Assembly (NCBI GenBank): GCA_963769825.1
Contig: CAVYNO010000019.1
Span: 29,852-93,851 of the forward strand
DNA from: an uncultured Acidimicrobiales bacterium
Lineage (GTDB): Bacteria; Actinomycetota; Acidimicrobiia; Acidimicrobiales; RAAP-2
Length of the DNA stretch: 64,000 bases
Direction of reading: 5' to 3'
Each line of letters opens with the position of its first letter. The first letter of the stretch is position 1. The notes beneath the pieces are model-generated. The model ran no database searches. It saw only the letters and a list, made by a program, of their open reading frames with translations, and was not told the origin of the DNA. The position numbers and the translations under genes were made by a program. This document shows positions 1 through 64,000 of the stretch, piece by piece.

Positions 1-130
1 GGGTGCTGCTCCTACTGCGGGACGCCGCCGTCGAGGTCCAGCCGCGGGTCGGCGAGCTGGCTGGTTGAGGCAGGCGTCCGACCTGGACTCGACCGCACCC
101 TCACCGGCTCGGCGTCGGCACACTGGACGG

Positions 131-994
131 ATGCAGGACGTTGAGAACCTGGCCCCGATGGTGACGGAGCGGCTGGCCGCGGCCGGTTGCATCGCCGCCG
201 ACGAGGAGGCGGCTGAGCTCATGGCTGCCGCACCCGACGCCGCCGATCTCGAATCCTGGCTTTGCCGCCGCGAGCAGGGTGAACCGCTGGCTTGGATCAC
301 GGGCTCCGTCCGGTTCTGCGGTCACGAGATCCGCGTCGAGGCGGGCGTATTCGTGCCGAGGCCCCAGAGCGAGGAGTTGGCCCGGCGGGCAACTCGACTC
401 CTGGCCCTCGGACGCCCCGAGGACAGCGATCGAAGCGGTCGGATCGATCGGGGCGATCGAACCCTGCGGGCGGTCGACCTGTGCACCGGTACCGGCGCGG
501 TGGCTGTGCACCTCAAGTCCGTCCGACCCGATGCTGCGGTGATCGGCGTGGACGTGGATCCCCAGGCCGTCGCCTGCGCTCGGGCCAATGGCGTCCCGGC
601 CGTGCTGGCCGATCTGGCCGATCCGGTCGAGCTGGACCCACCGTTGCGGTCCGGCTGTTTCGACGTCGTGACCGCCGTGCCGCCCTACGTGCCGACCGGC
701 GAGCTTCACCTGCTGCCTGCCGACGTCCAGCGCTACGAGCCATGGCGCTCGCTCGACGGGGGTAGTGACGGCCTGGGAGTGGTGCGGCGGCTCGTGGCCT
801 CGGCCGCCGGCCTGCTCCGGCCCGGAGGCTGGCTGATGGTTGAGCTGGGCGCCGACCAGGACGTGGAATTGGCGCCGACGTTGGCCGCGTCGGGCTTCGC
901 CGTCGCAGACCGCTGGACCGACGACGAAGGCGACCTGCGCGGGATCGCCGCCCGGCTCGATGCGAGTCCCCCTGGAACGCCATCCGCTCGGTAG
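131..994 (+). CDS. HemK/PrmC-family protein N5-glutamine methyltransferase (possibly the actinobacterial PrmC-related subfamily)
   Basis: ORF 65..994. SAM-binding DLCTGTGAVAV motif and VPPY (NPPY-type) catalytic motif. GEPLAWITG..F.G..I.V..GVFVPRPQSE is typical of the family. ATG at 131 preferred over TTG at 65. Confidence 0.75.
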   Translation: MQDVENLAPMVTERLAAAGCIAADEEAAELMAAAPDAADLESWLCRREQGEPLAWITGSVRFCGHEIRVEAGVFVPRPQSEELARRATRLLALGRPEDSDRSGRIDRGDRTLRAVDLCTGTGAVAVHLKSVRPDAAVIGVDVDPQAVACARANGVPAVLADLADPVELDPPLRSGCFDVVTAVPPYVPTGELHLLPADVQRYEPWRSLDGGSDGLGVVRRLVASAAGLLRPGGWLMVELGADQDVELAPTLAASGFAVADRWTDDEGDLRGIAARLDASPPGTPSAR

Positions 995-1013
995 AGTCGA
1001 TCATCCGGCGAGC

Positions 1014-3011
1014 ATGCGAGGGCCCGTGATCAGACGTGTCATGTCAGTGGTGGCTTCTGGGGCGGGCAGCGTCCTCGCCGTGTCTCTGATGCTGGCAGCG
1101 GTAGGACCGCCTGGCCCGGCTGCCAATGCGGCGTCGCCTCGGGCTTCGACCGTTGCCGTCAGGCCGTCGTTGGTCGAGCCCACCACATGGACCACCGCTC
1201 CCACGCCCGCCACCGACCCGACCTCGTTCACCTTCCTCAACGGCGTTTCCTGCGTCGGCCCGGCGTTCTGCGTGGCGGCCGGCCAGACTCAGGTCAGTGG
1301 AAACGACGCCCCTCTCGTCGAGCGCTACAACGGGACCACGTGGTCGATCGTGCCCGTCCCGATGCCCTCGGGCGGGAACGGTGCCTACTTCACCGGCATC
1401 TCATGCACCGGGCCGGCGTTCTGCGCCGCCGTCGGTGTGCAGTTCCCAGGTGCCTTCCAGCAGAACTTCGCCGAGGTATGGAACGGGACGGTCTGGTCGA
1501 TCACTGCCACTCCCGACCGGTCGGCCACGGCCAACGGATCTCTTGCCGGCGTCTCCTGTGTGAGCGCCGCGTACTGCCTGGCCGTCGGAGGCGACGCCGC
1601 GTCCGGCGTCGACGAAACGGTAGTGCAGCGGTGGAACGGTTCCTCCTGGTCCTTGGTCGCCGACGCCCCTTCGTCCGCTCTGCATCCCGAGCTCAACAGC
1701 GTGTCGTGTCTGTCCACCTCGTTCTGCGTCGCCGTCGGCGCCAGCTTTGCCGGAACCGAGGTCCCCTTCACCGAGCTGTGGGACGGAATTTCGTGGACGA
1801 TCGCCAACACACCGGTCATTGCAGGTGCCACTCAGACATTGTTCTCGACGGTCAGCTGCACGCTCCCGACCATGTGCGAGGCTGCGGGCTACCAGGACAA
1901 CGGGAGCTCCAGCGGCAATCTCGTCGAGCTATGGCACGGCTCGGCCTGGACCGTGCAAGCGGCTCCCAACCCTTCGGCCCCCGGCCTGGGTTCGCCCGCC
2001 ACGATTGACTGCTTCGGCCCGACCTCCTGCGTTCTCGGCGGGCAGGCCAGCCAGGGACTCGGGAGCGGGCCGACCATGGTGCTCACCTACAACGGGGCGA
2101 CCTGGCGGCTGGGTAGCACACCCCAACCGGGCAATCAGAGCTCGCTCGCGGATTCCATCCACGGGGTGTCCTGTGCAGCCGGCTTCTTCTGCTTGGCGGT
2201 GGGCGAGGAGGCGGACGGCGCTGGGTTCCCCCAACCGATGGTGCTCACCAGCCCCATCACCCGACCCGGCTATGACGAGGTGGCGAGCGACGGCGGCATC
2301 TTCACCTTCGGGAGCACCGGGTTCTTCGGCTCGACGGGTGGGCTGACCCTCAACAAGCCGGTCGTGGGCATGGCTCAGACGCCGGACGGCGGTGGCTACT
2401 GGCTGGTGGCGAGCGACGGCGGCATCTTCACCTTCGGCGACGCCCGCTTCTACGGCTCGACCGGGGCCATCGCCCTCAACCGGCCCATCGTGGGCATGGC
2501 CGCCACCCCGAGCGGACGGTGGCTACTGGCTGGTGGCGACCGACGGCGGCATCTTCACCTTCGGCGACGCCAGCTTCTACGGCTCGACCGGCGCCATGCG
2601 GCTCAACCAGCCCATCGTCGGCATGGCGTCACGCCCGACGGCGGTGGCTACTGGCTGGTGGCCTCCGACGGCGGCATCTTCACCTTCGGCGACGCCAGCT
2701 TCTACGGCTCGACCGGCGCCATGCGGCTCAACCAGCCCATCGTCGGCATGGCCGCCACGCCCGACGGCGGTGGCTACTGGCTGGTGGCGAGCGACGGCGG
2801 CATCTTCACCTTCGGCGACGCCAGCTTCTACGGCTCGACCGGAGCCATGCGGCTCAACCAGCCCATCGTCGGCATGGCCGCCACGCCCGACGGCGGCGGC
2901 TACTGGCTGGTGGCGACCGACGGCGGCATCTTCACCTTCGGCGACGCCCACTTCTACGGATCGATGGGCGCCGTCCGGTTGAACAAGCCGGTGGTCGCCA
3001 TCGGGGCGTAG
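1014..3011 (+). CDS. Secreted double-repeat (putative double beta-propeller) protein. One repeat unit is out of frame as sequenced.
   Basis: ATG 1014 within ORF 840..3011 gives a signal-peptide-like N-terminus ([39 protein letters not shown]). Seven ~48-aa repeats each carry a Cys pair ([26 protein letters not shown] ...) and a WxGxxW motif. Six 42-aa repeats [42 protein letters not shown] follow. Confidence 0.7.
2268..3008 (+). repeat. Coding tandem repeat, 126-bp period, about 6 units, the central units nearly identical
   Basis: The string ggctactggctggtggc recurs at 2394, 2521, 2646, 2772 and 2898. Spacings are 127, 125, 126 and 126 nt. The 127/125 pair reflects a +1 then -1 indel. Confidence 0.85.
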
Positions 3012-3015
3012 CCGG

Positions 3016-3706
3016 TTGGACCGGACCCCGTCCCCAGGTGGGACTTCGGACCATGACGGTCCTCCGGGTGTCCCGGTGGCCGACCTGCGGAGAGTCGCCG
3101 AAGCCAACGACCGGTTCCTGGCAGCGACTGCCGGACTTTCGGATCTTGACATGGCCCGGGAATCGCTCCTACCCGGCTGGACGGTGGGCCATGTGCTCAC
3201 CCACGTGGCGAGGAACGCCGACAGCCATATACGGCGTGCCGAGGCCGCCATGCGCGGCGAGATCATCGACCAATACCCCGGCGGGTTCGAGGGACGGGCA
3301 GCCGAAATCGAGGAGGGCGCCACACGCACCGCCGTTGTCATCCTCGACGACCTCAGGAGGTCGTCCGTCGCGCTTGCCTCGATGTGGGGTGGCGTGTCCC
3401 CGGATGCCTGGGATGGCGTGTCCCGGGACGTCGGTGGCCGGGAGCGGCGGTTGTCCGCGTTGCCCGCCCGCAGGTGGCAGGAGCTCGAGGTGCATCTGGT
3501 CGACCTCGGGATCGGGGTGACGTTCCGCGATTGGCCGGACGCGTTCGTGGCCGTCTGGTTGCCGCGTCTGGAGGCGCACCTGTCGGATCGGCTCCCGACC
3601 GGCCACGATGGGTCCGGAACCGAGCGTGCTGTCCGACCGCGAGCAGCTGGCGTGGCTCTACGGGCGCCTGGTCCCTCCCGGCTTCCCCGAGCTCGCCCCG
3701 TGGTGA
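3016..3706 (+). CDS. Maleylpyruvate isomerase family, mycothiol-dependent (DinB-like) enzyme. C-terminus is displaced by an apparent frameshift near 3605.
   Basis: ORF 3016..3798 has the LLPGWTVGHVLTHVARNADS DinB-type N-terminus. The family-typical tail (PSVLSDREQLAWLYGRLVPPGFPELAPW*) is read in the +1 frame and stops at 3704-3706. Confidence 0.6.
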
Positions 3707-3720
3707 GTCCGACGCCTCGG

Positions 3721-3771
3721 TGTCCGAAACTCAACTGTCCGAACCTCAACTGTCCGAAGCTCAACTGTCCG
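3721..3771. repeat. 15-bp perfect tandem repeat TGTCCGAANCTCAAC, 3 full units plus a 6-nt partial
   Basis: Units at 3721-3735, 3736-3750 and 3751-3765 differ only at position 9 (a, c, g). Intergenic, about 80-130 bp upstream of the sulfatase start. Confidence 0.9.
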
Positions 3772-3847
3772 CCCCTCCGACCCGACGAGTCGGCTTGATT
3801 AGCATCGGCGCGCTCATGGGGAGCGAAATGAGTAGGAAGAGAGCCAG

Positions 3848-5384
3848 ATGGCGCATGACCCGGTGGTAGCGGAGACGACACGGCGACACGACAGCCTGGA
3901 GCCGAGTTTCATTCTCTCGCCGCAGGAGGAGCGGGCTGCCGCCGCGCTGGCTCGATTCCGCGGGAACGGCGACAAGCAACCAAATGTGTTGTTGATCCTG
4001 TTCGACGACGTCGGCTGGGGAGACTTCGGCTGCTACGGCGGGGGCGTGGCCGTGGGCGCGCCCACCCCCAACATCGACGCACTGGCCCGGCGGGGGTTGC
4101 TCCTCACCTCCTGCTATTCGGAGCCGTCCTGCACTCCGTCCAGGGCATCATTGATGACCGGTCGCCTCCCCATGCGCCATGGCCTGCTCCGCCCACCCAT
4201 GTACGGACAACCGGGTGGGCTGGAGGGGGAGATCACGCTGCCCGAGCTGCTGTCCGGCGCGGGGTACGTGACCCAAGCGGTCGGCAAGTGGCACATGGGC
4301 GAGAACGTGCAGTCGCAACCACAGAACGTCGGGTTCGACGACTTCTACGGGTTCCTCTCGGTCTCCGACATGTACACCGAATGGCGGGATCCCAACTTCT
4401 TCCCGGAGATCGTCTACAGCGAGGAACGCACCCGGTGGGTGGAGAACCTCCCGTTCAACAAGTGCTTCGTCCATGCCGTGCGAGGCGGCGAGACGGAGAA
4501 CGTCGAGGAGGTCACCATCCCGGTGCTCTCCCTGCTGGACGACAGATGGGCGACGTACTCGCTCGAGTTCATCCGGCGGATGGGCGAACCGGTCGGACGA
4601 AGCACGCCGCCCTTGGTTCCTCTACCACTGCACCCGTGGGGCCCATTTCGACAACTACCCCCACGAACGGTTCCTCGGCTCCTCTCCGGCCAAGCACCCC
4701 TACAAGGACACGATCATCGAGCTCGACGACATCGTCGGCCGGCTCGTGGCCGAGCTCGAGTCCACCGGCCAGATGGATGACACGCTCGTCTTCATCTCGT
4801 CCGACAACGGCCCTGAGATGGAGACGTGGCCCGACGCCGCCTACTCGCCGTTCCGGAGTGCCAAGGGGTCGACCTGGGAGGGGGGCCAGCGGGTGCCGGC
4901 CATCTTCAGCTGGCCCGGCATGGTCCCCGCTGACCGGGCCTCCGACGGTCTCTTCTCGCAGATGGACCTGTTCAACACCATCCTCACGCTGGCCGGCGCC
5001 GGCGCGGCTGTTCCCGAAGACCGGTTCATCGACGGTGTCGACCAGAGCTCGTTCCTGCTCGATCCCGACTCGTTCTCCAACCGGAAGTATCTGTACTACT
5101 GGCTGACCAATGTGTTCTCGGCCCTCCGAGTGGGCGAGTGGAAGTTCATGGTTGCCTCGACGTCCGATGACGACCGCGACTGTCTGAATCTGGGTGGGTT
5201 CACAGGTGTGACGCAGAAGTACTCGCATGGTCGTCTCTACAACCTCTATCTCGACCCGAAGGAGAGTCGCAGCTACATGATCCGCAAGCTGGCCTACATC
5301 GACAGCTTCACAAGCGGCATCGCCCGGCACTTGGGCACATTTGGTGCCTTCCCGCCGAAGCACCCCATCGCCGCCATGAGTTGA
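3848..5384 (+). CDS. Arylsulfatase-family (formylglycine-dependent) sulfatase, interrupted by a frameshift near 4590 (pseudogene as sequenced, or an indel error)
   Basis: ORF 3848..4780 has LLILFDDVGWGDFGCYGG and the C-T-P-S-R formylglycine motif (SCTPSRASLMTGR). ORF 4473..5384 in the next frame continues with PWFLYHCTRGAHFD...FISSDNGPE...STWEGGQRVPAIFSWPG. Confidence 0.8.
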
Positions 5385-5470
5385 TCCTGGTTCGCAGAGC
5401 GGTGAGCGAGTGGTGCCAGCGGGGTCGGCGGGAGCTCACCGGGACGAGGGCTTCGGTCGGACAACTGAAA

Positions 5471-5534
5471 ACGGAAAGTGACACGGAAAAGTGACACGGA
5501 AAAGTGACACGGAAAAGTGACACGGAGAAGTGAA
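5471..5534. repeat. 13-bp tandem repeat ACGGAAAAGTGAC, about 5 units
   Basis: Units at 5471-5482 (12 nt), 5483-5495, 5496-5508, 5509-5521 and 5522-5534 (two substitutions). Immediately upstream of the esterase lipoprotein start region. Confidence 0.9.
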
Positions 5535-5561
5535 CGCATGAGACGAAGGGGTAGGAAGCCG

Positions 5562-6654
5562 ATGATGTCTGAGCATGCCAGGATCGAACGTGCCGGCATT
5601 CAACGATCCGCCGTACCGCCCACCAGCACGGCCGGATGGGTGTTCGCCACCCTGACGGTGATGGCCGCCATGGTGCTGTCGGCCTGCGGCGGTCCGGCTT
5701 CGAGCTCTGGCCCTTCGACGACTCGTCGGGCCGAAGTCTCCACCACGTCGGTCTCACCGGCCGGCTCCGCGCCGGCTTCGCCGAGTGCTGGATGCGGGAC
5801 CTCCGCGAGTCCCGGCACTGTCACCCTCACCCCAGTCGTGGACGGGCGCAGTCGGACGGCAATCGTGCACGTACCGTCGGGTTACCAGTCCCGAACCCCG
5901 GTCGCCCTTGTCGTCAACATGCACGGCAGCCAGTCGACCGCGCAGCAGCAGGTCGGGTTCACCGGGATGGATGCCACCGCCGACGCCGACACCTTCATCG
6001 TCGTGTATCCGCAAGCCGACATCGCCGCCGGTGCCGGGTTCGAATGGAACATTCCTGGCCAGCCTCTCTTCGGTGGGGCAACGGTCCCGTCGACGGCACC
6101 GGACGACGTCTCGTTCATCGAGCATCTGGTGGCCAATCTCGAAGCGACGTACTGCATCGACCGGAATCGAGTCTTCGCCACCGGGTTCTCGGGCGGTGCC
6201 CGGATGGCCAGCCAACTCGGGTGCGATGCCTCAACGGTCTTCGCCGCCATCGCACCGGTGAGCGGGCTCCGGTTCCCAGTGCCGTGTGATTCCAGCCGGC
6301 CCATGCCGGTGCTCTCGTTCCACGGTACGGCTGATCCGGTCGATCCCTATAACGGCAACGGGCAGGCCTACTGGACTTACAGCGTCCCTTCGGCCGCGCA
6401 GCGCTGGGCCACCCACGACCAGTGCGGCTCGGGACCGGTGAAGTCCCAACCGGTAGCCGGGGTGATGCTCTCGGCGTTCAGCGGCTGTTCGGGCGGGGCG
6501 ACGGTGCAGCTCTACTCCATCAGCGGCGAAGGCCACGAATGGCCTGGCGGCCCGAGCCTGCCACCGGCCCTCACCGCGACGCTCGGGCCCTCAGAGCACG
6601 GCGATCAACGCGAATTCCACCATGTGGTCGTTCTTCGTGGCGCATCCGTTGTAG
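5562..6654 (+). CDS. PHB-depolymerase/LpqC-like esterase lipoprotein. The last ~20 codons are displaced by a frameshift near 6588.
   Basis: Part of ORF 5517..7322. Lipobox-like VLSACGG. Motifs NMHGSQ, GFSGGARMA (GxSxG) and SFHGTADP. The family-typical tail STAINANSTMWSFFVAHPL* is in another frame and stops at 6652-6654. Start could be ATG 5538, 5562 or 5565. Confidence 0.7.
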
Positions 6655-6704
6655 CGCCTGGCCAGGGCACGGCGCCGCCGCTCGGGCCCGGAGGCGTAGA
6701 GTCG

Positions 6705-7322
6705 GTGGGCGTGGTACACCTCAGCGGGGGCGAATGGGTGGTGGCCGGCATCATCGCTGTGGTCGGCTCGGTCATCGGATATCGCCTATCAGAGAACGAC
6801 CGTCGCACTCTCGGCAGGACACCCTGGGGGCTCCCGTCGCTGGTGTGGGCGCTGTTCTGGTTCCTCTCCTTGGTTCTGGGTCTGGTGCTCTACCTCATCG
6901 CCCACTCGAGCGAGGTGCGTCGCGCCCAGCACGGTTCGCCGGCCGCCTACCCGGGGGCGGGAAGGGCCGCCGTGGGCGGAGCGGCGGGACCACGGACCTT
7001 GAGCGTTGCCGACCAGTTCCCGGCCTATCCCCGGCCTGCGAATCTCCAGCCCGAGCGGGCCGAGCCGGAGGCAGTGGCTCGGCAAGAGGGCGAGCAAATC
7101 GAGTCAGTCGAGCAAAGCGGACAGGCCACGCCGGTAGGACCGCCACCGGCTCCCGGGTCGCCCCCAGCCCGGACCCTCTCGCCGCCTGCCTGGCACCCAG
7201 ATCCGAGCGGCAGGTTCCACTACCGATGGTGGGACGGCCACGAATGGACCTCGCAGGTCTCGATCGACGGACGCCACCTGATCGATACCAATCCCGACCA
7301 GCGCATCGGCCCATACCACTGA
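6705..7322 (+). CDS. Membrane protein with a C-terminal DUF2510-type motif
   Basis: Distal part of ORF 5517..7322. GGAGG at 6690-6694 precedes GTG 6705. Two hydrophobic segments are followed by WHPDPSGRFHYRWWDGHEWT, which I recall as the DUF2510 signature. Confidence 0.55.
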   Translation: MGVVHLSGGEWVVAGIIAVVGSVIGYRLSENDRRTLGRTPWGLPSLVWALFWFLSLVLGLVLYLIAHSSEVRRAQHGSPAAYPGAGRAAVGGAAGPRTLSVADQFPAYPRPANLQPERAEPEAVARQEGEQIESVEQSGQATPVGPPPAPGSPPARTLSPPAWHPDPSGRFHYRWWDGHEWTSQVSIDGRHLIDTNPDQRIGPYH

Positions 7323-7425
7323 GAGCACCGGTGCCGGTCGGGGAGCCCGGTTCCACCCGGATCCGATTGGTGCCGGACCGAGGCCATCTGGCCATGGATA
7401 TGACTGCCCCGAGGGAGGAACCGCG

Positions 7426-8697
7426 ATGACGCCCGCGGACGTCGACGATCTGGCCGACCTGACCGCACCCTTGGCCGACCCCGAGTTCTATGCTGGCGAT
7501 CCCTTCCCGCTCTATGCCCGGCTGCGGTCCGAGGCGCCCCTGGCGTACAACGAGTCGGTCGGCTTCTGGGTGGCCAGCCGGCACGCCGAGGTCGTGACCA
7601 TCTCCCGCGATCCCGAGACGTTCTGTTCGGGCCGGGGGATCATGGTGTTCGAGATCGGTAGCGAGTACGCCTCGCCGCCGACCATGATGCACACCGACCC
7701 GCCGGACCACACTCGTTACCGCGGCCTGGTGCAACCCGGGTTCCGGCCATCGTTCATGCGTGCGCTGGAGGACGGCGTGCGCCGACGCACCGTCGCCCTG
7801 GTGGACCGCATCGATCCGGGTGTGCCGTTCGACGTCGTCAGTGAGCTGACCGTGCCGCTGCCACTGCAGGTCATCAGCGACCTGCTCGGCGTCCCCGAGG
7901 AGGAGTGGCCGCGTTTCTTCCGCTGGTCCGAGGCGGTCATCCCCGGCGCCACCGATTGGCCCGAGGAGGAGCGGGCCGCCCTCAGCGGCGAAATGGTCGC
8001 CTACCTCCTGGCCGCGGCAGCCGATCGGCGGGCTAACCCGCGTGACGACATCATCTCGGAGCTCGGCGCGGCCGAGGTGGAGGGGGACAGACTGAGCGAT
8101 GACGAGCTGGCCATGTTCTTGGTGCAGTTGCTCGTGGCAGGGAACGAGACGACCCGGAACATGATGTCCGGTGGGCTTCTCGCCTTCGCCCATGACCCGG
8201 CGCAGTGGGCGACGCTGCGGCAGAAGGTGGGGGGCGGTGCGGCCGGTGACGGCGGCCCGGGTGGCGACGGCGGCGCGGGCGGGTCGGGCGGGCCCGGTCG
8301 GGTCATCCCCATCGCCGTGGAGGAGATGCTCCGGTGGACGACCCCTGTGGTGTCGTTCATGCGTACCACCACCCGACCGGTGCAGCTGGCCGGTCAACAG
8401 CTGGGGGCGGGTCAGCCGATTCTGATGCTCTATGCCTCGGCCAACCGGGACGAGGCGGTATTCGGTCCCACCGCCGAGCAGTTCGACGCATCCCGTGACC
8501 CCAATCCCCATGTCGCCTTCGGGTTCGGTCCCCACTTCTGCATCGGGGCGGTCCTCGCCCGGCTCGAGGGCCGGATCCTCCTCGAAGAGCTGCTCGGGCG
8601 GTTCGACTCGATCGAGGCGACCGGGCCCGTGGTACGCACCTCCTCGCCGGTCATCGCCGGCATCCGCTCCGCTCCGATGGTGTTCGGGGCGGGCTGA
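7426..8697 (+). CDS. Cytochrome P450
   Basis: ORF 7426..8697. AGNETTRN I-helix, EEMLRW (ExxR) and heme loop FGFGPHFCIGAVLA. RBS GAGGGAGGA lies upstream of the ATG. Confidence 0.9.
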   Translation: MTPADVDDLADLTAPLADPEFYAGDPFPLYARLRSEAPLAYNESVGFWVASRHAEVVTISRDPETFCSGRGIMVFEIGSEYASPPTMMHTDPPDHTRYRGLVQPGFRPSFMRALEDGVRRRTVALVDRIDPGVPFDVVSELTVPLPLQVISDLLGVPEEEWPRFFRWSEAVIPGATDWPEEERAALSGEMVAYLLAAAADRRANPRDDIISELGAAEVEGDRLSDDELAMFLVQLLVAGNETTRNMMSGGLLAFAHDPAQWATLRQKVGGGAAGDGGPGGDGGAGGSGGPGRVIPIAVEEMLRWTTPVVSFMRTTTRPVQLAGQQLGAGQPILMLYASANRDEAVFGPTAEQFDASRDPNPHVAFGFGPHFCIGAVLARLEGRILLEELLGRFDSIEATGPVVRTSSPVIAGIRSAPMVFGAG

Positions 8698-8726
8698 TCC
8701 GGACCCGGCTTGCAGCCGGCACTGGG

Positions 8727-9608
8727 TCAGGTGGCGTCGAGGGAGGCCAGCTGCTCGGCTGTCAGCTCGAGGGTTGCCGCCCGGCAGTTCTCCTCGACAT
8801 GAGCCACGGACTTGGTACCGGGAATCGGCAGCATGGACGGCGAACGGTGGAGCAGCCATGCCAGCGCCACCGCAGCCGGCGTAGCCCCGGTCTCCTTCAC
8901 GATGGCGTCGACCGGGCCGCCGGGGAGGGCCAGTTGCCCGGACGCAATCGGGTACCAGGGGATGAAACCCAGACCCTCCGCATCGCAGTGATCGAGGACG
9001 TCCTCGGAGGACCGGTCGTTGAGGTTGTAGAGGTTCTGCACGCTGGCGATGGGGACGTTGGCCCGCGCCGCCTCGATCTCCTCGATGCTCACCTGTGAGA
9101 GCCCCACCTGGTCGACCTTGCCTTCGGCGGTGAGGTCGGACAGGAGGCCGAACTGGTCCTCGGCTGGGACCTTCGGATCGATGCGGTGCAACTGGAACAG
9201 GTCGATCCGCTCGACGCCTAGACGCCGCAGGCTGAGCTCGCACTGCTGGCGCAGGTACTCGGGACGGCCGACCGGCATCCACCGCCCGGGGCCTTGGCGG
9301 GTCAGGCCGGCCTTGGTGGCGATGACCAGACCCTCGGGGTAGGGGTGGAGCGCCTCGAAGATGATCTCTTCGCTGACCTCGGGTCCGTACGAGTCGGCGG
9401 TGTCGATCAGGTCGACGCCGAGGTCGACGGCACGCCGCAACACGGCCACGCATTCCCGGCGGTCGGCCGGCTCACCCCAGACACCCTGGCCGGTCAGTTG
9501 CATGGCCCCGAAGCCGAGCCGGTGCACCTCCAAGTCGCCCAAGCGGAACGTGCCGCTGGCCAGCACCGGGCGGCTGGAGCGGTCGGTCGTCGTCGATGTC
9601 GTGGCCAT
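8727..9608 (-). CDS. Aldo/keto reductase
   Basis: ORF 8727..9608. [18 protein letters not shown] and the overall AKR pattern. Confidence 0.88.
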
Positions 9609-9670
9609 GGTGCCTCCTCGGGAGGGTGGATGGGTCCTGTTCTACCCGGCACGCCGCCGCGACCCGGTCG

Positions 9671-10576
9671 TCATGACGGCTTCCCGCGACGGGCATCGAC
9701 CTCTCCGAACGGAGGTCGTTCGAGCTGCTCCCGGATGGGGACGAACGGCGGCTGCAGGGCGTGGCGACGCTGCCAATTGGCCCCGTCCACCACCATGGTG
9801 TGGCCGCTGATGTAGGAGGCATAGGGCGAGCAGAGGTAGGTGGCGGCCCAACCCAGTTCCCGCGGGAAGCCGACCCGGCCGGCCGGCACCCGTGAATCCT
9901 GCCCCTCGTACTTTCCGGGCACCGCGGCGATGGCCGCCGTCTCGTCCTCGTGAGGCATCAATCCCGGCACCAGCCCGTTGACCCGGATCCCGTAGGGGGC
10001 CCACTCGACGGCCAGCGTCTCGGTGAGGTTCTTGACGCCCGCCTTGGCCGCCGCCGAGTGGGCGAAGCCGGGGCCCCCCGTCCACGCATACGAGGCGCCG
10101 ACGTTGACGATCGCCCCGTCCCGCATGGTGGGGATGAGCCGGCGCGCCAGGTCCCGGCAGCACAGGTACGTGCCGTTGAGGACGATGTCGACGACCGTAC
10201 GCCAGGCATTGGGGCTCATGTCCTCGGCCGGCACCGGAAAGTTGCCGGCGGCATTGTTGACCAGCACGTCGATGTGGCCCAAGGCCTGCTCGACCTCGTC
10301 GAAGGCCAGGGCGACGGATTCGGGTTGCCGAATATCACACGGCGAGCCAATGGCCCTCCCGCCGGCGGCTTCCACCGAGGCCACCCCCGCGGCCCGGTGT
10401 GCCTCGTCGCGGCTGAGAATCCCGACCGAAGCCCGGAGCCGGCCGAACTCGGTGGCGATGGCCTTGCCCAGCCCCGTGCCTCCTCCGGTCACGACGACCA
10501 CCCGACCCTCGTAGGTCCCGTCCGGCAACGCCGATGCGCCGATCGGGGGCGGTGGTCGGAGGCCAGGCGGGGTCAT
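9671..10576 (-). CDS. SDR-family oxidoreductase (2,4-dienoyl-CoA reductase-like)
   Basis: ORF 9671..10576. VVVVTGGGTGLGKAIA Rossmann motif, NNAAGNF, and SYAWTGGPGFAHSAAAKAG (YxxxK-type region). Confidence 0.85.
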   Translation of the reverse strand: MTPPGLRPPPPIGASALPDGTYEGRVVVVTGGGTGLGKAIATEFGRLRASVGILSRDEAHRAAGVASVEAAGGRAIGSPCDIRQPESVALAFDEVEQALGHIDVLVNNAAGNFPVPAEDMSPNAWRTVVDIVLNGTYLCCRDLARRLIPTMRDGAIVNVGASYAWTGGPGFAHSAAAKAGVKNLTETLAVEWAPYGIRVNGLVPGLMPHEDETAAIAAVPGKYEGQDSRVPAGRVGFPRELGWAATYLCSPYASYISGHTMVVDGANWQRRHALQPPFVPIREQLERPPFGEVDARRGKPS

Positions 10577-10773
10577 GGCGGGAGAGCCTAGGCCTGAGGT
10601 CAGCGGGCTTGGTCGGGGTCAGCCGCCGGGGCTCGCGATGTCCGCGACGGGTTCGTGGTGGGGCCTCTCGGGGTTCGGAGCAGGGACCCCTCGGGCTCGG
10701 GCTGGGTCCGTCGGGGCTCGGAGCATGAGCCCCCGGGGCTCGGGACTGTGGACCCCGGGTAGCCTCGTCGACC

Positions 10774-11955
10774 GTGGACTTCGACCTATCACCCGAGCTC
10801 GCCGCTCTCCAGCAGAGTGTCAGGCGTCTGGCCCAGGACAAGGTCAAGCCGCGGGCCCGGGAGATCGACACCACCGGCGAATATCCGGCCGACATCTTCG
10901 ACGCCTTCCGCCAGGCCGACCTGCTCGGGCTTTGCCTGCCGACCGAGCTCGGCGGCTCGGGCGCGGGGATTCTCGGTCTGACCATCGCCATCGAAGAGGT
11001 GGCCAAGTACTCGAACGCCGCCGCCCTGATGCTCCTGCTGACCCGACTGCCGGTGGGGCCCGTGCTCATCGCCGGCAGCGACCAGCAGAAGAAGCGCTAC
11101 CTCCCGGGGATCGCCTCGGGCGAGCTGCGCGCCGGCTTCGGGCTGTCCGAGGCCCAGGCCGGGAGCGACGTGGCCGGCATGTCGACCAGGGCGGTTCCCG
11201 ACACGACGGCGGGGGCCGAGGGCGGCTGGGTACTCAACGGGACCAAGTGCTGGATGTCCGGGGTGCGCGAGGCCGACTGGTACACGGTCTTCGCCAAGAC
11301 GGGCGATCCCGCATCCCGGGCCCACGACTCGATCACCGCCTTCATCGTGGAGCGGTCCTGGGATGGGGTGTCGGTCGGCCGGACCGACCACAAGATGGGG
11401 GTCCGCGGGGTCGACACCGGTGAGCTCGTCCTGGAGGACGTGCATGTGCCGGCCGAGAACGTCATCGGTGAGGTAGGCGGGTTCCGCCTGGCCATGCTGG
11501 GGCTCAATGCCATGCGCCCGATCGTGGCCGCCCGGGGCATCGGCTTGGCCGAGGGCGCGCTCATGTACGCAACGGAATACGTGCGCCATCGCGAGGCGTT
11601 CGGAGGGACCATCTCCGACTTCCAGGGGATCCAGTGGGAGATTGCCAAGCTGGCCGTCGACATCGAAGCCGCCCGACTGCTCACGTACCGGTCCGCCTGG
11701 CTCGCCGACCAGGGAAAGTTCACCAAGGAGTACGTGCCGTTCCTGTCGATGGCCAAGTACCACGCCACCGAGCTGGCGGTGCGTGCCTCGGGGCTGGCGG
11801 TGCAGCTTCTCGGGGCGGCCGGTTACATGGAGGACCATCCGACCGAGCTCTGGTACCGCGACGCCCGGCAGTTGACCATCGTCGAGGGAACCTCCCAGGT
11901 CCAGCTCGGGCTCATCGCCCGGGGCGTGCTCGCCCACGATCTGTGGTGGGACTGA
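10774..11955 (+). CDS. Acyl-CoA dehydrogenase
   Basis: ORF 10774..11955 (GTG start). GFGLSEAQAGSDVAGM, QGIQWEIA and TIVEGTSQVQ are typical ACAD motifs. Confidence 0.9.
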   Translation: MDFDLSPELAALQQSVRRLAQDKVKPRAREIDTTGEYPADIFDAFRQADLLGLCLPTELGGSGAGILGLTIAIEEVAKYSNAAALMLLLTRLPVGPVLIAGSDQQKKRYLPGIASGELRAGFGLSEAQAGSDVAGMSTRAVPDTTAGAEGGWVLNGTKCWMSGVREADWYTVFAKTGDPASRAHDSITAFIVERSWDGVSVGRTDHKMGVRGVDTGELVLEDVHVPAENVIGEVGGFRLAMLGLNAMRPIVAARGIGLAEGALMYATEYVRHREAFGGTISDFQGIQWEIAKLAVDIEAARLLTYRSAWLADQGKFTKEYVPFLSMAKYHATELAVRASGLAVQLLGAAGYMEDHPTELWYRDARQLTIVEGTSQVQLGLIARGVLAHDLWWD

Positions 11956-13124
11956 TGGCCACGTCTTCGGGGACTGCTCCACAAGGGACTGCCCCGAAGG
12001 GCACCGCCCCGCCGCCCCCGTCAACCCCCTCCGACCGGCCGGCCTCCGGACCGGACTTCGATGCCCTGGGCGGCTGGCCCGGCTTGCTGACGGAGTTGCT
12101 GGCCGGGAACTCCCTGACTGCGCAGCAGGCGGAGGCGGTCTTCGGCGAAGTCCTGTCGGGCCAGGCCTCGCCGGCCCAGATCGCCGCCCTCGCCGTGGCG
12201 CTACGGGCCAAGGGGGAGTCGGTCGAGGAGATGACCGGGTTCGTCCGGGCCATGGTGGGCCATGCCGTTCCCCTCGGGCTGCCGGCCGGAACCGAGGTCA
12301 TCGACACCTGCGGCACGGGTGGCGACCGGTTGCGGAGCATCAACGTCTCGACCATCGCGGCCCTAGTGGTGGCGGCCACCGGCGCAAAGGTCTGCAAGCA
12401 CGGCGGGCGGGCGTCGTCATCCGCAGTAGGCGCGGCCGACGTGCTCGAGGCCCTGGGCGTGGTGGCCGATCTCGGTCCCGAGGGCGTGGTCCGGTGCATC
12501 GACGACGTGGGCATGGGATTCTGCTTCGCCCCCCGTTTCCATCCGGCCATGCGGTTCGCCGCACCAGTGCGGAAGGAGCTCGGGATCCCGACGGTCTTCA
12601 ACTTCCTCGGGCCGCTGGCCAACCCCGGCCGGGCGCGATTCCAGGTGCTGGGTGTCAGCAACCCGGCGATGGCCGAGACCATGCTCGGAGTGCTCGCTGC
12701 CAATGGGGCGAAGCGGGCCATGATCGTCTACGGCGACGACGGCCTCGACGAGCTCAGCACCACCGGGCCCTCGACGGTGCACGAGCTCGTTCTCGACCAG
12801 TCCGGCGGCTACCAGACCACTCGCTACCGGGTCGACCCCGTCGAGCTCGGCCTGGCGCCGGCCAGCATCGAAGAGCTCCGGGGCGGAGATGCGGCCGTCA
12901 ACGCCGAGGCCATCCGTCGGGTGATCGGCGGACAGCCTTCACCGCACCGTGACATCGCAGTGCTCAACGCCGCCGCCGCACTGGTGGTCATCGGTCAGGC
13001 GGCTGATCTGGCGGCCGGCGTCTCGTTGGCGTGCCAGGTGATCGACAACGGTCGGGCTCAGCGCGTGCTCGACGAACTGATCCGAGTGTCGGTGTCCGCC
13101 GCGGCGGAGGAATCGGGAGCGTAG
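11955..13124 (+). CDS. trpD: Anthranilate phosphoribosyltransferase
   Basis: ATG 11955 overlaps the ACAD stop (TGATG) inside ORF 11634..13124. DTCGTGGD, KHGGRASSS and NFLGPLANP motifs. Confidence 0.9.
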   Translation: MATSSGTAPQGTAPKGTAPPPPSTPSDRPASGPDFDALGGWPGLLTELLAGNSLTAQQAEAVFGEVLSGQASPAQIAALAVALRAKGESVEEMTGFVRAMVGHAVPLGLPAGTEVIDTCGTGGDRLRSINVSTIAALVVAATGAKVCKHGGRASSSAVGAADVLEALGVVADLGPEGVVRCIDDVGMGFCFAPRFHPAMRFAAPVRKELGIPTVFNFLGPLANPGRARFQVLGVSNPAMAETMLGVLAANGAKRAMIVYGDDGLDELSTTGPSTVHELVLDQSGGYQTTRYRVDPVELGLAPASIEELRGGDAAVNAEAIRRVIGGQPSPHRDIAVLNAAAALVVIGQAADLAAGVSLACQVIDNGRAQRVLDELIRVSVSAAAEESGA

Positions 13125-14131
13125 GCAACCGTCGGATCTTGCCGGTCGGCGGCCGGCCGATCGTCCCGGAGCTCGCCGGCGGGCCCTTTCTGGCGACGCC
13201 GGCGGCGTCTCCTCTTCGTCCGGGCGTTGAAGGGAGGGGACCAGGTCTCGATCAGGCGTGCCTGTTCGATCGATGCGGTGAGTGGTCCTGAGCAGACGCC
13301 ATGGTGCACTGAGTGCAGCTGACGGAGCAGGCGAGCCGAGAGGGATCGCCGCTCTGCGGCGAAATGGGACCGAACGCCGGCACGCAGGTCGTCGGCGCGA
13401 CCTACGTAGAGGACCTCGCCGACCGCGTTGGCGAACCAGTAGACGCCGGGAGCGTGCGGGAGCCGGGCGGTGAGCCGGAGCTTGCGTGCCTGGGGGTGGC
13501 CGACGAGTCGCGGCAGGTCGAGGAGCTCGGCGAGCTCCACGATCCCGTAGGAACCGGCCCGCTCGAGCAGGACATGGAGGAGGTCGCCGGTGGCGAGGAC
13601 ATCGTCGAGTGCCCGGTGCGTGGGGCGGTGGGGAAGGCCGAGGGCGCTGGCGAGCGTGGCTAGCTTGCAGTTGGCCACGGAGTCGCGGACCAAGCGACGG
13701 GCCAGGGCCAGGGTGTCCACTGTGTAGTTGGGCAGTGGATCGCGGGCCGTCGACGCCATGGCGTGGTCGAGGAAGGACACGTCGAAGCGGATGTTGTGGC
13801 CGACCAGCACGGCACCGCCGATGAACTCCAGGAACGAGGGAAGCATGGCGCCGGACGTCGGAGCGCCGGACACCATGGCGTCCGTGATGCCGGTGAGCGC
13901 GCTGATGAAGGGCGGGATCCGTTGGTCAGGGCGGACCAGGGTCTGGAAGGTGCCGAGCATCTCGCCGCCCCGGAACCGAGCGGCGGCGACCTCGGTCAAC
14001 GAGGAGGACTGAGGTGAGCCACCGGTGGTCTCGACGTCGACCACCACGAAGGTCACCTCGAACAGCGAAGCCTCGAGTCCGTCGAACGATCCCCGGAGCG
14101 CGAGCGCCATGGCCGACACTTTAGCGAACAC
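13058..14131 (-). CDS. DEDDh 3'-5' exonuclease (DnaQ-like) fused to a GIY-YIG nuclease domain
   Basis: ORF 13058..14131. VVDVETTGG, VGHNIRFDVSFL and HRALDDV (Exo I-III), then GVYWFANAVGEVLYVGRADDLRAGVRSHF (GIY-YIG). The 3' end overlaps the trpD 3' end by 67 nt. I recall the same trpD neighbour in M. tuberculosis (Rv2191). Confidence 0.75.
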   Translation of the reverse strand: MFAKVSAMALALRGSFDGLEASLFEVTFVVVDVETTGGSPQSSSLTEVAAARFRGGEMLGTFQTLVRPDQRIPPFISALTGITDAMVSGAPTSGAMLPSFLEFIGGAVLVGHNIRFDVSFLDHAMASTARDPLPNYTVDTLALARRLVRDSVANCKLATLASALGLPHRPTHRALDDVLATGDLLHVLLERAGSYGIVELAELLDLPRLVGHPQARKLRLTARLPHAPGVYWFANAVGEVLYVGRADDLRAGVRSHFAAERRSLSARLLRQLHSVHHGVCSGPLTASIEQARLIETWSPPFNARTKRRRRRRRQKGPAGELRDDRPAADRQDPTVAYAPDSSAAADTDTRISSSSTR

Positions 14132-14234
14132 CTGTTCGTTATCCGGTGGATGACGCCCCCGTTCCCCGACTACGTTGTACCTGGTGGCCGCCGAATCCTC
14201 CTCGATCAGGACGTCAGCCGGGGACCCAGCCGTG

Positions 14235-14459
14235 ATGACCGCTCCGACCCGCTACCGGTGCGGGGCCTGCGGCAATCTGACTCGTTTCGACGTGATCGCG
14301 AACCGACGGACCAAGGCATTCCATCACTACTCGGTGGGTGGGGACCTGACCATCGAGGACGTGGAGGTCCTGGACGAGTCCGTGGAGGAGGTGTCGTGCC
14401 GGTGGTGTGGCCATGGCGACGCGATCGAAGTCCTCGCGGAGGGGCCCCCGCCGGCGTAG
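14235..14459 (+). CDS. Small zinc-ribbon protein (two CxxC pairs)
   Basis: ATG 14235 inside ORF 14175..14459. CGACGN ... CRWCGHG. Confidence 0.5.
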   Translation: MTAPTRYRCGACGNLTRFDVIANRRTKAFHHYSVGGDLTIEDVEVLDESVEEVSCRWCGHGDAIEVLAEGPPPA

Positions 14460-14629
14460 TCCCGACCGATCGCCAGCGGTCGGGGGCGGCGTCCGAGGCT
14501 AACGACCGGGGCGCACCGAACCCGCTCGCGGACCCGCACTTCGTCAGCGGCCTGCGGCCCATTCCGACCCGAGTCGGCTCCGATGCCATCAAGACATCGG
14601 CCGGGCTGCCCGCTTCCGACCTCAGAGGG

Positions 14630-15028
14630 GTGAGCCCGGCTGGGGATGCGGTCGAGGTTGCCATCGGTGGGTATGGGCGGGTCCTCCTGGCCTTCTTGGC
14701 GACGAAGTGCGACGGGTGCGACGCGTTCTGGAAGGGCCTGGCCGGCGCCGGAGAGGCCGAGGGGCAGGAGCGGCCGCGACTGCCGCCGGACGTGACGCCG
14801 GTCATCGTGACCAGGGGTCCCGGCACGGTGGCGCCCGGGGCGGTGGCCGGGCTGGCTGCTCCTGGTGGCAGCCTGGTGGTGATGAGCGACCAGGCCTGGG
14901 CCGACTACCAGGTGTCGGGGTACCCGTTCTTCGTGTTGGTCAACGGTTCGACCCGCACCATCGTCGCCGAGACCGTGGGGTTCGGTTGGGACGACCTCGT
15001 CGAGCTCGTGCTCGGCTCAGATCGATGA
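14630..15028 (+). CDS. Thioredoxin-fold (TlpA/redoxin-like) protein, start uncertain
   Basis: Distal part of ORF 14150..15028. LLAFLATKCDGCDAFW (CxxC) and GYPFFVLVNG. No in-frame ATG after the upstream gene. GTG 14630 is the first plausible start. Confidence 0.45.
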   Translation: MSPAGDAVEVAIGGYGRVLLAFLATKCDGCDAFWKGLAGAGEAEGQERPRLPPDVTPVIVTRGPGTVAPGAVAGLAAPGGSLVVMSDQAWADYQVSGYPFFVLVNGSTRTIVAETVGFGWDDLVELVLGSDR

Positions 15029-15176
15029 GGTGCGCCGATCACCGCCTGACGAGCGTCGGTTACCGGCGGTTAAATGGAGCCGAGGGCCATCCTCGAACGG
15101 GCTGTGTCCTCAAGCGGTCATCGCAACGGCTTCGGCGAACGCCTTTGATGGTGTCATCCATCTCGCGACCCGTTAG

Positions 15177-16016
15177 TCACCAAGAGTGGAAGTCGCTATT
15201 CGAGAATCGTTCGACAGGCATCTGGAGTTCAATCACGTTGAGTCCTGGATCTTCATCGTGGAGCTCGTGGTACAGCTCTCGACTTCGTCCGGCCAGTTGG
15301 TAGCCACTCTCATCGATCCAGCGGACAAGACTCTCGTACACGGGTACCACTGAGTCCATGGGTCCGCGGTAGATCACAGAGGCGACTTCGACCACTGGAA
15401 GGTCAACCACGCGAACCTGGTCACCATTCACCACGGGCTGGTCCCCGATATCGAACCCCCCGTGGATCACAACAGTTCCTTCGTCGGAGGGCTCGTCGTA
15501 CCATGCGACGCACAATCCGGGTCGAACCCGCTGCCGTCCGAGGTAGGCGGCGACTTCGGGGTAGAGCCGAGCGAATATCGGGCCAAGTTCAGGACCGAAG
15601 CCCGGCGCGGTGTCGAACGCTTCGGCGACCCGAAGAGGTTCGGTGCGTTTGACCACGATGTCCTGTGTGTCCATAGGACTCCCTTCCAGGGCACGAAGGT
15701 GCCCCTCAACTCGGCGAAGTTTCTCTAGCTCCTCAGCGACGGTCTTTTCGATTTGGGCCCGTCGTAGTCGCAGCATTCCGTGAAGTTGATCCTTTGTGGG
15801 TTCATCTTCGAAGAGATCGCGGATCTGATCGAGGGAGAAACCGAGATCTCGCAGGGCCACAAGCCGATGGAGACGAGAAAGCTGGCCCACCGAGTAGGAC
15901 CGGTAACCCGTAGTGGGATCGACTCGCTCCGGTGCCAGAAGCCCGAGTTCGTGGTAATGGCGCAGCATTCGGGGCGAGACCTGGCCGAGCTGGGCGAACT
16001 CTCCGATACTTAACAT
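15177..16016 (-). CDS. MerR-family transcriptional regulator with a GyrI-like effector-binding domain
   Basis: ORF 15177..16016. N-terminal MLSIGEFAQLGQVSPRMLRHYHELGLLAP...GYRSYS MerR HTH, a coiled-coil linker, and a C-terminal ~150-aa GyrI-like region. Confidence 0.85.
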   Translation of the reverse strand: MLSIGEFAQLGQVSPRMLRHYHELGLLAPERVDPTTGYRSYSVGQLSRLHRLVALRDLGFSLDQIRDLFEDEPTKDQLHGMLRLRRAQIEKTVAEELEKLRRVEGHLRALEGSPMDTQDIVVKRTEPLRVAEAFDTAPGFGPELGPIFARLYPEVAAYLGRQRVRPGLCVAWYDEPSDEGTVVIHGGFDIGDQPVVNGDQVRVVDLPVVEVASVIYRGPMDSVVPVYESLVRWIDESGYQLAGRSRELYHELHDEDPGLNVIELQMPVERFSNSDFHSW

Positions 16017-16026
16017 GACCTGACCA

Positions 16027-16057
16027 GTAATACAGCTTCACACTGTGTGAGGGTCAA
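16027..16057 (-). promoter_or_regulatory. MerR-type promoter: TTGACC, 19-nt spacer with palindrome, TATTAC
   Basis: The minus strand reads TTGACC (16057-16052), ctcacacagtgtgaagctg (19 nt) and TATTAC (16032-16027), then 10 nt to the merR-like ATG. The spacer contains TCACA-N3-TGTGA (16038-16050). Confidence 0.5.
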
Positions 16058-16761
16058 GACCTCGGTGTGGGCCGGAATGGAAGTCGGGATGGACCTTCGG
16101 GGACGGTCGATAGCCGCCCCGTTCCCGGCGAAGCTGGCTATCCAGCGCACATCGCTTTGTCGGGATTTGGAGACACCGTTTCAGAGTCGCGTCGGAACTC
16201 CACGGGGCAGGTTCGGCACGATTTGATGCGCAGGCCATGGTCGGCAGAAAGCGGATGCGGCTGTGGTCGTGCGAAGGACAGGCTAAGTGCGTTGAGGACA
16301 CGCAGCGAATCCTCAGTCGCTCAAAACGCGGCAGCTATGGGGATAGCAACGTCCGACGGCTGGATGACGATATTCGAGACCTCTAGTCATCATTTTTGAT
16401 GATTGTGATCGCCTCTGACCTTACCTATCGTCCTACGTAGAGACCGTTGCCTCCGGCAATGGAAGTTGGTGCGCGCAAGATCGCCAAGCGGTACCTGATA
16501 ACACAAGGGCCATCCAGCTGGCCGAGCCGCCGCCCAGCTGTGAAGGATGGAGGCGGCATGCTGTTTGGGGATAGGCACCATCACCACCATTTGTGAAGAC
16601 CGCGATCGCAAGCAATCGGTCTGCTCGCGCGCACTTACTACGTCGATCCGACCGTTAGCACCGCGATCCACGGTACCGGCCGAGATCCCTATCGGCGGTA
16701 TAGCTACGCCACCGACGCAGACCGACGGACCTCGTTCCGAGGACAAGCCTAAGGAGCCGGC

Positions 16762-17385
16762 ATGAGACGACTCGCCAGACTGGCAGCGGCCGTCGCGGTC
16801 GCCCTGACGGCCTTTACCGCTATCGGCGTGGGCATCGATCAGCACACGCCTGCCGGAGCCGATCCGGGAACCGCCTGCAAGCAGGAGTCGGACACGCCCG
16901 GCCTGAACTTCACGCACGGCAACCCACTAACGGGTATCTCCTCGCCGTCCGGCTACTACTACCTCGGTGTCACGAGCGGACCAGCCTGCCGGGTCGGGAC
17001 CACCGTCACCCTTGCCGCGACCATCCGCGTGACCTCGATGACCAATGCAGCCGGACCGCTACCCCCTCCGGGCCGCATCCAGCAATGGTTCGCCCTGTTC
17101 CACCGGGGGACCAGCGCAGCCGGCACGGGCTTCGGCCTGAGCAACGATCCGGCCAACGTTCATATCCTCTGGGACACGGCCACGACGACGACCTGTCACC
17201 CGCCGACTAACTCAGCGCCGCAGCTCTGCCTTAACGCTCCGGGCGACCACACCATCGTGCTCATCTATCACGGTCCCGACGTGTGGAACCTGGCCCACGG
17301 CGGCACGGCCGGGTTCCGCATCGACAACATGGCGGCGGACCGAAGGACCGTCTGCGACTACGCCGAGCTATGGATCGTCACGTGA
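16762..17385 (+). CDS. Secreted hypothetical protein
   Basis: ORF 16762..17385. Signal-peptide-like MRRLARLAAAVAVALTAFTAIGVG. No recognisable domain. Confidence 0.6.
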   Translation: MRRLARLAAAVAVALTAFTAIGVGIDQHTPAGADPGTACKQESDTPGLNFTHGNPLTGISSPSGYYYLGVTSGPACRVGTTVTLAATIRVTSMTNAAGPLPPPGRIQQWFALFHRGTSAAGTGFGLSNDPANVHILWDTATTTTCHPPTNSAPQLCLNAPGDHTIVLIYHGPDVWNLAHGGTAGFRIDNMAADRRTVCDYAELWIVT

Positions 17386-17677
17386 GCCAGACGACCCTGG
17401 CTTCCTGGTCGACCTCTCTTCGAACAGCGGCAACCCAATCGACTACAGAGCGGCCAAACGGGCCAGCGTGATCGCCGCGTTCGTCAAGGCGAACCTCGTT
17501 CGATGGATGGGCAGTGCCGGGGTGGGCAAGAGGCGGATGCGGCTGTGGTTGTGCGAGGAACACGCTGAGGGTCTGGAGGACCTGCGGCGAATCGCTGGTG
17601 GCCCCTAACGAATCCTCTTTGAGTCAAGAGGGCGTTTCCAGGCACATCCGGGCGTGTGGATAACTGCCTACCGATTG

Positions 17678-18021
17678 ATGGTGAGCGTCGCCGCCCTGAT
17701 TGATCTGAGGGCCTTCACCAACCACCGAAGCGCATCTACGGCCTGCGGTTTGAAAAGCGTGAGAAGAATCTGACCGACCCCAGTGCGAGAGCCGGGGCAA
17801 TACACATCTTCAAGCACCTGAAACACCATGGGTACCCCTTCCCTCCCGACGAGGTCAGAGCCTGGGCAGTGGCTAATCGGTGGCGACCACGGGACGCCCA
17901 GGAGTTAGGCCACTATGCGGAAGGCATCCTGGAGGGAAAGCGGTACCACACGGCCCCCGATCCCTTTGGCCAATTGGCCATTGAATGGTGGCGAGCCACA
18001 GCAGCGGAGACTGCTTCATGA
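17678..18021 (+). pseudogene. Orphan reading frame without a usable start (possible frameshifted hypothetical gene)
   Basis: Frame 1 is open from 17704 to TGA 18019-18021 (…IHIFKHLKHHGYPFPPDEVRAWAVANRWRPRDAQELGHYAEGILEGKRYHT…) but has no ATG. A short ATG ORF (MVSVAALIDLRAFTNH…) starts at 17678 in frame 2. Confidence 0.2.
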
Positions 18022-18197
18022 CCGCCGGACCCTGCCCCAGCGTCGCCGGGTAGGTGGGACAGTCAGGGTGCTCCGACCGACACGTCAGGGCTAGTGCAGG
18101 CTGCGCTGGGAGTCCCACTTGGCAACCGGTGTTCCCCGGAGGACGGACCCGGAGGACCAATGAACCCCGGTCGCACAACCGTGGAACAATCCCTGGC

Positions 18198-18497
18198 ATG
18201 GACGAGCCGCCGGAGCTTCAATGCAACGGACACTGGAGAATGGCTGTCTGGACCCTCCGAGCGGGGTACGTCGGCCTGGCCGTCGCCATCGCCGGCCTCA
18301 TCGTGATGTCGTTGGGATCCACGCCGTGGGTCCTGGCGCTCGGGGTAATCATCTGGCTCGCCGCCGCCGCCGTCACGTTGGCGGGCGTCTACTGGTCCCG
18401 GCACGAGCTTCCCGAGCCGCGACCTGGGTACTGGTCGATGCGGTTCATGCTCATCCACGATACGGTCCACGCCCGGTCGTCGGCTCAGCGGTCCTGA
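18198..18497 (+). CDS. Small membrane protein (2 predicted TM segments)
   Basis: ATG 18198 in ORF 18054..18497. Hydrophobic stretches GYVGLAVAIAGLIVMSL and VLALGVIIWLAAAAVTLAGVYW. Confidence 0.45.
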   Translation: MDEPPELQCNGHWRMAVWTLRAGYVGLAVAIAGLIVMSLGSTPWVLALGVIIWLAAAAVTLAGVYWSRHELPEPRPGYWSMRFMLIHDTVHARSSAQRS

Positions 18498-18788
18498 CGC
18501 TCCTCCCGTCGCGGCTGCGTCCGCCGTGCGGCAGTCTCCAGTCTTGTCGACCCGACCGGGATGTGCCGATCCCGACGGATGATCTGGGTCCCTATCGCCG
18601 GTCATGTGCGTAGTGAGCCGGACCCCAATGCAAGGAAATTGATCTCAATCCGGATGCAGATGTCACACCGGTGACAGCAAAGTGCTTCACTCGCCGTTCA
18701 GACTGGACTTACCGACAAAGCGATCCTGGGCACGACGCCCGCAAAGGCTCTCGACTTTGTGAGATCCATCGAGCCCAGCGAGGTGGTC

Positions 18789-19214
18789 ATGAACAGAACG
18801 GATCGCAAGGCACGATTCTCCAGGTCGCTGGGGATGGGAGTGGCAGGAGCTGCGGCCTTTCTTCTTCTCGCCAGTGACCCCGCATGGGCTCCGCCGCATG
18901 GCCCCCCCTCACCACCCAAGCCACCCACAGGTGTCTCAGTTTCTACAGGGAACACTGTGGCAACGGTCTCATGGAACCCGGCTGCATTCAGTGTCTACGG
19001 CTACATTCCGACTGGATACATCGCAACGGCTTTTCAGCGGCGTTCACCAGTCCAAACATGCATAGCGTCAAACGCGGTATTGAAGTGCCCCTTGACCGGA
19101 CTGACCAACGGACAGCTCTACAAGGTTGACGTGAGGACGACCTACCTGGGTAGGCACTTTGTGCCGAGGGTGTCGAGGCCGTCACTGCGGGTTGAGTTCA
19201 CTCCCAAGCCTTAG
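18789..19214 (+). CDS. Secreted fibronectin type III-like domain protein
   Basis: ATG 18789 in ORF 18759..19214. Signal peptide ends in ...LLLASDPAWA. PPTGVSVSTGNTVATVSWNP...LTGLTNGQLYKVDV is an FN3-like pattern. Confidence 0.6.
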   Translation: MNRTDRKARFSRSLGMGVAGAAAFLLLASDPAWAPPHGPPSPPKPPTGVSVSTGNTVATVSWNPAAFSVYGYIPTGYIATAFQRRSPVQTCIASNAVLKCPLTGLTNGQLYKVDVRTTYLGRHFVPRVSRPSLRVEFTPKP

Positions 19215-19471
19215 CTCCCGTGCCCGTCAAGGTCTGCAGGATCGCAGGCCCGGTTTATCGCACAGACCCGAAGTCCCTGTGCCACGACCACACTCTGACT
19301 CGGCGAACTCCATCGATTGCAGCATTGTCCTGACGGTGAACCAAGGGAATCGTGGGCTGGCCTGCGTCGGCGGGTTGTCTGGTGTATTGAGCCTGTCAGG
19401 ACCCCGTGGCACTCCGCCTCCCGACGGACCGGGCGTCAGGGATAATGGATCGTGCAGCTGAGGAGGGACAA

Positions 19472-20089
19472 ATGGGAATCTATGGTGAACGTGTCCTGCC
19501 GCAGGTCCTCAACGTCGCTTGCGGCACGAAGGCAGTCGAACCGCTGCGACGCCGGGTTTGCGAAGGCCTCGCCGGGGACGTCGTCGAGATCGGCTTCGGC
19601 TCGGGTCTCAATGTCCCCTTCTACCCGACGGCGGTCGCCCGGGTGGCCGCCGTCGAGCCTTCCGAAGGGGTCTGGAAGCTGGCAGAAAAGCGCCTGGTGG
19701 CCACCAGTGTCCCGGTGGAGCGTTCCGGTCTGGACGGCCAGTCGCTGCCGTTCGCGGACGACAGCTATGACGCCGCCGTGTCCACCTGGACGCTGTGCAC
19801 CATCCCCGACGTCGTTGCCGCTCTGGGCGAGCTGCGACGGGTTCTCAAGCCTGGGGGGACCCTGCATTTTCTCGAGCATGGGTTGGCCCCAGACGAGCGG
19901 GTACGCCGCTGGCAACACCGCGTCGAGCCAGTGCAGAAGCGGGTCTTCGGGGGGTGCCATCTCACCCGGCCGATCGTTGACCTGCTGACCGCCGCGGGCT
20001 TCACCATCACCGAACTCGACGTGTTCTACCAGAAGGCCACCCCAAAGTTCGAGGCCGCTTACTCCCTCGGCACCGCCCTATCTCCTTAG
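19472..20089 (+). CDS. Class I SAM-dependent methyltransferase
   Basis: AGGAGGG at 19461-19467 precedes ATG 19472 (ORF 19406..20089). VVEIGFGSGLN motif I, and LRRVLKPGGTLHFLEH. Confidence 0.85.
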   Translation: MGIYGERVLPQVLNVACGTKAVEPLRRRVCEGLAGDVVEIGFGSGLNVPFYPTAVARVAAVEPSEGVWKLAEKRLVATSVPVERSGLDGQSLPFADDSYDAAVSTWTLCTIPDVVAALGELRRVLKPGGTLHFLEHGLAPDERVRRWQHRVEPVQKRVFGGCHLTRPIVDLLTAAGFTITELDVFYQKATPKFEAAYSLGTALSP

Positions 20090-20314
20090 CCGTCCCCGAA
20101 TGACCACCCCTGGCTTCCAGTGGTCCGCGCCCCACCACGGGAGCAGAGGCCCGCTCCTTCATGCCATCACTCAGGTGGCAGACCCCGCAGGGACCGTGGA
20201 TGGAACCCGTCACGAGCCCACCTCGTGCGTGCAAGCCACTTCACCCACTAGCAGTCGGAGGTAATGCACCATCGGGATTATCCCTGGCCGGGTCGAGCCC
20301 TGCCCTGGTTGGAG

Positions 20315-20353
20315 TATGGATCGGCCCCCGGTTTCAGCGGGGGCCGATCCATA
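20315..20353. terminator. Perfect 16-bp stem / 7-nt loop hairpin between convergent genes
   Basis: TATGGATCGGCCCCCG (20315-20330), gtttcag, CGGGGGCCGATCCATA (20338-20353). It lies 24 nt past the stop of the minus-strand gene. A T-rich tail (gttccttgatt) is present on the plus strand only. Confidence 0.6.
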
Positions 20354-20376
20354 GTTCCTTGATTGGGTCGGAGGGG

Positions 20377-20901
20377 TTAGAAGTCCACCGTCCCCGAACC
20401 CATGACCGAGCCATACTGCGCTAGCGGAACTGCGCTGTTGCTCGTATCGCACTTTCCATGGGTTGATGGAAACACGATGGCGAATGAAACGGTGACCTTC
20501 AAGGTGCCATCGATTCCGACGTAGAGGCCCGTGCCGCTCACGACCGGGTCTGTTGCGGTGTTCACGAAAGTGGCGGAACAGGTCTTCGAGTTGAACGTCG
20601 TCGGCGGTCCATTGTTGACCTCCGCTTTGGTGTTGACGAGGATGGTCCCCTTACTGAGCGTCAGAAGCTTGTACCCACCATTGGTATCGGGCTTGCCAGC
20701 GGCGTTCACGCTCGTTGCCGTTCCGAAGTCGCCGACCGCACCGGTAAGCACGACTGAGGCGCTGCCGTCACTATTAGGCGTGCCGAACAGCTGGACGGGA
20801 CCATCCGCGGGGGACGAGCCACCGAAGGCGGCAGTTCCAGCAAAGACCAGCCCCCCAAGAAGGACAGCGGAGGCCGCTGCCATTTTGACGATTCGATTCA
20901 T
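20377..20901 (-). CDS. Secreted hypothetical protein
   Basis: ORF 20377..20928. ATG at 20901 is preceded by GGAGGA. Signal peptide MNRIVKMAAASAVLLGGLVFAGTAAFG. Confidence 0.6.
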   Translation of the reverse strand: MNRIVKMAAASAVLLGGLVFAGTAAFGGSSPADGPVQLFGTPNSDGSASVVLTGAVGDFGTATSVNAAGKPDTNGGYKLLTLSKGTILVNTKAEVNNGPPTTFNSKTCSATFVNTATDPVVSGTGLYVGIDGTLKVTVSFAIVFPSTHGKCDTSNSAVPLAQYGSVMGSGTVDF

Positions 20902-21132
20902 GATTCCTCCATTGATGTTGAAGTGCATTCAAGAGGAGAACGCCAAAAACCGTCGCCAGCGTCCGCCGCACTCACCCTGACACGCCGCCCACGCCGGCGC
21001 ATCGTCAAGATTGACAATCATCCGTGGATTAGAGAACCCACACGAGTGGAAGCCGTTTCGCAAAGTGACGCTCGAAAAGCCCCTCGAATCCGCCGCCAGG
21101 GGCGGCCCGGCAGTGCTCGGGGCTGCCTCGAG

Positions 21133-21528
<396 letters not shown>

Positions 21529-21737
21529 CGCCTCCTTCGTTTGGGTCGTGGCGCAAGTGGATGCCGAGAGGCTAGGCCGTTATCCGGCGTTCGGCCCTCA
21601 CAGCGGACGAGGTGATCCCGACAGGCTGACGGACCGGACTCGGGGAACTCGCCGTTCCAGTCCGACAACCTCCAACTCCGAGGATGCCGTTCCTGGTTCG
21701 CCCATATCGGTTGGGCATCCGAATAAGGTGGGCTGCC

Positions 21738-22208
21738 GTGCCAGCGTGGAATGCGGTCGAGCAGGCGGAACCAGAGTTCGCCCACCGGGTGCGCGCGCTG
21801 TTCGACGCTGGCCGCCACAAGACGATAGCGACGCTGCGCGCCGACGGCTCGCCCCGTATCTCGGGCATCGAATGCGAGTTCGCGGAAGGCGATCTCCGCT
21901 TTGGTTCGATGACTGGCGCCCGCAAGGGGGCAGACCTTAGGCAGGACCCCCGCTTCGCCCTGCACGGGCCAACCTTCCACCCCGAGGATGGTAAGGAGAG
22001 CGACTGGCCGGGCGAGGCGAAGGTCGCCGGACGAGCCATTCCCGCGGGTCCTGGGACCACGGAGGAGACACTCGAGCAGCCTGACGGGGAGATGTTCGTT
22101 GCCGACATCACCGAGGTCGTGATCACCGGACTCAACGCCAAGGCCAACAGGCTCGTCGTTGAGTCATGGACTCCCGAGCGAGGACTTCGAAGGGTCGAGC
22201 GGGACTAG
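21738..22208 (+). CDS. Pyridoxamine 5'-phosphate oxidase family (likely F420/FMN-binding split-barrel) protein
   Basis: ORF 21684..22208. ATLRADGSPRISGIE...DPRFALHG. GTG 21738 is preceded by AAGGTGGG. Confidence 0.65.
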   Translation: MPAWNAVEQAEPEFAHRVRALFDAGRHKTIATLRADGSPRISGIECEFAEGDLRFGSMTGARKGADLRQDPRFALHGPTFHPEDGKESDWPGEAKVAGRAIPAGPGTTEETLEQPDGEMFVADITEVVITGLNAKANRLVVESWTPERGLRRVERD

Positions 22209-22427
22209 TAGGCGAACCTGCCCCGTTTTCGTCGGGTCTTGGACCGCTCTGGTTCCGACCTGCGGCTCCCCTTAGATTCACTACCAGGATCGTTCGGAGA
22301 ATGAGCTGTAGCAAACCCGGCAGAACGATTCCGGCTCCTTTGCTTGCCGACGGCTGGCATCCTCCATCTACCGGCGAATGTAAGGCGGCGACGGTGTAAG
22401 TTCCTTCTGCGAGCAGGAGGTGTCGAC

Positions 22428-22706
22428 ATGTCCGGCGAGATCTTTGGTCTAGACGGTTTGGTCATTGCGTTTCTCATGCTTGCAACCCTCGTGCTGCCAA
22501 TCTGGGCGGTCGTTGATGCGGCGTCAAGACCATATGGCGCATTCAGTGCAGCCGGATCGTCCAAGGTGCTATGGATCGTGCTGATCATTGTGTTCTGGCT
22601 ATTTACTTGGATCATCGGCGTGGTGCTCTCCATCGTGTACTTGGCCGCCATCCGACCGCGGGTCAGAGCCATGATGCCGGATCGAGGCAGGCTCGGACCC
22701 ACGTGA
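22428..22706 (+). CDS. Small integral membrane protein (DUF2516/PLDc_N-like by recollection)
   Basis: GCAGGAGG RBS then ATG 22428 (ORF 22344..22706). LPIWAVVDAASRP...KVLWIVLIIVFWLF. Confidence 0.5.
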   Translation: MSGEIFGLDGLVIAFLMLATLVLPIWAVVDAASRPYGAFSAAGSSKVLWIVLIIVFWLFTWIIGVVLSIVYLAAIRPRVRAMMPDRGRLGPT

Positions 22707-22724
22707 CCACCTACTCTGGGTCCG

Positions 22725-23426
22725 ATGACGGAACCAGGACCCTTGTTGGCCGCCGGTCGAGATGCCGACATCTTTGAGTACGGTCCTCGGCTCGTGCTTC
22801 GACGTTCTCGTGCCGGGCGCCCTCTGACCCAAGAGGCCCATGTCATGGAGTACGTCCGATCGCAGGGATACCCAGTTCCTGCTGTCGAGGAAGTGAGCGA
22901 CGATGGCGTCGACATGGTCATGGAGCGCATTGAAGGCACCACGATGGTAGCCACAATGACCAAGCGCCCATGGACGATTCCCAGGCAGGGCAGCGTTTTG
23001 GCCGATCTCCATCGGAGGCTTCACGAGCTGAGCGCACCAGCCTGGCTTCACGATGCCCCGGTCGGACGTGGAGATCGCATGCTCCATCTCGATTTGCACC
23101 CTCTGAATGTGATGATCGGCAAACAAGGCCCGGTGGTCATCGACTGGACTGGTGCGTGCCGAGGTGATCCAGCCGTCGATGTGGCGTTGGCCTGGGTCCT
23201 GATGATGGCTGGTGAGGTACCGACCGGACGATTGCTCCTCACGATCATGAGCCATGCCCGTTCGATTCTGGTGAAGAGCTTCCTTCGCTCATTCGATCTC
23301 GATGTCGTGAAGCAGAGCCTTGGTGACGTCGTGGCGTGGAAAGCCTTGGATCCCCACATGTCGGTCAGCGAGCAAGACCGGATGTGGCAGGTTGTCAAAG
23401 ATGTCGGTGGTGTTACTCCGACGTAG
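22725..23426 (+). CDS. Aminoglycoside/choline-kinase-like phosphotransferase (APH family)
   Basis: ORF 22725..23426. MLHLDLHPLNVM (HxDxxxxN catalytic loop) and VIDWTGACRGDP (DW/DFG-like). Confidence 0.75.
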   Translation: MTEPGPLLAAGRDADIFEYGPRLVLRRSRAGRPLTQEAHVMEYVRSQGYPVPAVEEVSDDGVDMVMERIEGTTMVATMTKRPWTIPRQGSVLADLHRRLHELSAPAWLHDAPVGRGDRMLHLDLHPLNVMIGKQGPVVIDWTGACRGDPAVDVALAWVLMMAGEVPTGRLLLTIMSHARSILVKSFLRSFDLDVVKQSLGDVVAWKALDPHMSVSEQDRMWQVVKDVGGVTPT

Positions 23427-23664
23427 CCTCAGATGTCCGATAAGACGACCCGCCCAACGAACAGGGTCCTAGACCCGTTGCGCGCCCGACTACCCGGGGT
23501 GGCGGCATGGAAGATGGCCGAGCCGACATGACCGAGGCCGAGCGGCTCGCCATACGGGTCTCCGCCCACCGGGAGGGGCGATCCGCGGATCCGACCAGGT
23601 CGAGCTCCATTGGTCCTGGATCGGACGGCTCAAGTGGTGGAAGGCCGCCGTCGATACTCTTGGT

Positions 23665-24702
23665 GTGGAGGCGCCGCCGGTCCCCAAGAACGACCTGACA
23701 CGGGTCGGATCGCTCCGACGCCTCGGCCTCCTCGACACCGCCCCCGAGGAGCGGTTCGATCGGATCACTCGCATTGCCCGCCGACTTTTCGGTGTGGACA
23801 CAGCGCTAGTGAGCCTGGTCGACATCGATCGCCAATGGGCGAAGTCCCGGCAGGGTCCTGCCCCATCTGAGATCACCGAGATTCGGCAGGCTGCCGAGCA
23901 TCACCAGGCCTTCGCAATCACAGACCTCCCGAGAGAGCTCTCATTCTGCGCCCATGCCATCGTGGGCGGGGACGTGCTCCAGGTCCACGACGCGTCCACC
24001 GACGATCGATTCTCCGACAACCCTTTGGTGACCGCCGATCCTCCGATCCGGTTCTACGCCGGGTGCCCTATCGCCAGCCCCGACGGAGCGGTGATCGGGA
24101 CCCTCTGCCTGCTCGACGAATGGCCACGGAGCCTTGATGAGGTAGAGCTGGCCTCGCTTCGCGACCTGGCCGCAGTCGTCGAACAGGAGATCGCGGCGAC
24201 CCGGCTCGAAGTCGACGACGAGCTCACCGGGCTGGCAAACCGAAGGGGATTCACCATGGTGGGCTCGCAGGCACTGGCCTTCTGTGAGCGCCAGGAAGTC
24301 GACGCCCTCGTGATCGTTGGCTCGGTGGACGGGCTCGACCTGGTCAACGAGCGCGGAGGGATGACTGCCGGTGATCAGTTGCTCCGATTGGCGGCCTCGG
24401 CGATGGCCGACTCCTTCCGGTCCTCCGACGTCGTAGGCCGGGTCGGTGGAAACCAGTTTGCCGCCTTGCTCACCGGCTATCAGGGCAGCGAGGTGCAGGT
24501 TGTGGAGCGGCTGCGTTCGACCGTGGCTGCCAGCAACCTCGAGTTGGAGAGGACCACCTTCGCGTTGTCAATGGCCGTTGGCACCGCCCACTTCAATCAT
24601 CGCGAACCCGAGATGATCGAGGTGATGATGCACCGGGCCGCCACTTCGCAGTCTGCTGGGTGGCGGGACCGTGGCCGGACCGCCCAGGCAGAAGGCGCCT
24701 GA
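23665..24702 (+). CDS. GAF domain plus degenerate GGDEF domain protein (GGNQF)
   Basis: ORF 23665..24702. N-terminal LGLLDTAPEERFDRITRIARRLFGV...FCAHAI...RFYAGCPI (GAF). DELTGLANRRGF, and RSSDVVGRVGGNQFAALL (RxxD I-site retained, GGDEF changed to GGNQF). Confidence 0.85.
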   Translation: MEAPPVPKNDLTRVGSLRRLGLLDTAPEERFDRITRIARRLFGVDTALVSLVDIDRQWAKSRQGPAPSEITEIRQAAEHHQAFAITDLPRELSFCAHAIVGGDVLQVHDASTDDRFSDNPLVTADPPIRFYAGCPIASPDGAVIGTLCLLDEWPRSLDEVELASLRDLAAVVEQEIAATRLEVDDELTGLANRRGFTMVGSQALAFCERQEVDALVIVGSVDGLDLVNERGGMTAGDQLLRLAASAMADSFRSSDVVGRVGGNQFAALLTGYQGSEVQVVERLRSTVAASNLELERTTFALSMAVGTAHFNHREPEMIEVMMHRAATSQSAGWRDRGRTAQAEGA

Positions 24703-24940
24703 TCTCCCGAGGCTGCAAGCCCGGACCCGCGATCGGACCGGCATTCTGTCGTTGCCAGGCCTCACGACTCTTAGCTCCCATCGGTAAGGCGCACAGCCGG
24801 CTCACACCCGCGTGCTCGATGCTCGGCCTTGGCAGCATCCACCGATCAAGGAGAAGAGACATGACCACACGCAACGGGCCGATGCCCAAGTTGAACCCCG
24901 GGAAGCTTCACCCTCCGAAGTACCCCGGCCCCGGCACGGA

Positions 24941-25705
24941 GTGCGGGTGACCAGTGCGGCGGCCGTAGCGTTGGGGCTCGCCCTGGCCGGGGGCTCGGTG
25001 GCCGCCGCAACCTCCACCGCTGCGCCCTCAACCGCTGCACCCTCTACCGCTGCGCCCTCCCCATCAACCGCGTCCAGCTCGGCACCACGGGGCGGGCGAC
25101 CCCCCGGTGGCGGCAGCCCGCCGGCCGCGTTCGGGACGGTGAAGTCGGTGGGCGACGCCAGCTTCACGATCGCCACCTCCGGCGGCACGACGGTCACGGT
25201 CGACGTGTCCGACTCGACCAAGTACCTCGACCATGACGCGACCACACCGTCCTTCGCCAACGTGACCGTGGGCCAGCACGTGGCGGTGTTCGGAACCGAC
25301 ACCTCCAACGTGGTCGCGGCCACATCGGTGGCCATCGGTGCACCGCCGGCCGGCGGCCCCGGTGGCATGCCAGGCGGCCCCGGTGGCGGCAGCCCGCCGG
25401 CCGCGGTCGGGACGGTGAAGTCGGTGGGCGACGCCAGCTTCACGATCACCACCTCCGGCGGCACGACGGTCATTGTCGACGTGTCCGACTCGACCAAGTA
25501 CCTCGACCATGACGCGACCACACCGTCCTTCGCCAACGTGACCGTGGGCCAGCACGTGGCGGTGTTCGGAACCGACACCTCCGACGTGGTCGCGGCCACA
25601 TCGGTCGCCATCGGTGCACCGCCGAGCGACGCCCCGCCCCCTGCTGCTGGTGGGACGACCGGCGGCCAGCCTCAGGCTGGGTCGGGAAGCGGCTCTTCCT
25701 TCTAG
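24941..25705 (+). CDS. Secreted protein with two tandem DUF5666-like domains, start uncertain
   Basis: ORF 24812..25705. GTG 24941 gives VRVTSAAAVALGLALAGGSVAAA. A stronger SD+ATG (AAGGAGAAG..ATG at 24861) lies in another frame that stops at 24950, so the 5' end may contain a frameshift. Confidence 0.6.
   Translation: MRVTSAAAVALGLALAGGSVAAATSTAAPSTAAPSTAAPSPSTASSSAPRGGRPPGGGSPPAAFGTVKSVGDASFTIATSGGTTVTVDVSDSTKYLDHDATTPSFANVTVGQHVAVFGTDTSNVVAATSVAIGAPPAGGPGGMPGGPGGGSPPAAVGTVKSVGDASFTITTSGGTTVIVDVSDSTKYLDHDATTPSFANVTVGQHVAVFGTDTSDVVAATSVAIGAPPSDAPPPAAGGTTGGQPQAGSGSGSSF
25112..25623 (+). repeat. 276-bp tandem duplication inside the gene, about 236 bp nearly identical
   Basis: ggcagcccgccggccgcg... 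starts at 25112 and again at 25388. The two copies (GTVKSVGDASFTI.TSGGTTV.VDVSDSTKYLDHDATTPSFANVTVGQHVAVFGTDTS.VVAATSVAIGAPP) differ at only a handful of nucleotides. Confidence 0.85.
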
Positions 25706-25718
25706 CCGCTCCAGCCCG

Positions 25719-25755
25719 CCCGCCCCGGCGCCTGTGGTTTGGGTGCCGGGGCGGG
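25719..25755 (+). terminator. GC-rich stem-loop 14 nt after the stop codon (no U-tract)
   Basis: CCCGCCCCGGCGCC (25719-25732), tgtggtttg, GGTGCCGGGGCGGG (25742-25755). 14 pairs including one G-U. Confidence 0.4.
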
Positions 25756-25878
25756 GTCCCTCGGCCGGTCTTCGTTCCGGGCCGCGGCTCAAGTCGATAA
25801 CCACGGGAAACGAGGAGTACTCCGCCGTCGGCGCCTTCCGATGGCGGCCGCTCGGCCTGGGAGGCAGAGTGGGAGCCC

Positions 25879-26460
25879 ATGAACCAAGGCCACATGGAGT
25901 TCTGCACGAGCGAGGAGTGGCGGTCCATCCTTCGGGACATGATCCTGCCGGAGGCACTGGGCCGCGTAAGCCTTGGGCCGAACGTGCTCGAGGTGGGCCC
26001 CGGTCCCGGATTCACGACCGAGGTTCTCCTTCAATCGTGCGAGCACGTGACGGCAGTGGAACTCGACCCGGTTCTCGCCGATCAGCTGCGGTCGCGGCTG
26101 GGAAGTGGTGATGTCGACGTCGTTGTCGGCGATGCGAGGACGACCGGCCTCCCGGGCGGGTCATTCACGGGGGCGGCGTCGTTCCATATGTTCCACCACA
26201 TCCCGACCGATGCCGAGCAGAACCAGGTCTTCTCCGAGCTGGCCCGCCTCCTGAAGCCAAGTGGGGCGGTCCTCCTGGCTGATGGCTTCGACGGTGAGGA
26301 GGTCCGCCGGTTCCACCAGGGGGACACCTACCATCCCATCGATCCCGACACCCTCCCGGGCCGCCTGGCGGCCGCAGGATTGGAGGACGCGGAGATCATC
26401 ACCTACGAGCTCGGGTGGATCTGCACGGCAGTGAGGCCCCTTGACGCCCGCGACCGCTAG
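25879..26460 (+). CDS. Class I SAM-dependent methyltransferase
   Basis: ORF 25879..26460. VLEVGPGPGFTT motif I and LARLLKPSGAVLLADG. Confidence 0.8.
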   Translation: MNQGHMEFCTSEEWRSILRDMILPEALGRVSLGPNVLEVGPGPGFTTEVLLQSCEHVTAVELDPVLADQLRSRLGSGDVDVVVGDARTTGLPGGSFTGAASFHMFHHIPTDAEQNQVFSELARLLKPSGAVLLADGFDGEEVRRFHQGDTYHPIDPDTLPGRLAAAGLEDAEIITYELGWICTAVRPLDARDR

Positions 26461-26486
26461 CCCGGCGCGTCTCGGGAGGGCGACCC

Positions 26487-27341
26487 ATGGACCTCGGTAG
26501 GGTCGGTGTCTGGTGGTCCGGTTCGTGGACCGCGAGGGCCGATCCATCCGTCAATGTGGCTGCCGAGCTGGAGAAGCTGGGCTACGGGGCGCTGTGGTCC
26601 TCTGGTGGCTTCGATCCGGGCCTGTCGTCCCACTTCGGTCGTCTGCTGGACGCGGCGTCGCACATCAAGGTCGTCAGCGGCATCGTGAGCATCTGGGTGT
26701 CGTCGCCGCAAGAGATTGCGATCGCAGTAGCTGACCTCGAAGACAAGTACCCCGGCCGGTTCCTCCTCGGACTGGGTGCGAGCCATGCCTTTGCCGTGGA
26801 GAATTACACCCGACCCAGGCACCGCATGGTGGAGTACCTCGACGTTCTCGATGCCTCGGCTCCATCCGTCCCAGTCGATCGGAGAGTCCTTGGGGCGCTG
26901 GGACCCCGGATGCTGGCGCTTGCCGCGGCACGCGCCACCGGGGCGCATCCGTACTTCGTCCCCGTCGAACACACGGCCCGTGCCAGAGTGATCCTTGGAC
27001 CTGGTGCGCTTCTGGCCCCTGAGGTGACCGTGGTGCTCGAGCGAGATCCGGCCAAGGCGCGGTCGGTGGCGAGGAGGTTCACCGCCGGATACCTCACGTT
27101 GCCGAACTACGTCCAGAACCTTCGGACGCTCGGATTTGGTGAGGAGGACTTCGCCGGGGGTGGCAGCGATCGGCTGGTCGACGCCATTGTCGCGTGGGGA
27201 GACGCCGATGCCATTGCTGCCCGGGTCAAGGAGCACCACGAAGCCGGCGCCGACCACGTGTGCATTCAGGTCGTCTCCGACGAGGACGGGTTTCCGCTGG
27301 CCCGCTATCGCGCGTTGGCCGAGGCATCGTTGACAGGTTGA
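26487..27341 (+). CDS. LLM-class F420-dependent oxidoreductase
   Basis: ORF 26487..27341. LGRVGVWW...AELEKLGYGALWSSGG...GRFLLGLGASH resembles the luciferase-like F420 subfamily. Confidence 0.8.
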   Translation: MDLGRVGVWWSGSWTARADPSVNVAAELEKLGYGALWSSGGFDPGLSSHFGRLLDAASHIKVVSGIVSIWVSSPQEIAIAVADLEDKYPGRFLLGLGASHAFAVENYTRPRHRMVEYLDVLDASAPSVPVDRRVLGALGPRMLALAAARATGAHPYFVPVEHTARARVILGPGALLAPEVTVVLERDPAKARSVARRFTAGYLTLPNYVQNLRTLGFGEEDFAGGGSDRLVDAIVAWGDADAIAARVKEHHEAGADHVCIQVVSDEDGFPLARYRALAEASLTG

Positions 27342-27402
27342 TTGTCCGACCCGGCCGACGCCGGAAAGCGCTGCCGCGGCTGCTCCCCTAGCCTGGCGCC
27401 TG

Positions 27403-28275
27403 ATGCCCGACCTCTCCGAGCTGCTGGTCGATCTCGATGACGAATACGCCGAGACGCGTGGCCTGGTCGCAGAGCTCGCTCCAGACGACCCGAGGTGGGA
27501 TCGTCCGACACCGGCAGCCGGGTGGGCCGTCCGTGACCAGATCAGTCATCTGGCGTTCTTCGACGGTGCGGGTCGTCGCGCCGTAGAGGAGCCGGAGGAC
27601 TTCGCCCGGGAGGCGGAACTGGCCATGGCCCAACCGGGTGACCCGATGGAGGCCCACCTGACCCGCGGGCGATCGATGACCGGTGACCAACTCCTGGCGT
27701 GGTGGGGCGAGGCGCATGCCGGTCTGATCCGAGCGTTGTCGTGGGCGGAGCCCGGCCTCCGGTTGCCCTGGTACGGGCCTCCTATGGGGGCCCTCTCCTT
27801 CGTGTCGGCCCGACTGATGGAGACGTGGGCCCACGGACAGGATGTGGCCGATGCGCTGGACGTCGAGCACCCGGCCAACGATCGCCTCCGCCATGTCGCC
27901 CACCTCGGAGTACGGGCCAGGCCGTTCTCCTACGCGGTGCGCGGCCGGGAGGTGCCCCCCGGCCGGATCGATGTGAGGCTGGTGGGACCCTCAGGAGTCT
28001 CCTGGGATTGGCGGGTCGGGGAGCCGGTGGCGCAGGAGCGCATCGAGGACGGAGTCGTCGAAGGCAAGCCGAAGGGCACCCGATCCGCTTCCAGCGTGCG
28101 CGGTGCCGCCCTCGATTTCTGCCTCGTGGTCACCCAGCGGCGCAACGTCGCGGACACCGCCCTCGTCATCGAAGGGGAGGAGGCGGCGGACTGGATGTCC
28201 CTGGCGCAGGCGTTCGCCGGTCCTCCCGGTCCGGGTCGGCCGCCATTGCACCCGGACAAGCACATCGACAACTGA
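27403..28275 (+). CDS. DinB/maleylpyruvate-isomerase-family metal-binding protein (TIGR03084-like by recollection)
   Basis: ORF 27403..28275. PTPAAGWAVRDQISHLAFFD...RLMETWAHGQDVADAL. Confidence 0.7.
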   Translation: MPDLSELLVDLDDEYAETRGLVAELAPDDPRWDRPTPAAGWAVRDQISHLAFFDGAGRRAVEEPEDFAREAELAMAQPGDPMEAHLTRGRSMTGDQLLAWWGEAHAGLIRALSWAEPGLRLPWYGPPMGALSFVSARLMETWAHGQDVADALDVEHPANDRLRHVAHLGVRARPFSYAVRGREVPPGRIDVRLVGPSGVSWDWRVGEPVAQERIEDGVVEGKPKGTRSASSVRGAALDFCLVVTQRRNVADTALVIEGEEAADWMSLAQAFAGPPGPGRPPLHPDKHIDN

Positions 28276-28305
28276 AGCGAACCACCGGCTGCGCTCGACC
28301 CGGGT

Positions 28306-29359
28306 CTACCGGTTGGCAGCCACCGTCTCCGCCACCAGGGCGGCGAAGGCGTCGACGTCCTCCTCGGTGGTGTCGAACGAGGTCATCCAGCGTGCGACCC
28401 CACCTCGCTCGTCCCAGAGATAGAAGGGGAAGTGCTCCTGCAAGGCCTCCGTCGCCTTCGGAGGAAGGGCGACGAACACTCCGTTGGCCTCGACGGGATG
28501 GATCGGTGAGATGCCGGCCGAGCGGATTCCCCGGGAAAGACGCTGCGCCATGGCATTGGCCCGCTCGGCGTTCGATCGCCACAGGCCGTCGGAGAGGAGA
28601 GCGACGAACTGCGCGGAGATGAAGCGCATCTTCGAGGCCAACTGCATCGACTGCTTGCGGATGTAGCGGAGAGACCCATCGCCGGGCGGCCGGAAGGAGA
28701 CGACCGCCTCCGCTCCGATGGCGCCGTTCTTGGTCCCCCCGAAGGACAGCACGTCGATCCCGGAGCGGGCTCCGAAGGCGTCGAGACCGACGCCCAGGAA
28801 CGCTGCCGCGTTGGCCAGTCGGGCGCCGTCGAGGTGCAGATACATCGACCGGTCGTGGGCCCAGCGAGACAGCGCAGCGATATCCTCGAGGCGGTAGCAG
28901 GTGCCGAGCTCGGTCGCTTCGGTGATCGACAGCACGCGCGGGCTGCACGTGGTGCTCGTCCCCGATGCCCCGATAGGCATCCTCCACCGACTCCGGGGTC
29001 AGCTTGCCGTCGGGTGTCCGGACAGGGATGAGCTTGCTCCCGAGGAAGCGCTCCGGAGCCCCGCACTCGTCGGTGTAGATGTGCGCGTCGGCGGCGCAGA
29101 TCACCGCTTCGAATGGTCGGAGGAGGGACTGAAGACCGACCACATTGGCCCCCGTCCCGTTGAAGGCGAGGAAGACCTGGGCCTCAGGGCCGAACTGTTT
29201 CCGGAAAAGACCGATGGCCTCCTCGGTGACCCGATCGTCGCCGTAGGCCGGCGCGTGGTCCTCGTTGCAGGCGACGACGGCAGCCAGGACGTCAGGGTGG
29301 ACACCCGACCAGTTGTCACTGGCGAAGGTGCGCGGCGGGATCCTCGACACGCTCGACAT
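28306..29359 (-). CDS. ltaE: Low-specificity L-threonine aldolase, interrupted by a 1-nt insertion at about 28939
   Basis: The N-terminal half is in ORF 28166..29560 from MSSVSRIPPRTFASDNWSGVHPDVL...GDEHHVQP (ATG at 29359). The C-terminal half is in ORF 28306..28980 (RVLSITEATELGTCY...HLDGARLANA...SFGGTKNG). The frames join if g28939 is removed. Confidence 0.8.
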
Positions 29360-29364
29360 GGCCT

Positions 29365-31051
<1,687 letters not shown>

Positions 31052-31514
31052 GCCGACCAGTGTGTCATGGTCAGCACTCGTCCCTCAGCCGTGTCGCTGG
31101 CTGAGAAGTGGTCGACCCTCCATCCGTGCCGCCCATCGAGGGTCGGAGGCTTCCGACACCAGCGGCTCCAATGGGTTGCTTTTTTGGATTCCTCGCCACG
31201 ACACCGGCATCACGATTGGCGCGGCCGGAGTTGATCGGGTTCTCCATCTTCGGCCTGGTTGCTCGGTGTTCGGTCAACTCGTTCAATGGGTGACGACTGG
31301 TCGGTCGTCCTGCTCGCCCCAGCCCTCCACTCTTTGCGGCTGGGGCCATCACTAGGCCGCCGCCGGCTTCGGGGCTGTTCGCATTCACTGGCCGGGCTAT
31401 GGATGCTTCGAACCCCATGGAAACGGCAGCCGCGAACCTGACCCTACCGTCGAGCTCTGAGGCGACTTTCCCCGTCTGTCCCTGAGGTACCGGGCGTCCA
31501 GGGTCCCAAGGGGG

Positions 31515-33128
31515 TCAGGCTATGGGTTTGAGCCGCGACCGGCCCTGTGCCGGAATCTTCTGGCGACGGGGGAGAGTGAACGACGCGGCGGGCTTACTGC
31601 CGGCTTCGAGGAGGTCGGCTGTCGTGCACTCACCATCCTGGCCAGGCGGCGAGGCGGTGATCAAGGGACCGACTGGTGGTCCGCTGGTGCTGTCAGAGGT
31701 GCTCGGCAACCTCGGGATCTTCGTGATCGGCGCCCCGAGCGACGCGAGCGAGGAGGCGAGGTCGCCGGTCTGAGAGCGTCGCCAGGCGGAGATGTTGGGG
31801 GCGGTGACGCTGAACAATGTCTCCAGGAACCGCAACTGGGAGGTGTGGTCGAACGTCTCCGAGCTGACGTAGCCGCCGGCCGAGAATGGCGACACGACCA
31901 GCATGGGTACCCGGACGCCGAGCCCCAGCGGTCCCGTGATCCCACCGACTCCGGCCGGGAGAGGATTGACGGTCAGGTATTCGCCTGCAGTACCGGCCGG
32001 CGCTAAGGGCGGTGGGAGGTGGTCGAAGAACCCGTCGTTCTCGTCGTACATGATGAACAGAACGGTGCTGGCCCACACCTGGGGGTTCGAGAGAAGCGTG
32101 TCGAGGATCTGCTGGGTGTACCACTCGCCCAAAGCGGGCGGAGCCGGCGGGTGCTCGTCGTAAGTATCCGGAGACATGATCCACGAGACCTGGGGCAGGG
32201 TGTTGTTGGCCACGTCGGCGGCGAAGTCGCTCTGGTTGGGGTTGGTGCTGGTGAGACCGCCCGTGACATTGGGACCGTAGTAGTTGAAGGCGTTCTGGTA
32301 GAGCGGCGACGACGGGTTGGAGACGTATTGATTGAAGTAGAGCAGGACGTTCTTGTTGATGAACAGCGGGCTGCCCGGCTGGTAGAGCGATCCATACGGG
32401 TTGTAGCACTTCCAGGTGATCCCATTGGCCTGCAGCACCTCAGGCATGGTTTCCCACGAGCATGTGCCTTGCACCGGGCCCTGTTCCGAAGCGGTATCCC
32501 AGACCGGACCTCCGGCGACACCTGCCGGATCCATCGTTCCGGTCAATGACATGAGCCGGTTGGGATGGGTGGGGCCGAGGATCGAGCAGTAGTAGTGGTC
32601 GCAGATGGTGAACTTCTCAGCGAGGTCGTGGTAGAAGGGCAGGTCGCCCTTTTTGTAGTAACCCATGGTGTCGATACCGAGGGCGCCTTCATATCGGCTC
32701 GAGGTATGGGTGGACACGAAACTGTCCATGGCTCCGTTGTTGACGGAGTCGTGCTCGGCAACCCATGAGTGATCGAGGTCGTAGGTGCACTCGGCTTGCT
32801 TGCGGGTGTCCATGTGAAACGGGAGCAGCGTCGATTGCTGGCCTCCCGGCCACGACTGGGTGAAGGCACCGCGATTGGTGGCATCGTCATAACCGGCCAC
32901 GCCACCCAAGGTCCCGAAGTAGTGGTCGAACGACCGGTTCTCCTGCATCAGGAAGACCACGTGCTTGACCGCTCCCAGATCACTGCCGGCAGCTTTCACC
33001 GCCGCTGCCCGCTCGACAGTGGTGGGCCCGGTGGAGCGCACGTGGCCCAGTCGCGCCATGCCGAGGGCAGCCGCACCTCCGATGCCACCGGCCAGTATCT
33101 GCCTGCGGTTGAACACTGCGTCTGACAT
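31515..33128 (-). CDS. Tat-exported phosphoesterase-family enzyme (non-hemolytic phospholipase C / acid phosphatase type)
   Basis: ORF 31515..33167 with ATG at 33128. Twin-arginine signal MSDAVFNRRQILAGGIGGAAALGMA. VKHVVFLMQENRSFDHYFGTL is the phosphoesterase signature. Confidence 0.85.
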   Translation of the reverse strand: MSDAVFNRRQILAGGIGGAAALGMARLGHVRSTGPTTVERAAAVKAAGSDLGAVKHVVFLMQENRSFDHYFGTLGGVAGYDDATNRGAFTQSWPGGQQSTLLPFHMDTRKQAECTYDLDHSWVAEHDSVNNGAMDSFVSTHTSSRYEGALGIDTMGYYKKGDLPFYHDLAEKFTICDHYYCSILGPTHPNRLMSLTGTMDPAGVAGGPVWDTASEQGPVQGTCSWETMPEVLQANGITWKCYNPYGSLYQPGSPLFINKNVLLYFNQYVSNPSSPLYQNAFNYYGPNVTGGLTSTNPNQSDFAADVANNTLPQVSWIMSPDTYDEHPPAPPALGEWYTQQILDTLLSNPQVWASTVLFIMYDENDGFFDHLPPPLAPAGTAGEYLTVNPLPAGVGGITGPLGLGVRVPMLVVSPFSAGGYVSSETFDHTSQLRFLETLFSVTAPNISAWRRSQTGDLASSLASLGAPITKIPRLPSTSDSTSGPPVGPLITASPPGQDGECTTADLLEAGSKPAASFTLPRRQKIPAQGRSRLKPIA

Positions 33129-33253
33129 GGTCCCCCAAATGCGACGGCTCGGAGTCGCCTGCACCAACCCTAATCAACTGTCAGGAATGGTGCCGATTCT
33201 GGATCGTCTCCGATTCTGAACCAGCTCTCGAGGTCCTTCCTCTGACGACATCA

Positions 33254-33345
33254 GCGCCTGGGCCGAGGAGCGCCGGGCCGAGGAGCGCGGGGCCGAGGAA
33301 GCGCCGGGCCGAGGAAGCGCCGGGCCGAGGCGCGCCGGGCCGAGG
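33254..33345. repeat. GC-rich 15-16-bp tandem repeat GCGCCGGGCCGAGGA(A), 6 units
   Basis: Units start at 33254, 33270, 33285, 33301, 33317 and 33332. The array lies 126-217 bp upstream of the PLC start, in the ~750-bp divergent region between the PLC gene and the Tad operon. Confidence 0.9.
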
Positions 33346-33773
33346 GTGGCAATTCGGGCCAACGCGCCCGCAGAACTCCGACCACGCATCGTGGTCGGAC
33401 TGGTGCTCTATGTCACCGGGAATCCTCCGGGAAGCGGACCTTGGTTTCGTCGCTCCGCGAACGTGGAGCAAGGGGGAACCGGTGACCGTGCCGGTGTCAA
33501 CACCGTGGGCAACAGCCTGGTATGCGGCACGACGGCCCATCTGGGCTCTCACTGATCGCAGAGCCGGAAATCTCAGTCGTACCAACGAGAAATTGGGTAG
33601 CCGCCGGAAGCGCTGAAGAGTGAGACATGTCGACAAACGGTTCGGTGCAAGGTATTGACCAAGGCCCCGGCAAGGTCGTGGCTTCACACTGGACCGGTGC
33701 TCGTTGGACCGCGTTGTGACGGCGACGATCGCCGCGTCGTGCACCCGACCGCGGCGAGAAATGAACAAAGTAG

Positions 33774-33790
33774 TTGCACAGGGTGTGCAA
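33774..33790. promoter_or_regulatory. Perfect palindrome TTGCACA-GGG-TGTGCAA, candidate operator upstream of the Tad-type operon
   Basis: 7-bp arms at 33774-33780 and 33784-33790, about 92 bp upstream of GTG 33882. It sits in a locally AT-richer stretch. Confidence 0.3.
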
Positions 33791-33881
33791 TCAATCTTGC
33801 GTCGAATCTAGGTCGCTCTTATCGTCCGCCCCTCATGATTCGGCACCGCATCGATGGGCCCGTCACGTATGGGCAGGGAGT

Positions 33882-34820
33882 GTGAGGCGATCAGTGCGGC
33901 GCGGCGTGAGGATTGCGGCCATGGTGGCAGGGGTGGGGCCACTCCTCGTTCTCACCGCAGGCCCTTCGTCGGGCTCGGCCTCGGGCGGAGAAGGTCCTGG
34001 TGGCACCGTCACTGTCGGGGCTTCCGCGGGAGCATCATCGGGCGGTAGTCCCGGCAACCCCGCTGGACCAGGTGGGTCCAGCGGCGCCAATAGCGGGTCG
34101 GGTGGTTCTCCGTGGTCTTGCACGTACATGCCGCTCGGGCTCAACGATCAAGCTCTTCCACCCGGTGGTCCGACGCCCGGGGGCTGGTACTCGATGACCT
34201 GCAACGAAACCGATACGGGTGCTTCTTTTAACCGGACGCTGTGGATCTCCGCCCAGACACCCTCGCCGTCCTTGCCGACCGTCGATCCGCGTGCGCTCGC
34301 CCTCCAAGCGGAGCGATCGCTCCAACTCCCGAGGCCGGCGGTTCACTTCAATCCGCCGGGTTCGTCGGTCGTGAATCTCCCGACCTGGCTCTGGATCGAC
34401 GGTTCGATATGGCACCCGTATTCGGTCACCGCTACTGCGGGGTCTGTAACCGCCACCGCGGTAGCCACGCCGACCTTCGTCACCTGGACGATGGGGGACG
34501 GCAGCGTCGTGAACTGCGATGGTCCCGGAATGCCGTTCGATGTCTCAAGGCCGGCGGCTCAGCAGACGTCCTCGTGTGACTACGTCTATCGAATTACGTC
34601 GGCGGATCAGCGCACACCTGATGACAACCCCGACGACGCGGCATTTGGCGTGCTGGCATCGGTCTCCTGGGCCGTGGAGTGGTCAGCTCAGGGTGCACCG
34701 GGCGGTGGTGCCCTCCCCACGTTGACCACGTCGACGTTGACCGGGCTTCGGGTCGAGCAGGTGGAGAGCATCTTCGGGGCCGCTCTCGGTCCGACCTTCA
34801 CTGGAACAGCAGAGCAGTGA
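33882..34820 (+). CDS. Secreted protein of unknown function, first gene of the Tad-type operon
   Basis: ORF 33774..34820. GTG 33882 follows GGGCAGGGAG. N-terminus VRRSVRRGVRIAAMVAGVGPLLVLTAG, then a Gly/Ser/Pro-rich linker and a ~230-aa domain (…VVNLPTWLWIDGSIW…SSCDYVY…). I could not assign the domain. Confidence 0.6.
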   Translation: MRRSVRRGVRIAAMVAGVGPLLVLTAGPSSGSASGGEGPGGTVTVGASAGASSGGSPGNPAGPGGSSGANSGSGGSPWSCTYMPLGLNDQALPPGGPTPGGWYSMTCNETDTGASFNRTLWISAQTPSPSLPTVDPRALALQAERSLQLPRPAVHFNPPGSSVVNLPTWLWIDGSIWHPYSVTATAGSVTATAVATPTFVTWTMGDGSVVNCDGPGMPFDVSRPAAQQTSSCDYVYRITSADQRTPDDNPDDAAFGVLASVSWAVEWSAQGAPGGGALPTLTTSTLTGLRVEQVESIFGAALGPTFTGTAEQ

Positions 34821-35632
34821 CGTCAATCCTTGACCGGTCGTCGCCTCATGACCAACCTCGCCTGGACCTGGCGAATACGGCCCGGCTGCCACTCGTGCCC
34901 AGTGGTAGGAGGCCACTGATGATGGTCCTGTCCGCATTGCTGGTCTTCGTCAGCATCGCCGCATTCGCCAGCATCTATGTCAGGGCAAACCACAAACAAT
35001 CGGTCCTGATCGTCACGCAGACGATCGAGCAGGGTCAGCAAATCAATGGAGCCGATCTCGGATCGGTCAGCGTGTCGGCCTCCGGAGGGGCTCACCTGAT
35101 CCCGGTTACCGATGCTCAACTGCTCTCCGGACGGCGGGCTGCGGTCACCATCCCGTCCGGCTCACTGCTGGTGATGGCTGACACGACGACTGCACGAGCC
35201 ATCTCCCCAGGCGATGCCGTCGTCGGGGTGGCCTTGAAGGCAGGTCAACTTCCGTCGAGCGGTGTGGTTTCGGGGGAAACGGTGATGATCGTCGAGACCG
35301 GCGCTCCCGGGAGCCCTGTGACATCACCTGTCCAATCCTCGAGTGGCTCAGTGGGCGCAAGCTCGGGCTCGAGCTCACTGAGTGCCGGCGTCCCCGTACT
35401 CGTACCCCGCGCAACGGTGTTCGATGTTCAACCCGGATCCGGCGGGTCGAGCGGGTCCTCCGGGCTGGTCGCTCCGAGCGCGGCCCCCGACGCCGTACTG
35501 GTGTCCGTCGAAGTGTCGGACACGGACGCCCCCCTGGTGGCAACCGCTGCTGCCGTGGGTCAGGTCAGCCTGGTGCTCCTTACAGCCGGGTCGGGCGGTG
35601 GCGGCAGCACCACGGGGAACGGGCCGTCATGA
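34817..35632 (+). CDS. CpaB/RcpC-like (SAF-domain) Flp pilus assembly protein
   Basis: GTG 34817 overlaps the upstream stop (GTGA) in ORF 34679..35632. One N-terminal TM (MMVLSALLVFVSIAAFASIYV), then QTIEQGQQINGADL...IPSGSLLV (SAF-like) and a Ser/Gly-rich tail. Confidence 0.6.
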   Translation: MTSILDRSSPHDQPRLDLANTARLPLVPSGRRPLMMVLSALLVFVSIAAFASIYVRANHKQSVLIVTQTIEQGQQINGADLGSVSVSASGGAHLIPVTDAQLLSGRRAAVTIPSGSLLVMADTTTARAISPGDAVVGVALKAGQLPSSGVVSGETVMIVETGAPGSPVTSPVQSSSGSVGASSGSSSLSAGVPVLVPRATVFDVQPGSGGSSGSSGLVAPSAAPDAVLVSVEVSDTDAPLVATAAAVGQVSLVLLTAGSGGGGSTTGNGPS

Positions 35633-36576
35633 CCGTTGTCTCGTTCACTTCGGTAAAGGGGGCTCCGGGAGTCACCACCCTTTCCTGCCTTGTGTCGGCG
35701 GCTTGGCCAAGCGACCGGCGCGCGCTGCTCGTCGAAGGTGATCCGAGCGGTGGGGACCTGGCTGCGCGATTCCGGCTGTCTGCCAAGCGAGGGTGGCCCT
35801 CGTACGCCGCAGTATCCCGTCGGCTCGAGGGGCTGGAACCCATCTCCGCACACGTCCAGCAGCTCCCCGGGGGCCTGGACGTCATGGTGCGTGGGAGCTC
35901 CGACGAGCCGACTGAGAACCGTGAGGTTGTTCTGTCGCTGTTGGCGAGTGCCGAGCGCGACGAGGCAGGGAGGCGGGACGTGATCGCCGACATCGGCCGG
36001 TTGCTGCCAGGACAGCGAGGCGCCGAGCCGTGGCTCGAGCGGTCGACCACGGTCGCAGTCGTAGTGCGCCGCGACGCGGCCTCGATCCTCCATCTCCGTG
36101 ACCGCGCGATTGTGCTCCAATCCGGCTGTCGCGGCTGTGTTGGAATCGTGGTCGTTGGATCGGGACCGTTCTCTGCCCGGGACATCGAAGCGTTCACCGG
36201 GCTTCCTGTATTGGGTGAACTGCCCGACGATCCCAAGGCTGCGGAGATCGTTGGCGGTCGGGCTGGTTGCGGCTCTCGGTTGTCGCGGTCGCGGCTTGTC
36301 ATGTCCGCCTACCGGCTCGCCAACGTTCTCAGCGGCGAAGACCCGCTACTAGGGCAGTGCCCGGAGCAACCGGGCGGCGCCTCTCGAGCCTCGGCACCGC
36401 CGAGAACTGCAGAGGGGACTCTCTCGCAGGAGAATCCGAAAGATCGGTGGGAGCCGAGTGGGTCCGAGCGGACTAAGCAGCGTAAGGGGATGAGCCGGAC
36501 CATCCGCCGATCTCTCGACCGCTCGATCGCAGCAGGCCGATGGGTTCACGAGGCCGGAGGGAGGGCGCTCCGGTGA
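35629..36576 (+). CDS. TadZ/CpaE-like ParA-fold protein with a degenerate Walker A
   Basis: ORF 35629..36576, ATGA overlap. VVSFTSVKGAPGVTTLS replaces KGGxGK[ST]. ...VVVRRDAASI...VVGSGPFSARDIEAFTGLPVLGELPDDPKAA is a ParA/MinD-like layout. Confidence 0.6.
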   Translation: MTVVSFTSVKGAPGVTTLSCLVSAAWPSDRRALLVEGDPSGGDLAARFRLSAKRGWPSYAAVSRRLEGLEPISAHVQQLPGGLDVMVRGSSDEPTENREVVLSLLASAERDEAGRRDVIADIGRLLPGQRGAEPWLERSTTVAVVVRRDAASILHLRDRAIVLQSGCRGCVGIVVVGSGPFSARDIEAFTGLPVLGELPDDPKAAEIVGGRAGCGSRLSRSRLVMSAYRLANVLSGEDPLLGQCPEQPGGASRASAPPRTAEGTLSQENPKDRWEPSGSERTKQRKGMSRTIRRSLDRSIAAGRWVHEAGGRALR

Positions 36577-37991
36577 CGGACATCATCGCTATGGCCATCC
36601 GGGAGCGTGTGGCCGAAGATCTGGCCTCGCCGGCAGCAGCCGCCCTTATTGGCGACGACCGCCGCGAATACGCGCGCCGGCAGATCTTCGCCCACCTCGA
36701 CATGCTCACTGCTGAAGCCGAGCACGGGTGGGGCAGGTCCGAAAGCGGCGACGAGCAGCTGGCCCAGGAGGCCGAGCAGCACCTGGCTCAAGGGGTGCTG
36801 GATGCCTTGTTCGGGATGGGGCGGCTCCAGTCGTTGATCGATGACCCCGACATCGAGAACATCGATATCAATGGGTGCGACCGGGTATGGGCAACATTTG
36901 CCGATGGTTCGAAACGGATGATGCCCGCCGTGGCCGACAGCGACGAGGAGCTGATCGGTCTGGTGCGCTCCGCTGCCAGCCGGTTCGGCCTTTCCGAGCG
37001 GCGATTCGATTTGGCCCGACCCGAGTTGGACCTCCGCCTCAATGACGGCAGTCGCCTCTCGGCACTGATGGCGGTCACGGCGCGACCGGCCATTTCCATC
37101 CGCCGCCACCGGCTCTCGGACCTCTCGCTGTCCGATCTCAGGGCATTGGGCTCAATCGACCACGGCCTCGAATCCCTGCTCCATTCGGCCGTCCTCGCCC
37201 GGAAGAACATCATCGTCTCGGGGGCGATGAATTCTGGGAAGACAACCCTGCTCCGGGCACTCGCGTCCGAGATCCCACCCCGCGAGCGGTTGGTAACGAT
37301 CGAGCAGGCGTTTGAACTCGGACTGGACACCCCTGCACACCGCCACCCGGACATGGTTGCACTCGAGGCTCGGCAGGCCAACATGGAGGGTGCCGGCATG
37401 ATCTCCGTGGCTGATCTGGTCCGGCGCTCACTTCGCATGAATGCCGATCGGGTGATCGTGGGTGAGGTCCTTGGCGACGAGGTGCTACCCATGCTCAATG
37501 CCATGAGCCAGGGTCGATCGGGCTCGATGTGCACCATCCATGCCGATTCGTCCGCTGGTGTCTTCCGACGGATCGCCTCGTACGCGGTCCAAGCACCGGA
37601 GGGATTGCCTCTCGAGGCGAGCAACCTGTTGGTTGCCGGCGCCGTCCACTTTGTCGTGCATCTCGATTCCGATCTGCACGGATCGATGGATCGGACCGAA
37701 TTTCACGTTCAGGACTCGATCCATGATGAGGACTCCTTCGAGAGAGTCGACGATCGGGTGCAACGTGGGGAGCAGCGCTTCGGGGCGGGGGCGGCCCGGG
37801 CCAGATACATCGCGTCCGTTCGCGAGGTGGTCGACGCCGAGGGGATGCACGTCATCTCCAATGAGATCTATAGACCTGGTCCTGACGGCCGAGCTCGGGC
37901 TGCCTCGCCATTACAGCCCGCGACGCTCCGAGAGTTGACCACGTTCGGCTACGAACCGGCCGGCCCCGGCTTCCTCGACACTCGGGCATGA
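36573..37991 (+). CDS. tadA: TadA/CpaF secretion ATPase
   Basis: ORF 36540..37991. GTG 36573 overlaps the upstream stop and follows GGAGGGAGGG. DIENIDINGCDRVW, Walker A GAMNSGKTTLL, RVIVGEV (Walker B), and SGSMCTIHADS (His box). Confidence 0.9.
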   Translation: MTDIIAMAIRERVAEDLASPAAAALIGDDRREYARRQIFAHLDMLTAEAEHGWGRSESGDEQLAQEAEQHLAQGVLDALFGMGRLQSLIDDPDIENIDINGCDRVWATFADGSKRMMPAVADSDEELIGLVRSAASRFGLSERRFDLARPELDLRLNDGSRLSALMAVTARPAISIRRHRLSDLSLSDLRALGSIDHGLESLLHSAVLARKNIIVSGAMNSGKTTLLRALASEIPPRERLVTIEQAFELGLDTPAHRHPDMVALEARQANMEGAGMISVADLVRRSLRMNADRVIVGEVLGDEVLPMLNAMSQGRSGSMCTIHADSSAGVFRRIASYAVQAPEGLPLEASNLLVAGAVHFVVHLDSDLHGSMDRTEFHVQDSIHDEDSFERVDDRVQRGEQRFGAGAARARYIASVREVVDAEGMHVISNEIYRPGPDGRARAASPLQPATLRELTTFGYEPAGPGFLDTRA

Positions 37992-38839
37992 TTTCCGCTC
38001 CTGCCCTGTTGTGGAGCATTTGCTTCGGGCTCGGTGTTGTCGGGATAGCGGCCTCGTGGTCGAAGCCGTCCTCACGGCCACCGCCCGGACAGGCTGGCTC
38101 CCGCGTCGGCGCGCACGTTCGGACGAGGCTTCCGCGCCTCGGACTTGGGGTTGCCACCGGCGCGGTGGCCCTGCTGGTCACCGGCTGGCCCGCCGCCCTC
38201 CTGGTGGGCGGGGTGGCCGCGTACGGGGTTCCCATTCTCGTCAGCCGGACCTCGGGGTCGGTCTCGATCACCAAGATTGAAGCCATCGCCACCTGGACCG
38301 AGATGCTCCAGGGCACGCTTGCCGCTTCGGCGGGGCTGGGGGAGGCGATCATCGCCACTTCCTCCCTGAGTCCCCCGGTGATCAGGGGCGCGACTGTACG
38401 ACTCGCTGCCCGGCTGCGCTCGGGCATGCACCCTGGTGAGGCCTTGGTCCAGTACGCCGACGAACTAGACGACCCGTGTGCCGACCGTGTGGTGTGCGCG
38501 CTGGTGTTGGCCGTCTCCTCGCGTGTCCAACGGTTGGGCGATCTGCTAATGGCGTTGGCCGACTCGACCAGGGAGGAGGTGGCACTGCGACTGCGCGTTG
38601 AGGCCTCTCGAGCTTCGGTACGGAGCAGCGTGCGTACCGTTGTCGTGTTTTCGATCACGTTCGGCGCCGGGCTGACCCTCCTTGGTCACCGCTATCTGGC
38701 ACCGTTCGGCACAGGCCGAGGACAGCTCGTACTGCTCCTGGTCGGAGCGCTGTACGCGGCGGGCCTGAGTCTGATGACCTCGTTAGCCCGACCGCCGGCG
38801 CCCATCCGCTTGATCGGCGATGGGGCGGCGAGACGATGA
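37988..38839 (+). CDS. tadB: TadB-like type II secretion system F-family membrane protein
   Basis: ORF 37988..38839, ATGA overlap. TM segments flank a cytoplasmic T2SSF-like region (ATWTEMLQGTLAASAGLGEAI...). Confidence 0.72.
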   Translation: MISAPALLWSICFGLGVVGIAASWSKPSSRPPPGQAGSRVGAHVRTRLPRLGLGVATGAVALLVTGWPAALLVGGVAAYGVPILVSRTSGSVSITKIEAIATWTEMLQGTLAASAGLGEAIIATSSLSPPVIRGATVRLAARLRSGMHPGEALVQYADELDDPCADRVVCALVLAVSSRVQRLGDLLMALADSTREEVALRLRVEASRASVRSSVRTVVVFSITFGAGLTLLGHRYLAPFGTGRGQLVLLLVGALYAAGLSLMTSLARPPAPIRLIGDGAARR

Positions 38840-39814
38840 GCGTCGCCATCGCCATCGGGGCCCTGGTCGGGGTCGGTTGCATCGGAATGCTCCGGGGCCT
38901 CAGGACGGAGAGGCCCACGCTTGAGGCCATCGCCGCCGCCCTCGATCGTTGGTCGGATGCAGGTACTGAGCCCCATGGTCAATCCGATTCACCGAGTTCA
39001 CCCGGCTTCCTCCTTGCAACCAGCTCTCCGGTTTTGACTGGTCGGCTCGGTTTGCCACGTCCGTCCATTCGGTCCGGGAGTGTGGCGATCGTGGAGCTCA
39101 TGAACCGGTCGGCGGTCACCAAACGGTGGTGGCGGTCGCTGGGTCCCAGCTTCGCCATCACCGGGGTCTCACCCGAGCAAGTCGCCGCGAAGATGCTCGT
39201 CTTGGGCGGGACCGGTCTGCTCGCCCCGCCGTCAGCCTGGCTTATTTCAGAGATCGCCGGACTATTCCCGGTTCCTCTCGGGATACCGGCTCTCATCTCG
39301 CTCGTGGCGACCCCGTTCCTTGTGGCATTGCCCGTCATCCGCCTCGTGAGCCAAGCCCGAGAGCGACAGCACCACGCGTGCGTGGTCGTCAGCTCCTTTG
39401 TCGACTTGGTCGTTCTCAACCTGGCGGGGGGGATGGGTATCGAGAGCGCGCTGCTCGACTGCCGCTCAGGTGAGCTCGGATTGGATGGCAGAGCGAATCT
39501 CGAGATCGCTGCTGATTGCGCGGGAGGGTGGCCGACCGTCTTGGTTGGCGCTGAGCCAGTTGGGCGACGAGATCGGGGTGCCCGAGTTGGTCGAGCTATC
39601 GGCGACACTTCAACTTGCTGGCACGGAGGGATCGCGCATCCGCCAGTCGTTGAGTGCTCGTGCTATGGCCCTTCGGAGACATGAGCAGGCTGACGCCGAA
39701 ACCGCAGCCAACACGACGACCGAGCGGCTCTTCCTGCCGGGAGCGCTCCTTCTCGTCGGCTTCCTCCTCTTCGTGGGGTACCCCGCGTTCAGCCGAATTG
39801 TCGGGGGGTTCTAA
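38836..39814 (+). CDS. tadC: TadC-like type II secretion system F-family membrane protein, interrupted by a 1-nt insertion at about 39457
   Basis: ORF 38836..39684 up to ...LNLAGGMGIESALL. ORF 39398..39814 in the next frame continues TAAQVSSDWMAERISRSLLIAREGGRPSWLALSQLGDEIGVPELVEL...LFLPGALLLVGFLLFVGYPAF. Confidence 0.7.
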
Positions 39815-39880
39815 GCATCCCGCTGAATCACTTCATCGACCAGCAAGACCAATCAACAATCAAGAAGAAAGGAATTCCCA

Positions 39881-40072
39881 ATGCCCAACCAGATCGTGGC
39901 CCTCTGGACCTACCTCCGATCCCGAGCCGGAGTGTCGGGTGGATGGGATGAGACGGGAACTGTCGTCGAGAAGGTCATCCTCACTGCCATCTTCGCCGCG
40001 TTGGCCATCGCTATCGGCGCCATCATCGTAGCCAAGGTCACCGCCAAGGCGAACTCGATCAACCTCAACTGA
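39881..40072 (+). CDS. Flp-like (type IVb/Tad) prepilin candidate
   Basis: ORF 39881..40072 (63 aa), GAAAGGA RBS. Charged leader ...SGGWDETG, then TVVEKVILTAIFAALAIAIGAIIVAKV. The position between tadC and tadE matches Tad loci. Confidence 0.55.
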   Translation: MPNQIVALWTYLRSRAGVSGGWDETGTVVEKVILTAIFAALAIAIGAIIVAKVTAKANSINLN

Positions 40073-40491
40073 TGATTGGCTTTGGTGACGCTCACCTTCG
40101 CAGTGAAGTCGACCGTCGCCGAGGGGAGTGCGGCTCCGCAGCCGTCGAAACCGTCATCATCGTGCCAGTGGTCATGCTCGTCCTGGTGATCATGATCCAA
40201 ATGGTCCTGTGGGCGCACGCCGCCCAGGTCGCCCACCTTGCGGCATCAGAGGGAGCCAGGGCGGCGGTATCGGTGGGAGGTGGGGTGACCGTCGGTGCGA
40301 ACCGGGCACAGGCAGTGCTGGCGTCTTCCGGTTCGGACGTCGAGTCCCCAAACGCCTTGGCGCAGATGCTGCCCGGCGATCAGATCAGTGTGACGGTGAC
40401 CGGAAGGGCTCTGTCGCTGGTCCCCTGGCTGTCGCTCCCGGTATCTGCTACCCAAGAGGGCCCGATTCAGGAATTTCGCTCGTCCGAATGA
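40072..40491 (+). CDS. TadE-family pseudopilin-like protein
   Basis: ORF 40072..40491. RGECGSAAVETVIIVPVVMLVLVIMIQMVLW is a TadE-type N-terminus. Confidence 0.7.
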   Translation: MIGFGDAHLRSEVDRRRGECGSAAVETVIIVPVVMLVLVIMIQMVLWAHAAQVAHLAASEGARAAVSVGGGVTVGANRAQAVLASSGSDVESPNALAQMLPGDQISVTVTGRALSLVPWLSLPVSATQEGPIQEFRSSE

Positions 40492-40910
40492 AGAGGCTGG
40501 AACAAAAGGACGACCGCGGGAGCTTGACGGTTGAGCTGGTGCTACTGACGCCAGCATTGCTCATTGTCGTTCTGACCATCGTCGCGTTTGGTCGGGTCTC
40601 GGAATCGCGACAGCAGGTAGCTGAGGCGGCCGGTGCCGGCGCCGACGCTGCTGCCGTGGGTTCGGACGCCCCTCGTGCCGTCTCCGGTGCTGAGCTCGAT
40701 GCGAGAGCCGAAGTCGCCGGCCATCTACACACCTGCGGAAATCCCCAAATCGACACGGATACCAGTCACTTCTACCCCGGTGGGTTCGTGACTGTGACGG
40801 TGATCTGCCACATCGCTCTCTCGGACCTGCTCGTTCCCGGCATGCCGGGGAGCACCACCATCCAGGCGTCCTCGACCGCGCCCATCGATCCGTTCCGAGC
40901 GGTCGGATGA
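40488..40910 (+). CDS. TadE-family pseudopilin-like protein (second copy)
   Basis: ATG 40488 (ATGA overlap) inside ORF 40128..40910. DDRGSLTVELVLLTPALLIVVLTIVAFGRV. Confidence 0.65.
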   Translation: MKRLEQKDDRGSLTVELVLLTPALLIVVLTIVAFGRVSESRQQVAEAAGAGADAAAVGSDAPRAVSGAELDARAEVAGHLHTCGNPQIDTDTSHFYPGGFVTVTVICHIALSDLLVPGMPGSTTIQASSTAPIDPFRAVG

Positions 40911-41416
40911 GGGCTTTCTTCTCGTGGACCAGATCGGGCCCCATGTGGACCGCGACATGGTGCCTGGCCCGAAGGTCGGTCGGACTGATCGGCCTTCTAC
41001 GCCAGAGTCCGAAGTCCGACGACGGCTCCGTGACAGCGTTCGTCGCCCTGCTCTTGGTGGCGATGTTCGTACTCATGGGATTGGTACTCGACGGGGGAAC
41101 CGCCCTCAGCGCCCAACAGGCAGCGACCGACGAGGCCGAACAGGCAGCTCGGGCTGGAGCGGGCTCCTTGTCCGTCGATGCGCTGCGGGCCGGTTCGATC
41201 AAGATTGATCAGCAAGCAGCCGTCGCTGCCGCGGAGGCGTTCACCCTGGCGGCTGGTCACCCGGGTACGGCGACCGTCTCCGGGGACGTCATCAGGGTTG
41301 AGGTCCACTACCGCGTTCCCACCGACATCCTCAGCATGGTGGGCATCAAGTCGCTTCCGGTGTCGGCAGAGGCGACCGCATTCGACGTCGCCGGCGTCAC
41401 CTCGGGGTCTCCATGA
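40907..41416 (+). CDS. TadG-related (Tad_N-type) pilus assembly protein
   Basis: ORF 40907..41416, ATGA overlap. DDGSVTAFVALLLVAMFVLMGLVLDGG. Confidence 0.6.
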   Translation: MRAFFSWTRSGPMWTATWCLARRSVGLIGLLRQSPKSDDGSVTAFVALLLVAMFVLMGLVLDGGTALSAQQAATDEAEQAARAGAGSLSVDALRAGSIKIDQQAAVAAAEAFTLAAGHPGTATVSGDVIRVEVHYRVPTDILSMVGIKSLPVSAEATAFDVAGVTSGSP

Positions 41417-44400
41417 GATCGGGCGTTCCCACACAAAAGAACAGCCTCCGCCTGCGAGCCTGGATCTCCATTGCGGTCCTGGCACTGGTGGTCGCGGGCG
41501 TGCCTGCAATCTTGTTCGCAGTCGGAGGTTCGCCGTTCCGCCTGCTCGGACATTCGGTGGCTGGCAAAACGTTCACGTCTGCCCATCAGGCTGACGGCCT
41601 GCGACTGGCGACCCAGTGGCTGCTGCGGGGGGCGCTCGTGCTGGCGTGGCTTTCGTGGGCATGGGTGGCGGTATGCGTGGTTCTCGAGGCCCGATCATGG
41701 ATGACCGGGCATACTCCCGCTCGTCTGCCAGCGAGTCGGACCCTGCAGTCGGCGGTGGCCTGCCTGGTGGGAACGGCCTTGGCCGTGTCGTTGATGAGCC
41801 GCGGTCTGTCCGCGACCGAGAGCGTTGGGTCAACTGAGCGTGCCGTTGCGTCCTTGGGTCAGCTCCGGGTCCTCGAGGATCCGATGCCCTTCGGCGCACA
41901 CTCGCACGTTCCGGATCCACCGATGAGGTCTGACCACGGAACGATCGGCGTTGGTCACGGAGACGAGAAGACTTCCAGGCATGCGTCCTGGTCGCCGGCT
42001 GATCCAGGCCGATCCCCAGCTGAGGCCACCCGCATTCGAGACGATGTCGGTCCGGTGGCGCCAGATCCGCCCCGATCCCAAGGAGGGTCCGATCCGGGGC
42101 CCATTGTTTCGAATCCCGAGCTCCACCGGGTCGGCCCGAGGGAGACGCTTTGGTCTATCGCTATCGAGCGCCTTGGCACCGCTCGGCGTTGGAGAGAACT
42201 GGCACAACTGAATTATGGGGTCGTACAGCCGGACGGTGGCTCGTTGGATCTCGACCATTGGATCAAACCGGGCTGGACATTGCGGCTGCCGGGTGTGGAG
42301 GTCGCACACCGGGGGGCGGCGTTGGACGCAACAGCCCCGCAACGCAAGCGAGGACTCCGAGCCGGTCAGGCTGGCTACCTACTCCGAACGGATGCCGCGA
42401 TCGTGCCGGTAGCTGGCTCTGACTCCGGCAACGTCGTTCGGTCGAGTTCTGCCCGAGCTCTTGCCCGAGTCCCTGTTGTCCCCGTTGTCCCTGTTGTCCC
42501 TGTTGTCCCCGTTGTCCCCGTTGTCCCCGTCGTCCACCGATCGTCGGAGGATTCGGAGACGAAATCACCGGGTGCCTCGGACAAGGGAGACGGGGTCCAC
42601 GTGTCTGACGATCCCGATGCACCGGCCAATCCCAGACAACCCGTTGTACCTGTCGGAGCCGGCGTAGTTGGCGCGGGCGTGGCAAATCTCCTGGACCGAA
42701 TGAGACGGGCGCAGCAGCGTCACCGTCAGGGAGGTATGTACATCCCGCTGCCCGGTCCCGATCATCGGCGATTCGAGCAGCGGCTCCGCATCGGCGATGC
42801 GCAGAGCATCCCGAGGGACGTGGACCTGTCCCTGCGTCTTTTGGCCCAGTGGTGGCGTGAGACTGGTCAACGGACATCAGAGATCTCAGGAGTGATCGTC
42901 AATCCCGAGTCCATTGCAGTGATCGTTGCCGATATTGACGCCTCGGCCGATCGTCCCCCATATGTGTCCACAGGTGAGGACGGACGATCGTTGTTGCTCG
43001 ACCGGGCAGGGTTATCCGACCTCACGAATGAACCTCCTGACCTGACCCACGCAGCCGGAATGCGCGCGCCAGTACCTGCATTGGTGACCGCCGGCCACGG
43101 CGAGTCTGGAATCGTCATGATCAATCTGGAGACCGTCGGCTCACTCGCGATACGTGGGGATCAGGAGGCCTGCGACGGCTTTGTCCGGGCACTGGCATTG
43201 GAACTCGCTACCTCTTGGTGGTCAGACCAATTCGAGCTGCTGCTGGTTGGGTTCGGGGCTGAACTCGAGCGCTTCGATCGGGTGAGCGCCGAGAAGGACG
43301 TGTCGGGGCTGGTCAGGAAGCTGTGCGTCCGCCGTGTGCAGGGAAGCGAGCAATTGGAGTCATTCGGCCTCGACCGGTTCTACGAAGCACGCGGCACCAC
43401 CGGATCCGACGAATGGGACCCGATCGTGGTGGTCTGCGGCCCGGCAATGGATCCGGCCGATCTGGCGGCCCTGGTAGATGCCGCCTCGGACTCCAGGACG
43501 GGAGCCGCCATCGTCGTCTGCGGGGACGTGTCGGGTGCCACCCACCAGGTGACGCTCGACGGAGCGCAGCGCGGGGTTTGGCTCTCTGTTCTGGGCTCGA
43601 TGTTCCTGCCCCAACAGGTCGGGCCCAACGAGTTGACTTCCGCATCTTCGTTGGTGGAGACAGCGGTGAGGCGCGAGTCGGTGCTCTCGTCAGACGAGCC
43701 CTATGTCAGCCTTCCAATCGCCATGCCGGCTCCAGTCGGCAGTCAGACGGTCTCGCTACCTGCCGGCAATGGAACCCGCGATACCGACGTCAGCCGAACC
43801 AGACCCGTCAGCACCGACCGGTCGCCCGCGAACACCGGTGTCGAGGTGGCTGTCCTTGGGCCCGTCGAGATTCGGGGTGCAGATCGAGAGTTCACCAGAG
43901 CCTGGGCCAGGGAGCTGGTCGTCTACTTGGCCATGCATCCCAACGGCGCGTCGAACGACTCATGGGCCACCGCGCTGTGGCCGGACCGGGCCATGGCTCC
44001 TTCCAGTCTTCATTCCACTGCTTCGGTGGCACGCCGCGCACTTGGTCAAGCAGTTGGCGGCCAGGACCATCTACCTCGGTCGCACGGCCGGCTGCAGCTC
44101 TCGAATTCGGTGACAACCGATTGGGACCGCTTCGTGCGGCTGGCTGACTCCCCCGACCCGGAAGAGTGGCGATCGGCGCTCCAGCTGATCAGGGGTCGAC
44201 CGTTTGAAGGATTGCGGTCGACCGACTGGCCCATCCTCGAAGGAATCGGGCCGGCGATCGAAGCGGCCGTCGTCGACCTGAGCGGCCGGTTGGCCGGCGC
44301 ATACCTAGCTGCTAATCGGCCGCAGGACGCGCAGTGGGCCGCTCGCAAGGGATTGTTGGTGAGCCCGTATGACGAACGGCTGTACCGGATGCTGATGCGA

Positions 44401-44580
44401 ACGGCCGATCTCGCCGGTCATCCCGCCGGCGTCGAGTCAGTTATGGGCGAGCTCATCAGACTGGTAGCGGCCGAGGTCGAGCCGTTCGATTCGATTCATC
44501 CGGCCACGGTCGACCTGTACCGATCACTCAGCCGGCGGCGCAGTCTGGATCCGGCTGCCCGCCACGGTGGCGACCGATGA
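41413..44580 (+). CDS. Large membrane protein: N-terminal TM segments, LysM domain, (PVV)7 repeat, unassigned central domain, C-terminal SARP winged-helix + BTAD domain
   Basis: ORF 41413..44580, ATGA overlap with the TadG-like gene. TM-like AWISIAVLALVVAGVPAILFAV, ALVLAWLSWAWVAVCVVL and AVACLVGTALAVSLM. LysM: HRVGPRETLWSIAIERLGTARRWRELAQLNYG...IKPGWTLRLP. SARP/BTAD: VEVAVLGPVEIRGADREFTRAWARELVVYLAMHPNGASNDSWATALWPD...LIRGRPFEGL...SPYDERLYRMLMRTADLAGHPAGV. Confidence 0.8.
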   Translation: MRSGVPTQKNSLRLRAWISIAVLALVVAGVPAILFAVGGSPFRLLGHSVAGKTFTSAHQADGLRLATQWLLRGALVLAWLSWAWVAVCVVLEARSWMTGHTPARLPASRTLQSAVACLVGTALAVSLMSRGLSATESVGSTERAVASLGQLRVLEDPMPFGAHSHVPDPPMRSDHGTIGVGHGDEKTSRHASWSPADPGRSPAEATRIRDDVGPVAPDPPRSQGGSDPGPIVSNPELHRVGPRETLWSIAIERLGTARRWRELAQLNYGVVQPDGGSLDLDHWIKPGWTLRLPGVEVAHRGAALDATAPQRKRGLRAGQAGYLLRTDAAIVPVAGSDSGNVVRSSSARALARVPVVPVVPVVPVVPVVPVVPVVHRSSEDSETKSPGASDKGDGVHVSDDPDAPANPRQPVVPVGAGVVGAGVANLLDRMRRAQQRHRQGGMYIPLPGPDHRRFEQRLRIGDAQSIPRDVDLSLRLLAQWWRETGQRTSEISGVIVNPESIAVIVADIDASADRPPYVSTGEDGRSLLLDRAGLSDLTNEPPDLTHAAGMRAPVPALVTAGHGESGIVMINLETVGSLAIRGDQEACDGFVRALALELATSWWSDQFELLLVGFGAELERFDRVSAEKDVSGLVRKLCVRRVQGSEQLESFGLDRFYEARGTTGSDEWDPIVVVCGPAMDPADLAALVDAASDSRTGAAIVVCGDVSGATHQVTLDGAQRGVWLSVLGSMFLPQQVGPNELTSASSLVETAVRRESVLSSDEPYVSLPIAMPAPVGSQTVSLPAGNGTRDTDVSRTRPVSTDRSPANTGVEVAVLGPVEIRGADREFTRAWARELVVYLAMHPNGASNDSWATALWPDRAMAPSSLHSTASVARRALGQAVGGQDHLPRSHGRLQLSNSVTTDWDRFVRLADSPDPEEWRSALQLIRGRPFEGLRSTDWPILEGIGPAIEAAVVDLSGRLAGAYLAANRPQDAQWAARKGLLVSPYDERLYRMLMRTADLAGHPAGVESVMGELIRLVAAEVEPFDSIHPATVDLYRSLSRRRSLDPAARHGGDR
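42469..42531 (+). repeat. 9-bp in-frame tandem repeat GTCCC(T/C)GTT x7 encoding (VPV/PVV)7
   Basis: Units run from 42469 to 42531. The protein reads RVPVVPVVPVVPVVPVVPVVPVVHRS. Confidence 0.9.
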
Positions 44581-44678
44581 AAGTCCAAGAGCCTCGTGAA
44601 CCAGTGAGGCAAGGCGCCTGGTGAGGCAACGCGCGCCAGTATCAGACGCGGTCAAAAGTCGTGGGCGGCGGTCCAAAC

Positions 44679-44725
44679 AGGCCGGGCAGAAGGCGAGAGG
44701 CCGGGCAGAAGGCGAGAGGCCGGGC
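44679..44725. repeat. 19-bp direct tandem repeat AGGCCGGGCAGAAGGCGAG x2 plus a 9-nt partial
   Basis: Copies at 44679-44697 and 44698-44716, partial at 44717-44725. Located between the convergent stops at 44580 (+) and 44744 (-). Confidence 0.85.
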
Positions 44726-44743
44726 CGTGCTCGGCCCCCTCGG

Positions 44744-45895
44744 TCATGGACTGGGTGCCGGCGGTGGTCGTTGGTTCCGCAGCCGGTTGTGGAAGGCGCA
44801 GAGCACGCGCCCGTTCTCCTGGACGGTGAGGCCACCGGCGGCGTGGGGCAGGATGTGGTCGACGTCGCAGTCGCAGGCCGGCCTGTCGCAGTAGGGGTGG
44901 GTGCACTCCCGATCCCGTAGTTCGATGGCCCGGCGGGTGGCCCCGGTGAACAGGCGGGCGGTGGCGCTGACCTCGACCCGGCGGTCGGGCTTGAACACGG
45001 CCCGCTCCAGATAGGCCGCATCCAGCCAGGGGAGGAGGGACCCCGGCGAGATGGCCAGGCCTTGGGCCAGCTCACAGATCCGTCCCTGGGCCGTCGACGG
45101 CCAGTCCACCAGCACGCTGAACAACGGGGCGGGGCGGCGCCCACCCTCGGGGGCGGTCCGGGAGCGGGTGGCCATCTCGACCAGGGCGTCGGCCCGGCGC
45201 TGGCCCGGGGTCCGGCTGAGCTCGCCGAGCGTCGGGTCCCGTCCGAGCGAGGTGCGGGCCGCCGCCCAGTCGGCCTCGAACAGCTCGCCCTCCAGGCGCT
45301 CGAGCTCCCCGCTGACGATGGCCCCGGCGATGGGATCGAGGGTCATCTTGCCCAGCCACAGGCCGGCGAAGCTGGCCTCGAGGTAGACCTGGCGCCGGGA
45401 GCGGCGGGCCTCGGCCTCCTCCTCGGTGCCGTCCGGGTCGGCCAGCTGCTCCCAGTAGGCGACGGCCCGGACGAAGGACTCGTAGCGCAGCGTGCGGGCC
45501 TGGTCGACCAACAGGGCCTCGTCCCGGTCGAGGGCCGCCTCGGTGGCCGGCCGACGCAGGGCGGCGATGGTGTCGACGTGGGCCCCGCTGATCTCCCCGG
45601 CCGACCAGGCCCTCGCACAGGCCGGGAGGTGGGACAGGACCCGGCCCCGGCGCACCAGCCGCCGGGCCTGGGCCTTGGGCAGCCGGCACCGGGTGGCCAA
45701 CCAGGCCGCCGAGTTGCGTGCCCCGTCGGGGGCCCACCCCTCCGAGGCGTCGAAGGCGGCAGTGGCGTTGGTGACGAAGGACTCGAGGCGGGCCAGCTCA
45801 TGCTGGAGGACCTCCATCGACTCGGCATCGCCATAGGCCGACGGGTCCATCCCGACCAGCCCATCGATTGCCGAAGAAAGGGCTTCGAGTTCCAC
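44744..45895 (-). CDS. DUF222-domain HNH endonuclease (13E12-repeat-family type)
   Basis: ORF 44744..46021. C-terminal CTHPYCDRPACDCDVDHILPHAAGGLTVQENGRVLCAFHNRLRNQ (HNH). The N-terminal DUF222-like region begins ...LEALSSAIDGLVGMDPSAYGD. GTG 45895 is preferred, though the longest ORF reaches 46021. Confidence 0.8.
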   Translation of the reverse strand: MELEALSSAIDGLVGMDPSAYGDAESMEVLQHELARLESFVTNATAAFDASEGWAPDGARNSAAWLATRCRLPKAQARRLVRRGRVLSHLPACARAWSAGEISGAHVDTIAALRRPATEAALDRDEALLVDQARTLRYESFVRAVAYWEQLADPDGTEEEAEARRSRRQVYLEASFAGLWLGKMTLDPIAGAIVSGELERLEGELFEADWAAARTSLGRDPTLGELSRTPGQRRADALVEMATRSRTAPEGGRRPAPLFSVLVDWPSTAQGRICELAQGLAISPGSLLPWLDAAYLERAVFKPDRRVEVSATARLFTGATRRAIELRDRECTHPYCDRPACDCDVDHILPHAAGGLTVQENGRVLCAFHNRLRNQRPPPAPSP

Positions 45896-46102
45896 GAGGC
45901 CCAGTCCACACCCCCGGTGTGACACCGTCGGGCAGACGGTGACGATGCGGAACGGCCACGGCAACTGCGATCCAACACCGCCAACCGATGACCGATCACA
46001 GCCGACCGTTGCACTGGTCATCGTGCCATGCCGGGCTGAGACTCGAGATCGAGTCTTTCGGACCTTCGGGCGAGTGTCGGACCCCGGGCGGAGCCCGAGA
46101 GG

Positions 46103-47137
46103 TCAGAGAACCAATTCGGCCATCATCTGAAGTGTCTCGGAATTGCCTGCTACGAGCAGTGTGGTGGCGATGGATTCGCGCCAACCCTCGAGATCGTCGC
46201 GGATCTTCTCCTTTGGGCCGATGAGGGCGGTGTCCTCGATGAGTGAGGTGGGGACGGCCGCGGTGGCCTCGTGCTTGTGACCGGCCAGGTATAGCTCCTG
46301 GATCTTGCTCGCCTCGGCCTCGTAGCCCATGCGGGCGAAGACGTCGAAGTGGAAGTTCATCGACTTTGCGCCCATGCCCCCGATGTAGAGGGCGATGGAC
46401 GGTCGCATCATGTCGGCCGCCCGTTCGACGTCGTCATCGACGATGGTCGGGGCGAATGCGATCACCTCGAAGTCCTCGGCCGTGTGCCGGGCCCCGGGCC
46501 GGCTGAATCCTTCGGCCAGGGCGGGCTCGAACGCCTTGACCGCGTTGGGAGAGAAGAAGATCGGGAACCACCCGTCGGCGATCTCGGCAGCCAGGGCGAC
46601 GTTCTTCGGGCCCTCGGCGCCCAGGATGATCGGGACGTCCTTTCGAAGGGGGTGCACGATCGACTTGAGAGGCTTTCCCAGTCCAGTGCCGCCCGGGTAG
46701 GGGAGCGGGTAGTGGGGACCGTCGTTGGTTACCGGCCCTTCCCGAGCCAGAACCTGGCGGACGATGTCGACGTACTCGACGGTCCGGGCCAACGGCTTCT
46801 CGAAAGACCGGCCGTACCAGCCCTCTACGACCTGAGGGCCAGACACCCCGAGACCAAGGACGAACCGTCCGCCCGATAGGTGGTCGAGGGTGAGGGCAGC
46901 CATGGCCATCGCCGTCGGTGTCCGTGCCGACAGCTGGCAGAGGGCGGTACCCAGCCGGACCCGACTGGTTGCCGATCCCAGCCAGCTGAGGGGGGTGAGC
47001 GCGTCCGAGCCGTAGGCCTCGGCCGTCCAGATGGAATCGAAGCCCAGCCTCTCGGCTTCGGCGACAAGTTCGGGTGCGTTGGCCGGCGGGCCCGAGCCCC
47101 AGTAGCCGAGTTGCAGCCCGAGCAACATGTCCTTCAT
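46103..47137 (-). CDS. LLM-class F420-dependent oxidoreductase
   Basis: ORF 46103..47137. LGFDSIWTAEAYGSDALTPLSWLG...GRFVLGLGVSGPQVVEGWYG. Confidence 0.85.
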   Translation of the reverse strand: MKDMLLGLQLGYWGSGPPANAPELVAEAERLGFDSIWTAEAYGSDALTPLSWLGSATSRVRLGTALCQLSARTPTAMAMAALTLDHLSGGRFVLGLGVSGPQVVEGWYGRSFEKPLARTVEYVDIVRQVLAREGPVTNDGPHYPLPYPGGTGLGKPLKSIVHPLRKDVPIILGAEGPKNVALAAEIADGWFPIFFSPNAVKAFEPALAEGFSRPGARHTAEDFEVIAFAPTIVDDDVERAADMMRPSIALYIGGMGAKSMNFHFDVFARMGYEAEASKIQELYLAGHKHEATAAVPTSLIEDTALIGPKEKIRDDLEGWRESIATTLLVAGNSETLQMMAELVL

Positions 47138-47421
47138 GCCGTCCTCCCTAGAACCAGACCCCGACCCTAGCTTCGGCTCTCTGTCTCACCCCAGTCGGGA
47201 ACACCCAACCCCAGTTCCGCCAGCGGAGCAGCATCTCAGGCGATCCCGATCGCCTACTGTGAGTCACGGAGGGCCGTGCCGGCGCCGCCTCGCCGCCGAA
47301 CCACCAAACGACCGATCGGCAGCGTGCGATGAGCGGAGGCAACGAATAGCTAGGGGTGTATGCACTAAGGGTCCCTTGCCACGAAGAACTAGCAATCGGG
47401 GAACTAACAACGGGAACTGGC

Positions 47422-47492
47422 CTAGTTGGCAACCCAGGCCATTGCCAACTAGGGCAATTGGCAACCAGGCAATTGCCAACTAGGGCAATTAG
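47422..47492. promoter_or_regulatory. Array of alternating TTGGCAA / TTGCCAA half-sites with nested palindromes and a 31-bp direct repeat (candidate multi-site operator)
   Basis: TTGGCAA at 47426 and 47457. TTGCCAA at 47442 and 47473, giving 16/15/16-bp spacing. CTAGTTGGCAA-N9-TTGCCAACTAG is an 11-bp inverted repeat. GGCAATTGCC palindrome at 47468-47477. ATTGCCAACTAGGGCAATT occurs twice. The array lies 65-135 bp upstream of the permease ATG. Confidence 0.45.
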
Positions 47493-47556
47493 TAAGGTCA
47501 GCGTCTAGAAGGTCGGCGTCAACAAGAAGCGTCCAGGAGGAGTTGACCGAAGCACC

Positions 47557-49092
47557 ATGACCACGACGATGCCAGAGCTCAGGGTGTTCGACGGCAACCG
47601 GCCCTCGCGGACGGGCGACCTGACCCTGGAGACGGCCGGGATGGTCCCGATCCCCGAGGACGCCCGTTACGGCGCCAGCTGGCGCAACTTCACGGTGTGG
47701 TTCGCCCCGAACATGGAGTTGTCGGGGGTCTTCACCGGCACCCTGGCCGCCACGCTGGGGTTGGGATTGTGGGCCGGCCTGGCCGCCATCGTCATCGGCG
47801 TGTTGTTGGGCGCCGCCCCGGTTGCCGGTCTGGCGCTGTGGGGCCCGAGGACCGGGATGGCCCAGCTTCCGCTGGCACGCCTGCCCTTCGGGAAGTCCAT
47901 CGCCGTTCCAGCCCTGGTGCAGTGGCTCTCGGCGGTGGCCTGGGACGGGTTGGTCGGCCTCTTCGGCGGGGAGGCGGCACAGCTCCTCTTCCACGTTCCC
48001 TTCGCCGTCGGGGTCCTGGTGGTGCTCGCCCTCGAAGGGCTGATCGGGTTCCTCGGCTACGAGTTCGTCCACGGGCTCCAAGCCTGGGGAGCCGGGATCC
48101 TCGCCGTGCTGTTCGCACTCCTCACGTACAAGGTGGTCGAGCGGGGGAACTTCCCGGTGCACGGAACGGTCCACGGAGGGGCCGCGGTCGGGACCTTCAT
48201 TCTCATGACGACGATCGCCTTCAGTGGCGGGTTCAGCTGGGCCACCTACGCGGCCGACTACAGCCGCTACATGGCGACTGATACTCCACGCGCGCCGGTG
48301 TTCTGCTTCACGTTCGCGGGGATGGCCGGCTCATTCCTCTGGGTGTACACCATCGGTCTTCTGGGAGCGCGTTCCCTCACTGACCAGACGGCAGCCGGAG
48401 TGAAGGCCCTCATGGGTGGCGGGGCGCTCGGGTACCTGTCCCTGGTGGCCGTGGCGTTCGGCGCCGTGACCAGCAATGCCATGAACGACTACTCGGGCTC
48501 ATTGGCCGCCCAAGCCGGAGGGGTACGGATCAGGCGGCACATCTCGGCTGCGTTCGGGACATTCATCGCCTTCTTCCTCATTCTCTGGCTCCACACCGGG
48601 AACCTCTCGGCCAAGTTCCAGAACGTGCTGCTGTTCACCGCCTACTGGATCGCACCGTTCCTGGCCGTGGTAGTCATCGACTGGCACGATCGGAGGAAAG
48701 GCGTGGACCGCCGCACACTGGTCCACATGCTCCAGTGGCGGAACCTGGCCTCGGGGTGGCCCGCCCTGGTCGCTTTGGTGCTCGGCTTCGGTGCCATGGT
48801 CCCCTTCATGAACACGGGGCTTTTGGTCGGGCCGGCAGCCAATGCCCTTGACGGCGCCGACATCTCGTTCGTCGTGGGGTTCGTGGTGGCCGCCGCCGTC
48901 TACTACCCGATGCGCAGGCTCGCTGCCCAGCCGGCTGTTTCCCCACGGGACGCCGCCCTGACGCCGGCCGACCCCATCGCGCCGTCAGCTCCCGCAGCCG
49001 CTGCGGCCGGCGCCACCCCCCCAGCGACTGCCAACCCAGCGACCGCCACCCCCGCCACCCCCGCCACCCCCGCCACCCCCGCCACCGGCTGA
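47557..49092 (+). CDS. NCS1-family (cytosine/purine/uracil/thiamine/allantoin) permease
   Basis: ORF 47557..49092. About 12 hydrophobic segments. N-terminal ...PIPEDARYGASWRNFTVWFAPNMELS is typical of NCS1/CodB-like carriers. The C-terminal tail is low-complexity (ATP)n. Confidence 0.8.
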   Translation: MTTTMPELRVFDGNRPSRTGDLTLETAGMVPIPEDARYGASWRNFTVWFAPNMELSGVFTGTLAATLGLGLWAGLAAIVIGVLLGAAPVAGLALWGPRTGMAQLPLARLPFGKSIAVPALVQWLSAVAWDGLVGLFGGEAAQLLFHVPFAVGVLVVLALEGLIGFLGYEFVHGLQAWGAGILAVLFALLTYKVVERGNFPVHGTVHGGAAVGTFILMTTIAFSGGFSWATYAADYSRYMATDTPRAPVFCFTFAGMAGSFLWVYTIGLLGARSLTDQTAAGVKALMGGGALGYLSLVAVAFGAVTSNAMNDYSGSLAAQAGGVRIRRHISAAFGTFIAFFLILWLHTGNLSAKFQNVLLFTAYWIAPFLAVVVIDWHDRRKGVDRRTLVHMLQWRNLASGWPALVALVLGFGAMVPFMNTGLLVGPAANALDGADISFVVGFVVAAAVYYPMRRLAAQPAVSPRDAALTPADPIAPSAPAAAAAGATPPATANPATATPATPATPATPATG

Positions 49093-49095
49093 GGT

Positions 49096-49989
49096 TCAGG
49101 CCATCTTGGCGATGAAGTGCTCGGCGAAGCCTTCGCAGGCGGCGAGCCGGGCGCTCTGGACCAAGTCGGGCGAATCGCCCTCCCCGGCGGGAACGGCCAT
49201 CCACGGCGCACAGAGCAGGTCGGTAATCCCGGCAGCCTCGAGACGACGGTAGAGATCGAGGTCGGGTGCAGCCCGCACGGCCACATACACCGAGAAGGGC
49301 TCTTGAGCCCGCCCGGCCCGTTCCACCGCCTCACGGATCCTCGCCACCTGCGAGAACGCCTCGTCGGGCGCCACTGCCCCGGTGTTGACCCACCCGTCGC
49401 ACAGCGTCGACGCCCGCCGGATGGCGGCCGGTGAGTCGCCGCCGCCGATGATGGGGACCGGGCGAGACGGCGAGGGGTTCATCTGGCAGGCCGGCACGTC
49501 GTAGTAGGGACCGTGGTACTCGACCCAGCCCCCCTGCCAGAGGGCGCGCAGGGCGGGGATCATGTCGTCCAGACGCTTGCCGCGGGTGTGGAAGTCCTGC
49601 CCGGTCTGGATGTACTCCTCCTCGCACCAGCCCACCCCCACGCCGAGGCGGACCCGGTCGTGGGTGAGCACGGCCGCAGTTCCCACCGACTTGGCCACGG
49701 TGATGAGGTCACGCACCGGGGCGATATAGACCCCGGTGGTGAAGGTGAGCTCCGTGGTCACGGTGGAGAGGGCGGAGATCAGGCACATCGGATCGGGCCA
49801 GGCCGTCTCCTTGGCCCAGAAGGGCGAGCCGTCGGGTGCCTTCGAATAGGTGTAGCGCGACCCGAGCTGGCGCGGGTTGAACAAGTGGTCAGACAGGTAG
49901 ATCCCCGAATAGCCGAGGCCGTCGGCGGCCACCGACAGGTCGACGGCCGACTCGAGGGGAAGGAAGGTAACCGCCATGTGGAACCGCAT
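49096..49989 (-). CDS. LLM-class F420-dependent oxidoreductase (TIGR03619-like by recollection)
   Basis: Distal part of ORF 49096..50253, with ATG at 49989 or 49977. GYSGIYLSDHLFNP...GVGVGWCEEEY...DGWV. Confidence 0.8.
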   Translation of the reverse strand: MRFHMAVTFLPLESAVDLSVAADGLGYSGIYLSDHLFNPRQLGSRYTYSKAPDGSPFWAKETAWPDPMCLISALSTVTTELTFTTGVYIAPVRDLITVAKSVGTAAVLTHDRVRLGVGVGWCEEEYIQTGQDFHTRGKRLDDMIPALRALWQGGWVEYHGPYYDVPACQMNPSPSRPVPIIGGGDSPAAIRRASTLCDGWVNTGAVAPDEAFSQVARIREAVERAGRAQEPFSVYVAVRAAPDLDLYRRLEAAGITDLLCAPWMAVPAGEGDSPDLVQSARLAACEGFAEHFIAKMA

Positions 49990-50056
49990 GGCTACCGCCA
50001 ATCCGCTCGGTGGGCGGCGGTCGACGAGACGGTCGACAGGACCGCGGACGAGACGG

Positions 50057-51286
50057 TCAACGTCCGAGGGGCGCCGACGGAGCGAACGCCACCGGAAGGT
50101 GCTTGACACCATTGATGAAGTTCGAGCGCAGCCGCTGGACCTCCCCGTCCAGCCGGATGTCGGGCAGGTGGTCGAGGAGCCGGTCGAACATGACCTTGAT
50201 CTCCATGCGGGCCAGGTTGGCCCCCAAGCAGAAATGGGGCCCACCGCCGCCAAAGGCCATGTGGTTGTTGGGGGAGCGGCCGATGTCGAATCGATCCGGT
50301 TCCGGGAAGGCCGTCTCGTCCCGGTTGGCCGAGATGTGCCAGAACACCACCTTGTCGCCCTCGGCTACCGGCTGGTTGCCGATGACGACATCTGCAGTGG
50401 CCTGGCGTCGGAAGTGCATGACCGGGGAGACGAAGCGCAGCATCTCCTCGACGGCTGAGGGGAGCAGCGAACGGTCGGCCCGGAGGCGCGCCCACTGGTC
50501 GGGGTTGTCGAAGAAGGCCACCATCGCCCCCGAGATGAGGTTGCGGGTGGTCTCATTGCCGGCCACGGCCAGCAGCAGGAAGAAGAGGTCGAGCTCGAGC
50601 TGGGAAAGCTGGTCGCCGTCGATCTCGGCTTGGGTCAGCACACTGAAGAGGTCCTCGTGGGGGTCGAGGCGCTTCTTGGCGCACAGCTCGTCGGCGTAGG
50701 CGAACAGTTCCATAGCCGCCTGGCCCGGCGCATCGGCACCCGACTGGTATTCGGGGTCCTCCGAGCCGACCATCGTGTTGGACCAGTCGAACACCAAGTG
50801 ACGGTCCTCCTGGGGCACGCCCATCAGGTCGGCGATCACCTGGAGGGGGAGCTCGGCCGAGATCTGCTCGACGAAGTCGGCGTGGCCTTGTTCGCAGATG
50901 CCATCGACGATGGAGTCGGTGGCCCGCACCACCTTTTCCTCGAGGTCGCGGATCATCCGGGGTGTGAACCCCTTGTTGACCAGCCGGCGGTACCGGGTAT
51001 GCATGGGCGGGTCCATGTTGAGCATCATCATCCGCTGCTGGGCCAGAGCCTCGTCATCCATGTCGGTGAAGAGGGCGGCGGAGCGGTAGGAGGAGAAGTG
51101 CTCGTAGTCGCGGTTCACCGTGACGCAGTCGTCGTAGCGGGTCACCGACCAGAACCCCTCGCCGAAACCCTGTGGGTCGGGGTGCCACTGGACCGGGTTC
51201 TCACGCCGCAGGTGGGCGAACCAGTCGTGGGGAACGGCCTGGACGAAGTTGTCAGGGTCACACAGGTCGATGTCGGTTGTTCGCAT
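50057..51286 (-). CDS. Cytochrome P450 (CYP125/142-like lipid or steroid side-chain hydroxylase type)
   Basis: ORF 50057..51286. AGNETTRN, EEMLRF and FGGGGPHFCLGANLARME. The N-terminal DLCDPDNF...HLRRENPVQW resembles CYP125-type enzymes. Confidence 0.88.
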   Translation of the reverse strand: MRTTDIDLCDPDNFVQAVPHDWFAHLRRENPVQWHPDPQGFGEGFWSVTRYDDCVTVNRDYEHFSSYRSAALFTDMDDEALAQQRMMMLNMDPPMHTRYRRLVNKGFTPRMIRDLEEKVVRATDSIVDGICEQGHADFVEQISAELPLQVIADLMGVPQEDRHLVFDWSNTMVGSEDPEYQSGADAPGQAAMELFAYADELCAKKRLDPHEDLFSVLTQAEIDGDQLSQLELDLFFLLLAVAGNETTRNLISGAMVAFFDNPDQWARLRADRSLLPSAVEEMLRFVSPVMHFRRQATADVVIGNQPVAEGDKVVFWHISANRDETAFPEPDRFDIGRSPNNHMAFGGGGPHFCLGANLARMEIKVMFDRLLDHLPDIRLDGEVQRLRSNFINGVKHLPVAFAPSAPLGR

Positions 51287-51522
51287 GGTGTCTCCCCCCG
51301 GGAGTCCGTGGCCTGTGCCGCAGCTTCCGACCGGTGCCCCGTAGCGGGCCCGGTCGTCGAGCCGGGCAGCCCACCGAGCCCCGAGTTTCTAGAACGCGTA
51401 TCAGTTATCATAGGGCAGCCGCACCCCGGGCCTCTACAGCTGTGCCGGTGCGTCAAGGATCGCCGGTGAGTGCCAGGCAGTGAGAGAGGCAGTGAAGAGG
51501 CAGTGAAAGGGAATGCTGAGTC

Positions 51523-52683
51523 ATGCACTTGGAGGAGACCTCGGAGCAACAGGCGCTTCGTCACGAGCTTCGGGCCTACTTTGCCGACCTGCTGACCCCG
51601 GAGGCCCGCCAAGCCCTCGACTCCGAGAACGAGGGCGGGGAGGTCTCCCGCACCCTGGTCCGGCGGATGGGAAAGGACGGTTGGCTCGGGATCGGCTGGC
51701 CCAAGGAGTACGGCGGGCAGGGACGGCCGACCTCCGATCAGTTCATCTTCTTCACCGAGGTCCAGCGGGCCCGCGCTCCGTTCCCCTTCGTGACCCTCAA
51801 CACGGTGGGCCCGATGCTCATGCGGTTCGGGACCGACGAGCAGAAGAGCTTCTTCCTCTCGGGGATCCTGGCCGGTGAGATCCATTTCGCCATCGGCTAC
51901 ACCGAGCCGGGAGCGGGGACCGATCTGGCCTCATTGCGCACCCGGGCGGAGCGTGACGGGGACGAGTGGATCATCAACGGCAACAAGATCTTCACCAGCG
52001 GAGCCGACCAGGCCGACTACATCTGGCTGGCCACCCGGACCGACCCCGACGCTCCCAAGCACAAGGGCATCTCCATCTTCCTGGTGCCCACCGCCGCCCC
52101 CGGGTTCTCGTGCACACCGCTGGTCACCGTTGGCGGCGTGGCCACCACGGCCTCCTACTACGACAACGTCCGGGTTCCCACCTCTGCGCTGGTGGGGGAG
52201 CTCAACGAGGGATGGCGCCTCATCACCGGACAGCTCAACCACGAACGGGTGGGGCTGGCTGCGGTCAGCGCGCTGGCCCAGCGGCTGTGGGTGGAGACGG
52301 CGGCGTGGGCCATCGACCAGGGAGTCGCCGAGGTGGGTTGGGTCCAGGCCGATCTTGGCCGCACCTATGCCCTGCTCGAAGCCCAGAAGCTCCTCAATTG
52401 GCGGATGACGGCGGCGGTGGCCGCCGACACGCTCGGTCCGGCTGACTCCTCGGCGGTCAAGGTGTTCGGCACCGAGTCGACGGTCGAGATCTACCGGCGG
52501 CTGCTCGGTGTGGTCGGCGCCGGCGGTTACCTCAGCCCGGCATCGCCCGGGGCAGTCCTCCACGGCGAGCTCGAGCGGGCCGGCCGGCAGTCGCAGATCA
52601 ACACCTTCGGGGGCGGGGTCAACGAGGTACAGCGCGAGATCCTGGCCACGGCCGGACTGGGCATGAAGCGGGCGGCCCGGTGA
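51523..52683 (+). CDS. Acyl-CoA dehydrogenase (FadE/ChsE-like)
   Basis: ORF 51523..52683. GWLGIGWPKEYGG, GYTEPGAGTDLASL and the ACAD fold pattern. Confidence 0.85.
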   Translation: MHLEETSEQQALRHELRAYFADLLTPEARQALDSENEGGEVSRTLVRRMGKDGWLGIGWPKEYGGQGRPTSDQFIFFTEVQRARAPFPFVTLNTVGPMLMRFGTDEQKSFFLSGILAGEIHFAIGYTEPGAGTDLASLRTRAERDGDEWIINGNKIFTSGADQADYIWLATRTDPDAPKHKGISIFLVPTAAPGFSCTPLVTVGGVATTASYYDNVRVPTSALVGELNEGWRLITGQLNHERVGLAAVSALAQRLWVETAAWAIDQGVAEVGWVQADLGRTYALLEAQKLLNWRMTAAVAADTLGPADSSAVKVFGTESTVEIYRRLLGVVGAGGYLSPASPGAVLHGELERAGRQSQINTFGGGVNEVQREILATAGLGMKRAAR

Positions 52684-53012
52684 GCGCTCCGGCCACCGGG
52701 GTGGAGACGGCCGCGCAGGGTTCCACCCTCGACGAAGAGTTGCGATCCTTCGTCGGGCAACCGTCGGGACCGCCCACCGGTGCTCCCGACGCCGTCAATC
52801 TGCCCATGATCCGCCACTGGGTGGAGGCCATGGGTGACCGAAATCCCGTCTACGTCGACGACGAGGCGGCAAGGGCGGCGGGCTTTCCGGGGATCATCGC
52901 CCCGCCCACCATGCTCCAGGCCTGGATCATGCGCGGTCTGCGTGCCTCGCTCGAGCTCGAGCTGGCCCGGGCGACCGGTGAGGCTCGCGGGGACTCGCCC
53001 GTGACCGCCTGA
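52680..53012 (+). CDS. MaoC-dehydratase N-terminal (hot-dog) fragment. May be the 5' part of the next gene.
   Basis: ORF 52680..53012, GTGA overlap. MIRHWVEAMGDRNPVYVDDEAARAAGFPGIIAPPTMLQAW. Confidence 0.55.
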   Translation: MSAPATGVETAAQGSTLDEELRSFVGQPSGPPTGAPDAVNLPMIRHWVEAMGDRNPVYVDDEAARAAGFPGIIAPPTMLQAWIMRGLRASLELELARATGEARGDSPVTA

Positions 53013-53761
53013 TGGGCCTGCTCGATTCGGCCGGCTACACCTCGGTGGTCGCCACCAATTGCGACCAGCACTACGTCCGACCCCTGGTGCTCGGGGACGT
53101 GATCGAGGTCTCCTCGGTCATCGACGATGTCTCACCGGAGAAGGAGACCGGCCTCGGCGTCGGCCGCTTCGTCACCACCCGGCTCGAGTTCACCGACCAG
53201 AACGGCGAGCCGGTCGCCACCATGCGCTTCCGCATCCTCAAGTTCCGGCCCCGTCCGCAGGCCGGCGCGCCCGCACGTCCGACGCGTCCGACGAGTCCGA
53301 TCCGCGGGGCCTCGCAGCCCCGACCGAAGCGGCCCCGCCCGGCCCTCACCCAGGACAACCGGTTCTTCTTCGAGGGGGCAAAGGAGCACAAGCTCCTCAT
53401 CCAGCGATGTGCCAACTGCGGCACGCTCCGGCATCCACCCCGGCCGGCCTGTGCCGTCTGCCGGTCGTTCGAGTGGGACACGGTGAGGGCGTCCGGCAGG
53501 GGGACCATCTACAGCTACGTGGTCAACTACTACCCGCAGGTCCCGGCCTTCGACTATCCGCTGGTGATCGCGTTGGTGGAGCTGGAGGAGGGCACACGCC
53601 TCGTGGCCAACGTGGCCGGCATCACGCCCGACGACGTCTCCATCGGCATGCCGGTGGTCGCCGGGTTCGAGGACTTCGACGACGATCTGACGCTGCCCGT
53701 CTTCCATCCCGTATCCGGGACGGGCCCGGCCCAGCCGGCGACCGCCGATACCGGGGGCTGA
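53012..53761 (+). CDS. Hot-dog fold remainder fused to a DUF35 Zn-ribbon/OB-fold domain (ChsH-type partner of Ltp thiolases)
   Basis: ORF 53012..53761. GYTSVVATNCDQHYVRPLVLGDVIEV...RFRILKF, a linker, then LIQRCANCGTLRHPPRPACAVCRS...GTIYSYVV...ALVELEEGTRLVANV. Confidence 0.7.
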   Translation: MGLLDSAGYTSVVATNCDQHYVRPLVLGDVIEVSSVIDDVSPEKETGLGVGRFVTTRLEFTDQNGEPVATMRFRILKFRPRPQAGAPARPTRPTSPIRGASQPRPKRPRPALTQDNRFFFEGAKEHKLLIQRCANCGTLRHPPRPACAVCRSFEWDTVRASGRGTIYSYVVNYYPQVPAFDYPLVIALVELEEGTRLVANVAGITPDDVSIGMPVVAGFEDFDDDLTLPVFHPVSGTGPAQPATADTGG

Positions 53762-54925
53762 TGATGGATTTCACCTTCAACGAGGAGCAGCGGGCCGTCC
53801 AGCAGGCGGCCGACGGTCTGTTCACCGGTCTGGTCACTCCGGACCGGGTGCACGACGTGGAGTCGGGCGACGAACGTTTCGACCGCCAGCTGTGGGGCGA
53901 GCTGGCCAAGGCCGACCTTCTCGGGCTGCCCGTACCCGAAGCCCTGGGTGGAGCCGGGTACGGCATGGTGGAGGTGGCGCTCGTGCTCGAGGCGCAGGGA
54001 CGGGTGGTGGCGCCGGTGCCGTTGCTGCCCACCCTGGTGCTCGGGGCCATGCCGGTGGCCGAGTTCGGGAGCGAGTCGCTGCAGGCCGATCTCCTGACCG
54101 GGGTCACCTCGCGGGCGGACGGTGCTGTCGGCCGCACTCACCGAAGTGGCCGGCGACATCGCCGGCGGTGGCCCGGGCCGTCCGGCCCTTCGTGCCGAGC
54201 CGATCACCGGGGGCGTCACCCTGTCCGGCACGGCGTTCGCCGTGCCTTCCGGCCACGTGGCCGATCGAGTCCTGGTCCCCGCCTCGCTCGACGGCGGTGT
54301 CATCGTGGCAGCCATCGACCCCCGGGCTGCCGGGGTGACCATCGAGCGGGCCGTCACCACCAACCGGGAGGTCCATCCTCACCTCCACCTCGACGGCGTG
54401 CACGCCGGGACCGACGAGTTGCTGGCCGGTGGTGATCCCGGCCACGGTCCCGAGGTCCTCGACTGGATGCTGCAGCGGGCGTGGACGGCGTTGTGCGCCG
54501 TACAGGTCGGGGTCACCGAGGCGGCCGTGGCCCAGACCGCGGCGTACCTCAATACGAGGGAGCAGTTCGGTCGGCCGCTCTCGACCTTCCAGGGCACCAT
54601 GCTCCGCTCGGCCGACGCAGCCATCGACACCGAGTCGATCCGGGTGACCATGTGGCAGGCGGCCTGGCGCCTCGACCAGGGGCTGGACGCGGCGCTGGCG
54701 GTCAGCGTGGCCTCGTGGTTCGCGGCCGAAGCCGGTCAGCGAGCCGTCTTCGCCACCCAGCACCTCCATGGCGGCATCGGGGCCGACATCTCCTATCCCA
54801 TCCACCGCTACTTCCTGTGGGGTAAGCAGATCGAGCTCATGCTCGGAGCGGCCAGCGCCCACCTGGCCCGACTCGGCCGGCAGGTCGTCGACGAGCTCGA
54901 GGCGGGCCGGACGGTGGTGGCATGA
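53761..54925 (+). CDS. Acyl-CoA dehydrogenase (second FadE/ChsE-like subunit), interrupted by a 1-nt insertion at about 54112
   Basis: MMDFTFNEEQRAVQQAA...LLTGVTS is in the frame of ORF 53059..54435. It continues (G)RTVLSAALTEVAGD...REQFGRPLSTFQG...QHLHGGIGAD in ORF 54122..54925. Confidence 0.8.
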
Positions 54926-55433
54926 GCGCGGGATCCACCGAGACCTGGGCGGCACCAGCACCGGCACCGGCTCCTGCGCCTCCAACGCCGAACACACTGC
55001 GCTTCGAGCAGGTGGCGGTGGGGGACGAGCTCCCCGAGCTGGCGCTGCCCCTCACCCGGACCCTCATCGTGTCGACGGCCATCGCCTCGCGCGACTACCA
55101 GGACGTCCACCACGACTCTGTGCTGGCCGTCGAGCGGGGTCGAAGGACATCTTCATGAACATCCTCTCGACCAACGGAATCGTGGGGCGTTACGTGACCG
55201 ACTGGTCCGGTCCCGGCGGGATCCTCACCGACGTGAAGATCCGCCTCGGTGCGCCCAACTATCCCGACGACACCATGACCTTGACCGGCTCGGTGACCGC
55301 CAAGGACGGAGCCCCCGGGGCTGACGGGTACGGAGCCGTCGAGGTCACCCTCCGGGGACGCAACCAACTGGGTGACCACGTCACCGGCACGGTGCAGCTG
55401 CGCCTTCCGTCCGGGGCGACGACCGGGCGATGA
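54922..55433 (+). CDS. MaoC-like (R)-hydratase hot-dog protein, interrupted by a 1-nt deletion in a G-run at about 55139
   Basis: ORF 54922..55158 (…ASRDYQDVHHDSVLAVERG). It continues SKDIFMNILSTNGIVGRYVTDW... in the frame of ORF 54768..55433. ATGA overlaps at both ends. Confidence 0.75.
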
Positions 55434-56617
55434 ACGGAGAGCACCACGCCTACGCTGGCAACACGGCCATCGCCGGCATCGGGGCCACAGAATTCTCCAA
55501 GGAGTCGGGCCGGAGCGACCTCCGCCTGGCCGTGGAGGCGGTCGACCTGGCATTGCGCGACGCCGGCATCGAACCGGCCGACGTCGACGGGATGGTCACC
55601 TTCAGTGCGGACACGAATCCGGAGATCGAGATCGCCCGCAGCCTGGGCATGGGCGAGCTGTCCTTCTTCAGCCGCATCCATTACGGCGGAGGCGCGGCAT
55701 GCGCCACCATCCAGCAGGCGGCGATGGCCGTCCAGTCGGGCGTGGCCGATGTCGTGGTCTGCTACCGGGCCTTCAACGAGCGGTCGGGCCATCGCTTCGG
55801 CACCGGGGTCCAGGACCGAGCTCCGGTTCCCAACGCGGAGACCGCCCATTTCGCCTGGTATGCACCGGTTGGGCTGCTCACGCCGGCCCAGTGGGTGGCC
55901 ATGGCGGCCCAGCGCTACCTGCATCTGTCGGGTGCCACCTCCGAGGACCTGGGGCGGGTGGCCGTGGCCGACCGGCGCCATGCAGCGACCAACCCGAAGG
56001 CCTGGTTCTACGGGAAGCCGATCACCCTCGAGGAACACCAGGCGTCCCGGTGGATCGTCGAGCCGCTCCACCTCCTCGACTGCTGCCAAGAGACCGACGG
56101 CGGCCAGGCTCTGGTGGTCACCTCCCTCGAGCGGGCGCGCGATCTGCCCACCACGCCGGTGGTCATCGAGGCGGCCGCCCAGGGAGCGGGGCCCGGGCAG
56201 GAGATGATGACCTCCTACTACGTGGGCGATCTCTGTGGGCTGGGCGAGATGGAGTCGGTGGCCCGCCAGCTGTGGCAGACGTCAGGTCTCACCCCGGCCC
56301 AAATGCAGACGGCCGTCCTCTATGACCACTTCACGCCCTACGTGCTGTACCAGTTGGAGGAGCTCGGCTTCTGCGCCAAGGGCGAGGCCAAGGAGTTCGT
56401 CCGTGACGGCAACATCGAGCTCGGCGGGGGACTGCCCGTGAACCCCCATGGCGGCCAGCTGGGCGAGGCCTACTTGCACGGCATGAACGGGATCGCCGAA
56501 GGGGTGCGCCAGGTGCGGGGCACCTCCGTGAACCAGGTCCCCGATGTGCACCATGTCCTGGTCACCGCCGGCACCGGCGTGCCGACCAGCGGCCTCATTC
56601 TCGGGGTCGACGGCTGA
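55430..56617 (+). CDS. Thiolase-fold lipid-transfer protein (Ltp/SCP-x-type, non-acetylating aldolase/thiolase)
   Basis: ORF 55430..56617. AIAGIGATEFSKESGRS...VVCYRAFNERSG...NPHGGQLGEAYLHGMNG. Confidence 0.85.
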   Translation: MNGEHHAYAGNTAIAGIGATEFSKESGRSDLRLAVEAVDLALRDAGIEPADVDGMVTFSADTNPEIEIARSLGMGELSFFSRIHYGGGAACATIQQAAMAVQSGVADVVVCYRAFNERSGHRFGTGVQDRAPVPNAETAHFAWYAPVGLLTPAQWVAMAAQRYLHLSGATSEDLGRVAVADRRHAATNPKAWFYGKPITLEEHQASRWIVEPLHLLDCCQETDGGQALVVTSLERARDLPTTPVVIEAAAQGAGPGQEMMTSYYVGDLCGLGEMESVARQLWQTSGLTPAQMQTAVLYDHFTPYVLYQLEELGFCAKGEAKEFVRDGNIELGGGLPVNPHGGQLGEAYLHGMNGIAEGVRQVRGTSVNQVPDVHHVLVTAGTGVPTSGLILGVDG

Positions 56618-56807
56618 GCCGGCCCACGGCCGGCATCGACGGGCCGGCCGGCCACGCCCATTCTGGGTTGTTCGGCGTCCATCGAATTCGGCGTTGTCTG
56701 GCCGGGAGATGAGGACCCCTGTTCCCGGTCCTTCCGCCGGGCCAGACGACGTGGGACTTCTCCCGCAGTCCCGGTGAATTCGACGCCTCGGAGTCGTCTA
56801 CCTATCG

Positions 56808-57146
56808 ATGGAAATGGAAGACGCCGCCCTCCCGCGGGGAGAACCCGAGCTGTTGGCCAGGGTGGTGCTCGTCGGGTCAGATGGAAGCGTGGCGGTCACC
56901 CGGCTGACCAGCGATCGCGGCCCGGATCTGTCCACGGTCAACGAGGTGGCCCGACTGGCACTGGCCGCCCGGCGGGCACATGGCTGGGTGCGCCTCGAGG
57001 ATGTTTGCCCCACGCTCGCAGGGCTGCTCGAGCTGACGGGTCTGCTCGGACAGGTGGGGCGCGGCAGAAGTACCGGCACAAGTACCGGCCCGACCGATGA
57101 TTCTCCTTCGTATCGAACGTCGTACCTTGCGACAGGAGGAGAGCCG
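56808..57146 (+). CDS. Hypothetical small protein (weak STAS-like tail), in frame with the downstream VOC gene
   Basis: First 113 codons of ORF 56808..57536. ...DLSTVNEVARLALAARRAHGWVRLEDVCPTLAGLLELTGLL loosely resembles anti-sigma-antagonist C-termini. No RBS seen. Confidence 0.2.
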
Positions 57147-57536
57147 ATGCCGGCACCCACGCCCACCATCCAGATCAGCCAGGTCCACACCGTCGGCGTC
57201 CCGGTGGCCGACCAGGACCGAGCCGTTCGGTTCTACGTCGAGACGCTCGGGTTCAGGCCGGTTCGCGACGTGCCCATCGGCCCGGGGAAGCGCTGGATCG
57301 AGGTGGCCCCACCACAGGGCACGACCACCGTCGCGCTGGTGGCCCCGAGCCCGGACGTCCCGGTCGGGGTCGAGACCGGGATCCGGCTCGTCAGCGCGGA
57401 TGTGGCCAGCGACCATGCTGCTTTGGCCGCCGACGGCGTCGACGTGGGCGATCTTCTGCGCTGGGATGGCGTCCCGCCCATGTTCGCCTTCTACGACCCG
57501 GACGGCAACCGCCTCGAGCTCGTCGGGGAGGCGTGA
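57147..57536 (+). CDS. VOC-family (glyoxalase/bleomycin-resistance fold) protein
   Basis: AGGAGGAG RBS then ATG 57147 inside ORF 56808..57536. VHTVGVPVADQDRAVRFYVETLGF...FYDPDGNRLELV. Confidence 0.8.
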   Translation: MPAPTPTIQISQVHTVGVPVADQDRAVRFYVETLGFRPVRDVPIGPGKRWIEVAPPQGTTTVALVAPSPDVPVGVETGIRLVSADVASDHAALAADGVDVGDLLRWDGVPPMFAFYDPDGNRLELVGEA

Positions 57537-57588
57537 CGTGGCGGCCGCTGCGGTGGGCTGCGCCACCGCGCCACTAGCATCGCCAACG

Positions 57589-58560
57589 ATGACCGTCAGC
57601 ACCCACGGCATCAGCACGGAGGACCTCGAACAGTACCGGCGAGAGCTGACCGGGTACTGCTATCGGATGCTCGGATCCGGGTTCGATGCCGAAGACGCCG
57701 TGCAGGAGACCATGCTCCGTGCCTGGCGCGCCGCCGACTCCTTCGAAGGTCGCTCGTCGGTTCGATCCTGGCTCTATCGGATCGCCACGAACGTCTGCCT
57801 CGATCAACTGCGGGGTAGCCAGCGCCGGGCCCGCCCCACCGAGCTCGGCCCGTCACAGCCACCGGTGCCCTCCTCCTTGGAGCGGGTCCTTCCCGAGGGC
57901 GCCTGGATCTCGCCCATCGCCGACGAGCGGGTATTGCCGGTCGAGGCCGACCCGGCCGAGGTGCTGGCGGCGCGTGACAGCGTACGCCTGGCCTTCGTGG
58001 CCGCTCTGCAGCACCTGCCCCCGCGCCAGCGGGCGTCGCTCATCCTGTGCGAGGTGCTTCGCTGGCCGGTGGCCGAGGCCGCCGAGCTGCTGGACACCAC
58101 GGCCGCCGCGGTCAACAGCGCGCTGCAGAGAGCCAGGGCCACCTTGGCCTCACTCGACATCGCCGAGCAGTCGCCGGTCGTCGATGCCGAACAGGCCGAT
58201 CTGCTGGCCCGCTACGTAGACGCATTCGAGCGGTACGACATCGAGCGTCTGGTGACGCTCCTGCACGACGACGCCATCCAGACCATGCCGCCCTACGCCA
58301 TGTGGCTGCAGGGGTCGGCCGACATCGGCCGATTCATGCTCGGCCCCGGACACGCCTGTCGCGGCTCGCGCCTCATCTCCACCGCGGCCAACGGACTGCC
58401 GGCGTTCGGCCACTACAAGCCGGACCCGGGCGGCGGGTACTCGCCGTGGGCGCTGGTCGTCCTCGAGATCTCCGGATCGAAGGTCCAGGCCATCAACTCC
58501 TTCCTGGAGGCGGATCGCCTCTTTCCGACGTTCGGCCTGCCCCGACGCCTCATGGCGTAG
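57589..58560 (+). CDS. Sigma-70 family ECF-type sigma factor with a C-terminal SnoaL-like domain (SigG/SigJ type)
   Basis: ATG 57589 inside ORF 57097..58560. DAEDAVQETMLRAW...SWLYRIATNVCLD (region 2), RQRASLILCEVLRWPVAEAAELLDTTAAAVNSALQRAR (region 4), then ...YVDAFERYDIERLVTLLHDDA (SnoaL-like). Confidence 0.85.
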   Translation: MTVSTHGISTEDLEQYRRELTGYCYRMLGSGFDAEDAVQETMLRAWRAADSFEGRSSVRSWLYRIATNVCLDQLRGSQRRARPTELGPSQPPVPSSLERVLPEGAWISPIADERVLPVEADPAEVLAARDSVRLAFVAALQHLPPRQRASLILCEVLRWPVAEAAELLDTTAAAVNSALQRARATLASLDIAEQSPVVDAEQADLLARYVDAFERYDIERLVTLLHDDAIQTMPPYAMWLQGSADIGRFMLGPGHACRGSRLISTAANGLPAFGHYKPDPGGGYSPWALVVLEISGSKVQAINSFLEADRLFPTFGLPRRLMA

Positions 58561-58754
58561 TCGGTACCCCGAGGCGGCCGTGCGCCGCCCCGAACCCGGT
58601 GTCGGGCCGGGGCCGACCCCGATCCTCAAGCCACCACCGCGCTGGACCGCGGACGCCACCGACTTGTCGGCCCGAGCGCTTGAACGGCCTTCCCCACCGT
58701 GTCATGGTCTGGGCGATCGCAGTCTGATCACGAGACGAAGACCGCCGTCGGTCC

Positions 58755-58794
58755 CTCGACAGCTCGACAGCTCGACAGCTCGACAGCTCGACAG
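58755..58794. repeat. 8-bp tandem repeat CTCGACAG x5
   Basis: Five perfect units from 58755 to 58794, followed by a partial ctcgg. Located 60-100 bp upstream of the 58855 start. Confidence 0.9.
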
Positions 58795-58816
58795 CTCGGT
58801 GCTCGGCGACCGGGGC

Positions 58817-58858
58817 GGCCCGAGAGGAGACCCAATGGCCCGAGAGGAGACCCAATGG
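58817..58858 (+). repeat. 20-bp tandem duplication GGCCCGAGAGGAGACCCAAT x2 that duplicates the SD and ATG
   Basis: Copies at 58817-58836 and 58837-58856. The first ATG (58835) opens an 8-codon uORF, MAREETQW. Its TAG (58859-58861) overlaps codons 2-3 of the main ORF, which starts at ATG 58855. Confidence 0.9.
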
Positions 58859-59232
58859 TAGGACGGACGGTAGTCATCGCAGCAGGGCTCGCCACCGTGG
58901 CCCTGCTTGCCTCCAGCGGCACCGGCTCAGCTGTACCCACCTCCAACGTGGTGCCCGGACAGCAGTGGACGTTCGAGGTCGACAACGGTGGCGGTTGTGA
59001 GCTCTTCGACATCGGCACCAAGCACAGCTGGACCGACATTCACTTCCCGGACGACTTCGGCACCTACTCCGGCGGGGGGAACTCGATCACCATCCAATAC
59101 GGAGACAAGGCCCTCAGCTTCCAGGGCCACTACTTCGCCGCACCCAACGAGTTCATCGGAAGGACCAACGGTGGCAACATCGCTCAGCTGGTCGAAGGCG
59201 CGGTGTCGACGTGGGATGGGGTTCCCTGCTGA
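58855..59232 (+). CDS. Small secreted hypothetical protein
   Basis: ATG 58855 in ORF 58699..59232. Signal peptide MVGRTVVIAAGLATVALLASSGTGSA. Two Cys residues. Confidence 0.6.
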   Translation: MVGRTVVIAAGLATVALLASSGTGSAVPTSNVVPGQQWTFEVDNGGGCELFDIGTKHSWTDIHFPDDFGTYSGGGNSITIQYGDKALSFQGHYFAAPNEFIGRTNGGNIAQLVEGAVSTWDGVPC

Positions 59233-59256
59233 TCGTGATGGGGTTCCCTCCTGATC
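59215..59256 (+). repeat. 22-bp-period tandem duplication spanning the last 5 codons and the stop codon
   Basis: GATGGGGTTCCCTGCTGATC (59215-59234), gt, GATGGGGTTCCCTCCTGATC (59237-59256). One mismatch. Confidence 0.85.
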
Positions 59257-59442
59257 TTCTGTGACGGCCTGAGCGCTCGGATGCGTTGGGGCCCCCACGG
59301 GACCGGTGGCCAATCAGCGGGGCTTCCCACGTGTCGGGTCGCGCACCGCCGCTCCGTGGGGAAGGCCACGATCGGGCACCGATCGAAGGAGGGCCCCCGG
59401 CGGGCGCTTGCCAGATGACCCGCCGCACACCACGCTGGTGAC

Positions 59443-60276
59443 ATGGGTGACCTTGCCGCGGACACCGCCGTCCAGCCGAACGGTGACGGACGCTTCACGG
59501 CCTGTCTGCAGCCGGACTGGGAGATCTGGGGACCCATGGGTGGCTACGTGGCCGCCTGCGCGCTGCGGGCCGTGGGAGCCGCGAGCCAGCACGCCAGACC
59601 GGCGACGTTCTCCTGCCACTATCTGGGAATAGCTGACTTCGCCCCGGTCGACATCAGGGTCGAGCAGCGCAAAGGAGGCAGATCGGCCAGCTCGCACCGC
59701 GTGGAGATCGAACAAGGTGGGCGCCCGATCCTCGATGCCATGGTCTGGAGCGTGGGCGACGACCTCGAAGGGCTGGAGCACGACGAGACCGTCGCCCCAC
59801 AGGTCCCAGGACCGGACGAGCTTCCCAGCGTGCGGGAGCTGTTGCCGGAGCAGCGTCGGGTGTCGTACCCGTTCTGGAACAACCTCGAGTCGAAGCCCCT
59901 GGACTTCGAGCCCGACTGGCCCCCGTCAGGACCGCGTCCGGCGCAGTGGCGCGAGTGGTTGCGATTCGTCCCTACGCCGTGCTTCTCGGACCCGTGGGTG
60001 GATGCAGTCCGCTCCGTGATCCTCGTGGATCTGCCCAGTTGGCCTTCGGCCCACCGGCCGCACGCGTGGCGTAACCCGACCTGGGTCGCGCCGACGCTCG
60101 ATCTCAACGTCGCCTTTCACGCACCGACCGGGCAGCACGAGTGGCTCTTGTGCGACGGCCAGGCTCCGTTGTCGACCGACGGGCTGTTCGGCTGGACGGC
60201 GCGAATCTGGTCGGCCGGTGGCCAGTTGCATGCCTCAGGTGGTGGGCAGTGCCTCTATCGCAGGTTGCCCGGCTGA
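59443..60276 (+). CDS. Acyl-CoA thioesterase II-like (double hot-dog) protein
   Basis: ORF 59443..60276. Overall TesB-like pattern (…GGYVAACALRAVG… / …LDLNVAFHAP…GLFGWTARIWSAGGQLHASGGGQCLYR). Confidence 0.7.
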   Translation: MGDLAADTAVQPNGDGRFTACLQPDWEIWGPMGGYVAACALRAVGAASQHARPATFSCHYLGIADFAPVDIRVEQRKGGRSASSHRVEIEQGGRPILDAMVWSVGDDLEGLEHDETVAPQVPGPDELPSVRELLPEQRRVSYPFWNNLESKPLDFEPDWPPSGPRPAQWREWLRFVPTPCFSDPWVDAVRSVILVDLPSWPSAHRPHAWRNPTWVAPTLDLNVAFHAPTGQHEWLLCDGQAPLSTDGLFGWTARIWSAGGQLHASGGGQCLYRRLPG

Positions 60277-60289
60277 GAGAACACCTGCG

Positions 60290-61988
60290 TTACCGGGTAC
60301 CTGGCGTGGGGCTCCGGACGGCCCGGTCGAGCGCCTCGGCGTCGGCTGGGAGCAGCCGTCGGTAGGCGGCGTCCTTCTCCGGGCGCCACCAGACGGGATC
60401 ACCGGTGTTCCACCCCTCGGCCCGGAGCACCCGCTTGAGTACCTTGGTGGTAGCGGTCACCGGGAGCTCGTCGGCGATCCGCACATACCGGGGCGACCAC
60501 TTGGTGCCCAGATCCGACTGGGCGGCCAGAAAGGCGTCGAAGCCGTCGGGGTCGAACGAGGTGCCCGGCCGCAGCAGGAGCGTGGCCATCACCTGGTCCC
60601 CGACCACGGTGTCCGGCACGGCGTAGACCGACGCCAGCACCACGCCGGGATGCCGCTGCAGGAGCTCCTCGACCGGGGCGGCTGCGAAGTTCTCGCCGTC
60701 CACCCGTAGCCAGTCGAAGTCCCGCCCCCCGAAGTAGAAGAAGTCCTCCTCGTCCCGGTAGCCCAGATCGCCCGTCCAGTACCAGCCGTTCCGGACCCGG
60801 GCCGCCTCGGCCTCGGCGTTGTGCCAGTAGCCCTCGAAGCCGGTCGCCCCGGTCTGGGAGACCATCTCGCCGATGGCCTCCTCTGCATTGAGCAGCCGGC
60901 CATCCTGGTCGAACGCGGCCCGGGGGCATTCCTCCCCCGTCTCCGGGTTGACGATGATGGTTCCCGGCAGTGCCCGCCCGAGCGCGCCCCGGGGAGTATC
61001 GGACGTGCGCTGCACAGTCGCGCCGCCCTCGGTGGATCCGTAGGCGTCTTGGACGGTGCAGCCGAACCGCTCGGCGAACCGGGCCACGTCGGCTTCGGCG
61101 GCCTCGTTGCCGAAGGCGCGCCGCAGGGTGTTGTCGGCGTCGTCGGGGCGCTCAGGGGTGGCTAGGATGTAGGAGAGCGGCTTGCCCACGTAGTTGAAGT
61201 AGGTCACCCCGTAGCGCCTGACGTCGGGGAGGAACTGTGAGGCACTGAATCGCTCACGCAGCGCGACCGTCGCCCCGGCGGCCAGGGCCGGCGCCCACCC
61301 GGCCATCAGGGCGTTGGAGTGGAAGAGCGGCATGGCCATGTAGCAGACGTCGTCGGAGGTCAGCTCGAACATCTGAGCCACGATCCCTCCGATGCGCGCC
61401 AGGCGACCTTGGCTGCAGAGACATGCCTTGGGCGCGCCTGACGTCCCGGAGGTGAACAGGAGAAGACCGAGGGTCTCCTCGGTCACCGCCGTCTGGGCCG
61501 GATCGGGGAGCGGGCCATGGGCCACGCCGAGCATCAGATCTCGATAAGGGGTGCCACCCTCGCCCTCCGACCCGTCCGTGGCGAGGTCGCCGGACGGGTC
61601 GTCGACCACCAGGATGCGGTCGGAGGGGAGGGCCTGACCGAGGTCGTGGCCGTCGACCAGGGGTCGGTAGTCCGAGCTGGTGATGAGCAGCTGGCACTCG
61701 GTGTGGGCCAGGTCGCGGGCCAGCTCGTCACCCCGGTGGGTCGGGTTGCCCCCGACCAGCACGGCTCCGGCGAGGGCGGCGCCACCCATCCAGAACACGA
61801 ATTCGGGGACGTTGTCGAGCAGAAGTGCCACATGGAACGGTCCCGGGGTGCGGAGCGCGGCCAGGGCCGCGGCCCGATCGGACTGGGCCCGCAGTACCTG
61901 GTCGTGGGTCCATGCACGGTCGCCGAACAGGAGGCCTGTGCCGCGGGTTGTCGGCCTGGCTTCGGATCAGCTCATCGATGGTCTGCAT
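60290..61988 (-). CDS. AMP-dependent acyl-CoA synthetase (FadD17-like), N-terminal ~50 codons displaced by a frameshift near 61930
   Basis: ORF 60290..61831 (LLFTSGTSGAPKA AMP-binding motif, WYWTGDLGYRDEEDFFYFGGR). The same frame continues upstream as GLLFGDRAWTHDQVLRAQSDRAAALAALRTPGPFHVALLLDNVPEF. The only start (MQTIDELIRSQADNP) is in ORF 61728..61988, in another frame. Confidence 0.82.
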
Positions 61989-62201
61989 AGCTCCTCAGGT
62001 CGGGTCCATCGGGTGGACTGCCGAGCCGGGTGATCGGCCGAAGGCCTCCTCGGGCTGCCGGCCGAGAGTACGCCGATCTGCATCTTTTCGGGCCCGCCAC
62101 GCTCAAATCTGGAACACGTTGCAATTTAGCAAGCGTACTGTTACCGTGATCCCACGCCTGCCGTGATCCGGCGCCTGCGCCGACGGAGAGGAGCGCCCCG
62201 C

Positions 62202-63425
62202 ATGGAGTTCGGAGTCTTTCTCAACGGGTACCTGCCCGGCCCGGCCGCTCACGATCCAACCTGCGAGCACGAGATGCTCAGGCGCGAGATGGCCTATGTC
62301 ATCGAAGCCGACAAGTACAACTGGAAGTACGCCTGGCTGGGCGAGCACCACAGCCTCACCGAGTACAGCCACATGTCGGCGCCAGAGGTGATCATGGGAT
62401 ATCTCGCCCATGCCACGGACCGCATCCATGTCGGCACCGGCATCATGAACATCTCGCCCCGCGTCAACCACCCGGTGCGCTGTGCTGAGCGAGTCACCAT
62501 GCTCGACCATGTCTTCGAGGGCCGGTTCGAGTGGGGGACCGGCCGGGGTGCCGGCAGCCACGAGATCGCCGCCTTCAACATCCTCGACAAGAACTCCACC
62601 AAGGCGGAGTGGAACGAGGTCATCCGCCAAATCCCGCGCATGTGGGAAGAGCAGGACTACATGTACGAAGGGGAGAGCTTCACCGTCCCGTACCCCCACA
62701 ACATCCTGCCCAAGCCGTACAAGCGCCAGGGCCATCCGCCGATCTGGGTCGGCTGCGGCAATCCCGGAACCTTCACGCAGGCCGGCGAGCTCGGCATCGG
62801 GGCCATCGCCTTCAACTTCGAGCCTATCTACAACCTCCGGGGACGGATCGAGGCCTACAAGGAGGGCATCGCCAACTGCACTGAGCCTCTGGGCCAATTC
62901 AAGAACGACAACGTGATGATGACCAACGCGGTCATCTGCCTGAGCGACCGGAAGAAGGCACGAAAGGTGGCCCTGCGCCACGGCCGTGGCTACCTCTACT
63001 CCTTGGTGTGCAACTACCACGACACCATTCCCCACGAGGAGGGTGTCCCGGTCTGGCCCGAGCGTCCGCATACCATCACAGACGAGAGCATGCTCGACCA
63101 CCTCATCGAGGGGGGCTGGCTCCTCTGCGGTGAGCCCGACGAGGTGGCCGAGCAGGTGGCCCGCTACCAGACGGTCGGCTGTGATCAGCTGGTCTTCGGG
63201 CTGCCGTCCGATTCCTTCATGGAGGACGAGGTCCACGAGATGCTCGAGGTCTTCGGGTCCAAGGTCATCCCGCAGTTCGACTCCGACCCGGTCCACTCGA
63301 CCACCCGGTACCGCCAGACCGCGCAGCGCAAGTACAAGGAGCTCAACTTCCCCGTCCCCGACATCAAGGTGGAGGAGCTACCGACCAACGCCTTGATCCA
63401 GTTGGACGGGACCCGCACCCTTTGA
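62202..63425 (+). CDS. LLM-class flavin/F420-dependent monooxygenase
   Basis: GGAGAGGAG RBS then ATG 62202 in ORF 62163..63425. MEFGVFLNGY...WLGEHHSLTEYS...GRFEWGTGRGAG. Confidence 0.85.
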   Translation: MEFGVFLNGYLPGPAAHDPTCEHEMLRREMAYVIEADKYNWKYAWLGEHHSLTEYSHMSAPEVIMGYLAHATDRIHVGTGIMNISPRVNHPVRCAERVTMLDHVFEGRFEWGTGRGAGSHEIAAFNILDKNSTKAEWNEVIRQIPRMWEEQDYMYEGESFTVPYPHNILPKPYKRQGHPPIWVGCGNPGTFTQAGELGIGAIAFNFEPIYNLRGRIEAYKEGIANCTEPLGQFKNDNVMMTNAVICLSDRKKARKVALRHGRGYLYSLVCNYHDTIPHEEGVPVWPERPHTITDESMLDHLIEGGWLLCGEPDEVAEQVARYQTVGCDQLVFGLPSDSFMEDEVHEMLEVFGSKVIPQFDSDPVHSTTRYRQTAQRKYKELNFPVPDIKVEELPTNALIQLDGTRTL

Positions 63426-63802
63426 GGGTCCCACCCTTTGGGTAGAGCGTCACCAGGTTCGTCTAGGACGAGCCCTCCGACAAGACCTCGTAGGCGGCCT
63501 CAAATCCGTACACGCTCGACGATGCCGGTAGGGGGACGCTCAGGACCTCGCCGGCCCCGGAACCGACGTCCCACCCAACTGACGAGGTAGGGGAGTCGTG
63601 AACGCCGATGGAATCTCGTAGTTGAGCCAGAGCTGTCAGGACTCTTCTGGATCAGTCCAGACTGGTCGGCCGTGCAGTGTGGATCGGCAAATGGCTGGTC
63701 AACTGAGTAGAAGTGTCAAAGTCGCCGGGGTGTGCCCCATTCGCTAGCGTCACAGATGTACCGCAGTGTCCCTGAGCGATAGAAGCGAGATACCTCCTGC
63801 CC

Positions 63803-64000
63803 ATGAGCCGACGTCACGCCCACTCTCGACCCCGTCAGTTCGCTCGCCACCCATTCAGGCTGCTGACGGTGTCCGCTCTCATAGCCGGATCGTTTATGGC
63901 GGCTGGTCCCGCCGTCTTGTCCTCGCACGCAGCTTCAGCGCCGAATACATGCCAGTCGACCTCGGAGCAGCCCCGCGAGTATGACCACGGCTCGCCGCTA
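63803..64000 (+). CDS. Partial (5' end only) secreted hypothetical protein, running off the window
   Basis: ATG 63803, open to 64000 in frame 2 by my own translation (not in the ORF track). MSRRHAHSRPRQFARHPFRLLTVSALIAGSFMAAGPAVLSSHAASA looks like a signal peptide. Confidence 0.35.
   Translation, partial: MSRRHAHSRPRQFARHPFRLLTVSALIAGSFMAAGPAVLSSHAASAPNTCQSTSEQPREYDHGSPL

Follow-up and report, generated by a model that had tools for sequence, protein, structure and literature searches.

The window analysed here is a 64-kb stretch of an Acidimicrobiales genome in which eleven ORFs follow one another on the + strand. ORF calling returned all of them where the first-pass annotation had placed them, and the ten junctions read from the sequence (GTGA overlaps at 33882, 34817 and 36573; ATGA overlaps at 35629, 37988, 38836, 40488, 40907 and 41413; a TGATG overlap at 40072) agree with the start/stop overlaps given there. 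The genes and their upstream elements are listed below.

33774..33790, no strand assigned, operator-like palindrome TTGCACAGGGTGTGCAA (6-N5-6; TTGCAC-N5-GTGCAA), recognised by its conservation
33797..33825, + strand, promoter-like element (TTGCGT, 17-nt spacer, TATCGT), proposed from conservation only
33835..33885, + strand, 16-codon mini-ORF MIRHRIDGPVTYGQGV closed by a stop codon, probable g0 remnant with a conserved start codon
33882..34820, + strand, g1, Sec-secreted accessory protein of 312 aa (signal peptide, Gly/Ser-rich linker, predicted all-beta domain)
34817..35632, + strand, g2, CpaB/RcpC-like protein (N-terminal TM helix and SAF domain; Pfam SAF 22.7 bits against a cut-off of 21)
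35629..36576, + strand, TadZ/Ssd-like protein, ParA/MinD fold with a degenerate Walker A (KGAPGVTT); NCBIfam TIGR03815 (Ssd) E 6e-12, under cut-off
36573..37991, + strand, TadA/CpaF-type secretion ATPase (Pfam T2SSE E 2.2e-27)
37988..38839, + strand, TadB platform protein (Pfam T2SSF E 2.8e-9)
38836..39814, + strand, TadC platform protein, frameshifted (+1) by a single surplus base in 39452-39465; T2SSF in the second frame only
39881..40072, + strand, Flp-like prepilin of 63 aa (family-like in size, position and hydrophobic core)
40072..40491, + strand, TadE-type pseudopilin 1 (G/SAAVET; Pfam TadE E 3e-11)
40488..40910, + strand, TadE-type pseudopilin 2 (G/SLTVEL; Pfam TadE E 4e-9, weak TIGR03816 match)
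40907..41416, + strand, TadG-like pilin-like protein (Pfam Tad, PF13400, Tad N-terminal domain, E 7e-7)
41413..44580, + strand, g11, membrane protein of 1055 aa (AF2 model, Foldseek, profile searches)

A TadA ATPase, a T2SSF pair (counting TadC after a one-base repair), two TadE proteins and a TadG-like protein place the cluster among Tad/Flp systems. The recognisable Tad core of the first-pass annotation is supported by Pfam and NCBIfam, except that tadC is not a single ORF and its frameshift had gone unmentioned. The g2 product also matched RcpC and TIGR03177 (pilus_cpaB) in Pfam and NCBIfam, both under cut-off. The TadZ/Ssd-like protein gave no Pfam match, and its gene holds a conserved place between the CpaB-like gene and tadA in related loci. 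TadA carries an intact Walker A (GAMNSGKT) and is 60-87% identical across related loci; its best NCBIfam match, TIGR03819, reached 228 bits, below the cut-off of 373. The Flp-like prepilin gene is preceded by a strong RBS (AAAGGAA), and its product, for which no Pfam or NCBIfam pilin HMM gave a match, is nearly invariant among 76 loci. The leader ends with an invariant Gly; TVVEKVILTAIFAAL comes next, with Glu at +4 rather than +5 and without Tyr, and the mature pilin would be the 37-aa peptide TVVEKVILTAIFAALAIAIGAIIVAKVTAKANSINLN.

The tadC frame that opens at 38836 runs to a stop at 39684 and ends in a nonsense tail, and the C-terminal half matching T2SSF lies in a different frame (39398-39814). 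Alignment to the closest relative, L003, whose TadC is intact, placed the extra base in CTGCTCGAC; removing any one base in 39452-39465 gives a TadC of 325 aa ending at 39814. Because of this frameshift the operon as sequenced is interrupted, and the extra base is either an assembly error or an inactivation of the machine. Since the first frame stops at 39684, the earlier statement that the sole gap is one of 66 bp before the pilin-like gene is valid for the repaired tadC and not for the gene as sequenced.

The comparison set comprised 82 related loci from species-level Acidimicrobiales genomes, counted as independent. The order g1-CpaB-TadZ-TadA-TadB-TadC-Flp-TadE-TadE-TadG-LysM/BTAD is complete and the same in 72 of the 82, the remaining 10 stopping or diverging at a contig edge, and the co-linearity is far beyond chance because all components keep this identical order in so many independent loci. 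An ABC-F gene flanks the operon upstream in 69/82 loci and a luciferase-like gene is likewise conserved downstream; the chromosomal site is therefore fixed. No conjugation genes were found within 10 kb of the Acidimicrobiales loci, and no regulator gene is linked to the locus other than g11, the sole carrier of a DNA-binding domain encoded in the operon. The evidence supports a Tad/Flp-type operon of the monoderm kind, and the region is probably a chromosomal copy, inherited vertically, of a Tad/Flp (type IVc) pilus module of 11-12 genes that Actinomycetota chromosomes and plasmids have in common. The GC3 of the operon (0.70-0.77), lower than that of its neighbours (0.85-0.90), counts against this explanation.

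The palindrome is unique in the 64-kb window, even when 2 mismatches are allowed. Among the 82 related loci, 33 have the exact sequence, once each and in every case upstream of the operon, and matches at 10 or more of the 12 positions were found in 65/82 loci against 3/76 control segments. Beside it, both the position and the sequence of the promoter-like element (TTGC... / TA(T/G)(C/G)GT) are conserved across loci; a consensus promoter scan did not call this element. The mini-ORF begins 9 nt downstream of the -10-like hexamer, so its start is probably leaderless, and its TGA overlaps the GTG of g1. In related loci the same conserved start codon opens a g0 of ~195-247 aa (the gene is present in 50/82), opens g1 directly, or opens a remnant of 16-54 codons, and L003 has the same GTGA arrangement of mini-ORF and g1. 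From these comparisons, the 312-aa gene, with which the first-pass annotation had opened the operon, is probably not the first of the transcription unit, and the conserved start at 33835 would open a g0 remnant.

The first-pass annotation had been unable to place the product of g1, and HMM searches put it in no known family, with no match in Pfam or NCBIfam. Family alignments revealed four conserved Cys and many conserved Trp in a domain that AF2 models as all-beta, with pLDDT >90 across most of residues 100-290, and the best Foldseek match against the PDB was no better than E 0.013. The family counts 4148 cluster representatives at 50% identity, and its members were always in tad loci among the loci examined. 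As modelled, g1 is one of a large family of secreted all-beta proteins for which there is neither a Pfam model nor a PDB fold match.

The last protein had been described as a membrane protein with LysM and SARP/BTAD parts; a family profile bears out the LysM, predicted structure points to a wHTH-BTAD, and a large FtsK/TcpA-like pseudo-ATPase domain has to be added. In order, g11 comprises TM1-3 (9-131), LysM (236-293), a PVV-repeat linker, a Gly-zipper TM4 with a basic helix (410-440), a degenerate FtsK/TcpA-like P-loop domain (441-760), a SARP-like wHTH (806-902) and BTAD (903-1045), and the LysM, between TM3 and TM4, is predicted to be external. This architecture is kept in five distant homologues, the profile covering each end to end. 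The family profile of the LysM region matched the LysM of TsaP (E 9.6e-9) and other LysM chains, homologues carry PF01476, and the AF2 secondary structure is as expected at 237-291; searched by itself, the window protein had no LysM match in Pfam at E <=0.1. The P-loop domain was modelled with pLDDT >90 as a RecA-like P-loop fold, and Foldseek matched it to TcpA (6o1y, E 1e-6), FtsK (6t8o, E 4e-6) and EccC/EssC (E 1e-3). Walker A and B are absent from this domain family-wide (121 sequences, without conserved Lys, Ser/Thr or Asp-Glu), the family reading G-(D/E)-x3-(E/D)-G-(V/L) and V-V-x-C-G-P at these positions; it is therefore a pseudo-ATPase and functionally not a member of the FtsK/SpoIIIE/TcpA/EccC group. 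The wHTH-BTAD matched AfsR (8hvr_I, DNA-bound; E 4.7e-6, target-normalised TM 0.68) and also EmbR in Foldseek. BTAD scored 18.8 bits in Pfam, under the cut-off of 22.1, and some homologues carry PF03704. Sequence searches against the PDB matched neither the FtsK-like nor the SARP-like domain (by phmmer, the latter matched no solved SARP), and both assignments are drawn from predicted structure. Mean identity is highest in the wHTH (76%), followed by BTAD (70%) and the FtsK-like domain (39%).

Neither the 64-kb window nor the surroundings of the 82 related loci (to 10 kb) yielded an A24 prepilin peptidase (TadV/CpaA), tblastn with two A24 queries gave no match, and no secretin (RcpA/CpaC) was detected by Pfam among the larger window ORFs scanned. 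The absence of tadV from actinobacterial tad loci has been described as typical (PMC4322843), and that of a secretin is expected with a monoderm envelope. The Pfam scan covered every ORF with at least 3 predicted TM segments and most ORFs of at least ~400 aa; at this level, both absences claimed earlier for the 64 kb hold.

Among known systems, the diderm Tad/Cpa gene sets are flp-tadV-rcpCAB-tadZABCDEFG in Aggregatibacter and cpaA-L in Caulobacter. These and the window share an ATPase, two platform proteins, CpaB/RcpC-like and TadZ-like proteins, a small Flp pilin and TadE/F/G-like minor pilins. The window differs in having no secretin (RcpA/CpaC), RcpB, TadD or in-locus TadV, in its extra g1 and g11, and in a pilin motif of G/TVVEK rather than G/XXXXEY. 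Weak matches to Ssd (TIGR03815) and Rv3654c (TIGR03816) recall the M. tuberculosis Rv3654c-Rv3660c-type families, although all window proteins fall below the curated NCBIfam cut-offs of these families; we know of no LysM/BTAD or g1-type gene described for Rv3654c-Rv3660c. Neither type of gene is described for the M. luteus tad-1/tad-2 competence pili, whereas the window has both.

The tad locus of C. acnes linear plasmids (pIMPLE-HL096PA1 PAGK_2360-2370, p15.1.R1, p09-9) resembles that of the window in its order, which runs from SAF/RcpC-like and TadZ-like genes through TadA, a pair of TadB/C genes and a short ORF of unknown kind (Flp) to three TadE ORFs; in the 2013 table of pIMPLE-HL096PA1, the three TadE ORFs of the tad locus are followed by a 'LysM, BTAD' ORF whose function was never addressed (PMC3666418). 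A pilin subunit and cell appendages have been detected for the C. acnes plasmid system (PMC5696575). The C. acnes locus lies beside FtsK-, VirB4- and TcpC-like conjugation genes on a plasmid, whereas that of the window is chromosomal, at a fixed site and without such genes. Homologues of g11 occur on four Cutibacterium plasmids, and one on a Limnocylindria contig lies beside TadE, Tad and a peptidase. Plasmid modules of Streptomyces (NBC_01243) and Embleya have the identical 12-gene order g0-g1-SAF-TadZ-TadA-TadB-TadC-Flp-TadE-TadE-TadG-LysM/BTAD, and those of Streptomyces, Embleya, Curtobacterium and Micrococcus (RefSeq annotation only) keep the full g11 architecture. Protein identity between the plasmid modules and the window is low, at about 25-42% in g1 and some 30% in g11, and, unlike the window, these modules have an adjacent A24 peptidase gene and relaxase or conjugation genes nearby. 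The Acidimicrobiales palindromic operator was not found in them, and g11 is retained. Curtobacterium pC1c and Sinomonas are rearranged, with g0 and g1 after tadG and g1 just before g11, still inside the locus.

The co-occurrence of the first and last genes with tadA, which the first-pass annotation had set as a check, extends from the 72/82 Acidimicrobiales loci that have both homologues to the Streptomyces, Embleya and Curtobacterium plasmids and the Sinomonas contig, and g1 and g11 are constant members of the module and obligate tadA companions. That they are candidate Tad parts stands on this constancy; calling them new was an overstatement, as the LysM/BTAD ORF had been listed earlier (PMC3666418) and both families are annotated on >100 plasmids. 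What is new here is the four-part domain architecture of g11, the predicted all-beta secreted family of g1, and the conserved palindrome, promoter-like element and probably leaderless start upstream of the operon. Our literature search found no experiment on g1, g0 or g11 for any organism.

In the working model, transcription would start from the conserved promoter flanked by its dedicated palindromic operator, and translation would proceed as a single coupled chain from the probably leaderless codon. The Flp pilin would first be cut by a prepilin peptidase with its gene at another place in the genome, and TadA would drive polymerisation of the 37-residue product on the TadB/TadC platform. Crossing the cell wall and attaching to it would be the task of g1, the lipoprotein-like g0 (where present) and the LysM of g11; with no outer membrane in such an envelope, the proposed machine would need no secretin. 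If it acts as a regulator, the last protein would couple machine or wall state to tad transcription in the manner of ToxR and TcpP, which likewise combine a membrane-tethered DNA-binding wHTH with an extracytoplasmic sensor or anchor domain. As modelled, its wHTH-BTAD superposes on the large SARPs AfsR and EmbR, but its P-loop domain is of a degenerate FtsK type and not NB-ARC, and its order is the reverse of that in ToxR, TcpP, CadC, AfsR and EmbR, the wHTH being C-terminal after four TM helices.

Our preferred reading of g11, to which we give slightly less than an even chance, is that of a peptidoglycan-tethered, membrane-bound SARP-type regulator, with its wHTH on the operator of the operon and its pseudo-ATPase docking or oligomerising towards TadA/TadZ. 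Classical SARPs bind direct repeats overlapping the -35. The conserved palindrome has its repeats inverted and lies close upstream of the -35-like hexamer, and binding of g11 to TTGCAC-N5-GTGCAA is therefore a guess. A wider proposal, possible but rather doubtful, is that g0, g1 and g11 make up a module, specific to monoderms and so far unrecognised, which serves envelope and control functions of Tad pili and replaces the diderm secretin/TadD/RcpB complex. Here g1 (with the g0 lipoprotein in loci that have it) would span or remodel the wall, and g11 would represent a new class of one-component regulator, tethered to peptidoglycan by LysM, docked on TadA/TadZ via an FtsK-derived pseudo-ATPase ring and binding the tad operator via a membrane-tethered SARP domain. 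If this is true, transcription (or, for the plasmid versions, DNA handling) would be under direct feedback from pilus assembly or wall contact.

It is unlikely, in our view, that g11 is purely structural, a peptidoglycan anchor or alignment scaffold like TsaP/FimV whose SARP-like and FtsK-like domains contact proteins (TadA, TadZ, platform) and not DNA, the operator being served by an unlinked regulator. The TsaP-like LysM, the TPR-like fold of BTAD, a palindromic site atypical for SARPs, the retention of g11 in plasmid modules without the palindrome, and an ATGA coupling to pseudopilin genes by which g11 would be made in step with structural parts would all suit a scaffold, yet the wHTH is the best conserved domain of g11 (76%), superposes on DNA-bound AfsR (target-normalised TM 0.68) and has no other linked regulator gene beside it. 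An adhesion pilus might also be the wrong description of the whole, if the module is mainly a DNA-transfer or uptake apparatus (a mating or competence pilus) with g11 as its DNA-handling membrane component. The layout of g11 (TM helices, FtsK/TcpA-like ring, wHTH) does echo FtsK, Streptomyces TraB and the pCW3 coupling protein TcpA, TcpA (a conjugation coupling protein) and the FtsK motor head the Foldseek matches of its middle domain, plasmid and Limnocylindria copies adjoin VirB4/TcpC/TrbL-type or relaxase genes, and the nearest NCBIfam model for TadA is named 'TadA family conjugal transfer-associated ATPase'. However, TadA is under the cut-off of that model (TIGR03819), g11 cannot be a motor given the family-wide loss of Walker A/B, and the Acidimicrobiales locus sits at its fixed chromosomal site without conjugation genes within 10 kb. 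Natural transformation of Micrococcus luteus requires Tad pili, but the published description has its competence tad clusters ending at tadG and mentions no LysM or BTAD gene (PMC4322843), and we hold a primary role in DNA transfer to be improbable.

A vertically inherited pilus module remains our preferred reading of the region, and decay of this copy into a pseudogene cluster, with a real tadC frameshift, g0 down to 16 codons and no functional pilus made, is the least probable of the alternatives. Loss of g0 in the window and its closest relatives agrees with decay, as does the position of the extra tadC base, which is not within a long homopolymer. Every other gene is nevertheless intact with its coupling overlaps kept, the Flp pilin shows almost no difference from its counterparts in relatives, and the g0-less GTGA-coupled layout recurs in L003, an independent assembly. 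The same assembly as the window also contains a compensating frameshift pair inside a repeat gene (840-3011), a sign of indel errors.

An ORF survey of 33882-44580 placed every credible ORF on the forward strand in this high-GC DNA (62-71% across the window), and the genes form a real, strongly conserved Tad/Flp operon. The first-pass annotation had listed start/stop overlaps along the operon, and all of them are present on inspection of the sequence.

GTGA junctions: 33882, 34817 and 36573, + strand, sequence read at the junctions
ATGA junctions: 35629, 37988, 38836, 40488, 40907 and 41413, + strand, sequence read at the junctions
TGATG junction: 40072, + strand, sequence read at the junction
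Strong ribosome-binding site AAAGGAA: ahead of the small gene at 39881, + strand

The same annotation had treated tadC as one ORF, overlooking a frameshift that splits it over two frames. The frame from 38836 runs into a nonsense tail with a stop at 39684, and the T2SSF-matching C-terminal half of TadC lies in another frame (39398-39814). Alignment to the closest relative (L003), whose TadC is intact, placed one extra base within CTGCTCGAC, and in-silico deletion of any single base in 39452-39465 gave a 325-aa TadC ending at 39814. Because the same assembly holds a compensating frameshift pair in the 126-bp-repeat gene at 840-3011, an indel error is no less likely than a genuine mutation, and the window locus possibly carries a sequencing error in tadC.

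Core genes were assigned using Pfam and NCBIfam searches.

g2 (CpaB-like): SAF domain; RcpC/CpaB matches weak, under cut-off
g3 (TadZ-like): weak match to TIGR03815 (Ssd, actinobacterial TadZ-like family); degenerate Walker A KGAPGVTT
g4 (TadA): T2SSE, E 2e-27; TIGR03819 the top NCBIfam match, under cut-off
TadB: T2SSF
TadC: T2SSF, in the second frame only
TadE (two genes): processing motifs G/SAAVET and G/SLTVEL
TadG-like: Pfam Tad N-terminal domain

No pilin model matched the 63-aa Flp-like gene. Its product is almost invariant across 76 related loci, with a Gly-ended leader followed by (T/S)VVE(K/T)VILTAIFAALAI...NSINLN, and has Glu at +4, whereas the canonical pilin Glu stands at +5. Its predicted build is the one expected for a pilin. 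The statement that the 64 kb contain no A24 prepilin peptidase and no secretin held in Pfam scans of all ORFs with at least three predicted TM segments and of most larger ORFs. For the A24 peptidase, tblastn with two queries was likewise negative in the window and 82 comparison loci; this search has low sensitivity and was therefore backed by the Pfam scans of all polytopic ORFs. Actinobacterial tad loci are reported to lack tadV typically (PMC4322843).

Homologues of g1, which encodes the secreted first protein, and of g11, the last gene, derive nearly all from Acidimicrobiales MAGs and bear generic names only. A g1-alignment scan of one genome per species yielded 142 loci, 80 of which were kept; their titles read Acidimicrobiales or Acidimicrobiaceae nearly throughout, and a few just Actinomycetota, Actinomycetes or "bacterium". 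Together with two metagenome loci these made up the 82 comparison loci, against which all window proteins were run as tblastn queries. The series g1 to g11 is complete, in the same order and on a single strand in 72 of the 82, and the remaining 10 break off or diverge at a contig edge. The first and last genes, which had been put forward as candidate new parts of the machine, thus do co-occur with tad genes, in these 72 loci and also in plasmid modules. In L002 (16471-18241) and L013 (past 16500) the operon is lost after the first TadE gene, near the contig end; beyond the break, L002 has unrelated minus-strand genes, including an HTH_26 gene. The break may reflect either a genuine rearrangement or chimerism in the assembly.

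Upstream, an ABC-F gene and two more genes are syntenic in 61-69 loci, and downstream a luciferase-like gene is syntenic across related loci. A recent genomic island was rejected on the strength of this order-wide flank synteny, and the locus is, as judged by gene order, vertically inherited and chromosomal. Operon GC3 (0.70-0.77) is below that of the neighboring genes, which are metabolic and housekeeping genes including those for a phosphoesterase, an ABC-F protein, a DUF222 protein, a luciferase-like monooxygenase and a permease. The DUF222 gene (44744-46021, - strand) separates the operon from the conserved luciferase-like gene, and the phosphoesterase-family gene (31515-33167, - strand) separates it from the conserved ABC-F gene; one comparison locus (L001) has neither at those positions. 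Since tblastn matched the phosphoesterase in two related loci only and the DUF222 gene in none, both look like lineage-specific insertions beside the locus.

Outside the order, distant g11 homologues were found within tad loci of Sinomonas, of a Limnocylindria (Chloroflexota) contig and of a further Tad-bearing contig (L085). The Limnocylindria contig has an A24 peptidase and TcpC/TcpE/VirB4/TrbL-type genes after the g11 homologue. A tblastn search of PLSDB placed relatives of g1 on 104 plasmids and of g11 on 177; most of these plasmids are from Streptomyces, and Micrococcus, Curtobacterium and Cutibacterium are represented too. Plasmids of Streptomyces NBC_01243 and Embleya have the exact gene order of the window with a further gene, g0 (~170-200 aa), in front, whereas in Curtobacterium pC1c and Sinomonas g0 and g1 are shifted to directly ahead of g11, still within the locus. 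A prepilin peptidase gene adjoins g11 in Streptomyces, Curtobacterium and Limnocylindria, but not in the window. A published table for the C. acnes plasmid pIMPLE-HL096PA1 lists a "LysM, BTAD" ORF after the TadE genes (PMC3666418), and pilin and appendages have been detected for the C. acnes tad locus (PMC5696575). These plasmid precedents, in which the module was already annotated, weaken the novelty claimed for the first and last genes. The window locus is one more member of an annotated, functionally unexplored actinobacterial module.

Family alignments give g1 a Sec signal peptide, a Gly/Ser-rich linker and a domain of ~200 residues with four Cys and many Trp conserved. g1 belongs to a large family, with 4148 representatives of 50%-identity clusters at E <= 1e-3, and neither it nor its plasmid relatives, labeled "ATP/GTP-binding protein" in RefSeq, match any Pfam or NCBIfam model. 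The AlphaFold2 model is confident and all-beta; Foldseek against the PDB returned nothing significant (best E 0.013, TM below 0.2). We infer that g1 works outside the cytoplasm, as a component of the machine that is structural or tied to the wall. No publication addressing the function of g1 or g11 was found.

The domains of g11 were assigned structurally rather than from sequence matches: its SARP-like and FtsK-like domains had zero phmmer matches in the PDB, and the Pfam BTAD match was sub-threshold. The predicted anatomy is as follows.

Residues 9-131: three TM helices (AF2 model)
Residues 236-293: LysM (TsaP matched by profile, E 1e-8)
Linker: disordered; contains a PVV repeat (9-bp x7 repeat, window 42469-42535)
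Residues 410-440: Gly-zipper helix, then an invariant basic stretch, taken as TM4 (alignment)
Residues 441-760: alpha/beta domain like TcpA, FtsK and EccC (Foldseek E 1e-6)
Residues 806-1045: wHTH and BTAD, superposing on AfsR and EmbR (Foldseek E 5e-6, target-normalised TM 0.68)

This four-part architecture is retained in Curtobacterium, Streptomyces, Sinomonas, Embleya and Limnocylindria. Relative to the window protein, mean identity peaks in the wHTH (76%) and BTAD (70%), against 39% in the FtsK-like domain and about 20% in the linkers; linker length and sequence differ widely among homologues. The (PVV)n stretch of the extracytoplasmic linker counts 7.4 copies of its 9-bp unit (42469-42535). 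Because Walker A and B are absent from all 121 aligned g11-family sequences, the P-loop domain is predicted to be a pseudo-ATPase.

The region ahead of g1 has the following elements.

33774-33790: palindrome TTGCACAGGGTGTGCAA
33797-33802: -35-like TTGCGT
33803-33819: spacer, 17 nt
33820-33825: -10-like TATCGT
33835: conserved ATG, 9 nt past the -10-like hexamer

The exact form TTGCAC-N5-GTGCAA occurs once each in 33 of the 82 loci, always upstream of the operon, and a match at 10 or more of 12 positions in 65 of 82, versus 3 of 76 control segments. Within the window the palindrome is unique even with two mismatches tolerated. A consensus promoter and terminator scan gave nothing above chance. 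Depending on the genome, the conserved start codon opens g0 (~195-247 aa with a hydrophobic N-terminus, in 50 of 82 loci by BLAST), g1 directly, or a remnant of 16-54 codons. The window, like L003, has a remnant at the g0 position, MIRHRIDGPVTYGQGV, whose stop overlaps the g1 GTG. Conservation across the loci points to a putative promoter, a probably leaderless start and coupling. A 76-aa ORF (33655-33885) was rejected as a twelfth gene: it matches no family, is conserved in L003 only, as intergenic DNA, and lies for the most part ahead of the conserved putative promoter. Only the final 16 codons, beginning at ATG 33835, were retained, as a mini-ORF.

For the machine as a whole, an unlinked peptidase would cleave the Flp pilin and TadA would then assemble the pilus on TadB/TadC, with g1, g0 and the g11 LysM on the wall side and the cytoplasmic part of g11 acting as a membrane-tethered regulator at the conserved operator. 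Gene content, order, conservation and domain anatomy are observed, and the scheme itself is proposed. Its regulatory step is tentative. Since g11 holds the sole DNA-binding domain encoded by the operon, the candidate operator is dedicated to this locus, and the wHTH is the best conserved part of the protein, a membrane-tethered regulator is quite possible, at somewhat short of an even chance. Against it, SARPs usually bind direct repeats, and the plasmid-borne modules do without the palindrome. A 15-bp x6 tandem repeat (33253-33345) was considered as a direct-repeat site of the SARP type and rejected, as the window has many similar intergenic minisatellites and L003 does not share the motif. 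That g11 is purely a scaffold seems unlikely, and we consider it similarly improbable that it handles DNA as a component of a transfer or uptake system.

The findings bear on how a Tad pilus is fixed in, and passes through, the thick wall of a bacterium that lacks both an outer membrane and a secretin; comparative surveys still class many actinobacterial systems as "generic" (PMC6668835). The window result is mostly ordinary, adding another member to a widespread actinobacterial Tad module in which the same uncharacterised proteins are always present. The domain anatomy of g11 and the upstream regulatory region, with its candidate operator, are new here. Close architectural copies reside on plasmids of hosts that are culturable and genetically tractable (Streptomyces, Micrococcus and Curtobacterium, along with the C. 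acnes plasmids, which are of clinical relevance), and the roles of g1 and the LysM-FtsK-SARP protein are therefore directly testable. The accessory proteins, above all g11, merit experimental work.

Several minor features were also recorded. Short tandem repeats, 8-22 bp in period, are numerous between genes of the window (33253-33345, 44679-44725, 3721-3771, 5471-5533, 47426-47490, 58755-58798 and more positions) and look like a genome-wide minisatellite habit; two of them flank the operon, the 15-bp x6 array (AGCGCCGGGCCGAGG) ~540 bp upstream and a 19-bp x2.5 array just downstream. The tadC-flp spacers of several related loci (L008, L025, L029, L037, L043, L020) have short direct tandem repeats, such as CCAACAGAGACGTA x6 in L008 and an 11-bp unit x4 in L025, with no sequence conservation between loci. 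Curtobacterium pC1c (L086) has a different perfect palindrome, TTGCGCAACAAGCGCAA, at 4814-4830, ~155 bp upstream of the ParA gene heading its Tad module.

Elsewhere in the window, 840-3011 (+ strand) encodes a 723-aa secreted-looking protein with no Pfam match, ending C-terminally in 5.5 copies of a 126-bp (42-aa) repeat (2279-2972). The third copy is readable in another frame only, hence the compensating frameshift pair, which suggests assembly indel errors. The 14000-24000 segment, of lower GC (62-64%) and with few confident ORFs by GC3, includes genes for a DUF2516 protein and for small hypothetical proteins of secreted or membrane type, and may be a variable region. A Pro/Gly-rich ORF (24802-25611, - strand) has a 276-bp unit x1.9 at 97% identity (25102-25624) plus a 15/30-bp repeat. 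Control of Tad pili by c-di-GMP is known in other bacteria, and a GAF-GGDEF diguanylate cyclase gene (23665-24702, + strand) lies 9 kb upstream of the operon.

Follow-up and report, generated by a model that had tools for sequence, protein, structure and literature searches.

A LysM/pseudo-FtsK/SARP protein family conserved in tad pilus operons may couple the pilus machine to transcription

The window analyzed here, a 64,000-nucleotide stretch from an uncultured Acidimicrobiales bacterium, contains a tad pilus operon whose last gene starts with ATG and encodes a 1,055-aa product (Table 1). Its upstream neighbor encodes a 169-aa Tad/TadE-family pseudopilin that is TadG-like, and the two genes share an ATGA start/stop overlap. 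A conserved ATG at 33835 lies downstream of the inferred tad promoter. The winged helix-turn-helix (wHTH) of the 1,055-aa protein is the sole recognizable DNA-binding domain in the conserved Acidimicrobiales operon.

Table 1. Features of the tad operon and of its last gene. Positions are those of the window; amino acid (aa) numbers refer to the 1,055-aa product.
Feature	Position	Strand	Basis
Palindromic candidate operator TTGCACAGGGTGTGCAA, TTGCAC-N5-GTGCAA	33774..33790	.	conserved, 69 loci scored
Predicted tad promoter: -35 TTGCGT (33797-33802), 17-nt spacer, -10 TATCGT (33820-33825)	33797..33825	+	alignment of 28 loci
Remaining tad operon genes	33835..41416	+	
orf348, first gene of the operon, secreted or membrane protein		+	
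CpaB-like SAF protein	34679-35632	+	
orf315	35629-36576	+	
TadA/CpaF ATPase	36540-37991	+	
TadB	37988-38839	+	
TadC, frameshifted	38836-39814	+	
Flp pilin	39881-40072	+	
TadE	40072-40491	+	
Second TadE-like gene	within 40128-40910	+	
TadG-like gene	40907-41416	+	
ATGA overlap with the TadG-like gene	41413..41416	+	
Whole gene, membrane LysM/pseudo-FtsK/SARP protein	41413..44580	+	ORF, homologues
TM1, aa 18-38, basic N-terminus predicted cytoplasmic	41464..41526	+	hydropathy, AF2, charge bias
TM2, aa 73-91	41629..41685	+	hydropathy, charge bias
TM3, aa 110-128	41740..41796	+	hydropathy, AF2, charge bias
LysM, aa 236-293, predicted extracytoplasmic	42118..42291	+	family profile, AF2, homologues
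9-nt tandem repeat GTCCCCGTT, 7.4 copies, encodes (PVV)7 in external linker 2	42469..42535	+	
TM4 (aa 409-427) and juxtamembrane motif DRMRRxQQRHRxxG (aa 428-441)	42637..42735	+	
FtsK/TcpA/EccC-like alpha+beta P-loop fold, aa 446-780, predicted cytoplasmic, catalytically degenerate	42748..43752	+	AF2, Foldseek
Degenerate Walker A GDQEACDG, aa 582-589	43156..43179	+	hhalign, family alignment
Degenerate Walker B strand IVVVCGP, aa 671-677	43423..43443	+	family alignment
OmpR-type winged helix, aa 805-902; recognition helix aa 863-877, SSLHSTASVARRALG	43825..44118	+	
BTAD (TPR-like helical) domain, aa 903-1045	44119..44547	+	Pfam, Foldseek, family profile

With 161 homologues in the homology search (best E = 1e-272), the reading frame is a genuine gene and not a chance ORF. 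Its architecture is common, occurring in no fewer than 1,368 clusters at 50% identity and at least 511 GTDB species genomes; the LysM/pseudo-FtsK/SARP proteins form a large, widespread and uncharacterized family, best described as a variant of membrane-tethered winged-helix regulators. In about 75 of 80 Acidimicrobiales loci the gene comes directly after a TadG-like gene, likewise in loci L001-L004, L087 and L088, and this order recurs in Sinomonas, in Limnocylindria and on actinobacterial plasmids, 177 records of which (Cutibacterium plasmids included) carry a family member by tblastn. A prepilin peptidase gene often comes next. The tie to the pilus operon that an earlier note on this DNA proposed is supported, as synteny is kept across orders, in a second phylum (one Chloroflexota MAG) and on plasmids. 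The start/stop overlap is not universal, since L002, L004 and L088 have gaps instead. It had been read as a sign of stoichiometric production with pilus parts, but an overlap of 4 nt indicates co-transcription, and possibly translational coupling, not stoichiometry.

The domain layout described in the earlier note (three N-terminal helices, a LysM domain, a Pro/Val repeat, a fourth hydrophobic stretch and a C-terminal wHTH plus BTAD) was recovered in full. Hydrophobicity is strong in TM1 and TM2 and moderate in TM3 (Kyte-Doolittle [KD] value of 1.71), and the AF2 model places helices at residues 9-38, 62-98 and 108-131. A conserved basic loop, RLPASRTxQS, predicted to be cytoplasmic, follows TM2. 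TM4 is weak in the 1,055-aa protein: its KD value is 1.39 over 19 aa, its apparent insertion free energy is approximately +9, and the AF2 model shows a helix over no more than aa 418-436 of the region. Across the family, the TM4 segment and the basic DRMRRxQQRHR motif after it are nearly invariant, the KD value of TM4 is at least 1.6 in 45 of 62 members, and in distant homologues the segment is an unambiguous TM helix. The density of K+R per residue in 62 sequences is 0.20 to 0.31 in segments predicted to be cytoplasmic and 0.07 to 0.10 in those predicted to be external. TM4 conservation and these positive-inside statistics support a topology with the N-terminus in, LysM out and the C-terminus in, that is, the ToxR-like four-TM arrangement (LysM outside, SARP inside) that had been suggested before. 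We also considered whether only TM1 and TM2 insert, as a hairpin that would leave everything from aa 92 onward, LysM included, in the cytoplasm, or whether there are three spans, with the FtsK-like and SARP domains outside. The marginal TM3 and TM4 and the short AF2 helix would allow this, and the cytoplasmic LysM protein Kbp/YgaU offers a parallel, Kbp being among the LysM matches of the family profile. Nevertheless, we regard such topologies as very improbable given the hydrophobicity of TM4 elsewhere in the family and the agreement of four spans with the charge bias. Moreover, the linkers around LysM are disordered, Pro-rich and little conserved, as wall-spanning spacers should be, and we know of no precedent for an extracellular domain of P-loop origin or an extracellular wHTH plus BTAD module.

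The LysM domain is weak in a single-sequence Pfam search (E = 0.27), but the family profile matches the LysM domain of the pilus-associated protein TsaP at E = 1.3e-7, its best LysM match, and distant homologues pass the Pfam gathering threshold. In the AF2 model it forms a beta-alpha-alpha-beta unit (E236-239, H246-254, H257-267, E289-292) at pLDDT 90 to 95. Disordered, Pro-rich linkers of about 100 aa lie on both sides (aa 129-231 and 298-414), an arrangement that resembles a wall anchor at least as much as a sensor. The cell-wall sensing put forward in the earlier note has no specific evidence behind it, and "wall sensing" by this protein is speculation.

The central region, left unassigned before, has no Pfam or NCBIfam match, and a profile of it found nothing among PDB sequences even at E ≤ 10. 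Its predicted structure is informative, however. Foldseek matched it at probability 1.00 to TcpA (6o1w, E = 5.3e-9) and FtsK (2ius, E = 1.2e-7) over 365 to 410 columns; EccC/EssC domains aligned at a root mean square deviation of 5 to 7 Å over 240 to 275 columns, and the EccC5 DUF domain (8rin) was also among the structural matches. An hhalign comparison paired the FtsK motif GTTGSGKS with GDQEACDG at a low probability (1.4%), and this placement follows a strand where the fold match predicts the P-loop. The Walker A lysine is replaced by Asp here and by E/D in 51 of 62 family members, and Cys-Gly stands in place of the Asp-Glu of Walker B. On the predicted fold, the region (aa ~446-780) is an FtsK/TcpA/EccC-type domain, and because the family as a whole no longer has the Walker A lysine or the Walker B acids, it is a pseudo-ATPase. 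A centre of this kind opens scaffolding and DNA-handling readings that the earlier note did not contain.

At the C-terminus, the Pfam BTAD model (PF03704) scores 18.8 bits against the full-length protein, under the gathering threshold of 22.1, and 22.8 bits, above it, against the isolated C-terminus; BTAD was matched in all 12 family members tested (best E = 7.4e-15). Against the PDB, the family profile finds EmbR (E = 4.8e-9, profile positions 9 to 235) and AfsR (E = 4.9e-5), both spanning wHTH and BTAD, and Foldseek returns EmbR (2ff4) and AfsR (8hvr/8k60; TMt, the TM-score normalized to target length, is 0.67 for AfsR). Matches to TcpP, CadC and ToxR are weak and not significant (E = 0.03 to 0.18). 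Conservation peaks in the SARP module, with identities to the query of 68% in the wHTH and 65% in BTAD, compared with 36% in the central domain and 16 to 18% in the linkers, and 56 loci share an invariant recognition helix, SSLHSTASVARRxLG. This conservation argues for a constrained, specific interaction surface, and a transcription factor role of the predicted module is plausible.

The palindrome to which the earlier note drew attention is a conserved cis-element of the tad promoter. It ends 6 nt upstream of the -35 and is the only conserved candidate operator of that promoter. In a 28-locus alignment it lies at a fixed distance from the conserved -35, -10 and ATG, and it scores at least 11 of 12 in 27 of 69 loci and in none of 73 control windows. 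The half-sites vary symmetrically, as in TTGCAG...CTGCAA. In all 11 loci with the variant recognition helix ASLHSTASAARR, the palindrome is missing and the promoter differs; these loci form one subclade, so phylogeny is a confounder of the association between helix variant and operator.

Based on these observations, we propose, at a probability of roughly 45%, that the protein is a wall-tethered membrane subunit of an actinobacterial-type Tad system with a SARP activator as its output module. From a cytoplasmic N-terminus, TM1 to TM3 would lead into an external segment of about 290 aa in which the single LysM, between its two linkers, would bind peptidoglycan. TM4 and the basic juxtamembrane motif would return the chain to the cytoplasm, where the dead FtsK/EccC-like domain could serve in oligomerization or dock to the cytoplasmic face of the Tad machine. 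Beyond a flexible 25-aa linker, the winged helix and BTAD would bind DNA and recruit RNA polymerase, the likeliest target being the tad promoter itself through TTGCAC-N5-GTGCAA beside the -35. In this way, the family may couple the pilus machine to transcription, and expression of the pilus genes would respond, through a putative signal, to what state the machine is in or where in the envelope it sits. Several findings speak against an activator. Characterized SARPs bind direct repeats overlapping the -35, whereas the element here is an inverted repeat that stops short of it, and neither TM3 nor TM4 is more than marginally hydrophobic in the 1,055-aa protein. In other lineages, separate regulators stand at the head of the operon, namely, a divergent HTH gene on a Micrococcus luteus plasmid and a sigma/anti-sigma pair in the tad operon of a Cutibacterium acnes plasmid (PMC3666418); it is therefore not obvious that the giant is the dedicated regulator in every lineage. 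On Micrococcus plasmids the gene is internal to the operon and overlaps the prepilin peptidase gene, a position more typical of an assembly factor.

The last two points lead to the most serious competitor of the activator reading, a purely structural accessory protein of the Tad machine of monoderms, without any part in transcription, which we consider possible but rather unlikely. LysM would fasten the apparatus to the thick wall in the manner of TsaP and FimV in type IVa pili; the pseudo-FtsK part, as a ring or bridge, would dock the TadA/CpaF hexamer, a TadZ-like protein or the TadB/C platform; and the BTAD/TPR-like helices with the winged helix would be a protein-protein interaction module. 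The invariant position after the pseudopilin genes, the match to TsaP and the use of degenerate FtsK-like domains as scaffolds in type VII secretion (8rin) all fit this account. It is hard pressed to explain why the winged helix and its recognition helix are the most conserved segment if they make no nucleic acid or RNA polymerase contacts, why the module matches EmbR and AfsR, both bona fide transcription factors, along its entire length, and why a candidate operator is conserved in an operon with no other cognate regulator. A derived FtsK/SpoIIIE/TraB-type DNA handler, a ring with a C-terminal winged helix acting in DNA uptake or plasmid transfer at the Tad apparatus, appears improbable. The order of its domains, from a multi-TM anchor through an alpha+beta motor fold to a C-terminal winged helix, resembles that of FtsK, its best structural matches are FtsK and the conjugative coupling protein TcpA, and the family is frequent on plasmids. 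T4SS-like conjugation genes adjoin the gene in L003 and L088 and on C. acnes plasmids (PMC5696575), and transformation of M. luteus depends on Tad genes (PMC4322843). Yet with Walker A and B lost family-wide the protein cannot be a motor, the winged helix, which BTAD accompanies, belongs to the OmpR/SARP type and is no FtsK gamma domain, and the Acidimicrobiales loci are chromosomal without conjugation genes nearby. Furthermore, the chromosomal tad clusters described for M. luteus include no such gene (PMC4322843).

A more elaborate version of the activator reading, a mechanosensory transcription factor, is likewise a long shot. Six LysM tethers would hold a hexameric pseudo-FtsK ring, located under the Tad platform, to the wall; when the pilus extends, retracts or comes under load, the ring would change and thereby expose, re-orient or release the SARP modules (release, e.g., by cleavage in the aa 781-804 linker). 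The modules would in turn activate the tad promoter, and perhaps a surface-contact regulon as well, through TTGCAC-N5-GTGCAA. If true, this would connect a Gram-positive type IV pilus motor directly to RNA polymerase at the protein level, with no second messenger in between.

A published counterpart is on a plasmid, whereas our gene is chromosomal: PAGK_2369, in the Tad locus of C. acnes plasmid pIMPLE-HL096PA1, occupies the corresponding position behind three TadE genes and is listed with the Pfam domains "LysM, BTAD" (PMC3666418, Table 2). That table entry, mislabelled "TadB", gives no topology, central-domain assignment or function (PMC3666418). New in the present analysis are the FtsK-type pseudo-ATPase centre, the conservation of TM4, the cross-lineage synteny and the operator at the tad promoter. 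Among better-known proteins, FimV/HubP and TsaP parallel the predicted layout in having a LysM outside the cytoplasmic membrane and in associating with a type IV filament machine, and FimV combines its LysM with a TM segment and a TPR-like domain in the cytoplasm; these are diderm type IVa proteins without a winged helix or P-loop fold, and homology is limited to LysM. FtsK, SpoIIIE, TraB, TcpA and EccC share the N-terminal multi-TM anchor followed by an alpha+beta motor fold, and FtsK and TraB also terminate in a winged helix. The present family differs from this FtsK-HerA superfamily in its missing Walker residues and in having no sequence-level Pfam or PDB match; EccC has three such domains and the protein here a single one, for which degenerate scaffold domains like the DUF domain of EccC5 (8rin) are the best likeness. 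The SARPs EmbR, AfsR, ActII-ORF4 and DnrI share the OmpR-type winged helix followed directly by BTAD. Known SARPs are soluble with the module N-terminal, whereas here it is C-terminal (aa 805-1045) and tethered, with four predicted TM helices ahead of it. In the large SARP AfsR the module is followed by a STAND/NB-ARC ATPase and TPRs, whereas in our protein a dead FtsK-type fold precedes it. ToxR, TcpP and CadC would provide a parallel to the predicted layout, as each joins, in one polypeptide, a cytoplasmic OmpR-type winged helix to an extracytoplasmic domain through membrane span(s), and TcpP controls a type IVb pilus operon. In those proteins the wHTH is N-terminal with one TM, whereas here the polarity is reversed, with a C-terminal wHTH and four TMs, BTAD, the 335-aa pseudo-ATPase and LysM are additional, and the gene lies within the pilus operon itself.

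The giant's ORF proved to be as the earlier note had described it, with 1,055 codons from an ATG start and an ATGA start/stop overlap with the preceding gene. All of the listed sequence features were found as well: three N-terminal hydrophobic helices, a LysM-like segment, a (PVV)7 run, the stretch PVVPVGAGVVGAGVANLL, and a C-terminal SARP-like region. The (PVV)7 run derives from a 9-nt tandem repeat. A tad operon lies 5' of the giant on the same strand (see table). Within it, the product of orf348 consists of a signal or anchor sequence, a Gly/Ser-rich region, and a globular domain, and both orf348 and orf315 are conserved (72 of 85 loci). The genes flanking the operon, which encode a phosphoesterase, a DUF222 protein, and a luciferase-like oxidoreductase, are unrelated to tad; thus, the giant is the last gene of the tad operon.

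Features of the tad operon, its upstream region, and the giant in the window
Feature	Position	Strand	Remark
15-nt tandem repeat AGCGCCGGGCCGAGG	33253-33345		6 copies, 92% matches
Nucleotide-conserved block	33630-33770		about 70-140 nt 5' of palindrome
Palindrome TTGCACAGGGTGTGCAA	33774-33790		unique in window
Putative tad promoter	33797-33825 (-35 TTGCGT 33797-33802; -10 TATCGT 33820-33825; ATG 33835)		from 28-locus alignment
Short ORF at conserved ATG	33835-33885		16 codons
orf348, secreted-protein gene	33894-34820	+	no Pfam match
CpaB-like gene	5' of orf315	+	SAF domain
orf315, 315 aa	35629-36576	+	no Pfam match; occupies TadZ-expected position
TadA/CpaF ATPase (T2SSE)	5' of TadB	+
TadB, then TadC (T2SSF)	5' of Flp pilin; tadC 38836-39814	+	tadC frameshifted at 39455-39465
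Flp-type pilin ORF, 63 aa	39881-40072	+
Two TadE-like genes	5' of TadG-like gene	+	same-strand operon members
TadG-like pseudopilin gene	40907-41416	+	Pfam Tad/TadE family matches; directly 5' of giant
ATGA overlap	41413-41416
Giant	41413-44580	+
9-nt tandem repeat, (PVV)7	42469-42535
DUF222 gene	44744-46021	-	between giant and luciferase-like gene

The tadC gene is frameshifted in the window. TadC of L001, an Acidimicrobiia genome, matches the frame of 38836 over its aa 1-182 and the next frame (39461-39811) over aa 183-299 (76% identity), and the local sequence GAC-T-GCC points to one inserted or two deleted nucleotides outside a homopolymer. Either the assembly is wrong here or tadC is a pseudogene, in which case the pilus would be inactive. 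DUF222 genes often go with HNH endonucleases and mobile elements; because the luciferase-like gene is directly 3' of the giant in L001, the DUF222 gene looks like a local insertion.

Relatives of the giant are encoded in 511 GTDB species genomes (one scan), the best 80 of which are all Acidimicrobiales or other Actinomycetota MAGs. Using the window's Tad proteins as tblastn queries, we observed a full colinear tad operon directly 5' of the giant in almost every locus with enough flank, with the TadG-like gene in 80 and TadA in 75 of the 85 loci. The same arrangement, again with a 4-nt overlap, is present in L001, and the arrangement recurs in Sinomonas, in a Limnocylindria (Chloroflexota) MAG, and in an NCBI genome assembly (L004). 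A tblastn search of PLSDB yielded 177 plasmid relatives, 135 of them in Streptomyces, followed by Curtobacterium, Micrococcus, Microbacterium, Cutibacterium, Clavibacter, and others; in the examples from Streptomyces and Micrococcus plasmids, the giant comes after tadG-like genes and before a gene for an A24 prepilin peptidase. With the central domain alone, an exhaustive HMMER search returned 1,368 clusters at 50% identity (E ≤ 1e-3). The full-length matches place this domain at about aa 350-750 of roughly 1,000-aa proteins, and the shorter ones look like partial gene calls. This abundance and constant domain position indicate that the four-module architecture is ancient and stable.

The tad locus with its giant adjoins conjugation-type genes in L003, a Limnocylindria MAG (7586-14145), where the neighbors are TcpC, TcpE, a VirB4-like AAA_10 protein, TrbL, and cell-wall hydrolases, and in L088, a Streptomyces linear plasmid (1-4400), where a lytic transglycosylase/C40 peptidase lies beside a large hypothetical protein. 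Such neighbors hint that the locus is mobile or that these pili are connected with DNA transfer. In the Micrococcus luteus plasmid pSGAir0127 (L087, 11894-15372), the annotation splits the giant into two overlapping CDS (903 and 256 aa), with the break immediately ahead of the SARP module; the 256-aa product can be aligned with the window's winged helix and BTAD. We rejected a free SARP as the meaning of this split since Micrococcus sp. V7 pLMV7 carries an unbroken orthologue of 1,210 aa; a frameshift is probable.

Single-sequence Pfam support for the terminal domains is subthreshold, with BTAD at 18.8 bits against a gathering score of 22.1 for the full-length protein and LysM at E = 0.27, so profiles and structure were needed to identify them. 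A single-sequence scan of NCBIfam with the giant and a phmmer search with the SARP region alone likewise gave no match. Among 5.8 billion proteins searched, we recovered 161 homologues with lengths of about 950-1,100 aa (best E = 1e-272), most of them from Acidimicrobiales MAGs and generically named ("DNA-binding SARP family transcriptional activator," "BTAD domain-containing putative transcriptional regulator," "LysM peptidoglycan-binding domain-containing protein"). When a 62-sequence family alignment was used as a profile against PDB sequences, LysM domains matched, the best being that of the pilus-associated TsaP (E = 1.3e-7); this full-length profile matched nothing beyond LysM in the PDB. 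A profile of the C-terminal 250 aa matched EmbR across the winged helix and BTAD (E = 4.8e-9) and AfsR (E = 4.9e-5), and its matches to the membrane-bound activators TcpP, CadC, and ToxR were nonsignificant (E = 0.03-0.18). The isolated C-terminus reached 22.8 bits for BTAD, 12 of 12 family members match BTAD, and both LysM and BTAD exceed Pfam gathering thresholds in distant full-length homologues.

An AlphaFold2 model was made of the full-length giant (mean pLDDT 75.6). Confidently modeled parts are transmembrane (TM) helices at aa 9-38, 62-98, and 108-131 with a further helix at 418-436, a beta-alpha-alpha-beta LysM unit (236-292), a compact alpha/beta domain (440-780, pLDDT >90), and a winged helix plus helical domain (805-1045); aa 129-231, 298-414, and 783-804 are predicted to be disordered. 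Foldseek searches of the PDB with the C-terminus gave EmbR and AfsR (target-length-normalized TM-score 0.67 for AfsR). No segments of the giant are better conserved than the winged helix (68% identity) and BTAD (65%).

The earlier note had left the center of the protein unassigned; structure prediction and Foldseek now give it an FtsK-HerA-type P-loop fold. PDB matches to the center include the FtsK motor, the conjugative coupling protein TcpA, and the type VII ATPases EccC and EssC, among them the degenerate EccC5 "DUF" domain. When aa 428-800 were modeled separately (pLDDT 87), the model matched TcpA (E = 5.3e-9) and FtsK (E = 1.2e-7) over 365-410 columns, which covers both the alpha and the RecA-like beta subdomains, and EccC/EssC domains matched it with an rmsd of 5-7 Å. 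The modeled aa 440-780 region thus has an FtsK-HerA-type P-loop fold. Sequence methods miss this fold, and the central-domain profile found no match among PDB sequences. In an hhalign comparison of the central alignment with E. coli FtsK, Walker A (GTTGSGKS) falls opposite GDQEACDG at aa 582-589; because this match is weak (probability 1.4%), we used it only to locate Walker A, a position supported by the fold match. At this site the leading glycine is invariant, the lysine position is Glu/Asp in 51 of 62 sequences, and across the family the "DE" of Walker B is Cys-Gly. By these substitutions, the central domain is a pseudo-ATPase family-wide.

The orientation of these domains depends on TM4. 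TM1 and TM2 are strongly hydrophobic and TM3 moderately so; TM4 is weak (Kyte-Doolittle 1.39 over 19 aa), and hydrophobicity alone would therefore not settle the topology assumed in the earlier note, in which a fourth span separates an external LysM from an internal SARP. That arrangement gains backing from three other observations. TM4 and the DRMRRxQQRHRxxG motif behind it are among the best-conserved parts of the family (62% identity), and in distant homologues TM4 is an unambiguous TM helix (e.g., AGLGALLAAGIIALLALRRGAQQRRRR; Kyte-Doolittle 2.2-2.4). Moreover, K+R per residue across the family is 0.20 at the N-terminus, 0.22 in loop 2, and 0.31 after TM4, against 0.08 in loop 1, 0.10 after TM3, and 0.07 before TM4, which is the pattern predicted for N-in, four spans, C-in. 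We consider it likely, judging from sequence, that LysM and its linkers lie outside and the pseudo-ATPase and SARP inside. Two other topologies, a hairpin of two TM helices that leaves LysM in the cytoplasm and a three-span form with LysM, the pseudo-ATPase, and SARP all outside, would sit with the weak TM4 of the giant itself and seem very improbable beside the charge pattern. The two Pro-rich linkers flanking LysM are roughly 100 aa each and poorly conserved.

The palindrome that had been proposed as a target of the SARP module is present 5' of the tad operon. A single match within two mismatches is the chance level for 64 kb (shuffle mean 1.15), so its presence in the window alone proves nothing. 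Within roughly 1 kb 5' of the operon, TTGCAC-N5-GTGCAA scores at least 11/12 in 27 and at least 10/12 in 38 of 69 loci; the 73 control windows include four at 10/12 and none at 11/12. By this comparison, the palindrome is functional sequence. Alignment of 28 loci on it gave the fixed order (T)AGTTGCAC-N5-GTGCAA, 6 nt, TTGCnn, about 17 nt, TA(T/G)(C/G)GT, about 9 nt, ATG, and this conservation is our basis for a putative tad promoter, which a simple sigma-70 scanner did not call. Both half-sites have changed together in L022, L026, and L034 (TTGCAG...CTGCAA); this fits a two-fold symmetric binding protein, and a hairpin would keep its pairing likewise. Based on the constant TTGCA core and the location 5' of the -35, we read the palindrome as a candidate operator, at the usual activator-binding position, and not as a hairpin. 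A terminator was rejected because the stem sequence itself is conserved, the element is upstream of the -35, and the neighboring gene is divergent.

The conserved ATG that lies 9 nt after the -10 opens a 197-aa gene in L001 and many other loci; we considered its product as a regulator and rejected this, as it is a lipoprotein. In the window and L006, the same ATG opens only a 16-19-codon ORF ahead of orf348, either a deletion remnant or a leader peptide. The -10 to ATG spacing suggests a leaderless or near-leaderless transcript. A conserved stretch of ~430 nt 5' of the palindrome, common to L006, was rejected as a hidden gene because its similarity extends over all six frames; no Rfam family matches it. 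The block conserved in L006, L012, L036, L067, and L025 is by the same six-frame similarity noncoding, also lacks an Rfam match, and may represent another regulatory site or else a promoter for divergent transcription. Between the tad promoter and the divergent phosphoesterase gene, ~670 bp carry no credible ORF, and the 15-nt tandem repeat lies there.

The recognition helix of the SARP module, SSLHSTASVARRxLG, is invariant in 56 loci. Eleven loci carry the variant ASLHSTASAARR; all are without the palindrome and have a different promoter with a 5'-UTR hairpin. In L044, L048, L059, L063, L064, and L084, all of this variant-helix group, the tad promoter reads AGTTGCC ... TAGTCT, about 230 nt 5' of the orf348 homologue. 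The 5' leader behind it contains a conserved hairpin, CCCCAC-N5-GTGGGG, and there is no palindrome upstream. Because the eleven loci form one subclade, the correlation between helix and palindrome is not independent evidence. A TGGGG-N7-CCCCA palindrome of this subclade was rejected as a regulatory site because it lies inside a conserved coding region.

The giant's SARP, the only recognizable DNA-binding domain of the conserved operon, is a reasonable candidate binder of the palindrome. The high conservation of its winged helix and BTAD and the invariance of its recognition helix also speak for this assignment; against it count the separate regulators at the operon head in other lineages and the binding of characterized SARPs to direct repeats overlapping the -35. 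We favor, at a probability of roughly 0.45, the reading that the giant is a wall-tethered, membrane-integral Tad component with a SARP activator output. This output would most likely act on the tad promoter, and the dead FtsK-like domain may be an oligomerization or docking module. In the main rival reading, the giant could by analogy be purely an anchor and scaffold, FimV/TsaP-like outside and EccC DUF domain-like inside, a possibility that we hold tentatively. Domain order and the plasmid and conjugation neighborhoods speak for a DNA-handling role derived from FtsK/TraB, which is weakened by the loss of ATPase motifs and which we think unlikely. A case can also be built on a scaffold that sequesters a transcription factor, and we find it similarly doubtful. 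The regulator, scaffold, DNA-handling, and topology readings are not mutually exclusive.

Tad/Flp pili of monoderm Actinomycetota serve in adhesion and colonization, and in DNA uptake in Micrococcus. To our knowledge, the secretin, TadD, and Rcp proteins of diderms are absent from monoderm Tad systems, and the envelope-spanning and regulatory Tad parts are poorly defined because of this absence. In the literature searched, we found no functional study of the family, and its only mention is a table entry for the Cutibacterium acnes plasmid pIMPLE-HL096PA1, in which PAGK_2369 is listed with Pfam "LysM, BTAD" and labeled "TadB" (PMC3666418; 2013). A later study of C. acnes plasmids noted adjacent conjugation genes and left open a link between pili and the transfer apparatus (PMC5696575). 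The family is large, named automatically by pipelines, and tabulated as LysM plus BTAD in 2013, and is not categorically new; what is new is the assignment of the center as a pseudo-FtsK, the comparative evidence for the topology, the wide and constant synteny, and the promoter/operator architecture.

The family is a near-universal extra gene of one large class of monoderm tad operons, which covers acne-associated C. acnes plasmids and plasmids of Streptomyces, Clavibacter, and Micrococcus. It is experimentally tractable owing to three results, namely its dead FtsK-like core, its predicted LysM-out/SARP-in topology, and the candidate operator. If the giant is a membrane-tethered SARP, the ToxR-like repertoire gains a new domain combination and SARPs are no longer confined to antibiotic clusters. 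As a scaffold, it would be a candidate for anchoring the Gram-positive Tad machine to the wall. We file it as a variant membrane-tethered winged-helix regulator and, equally, as an accessory protein of monoderm Tad systems. It resembles the SARP family in fold and sequence, but it is predicted to be membrane-bound and not soluble, and its SARP module is not N-terminal. With the FtsK family it shares the fold but not the catalytic motifs. Its logic is that of ToxR-like regulators, from which it departs in polarity and in having no significant sequence similarity to them.
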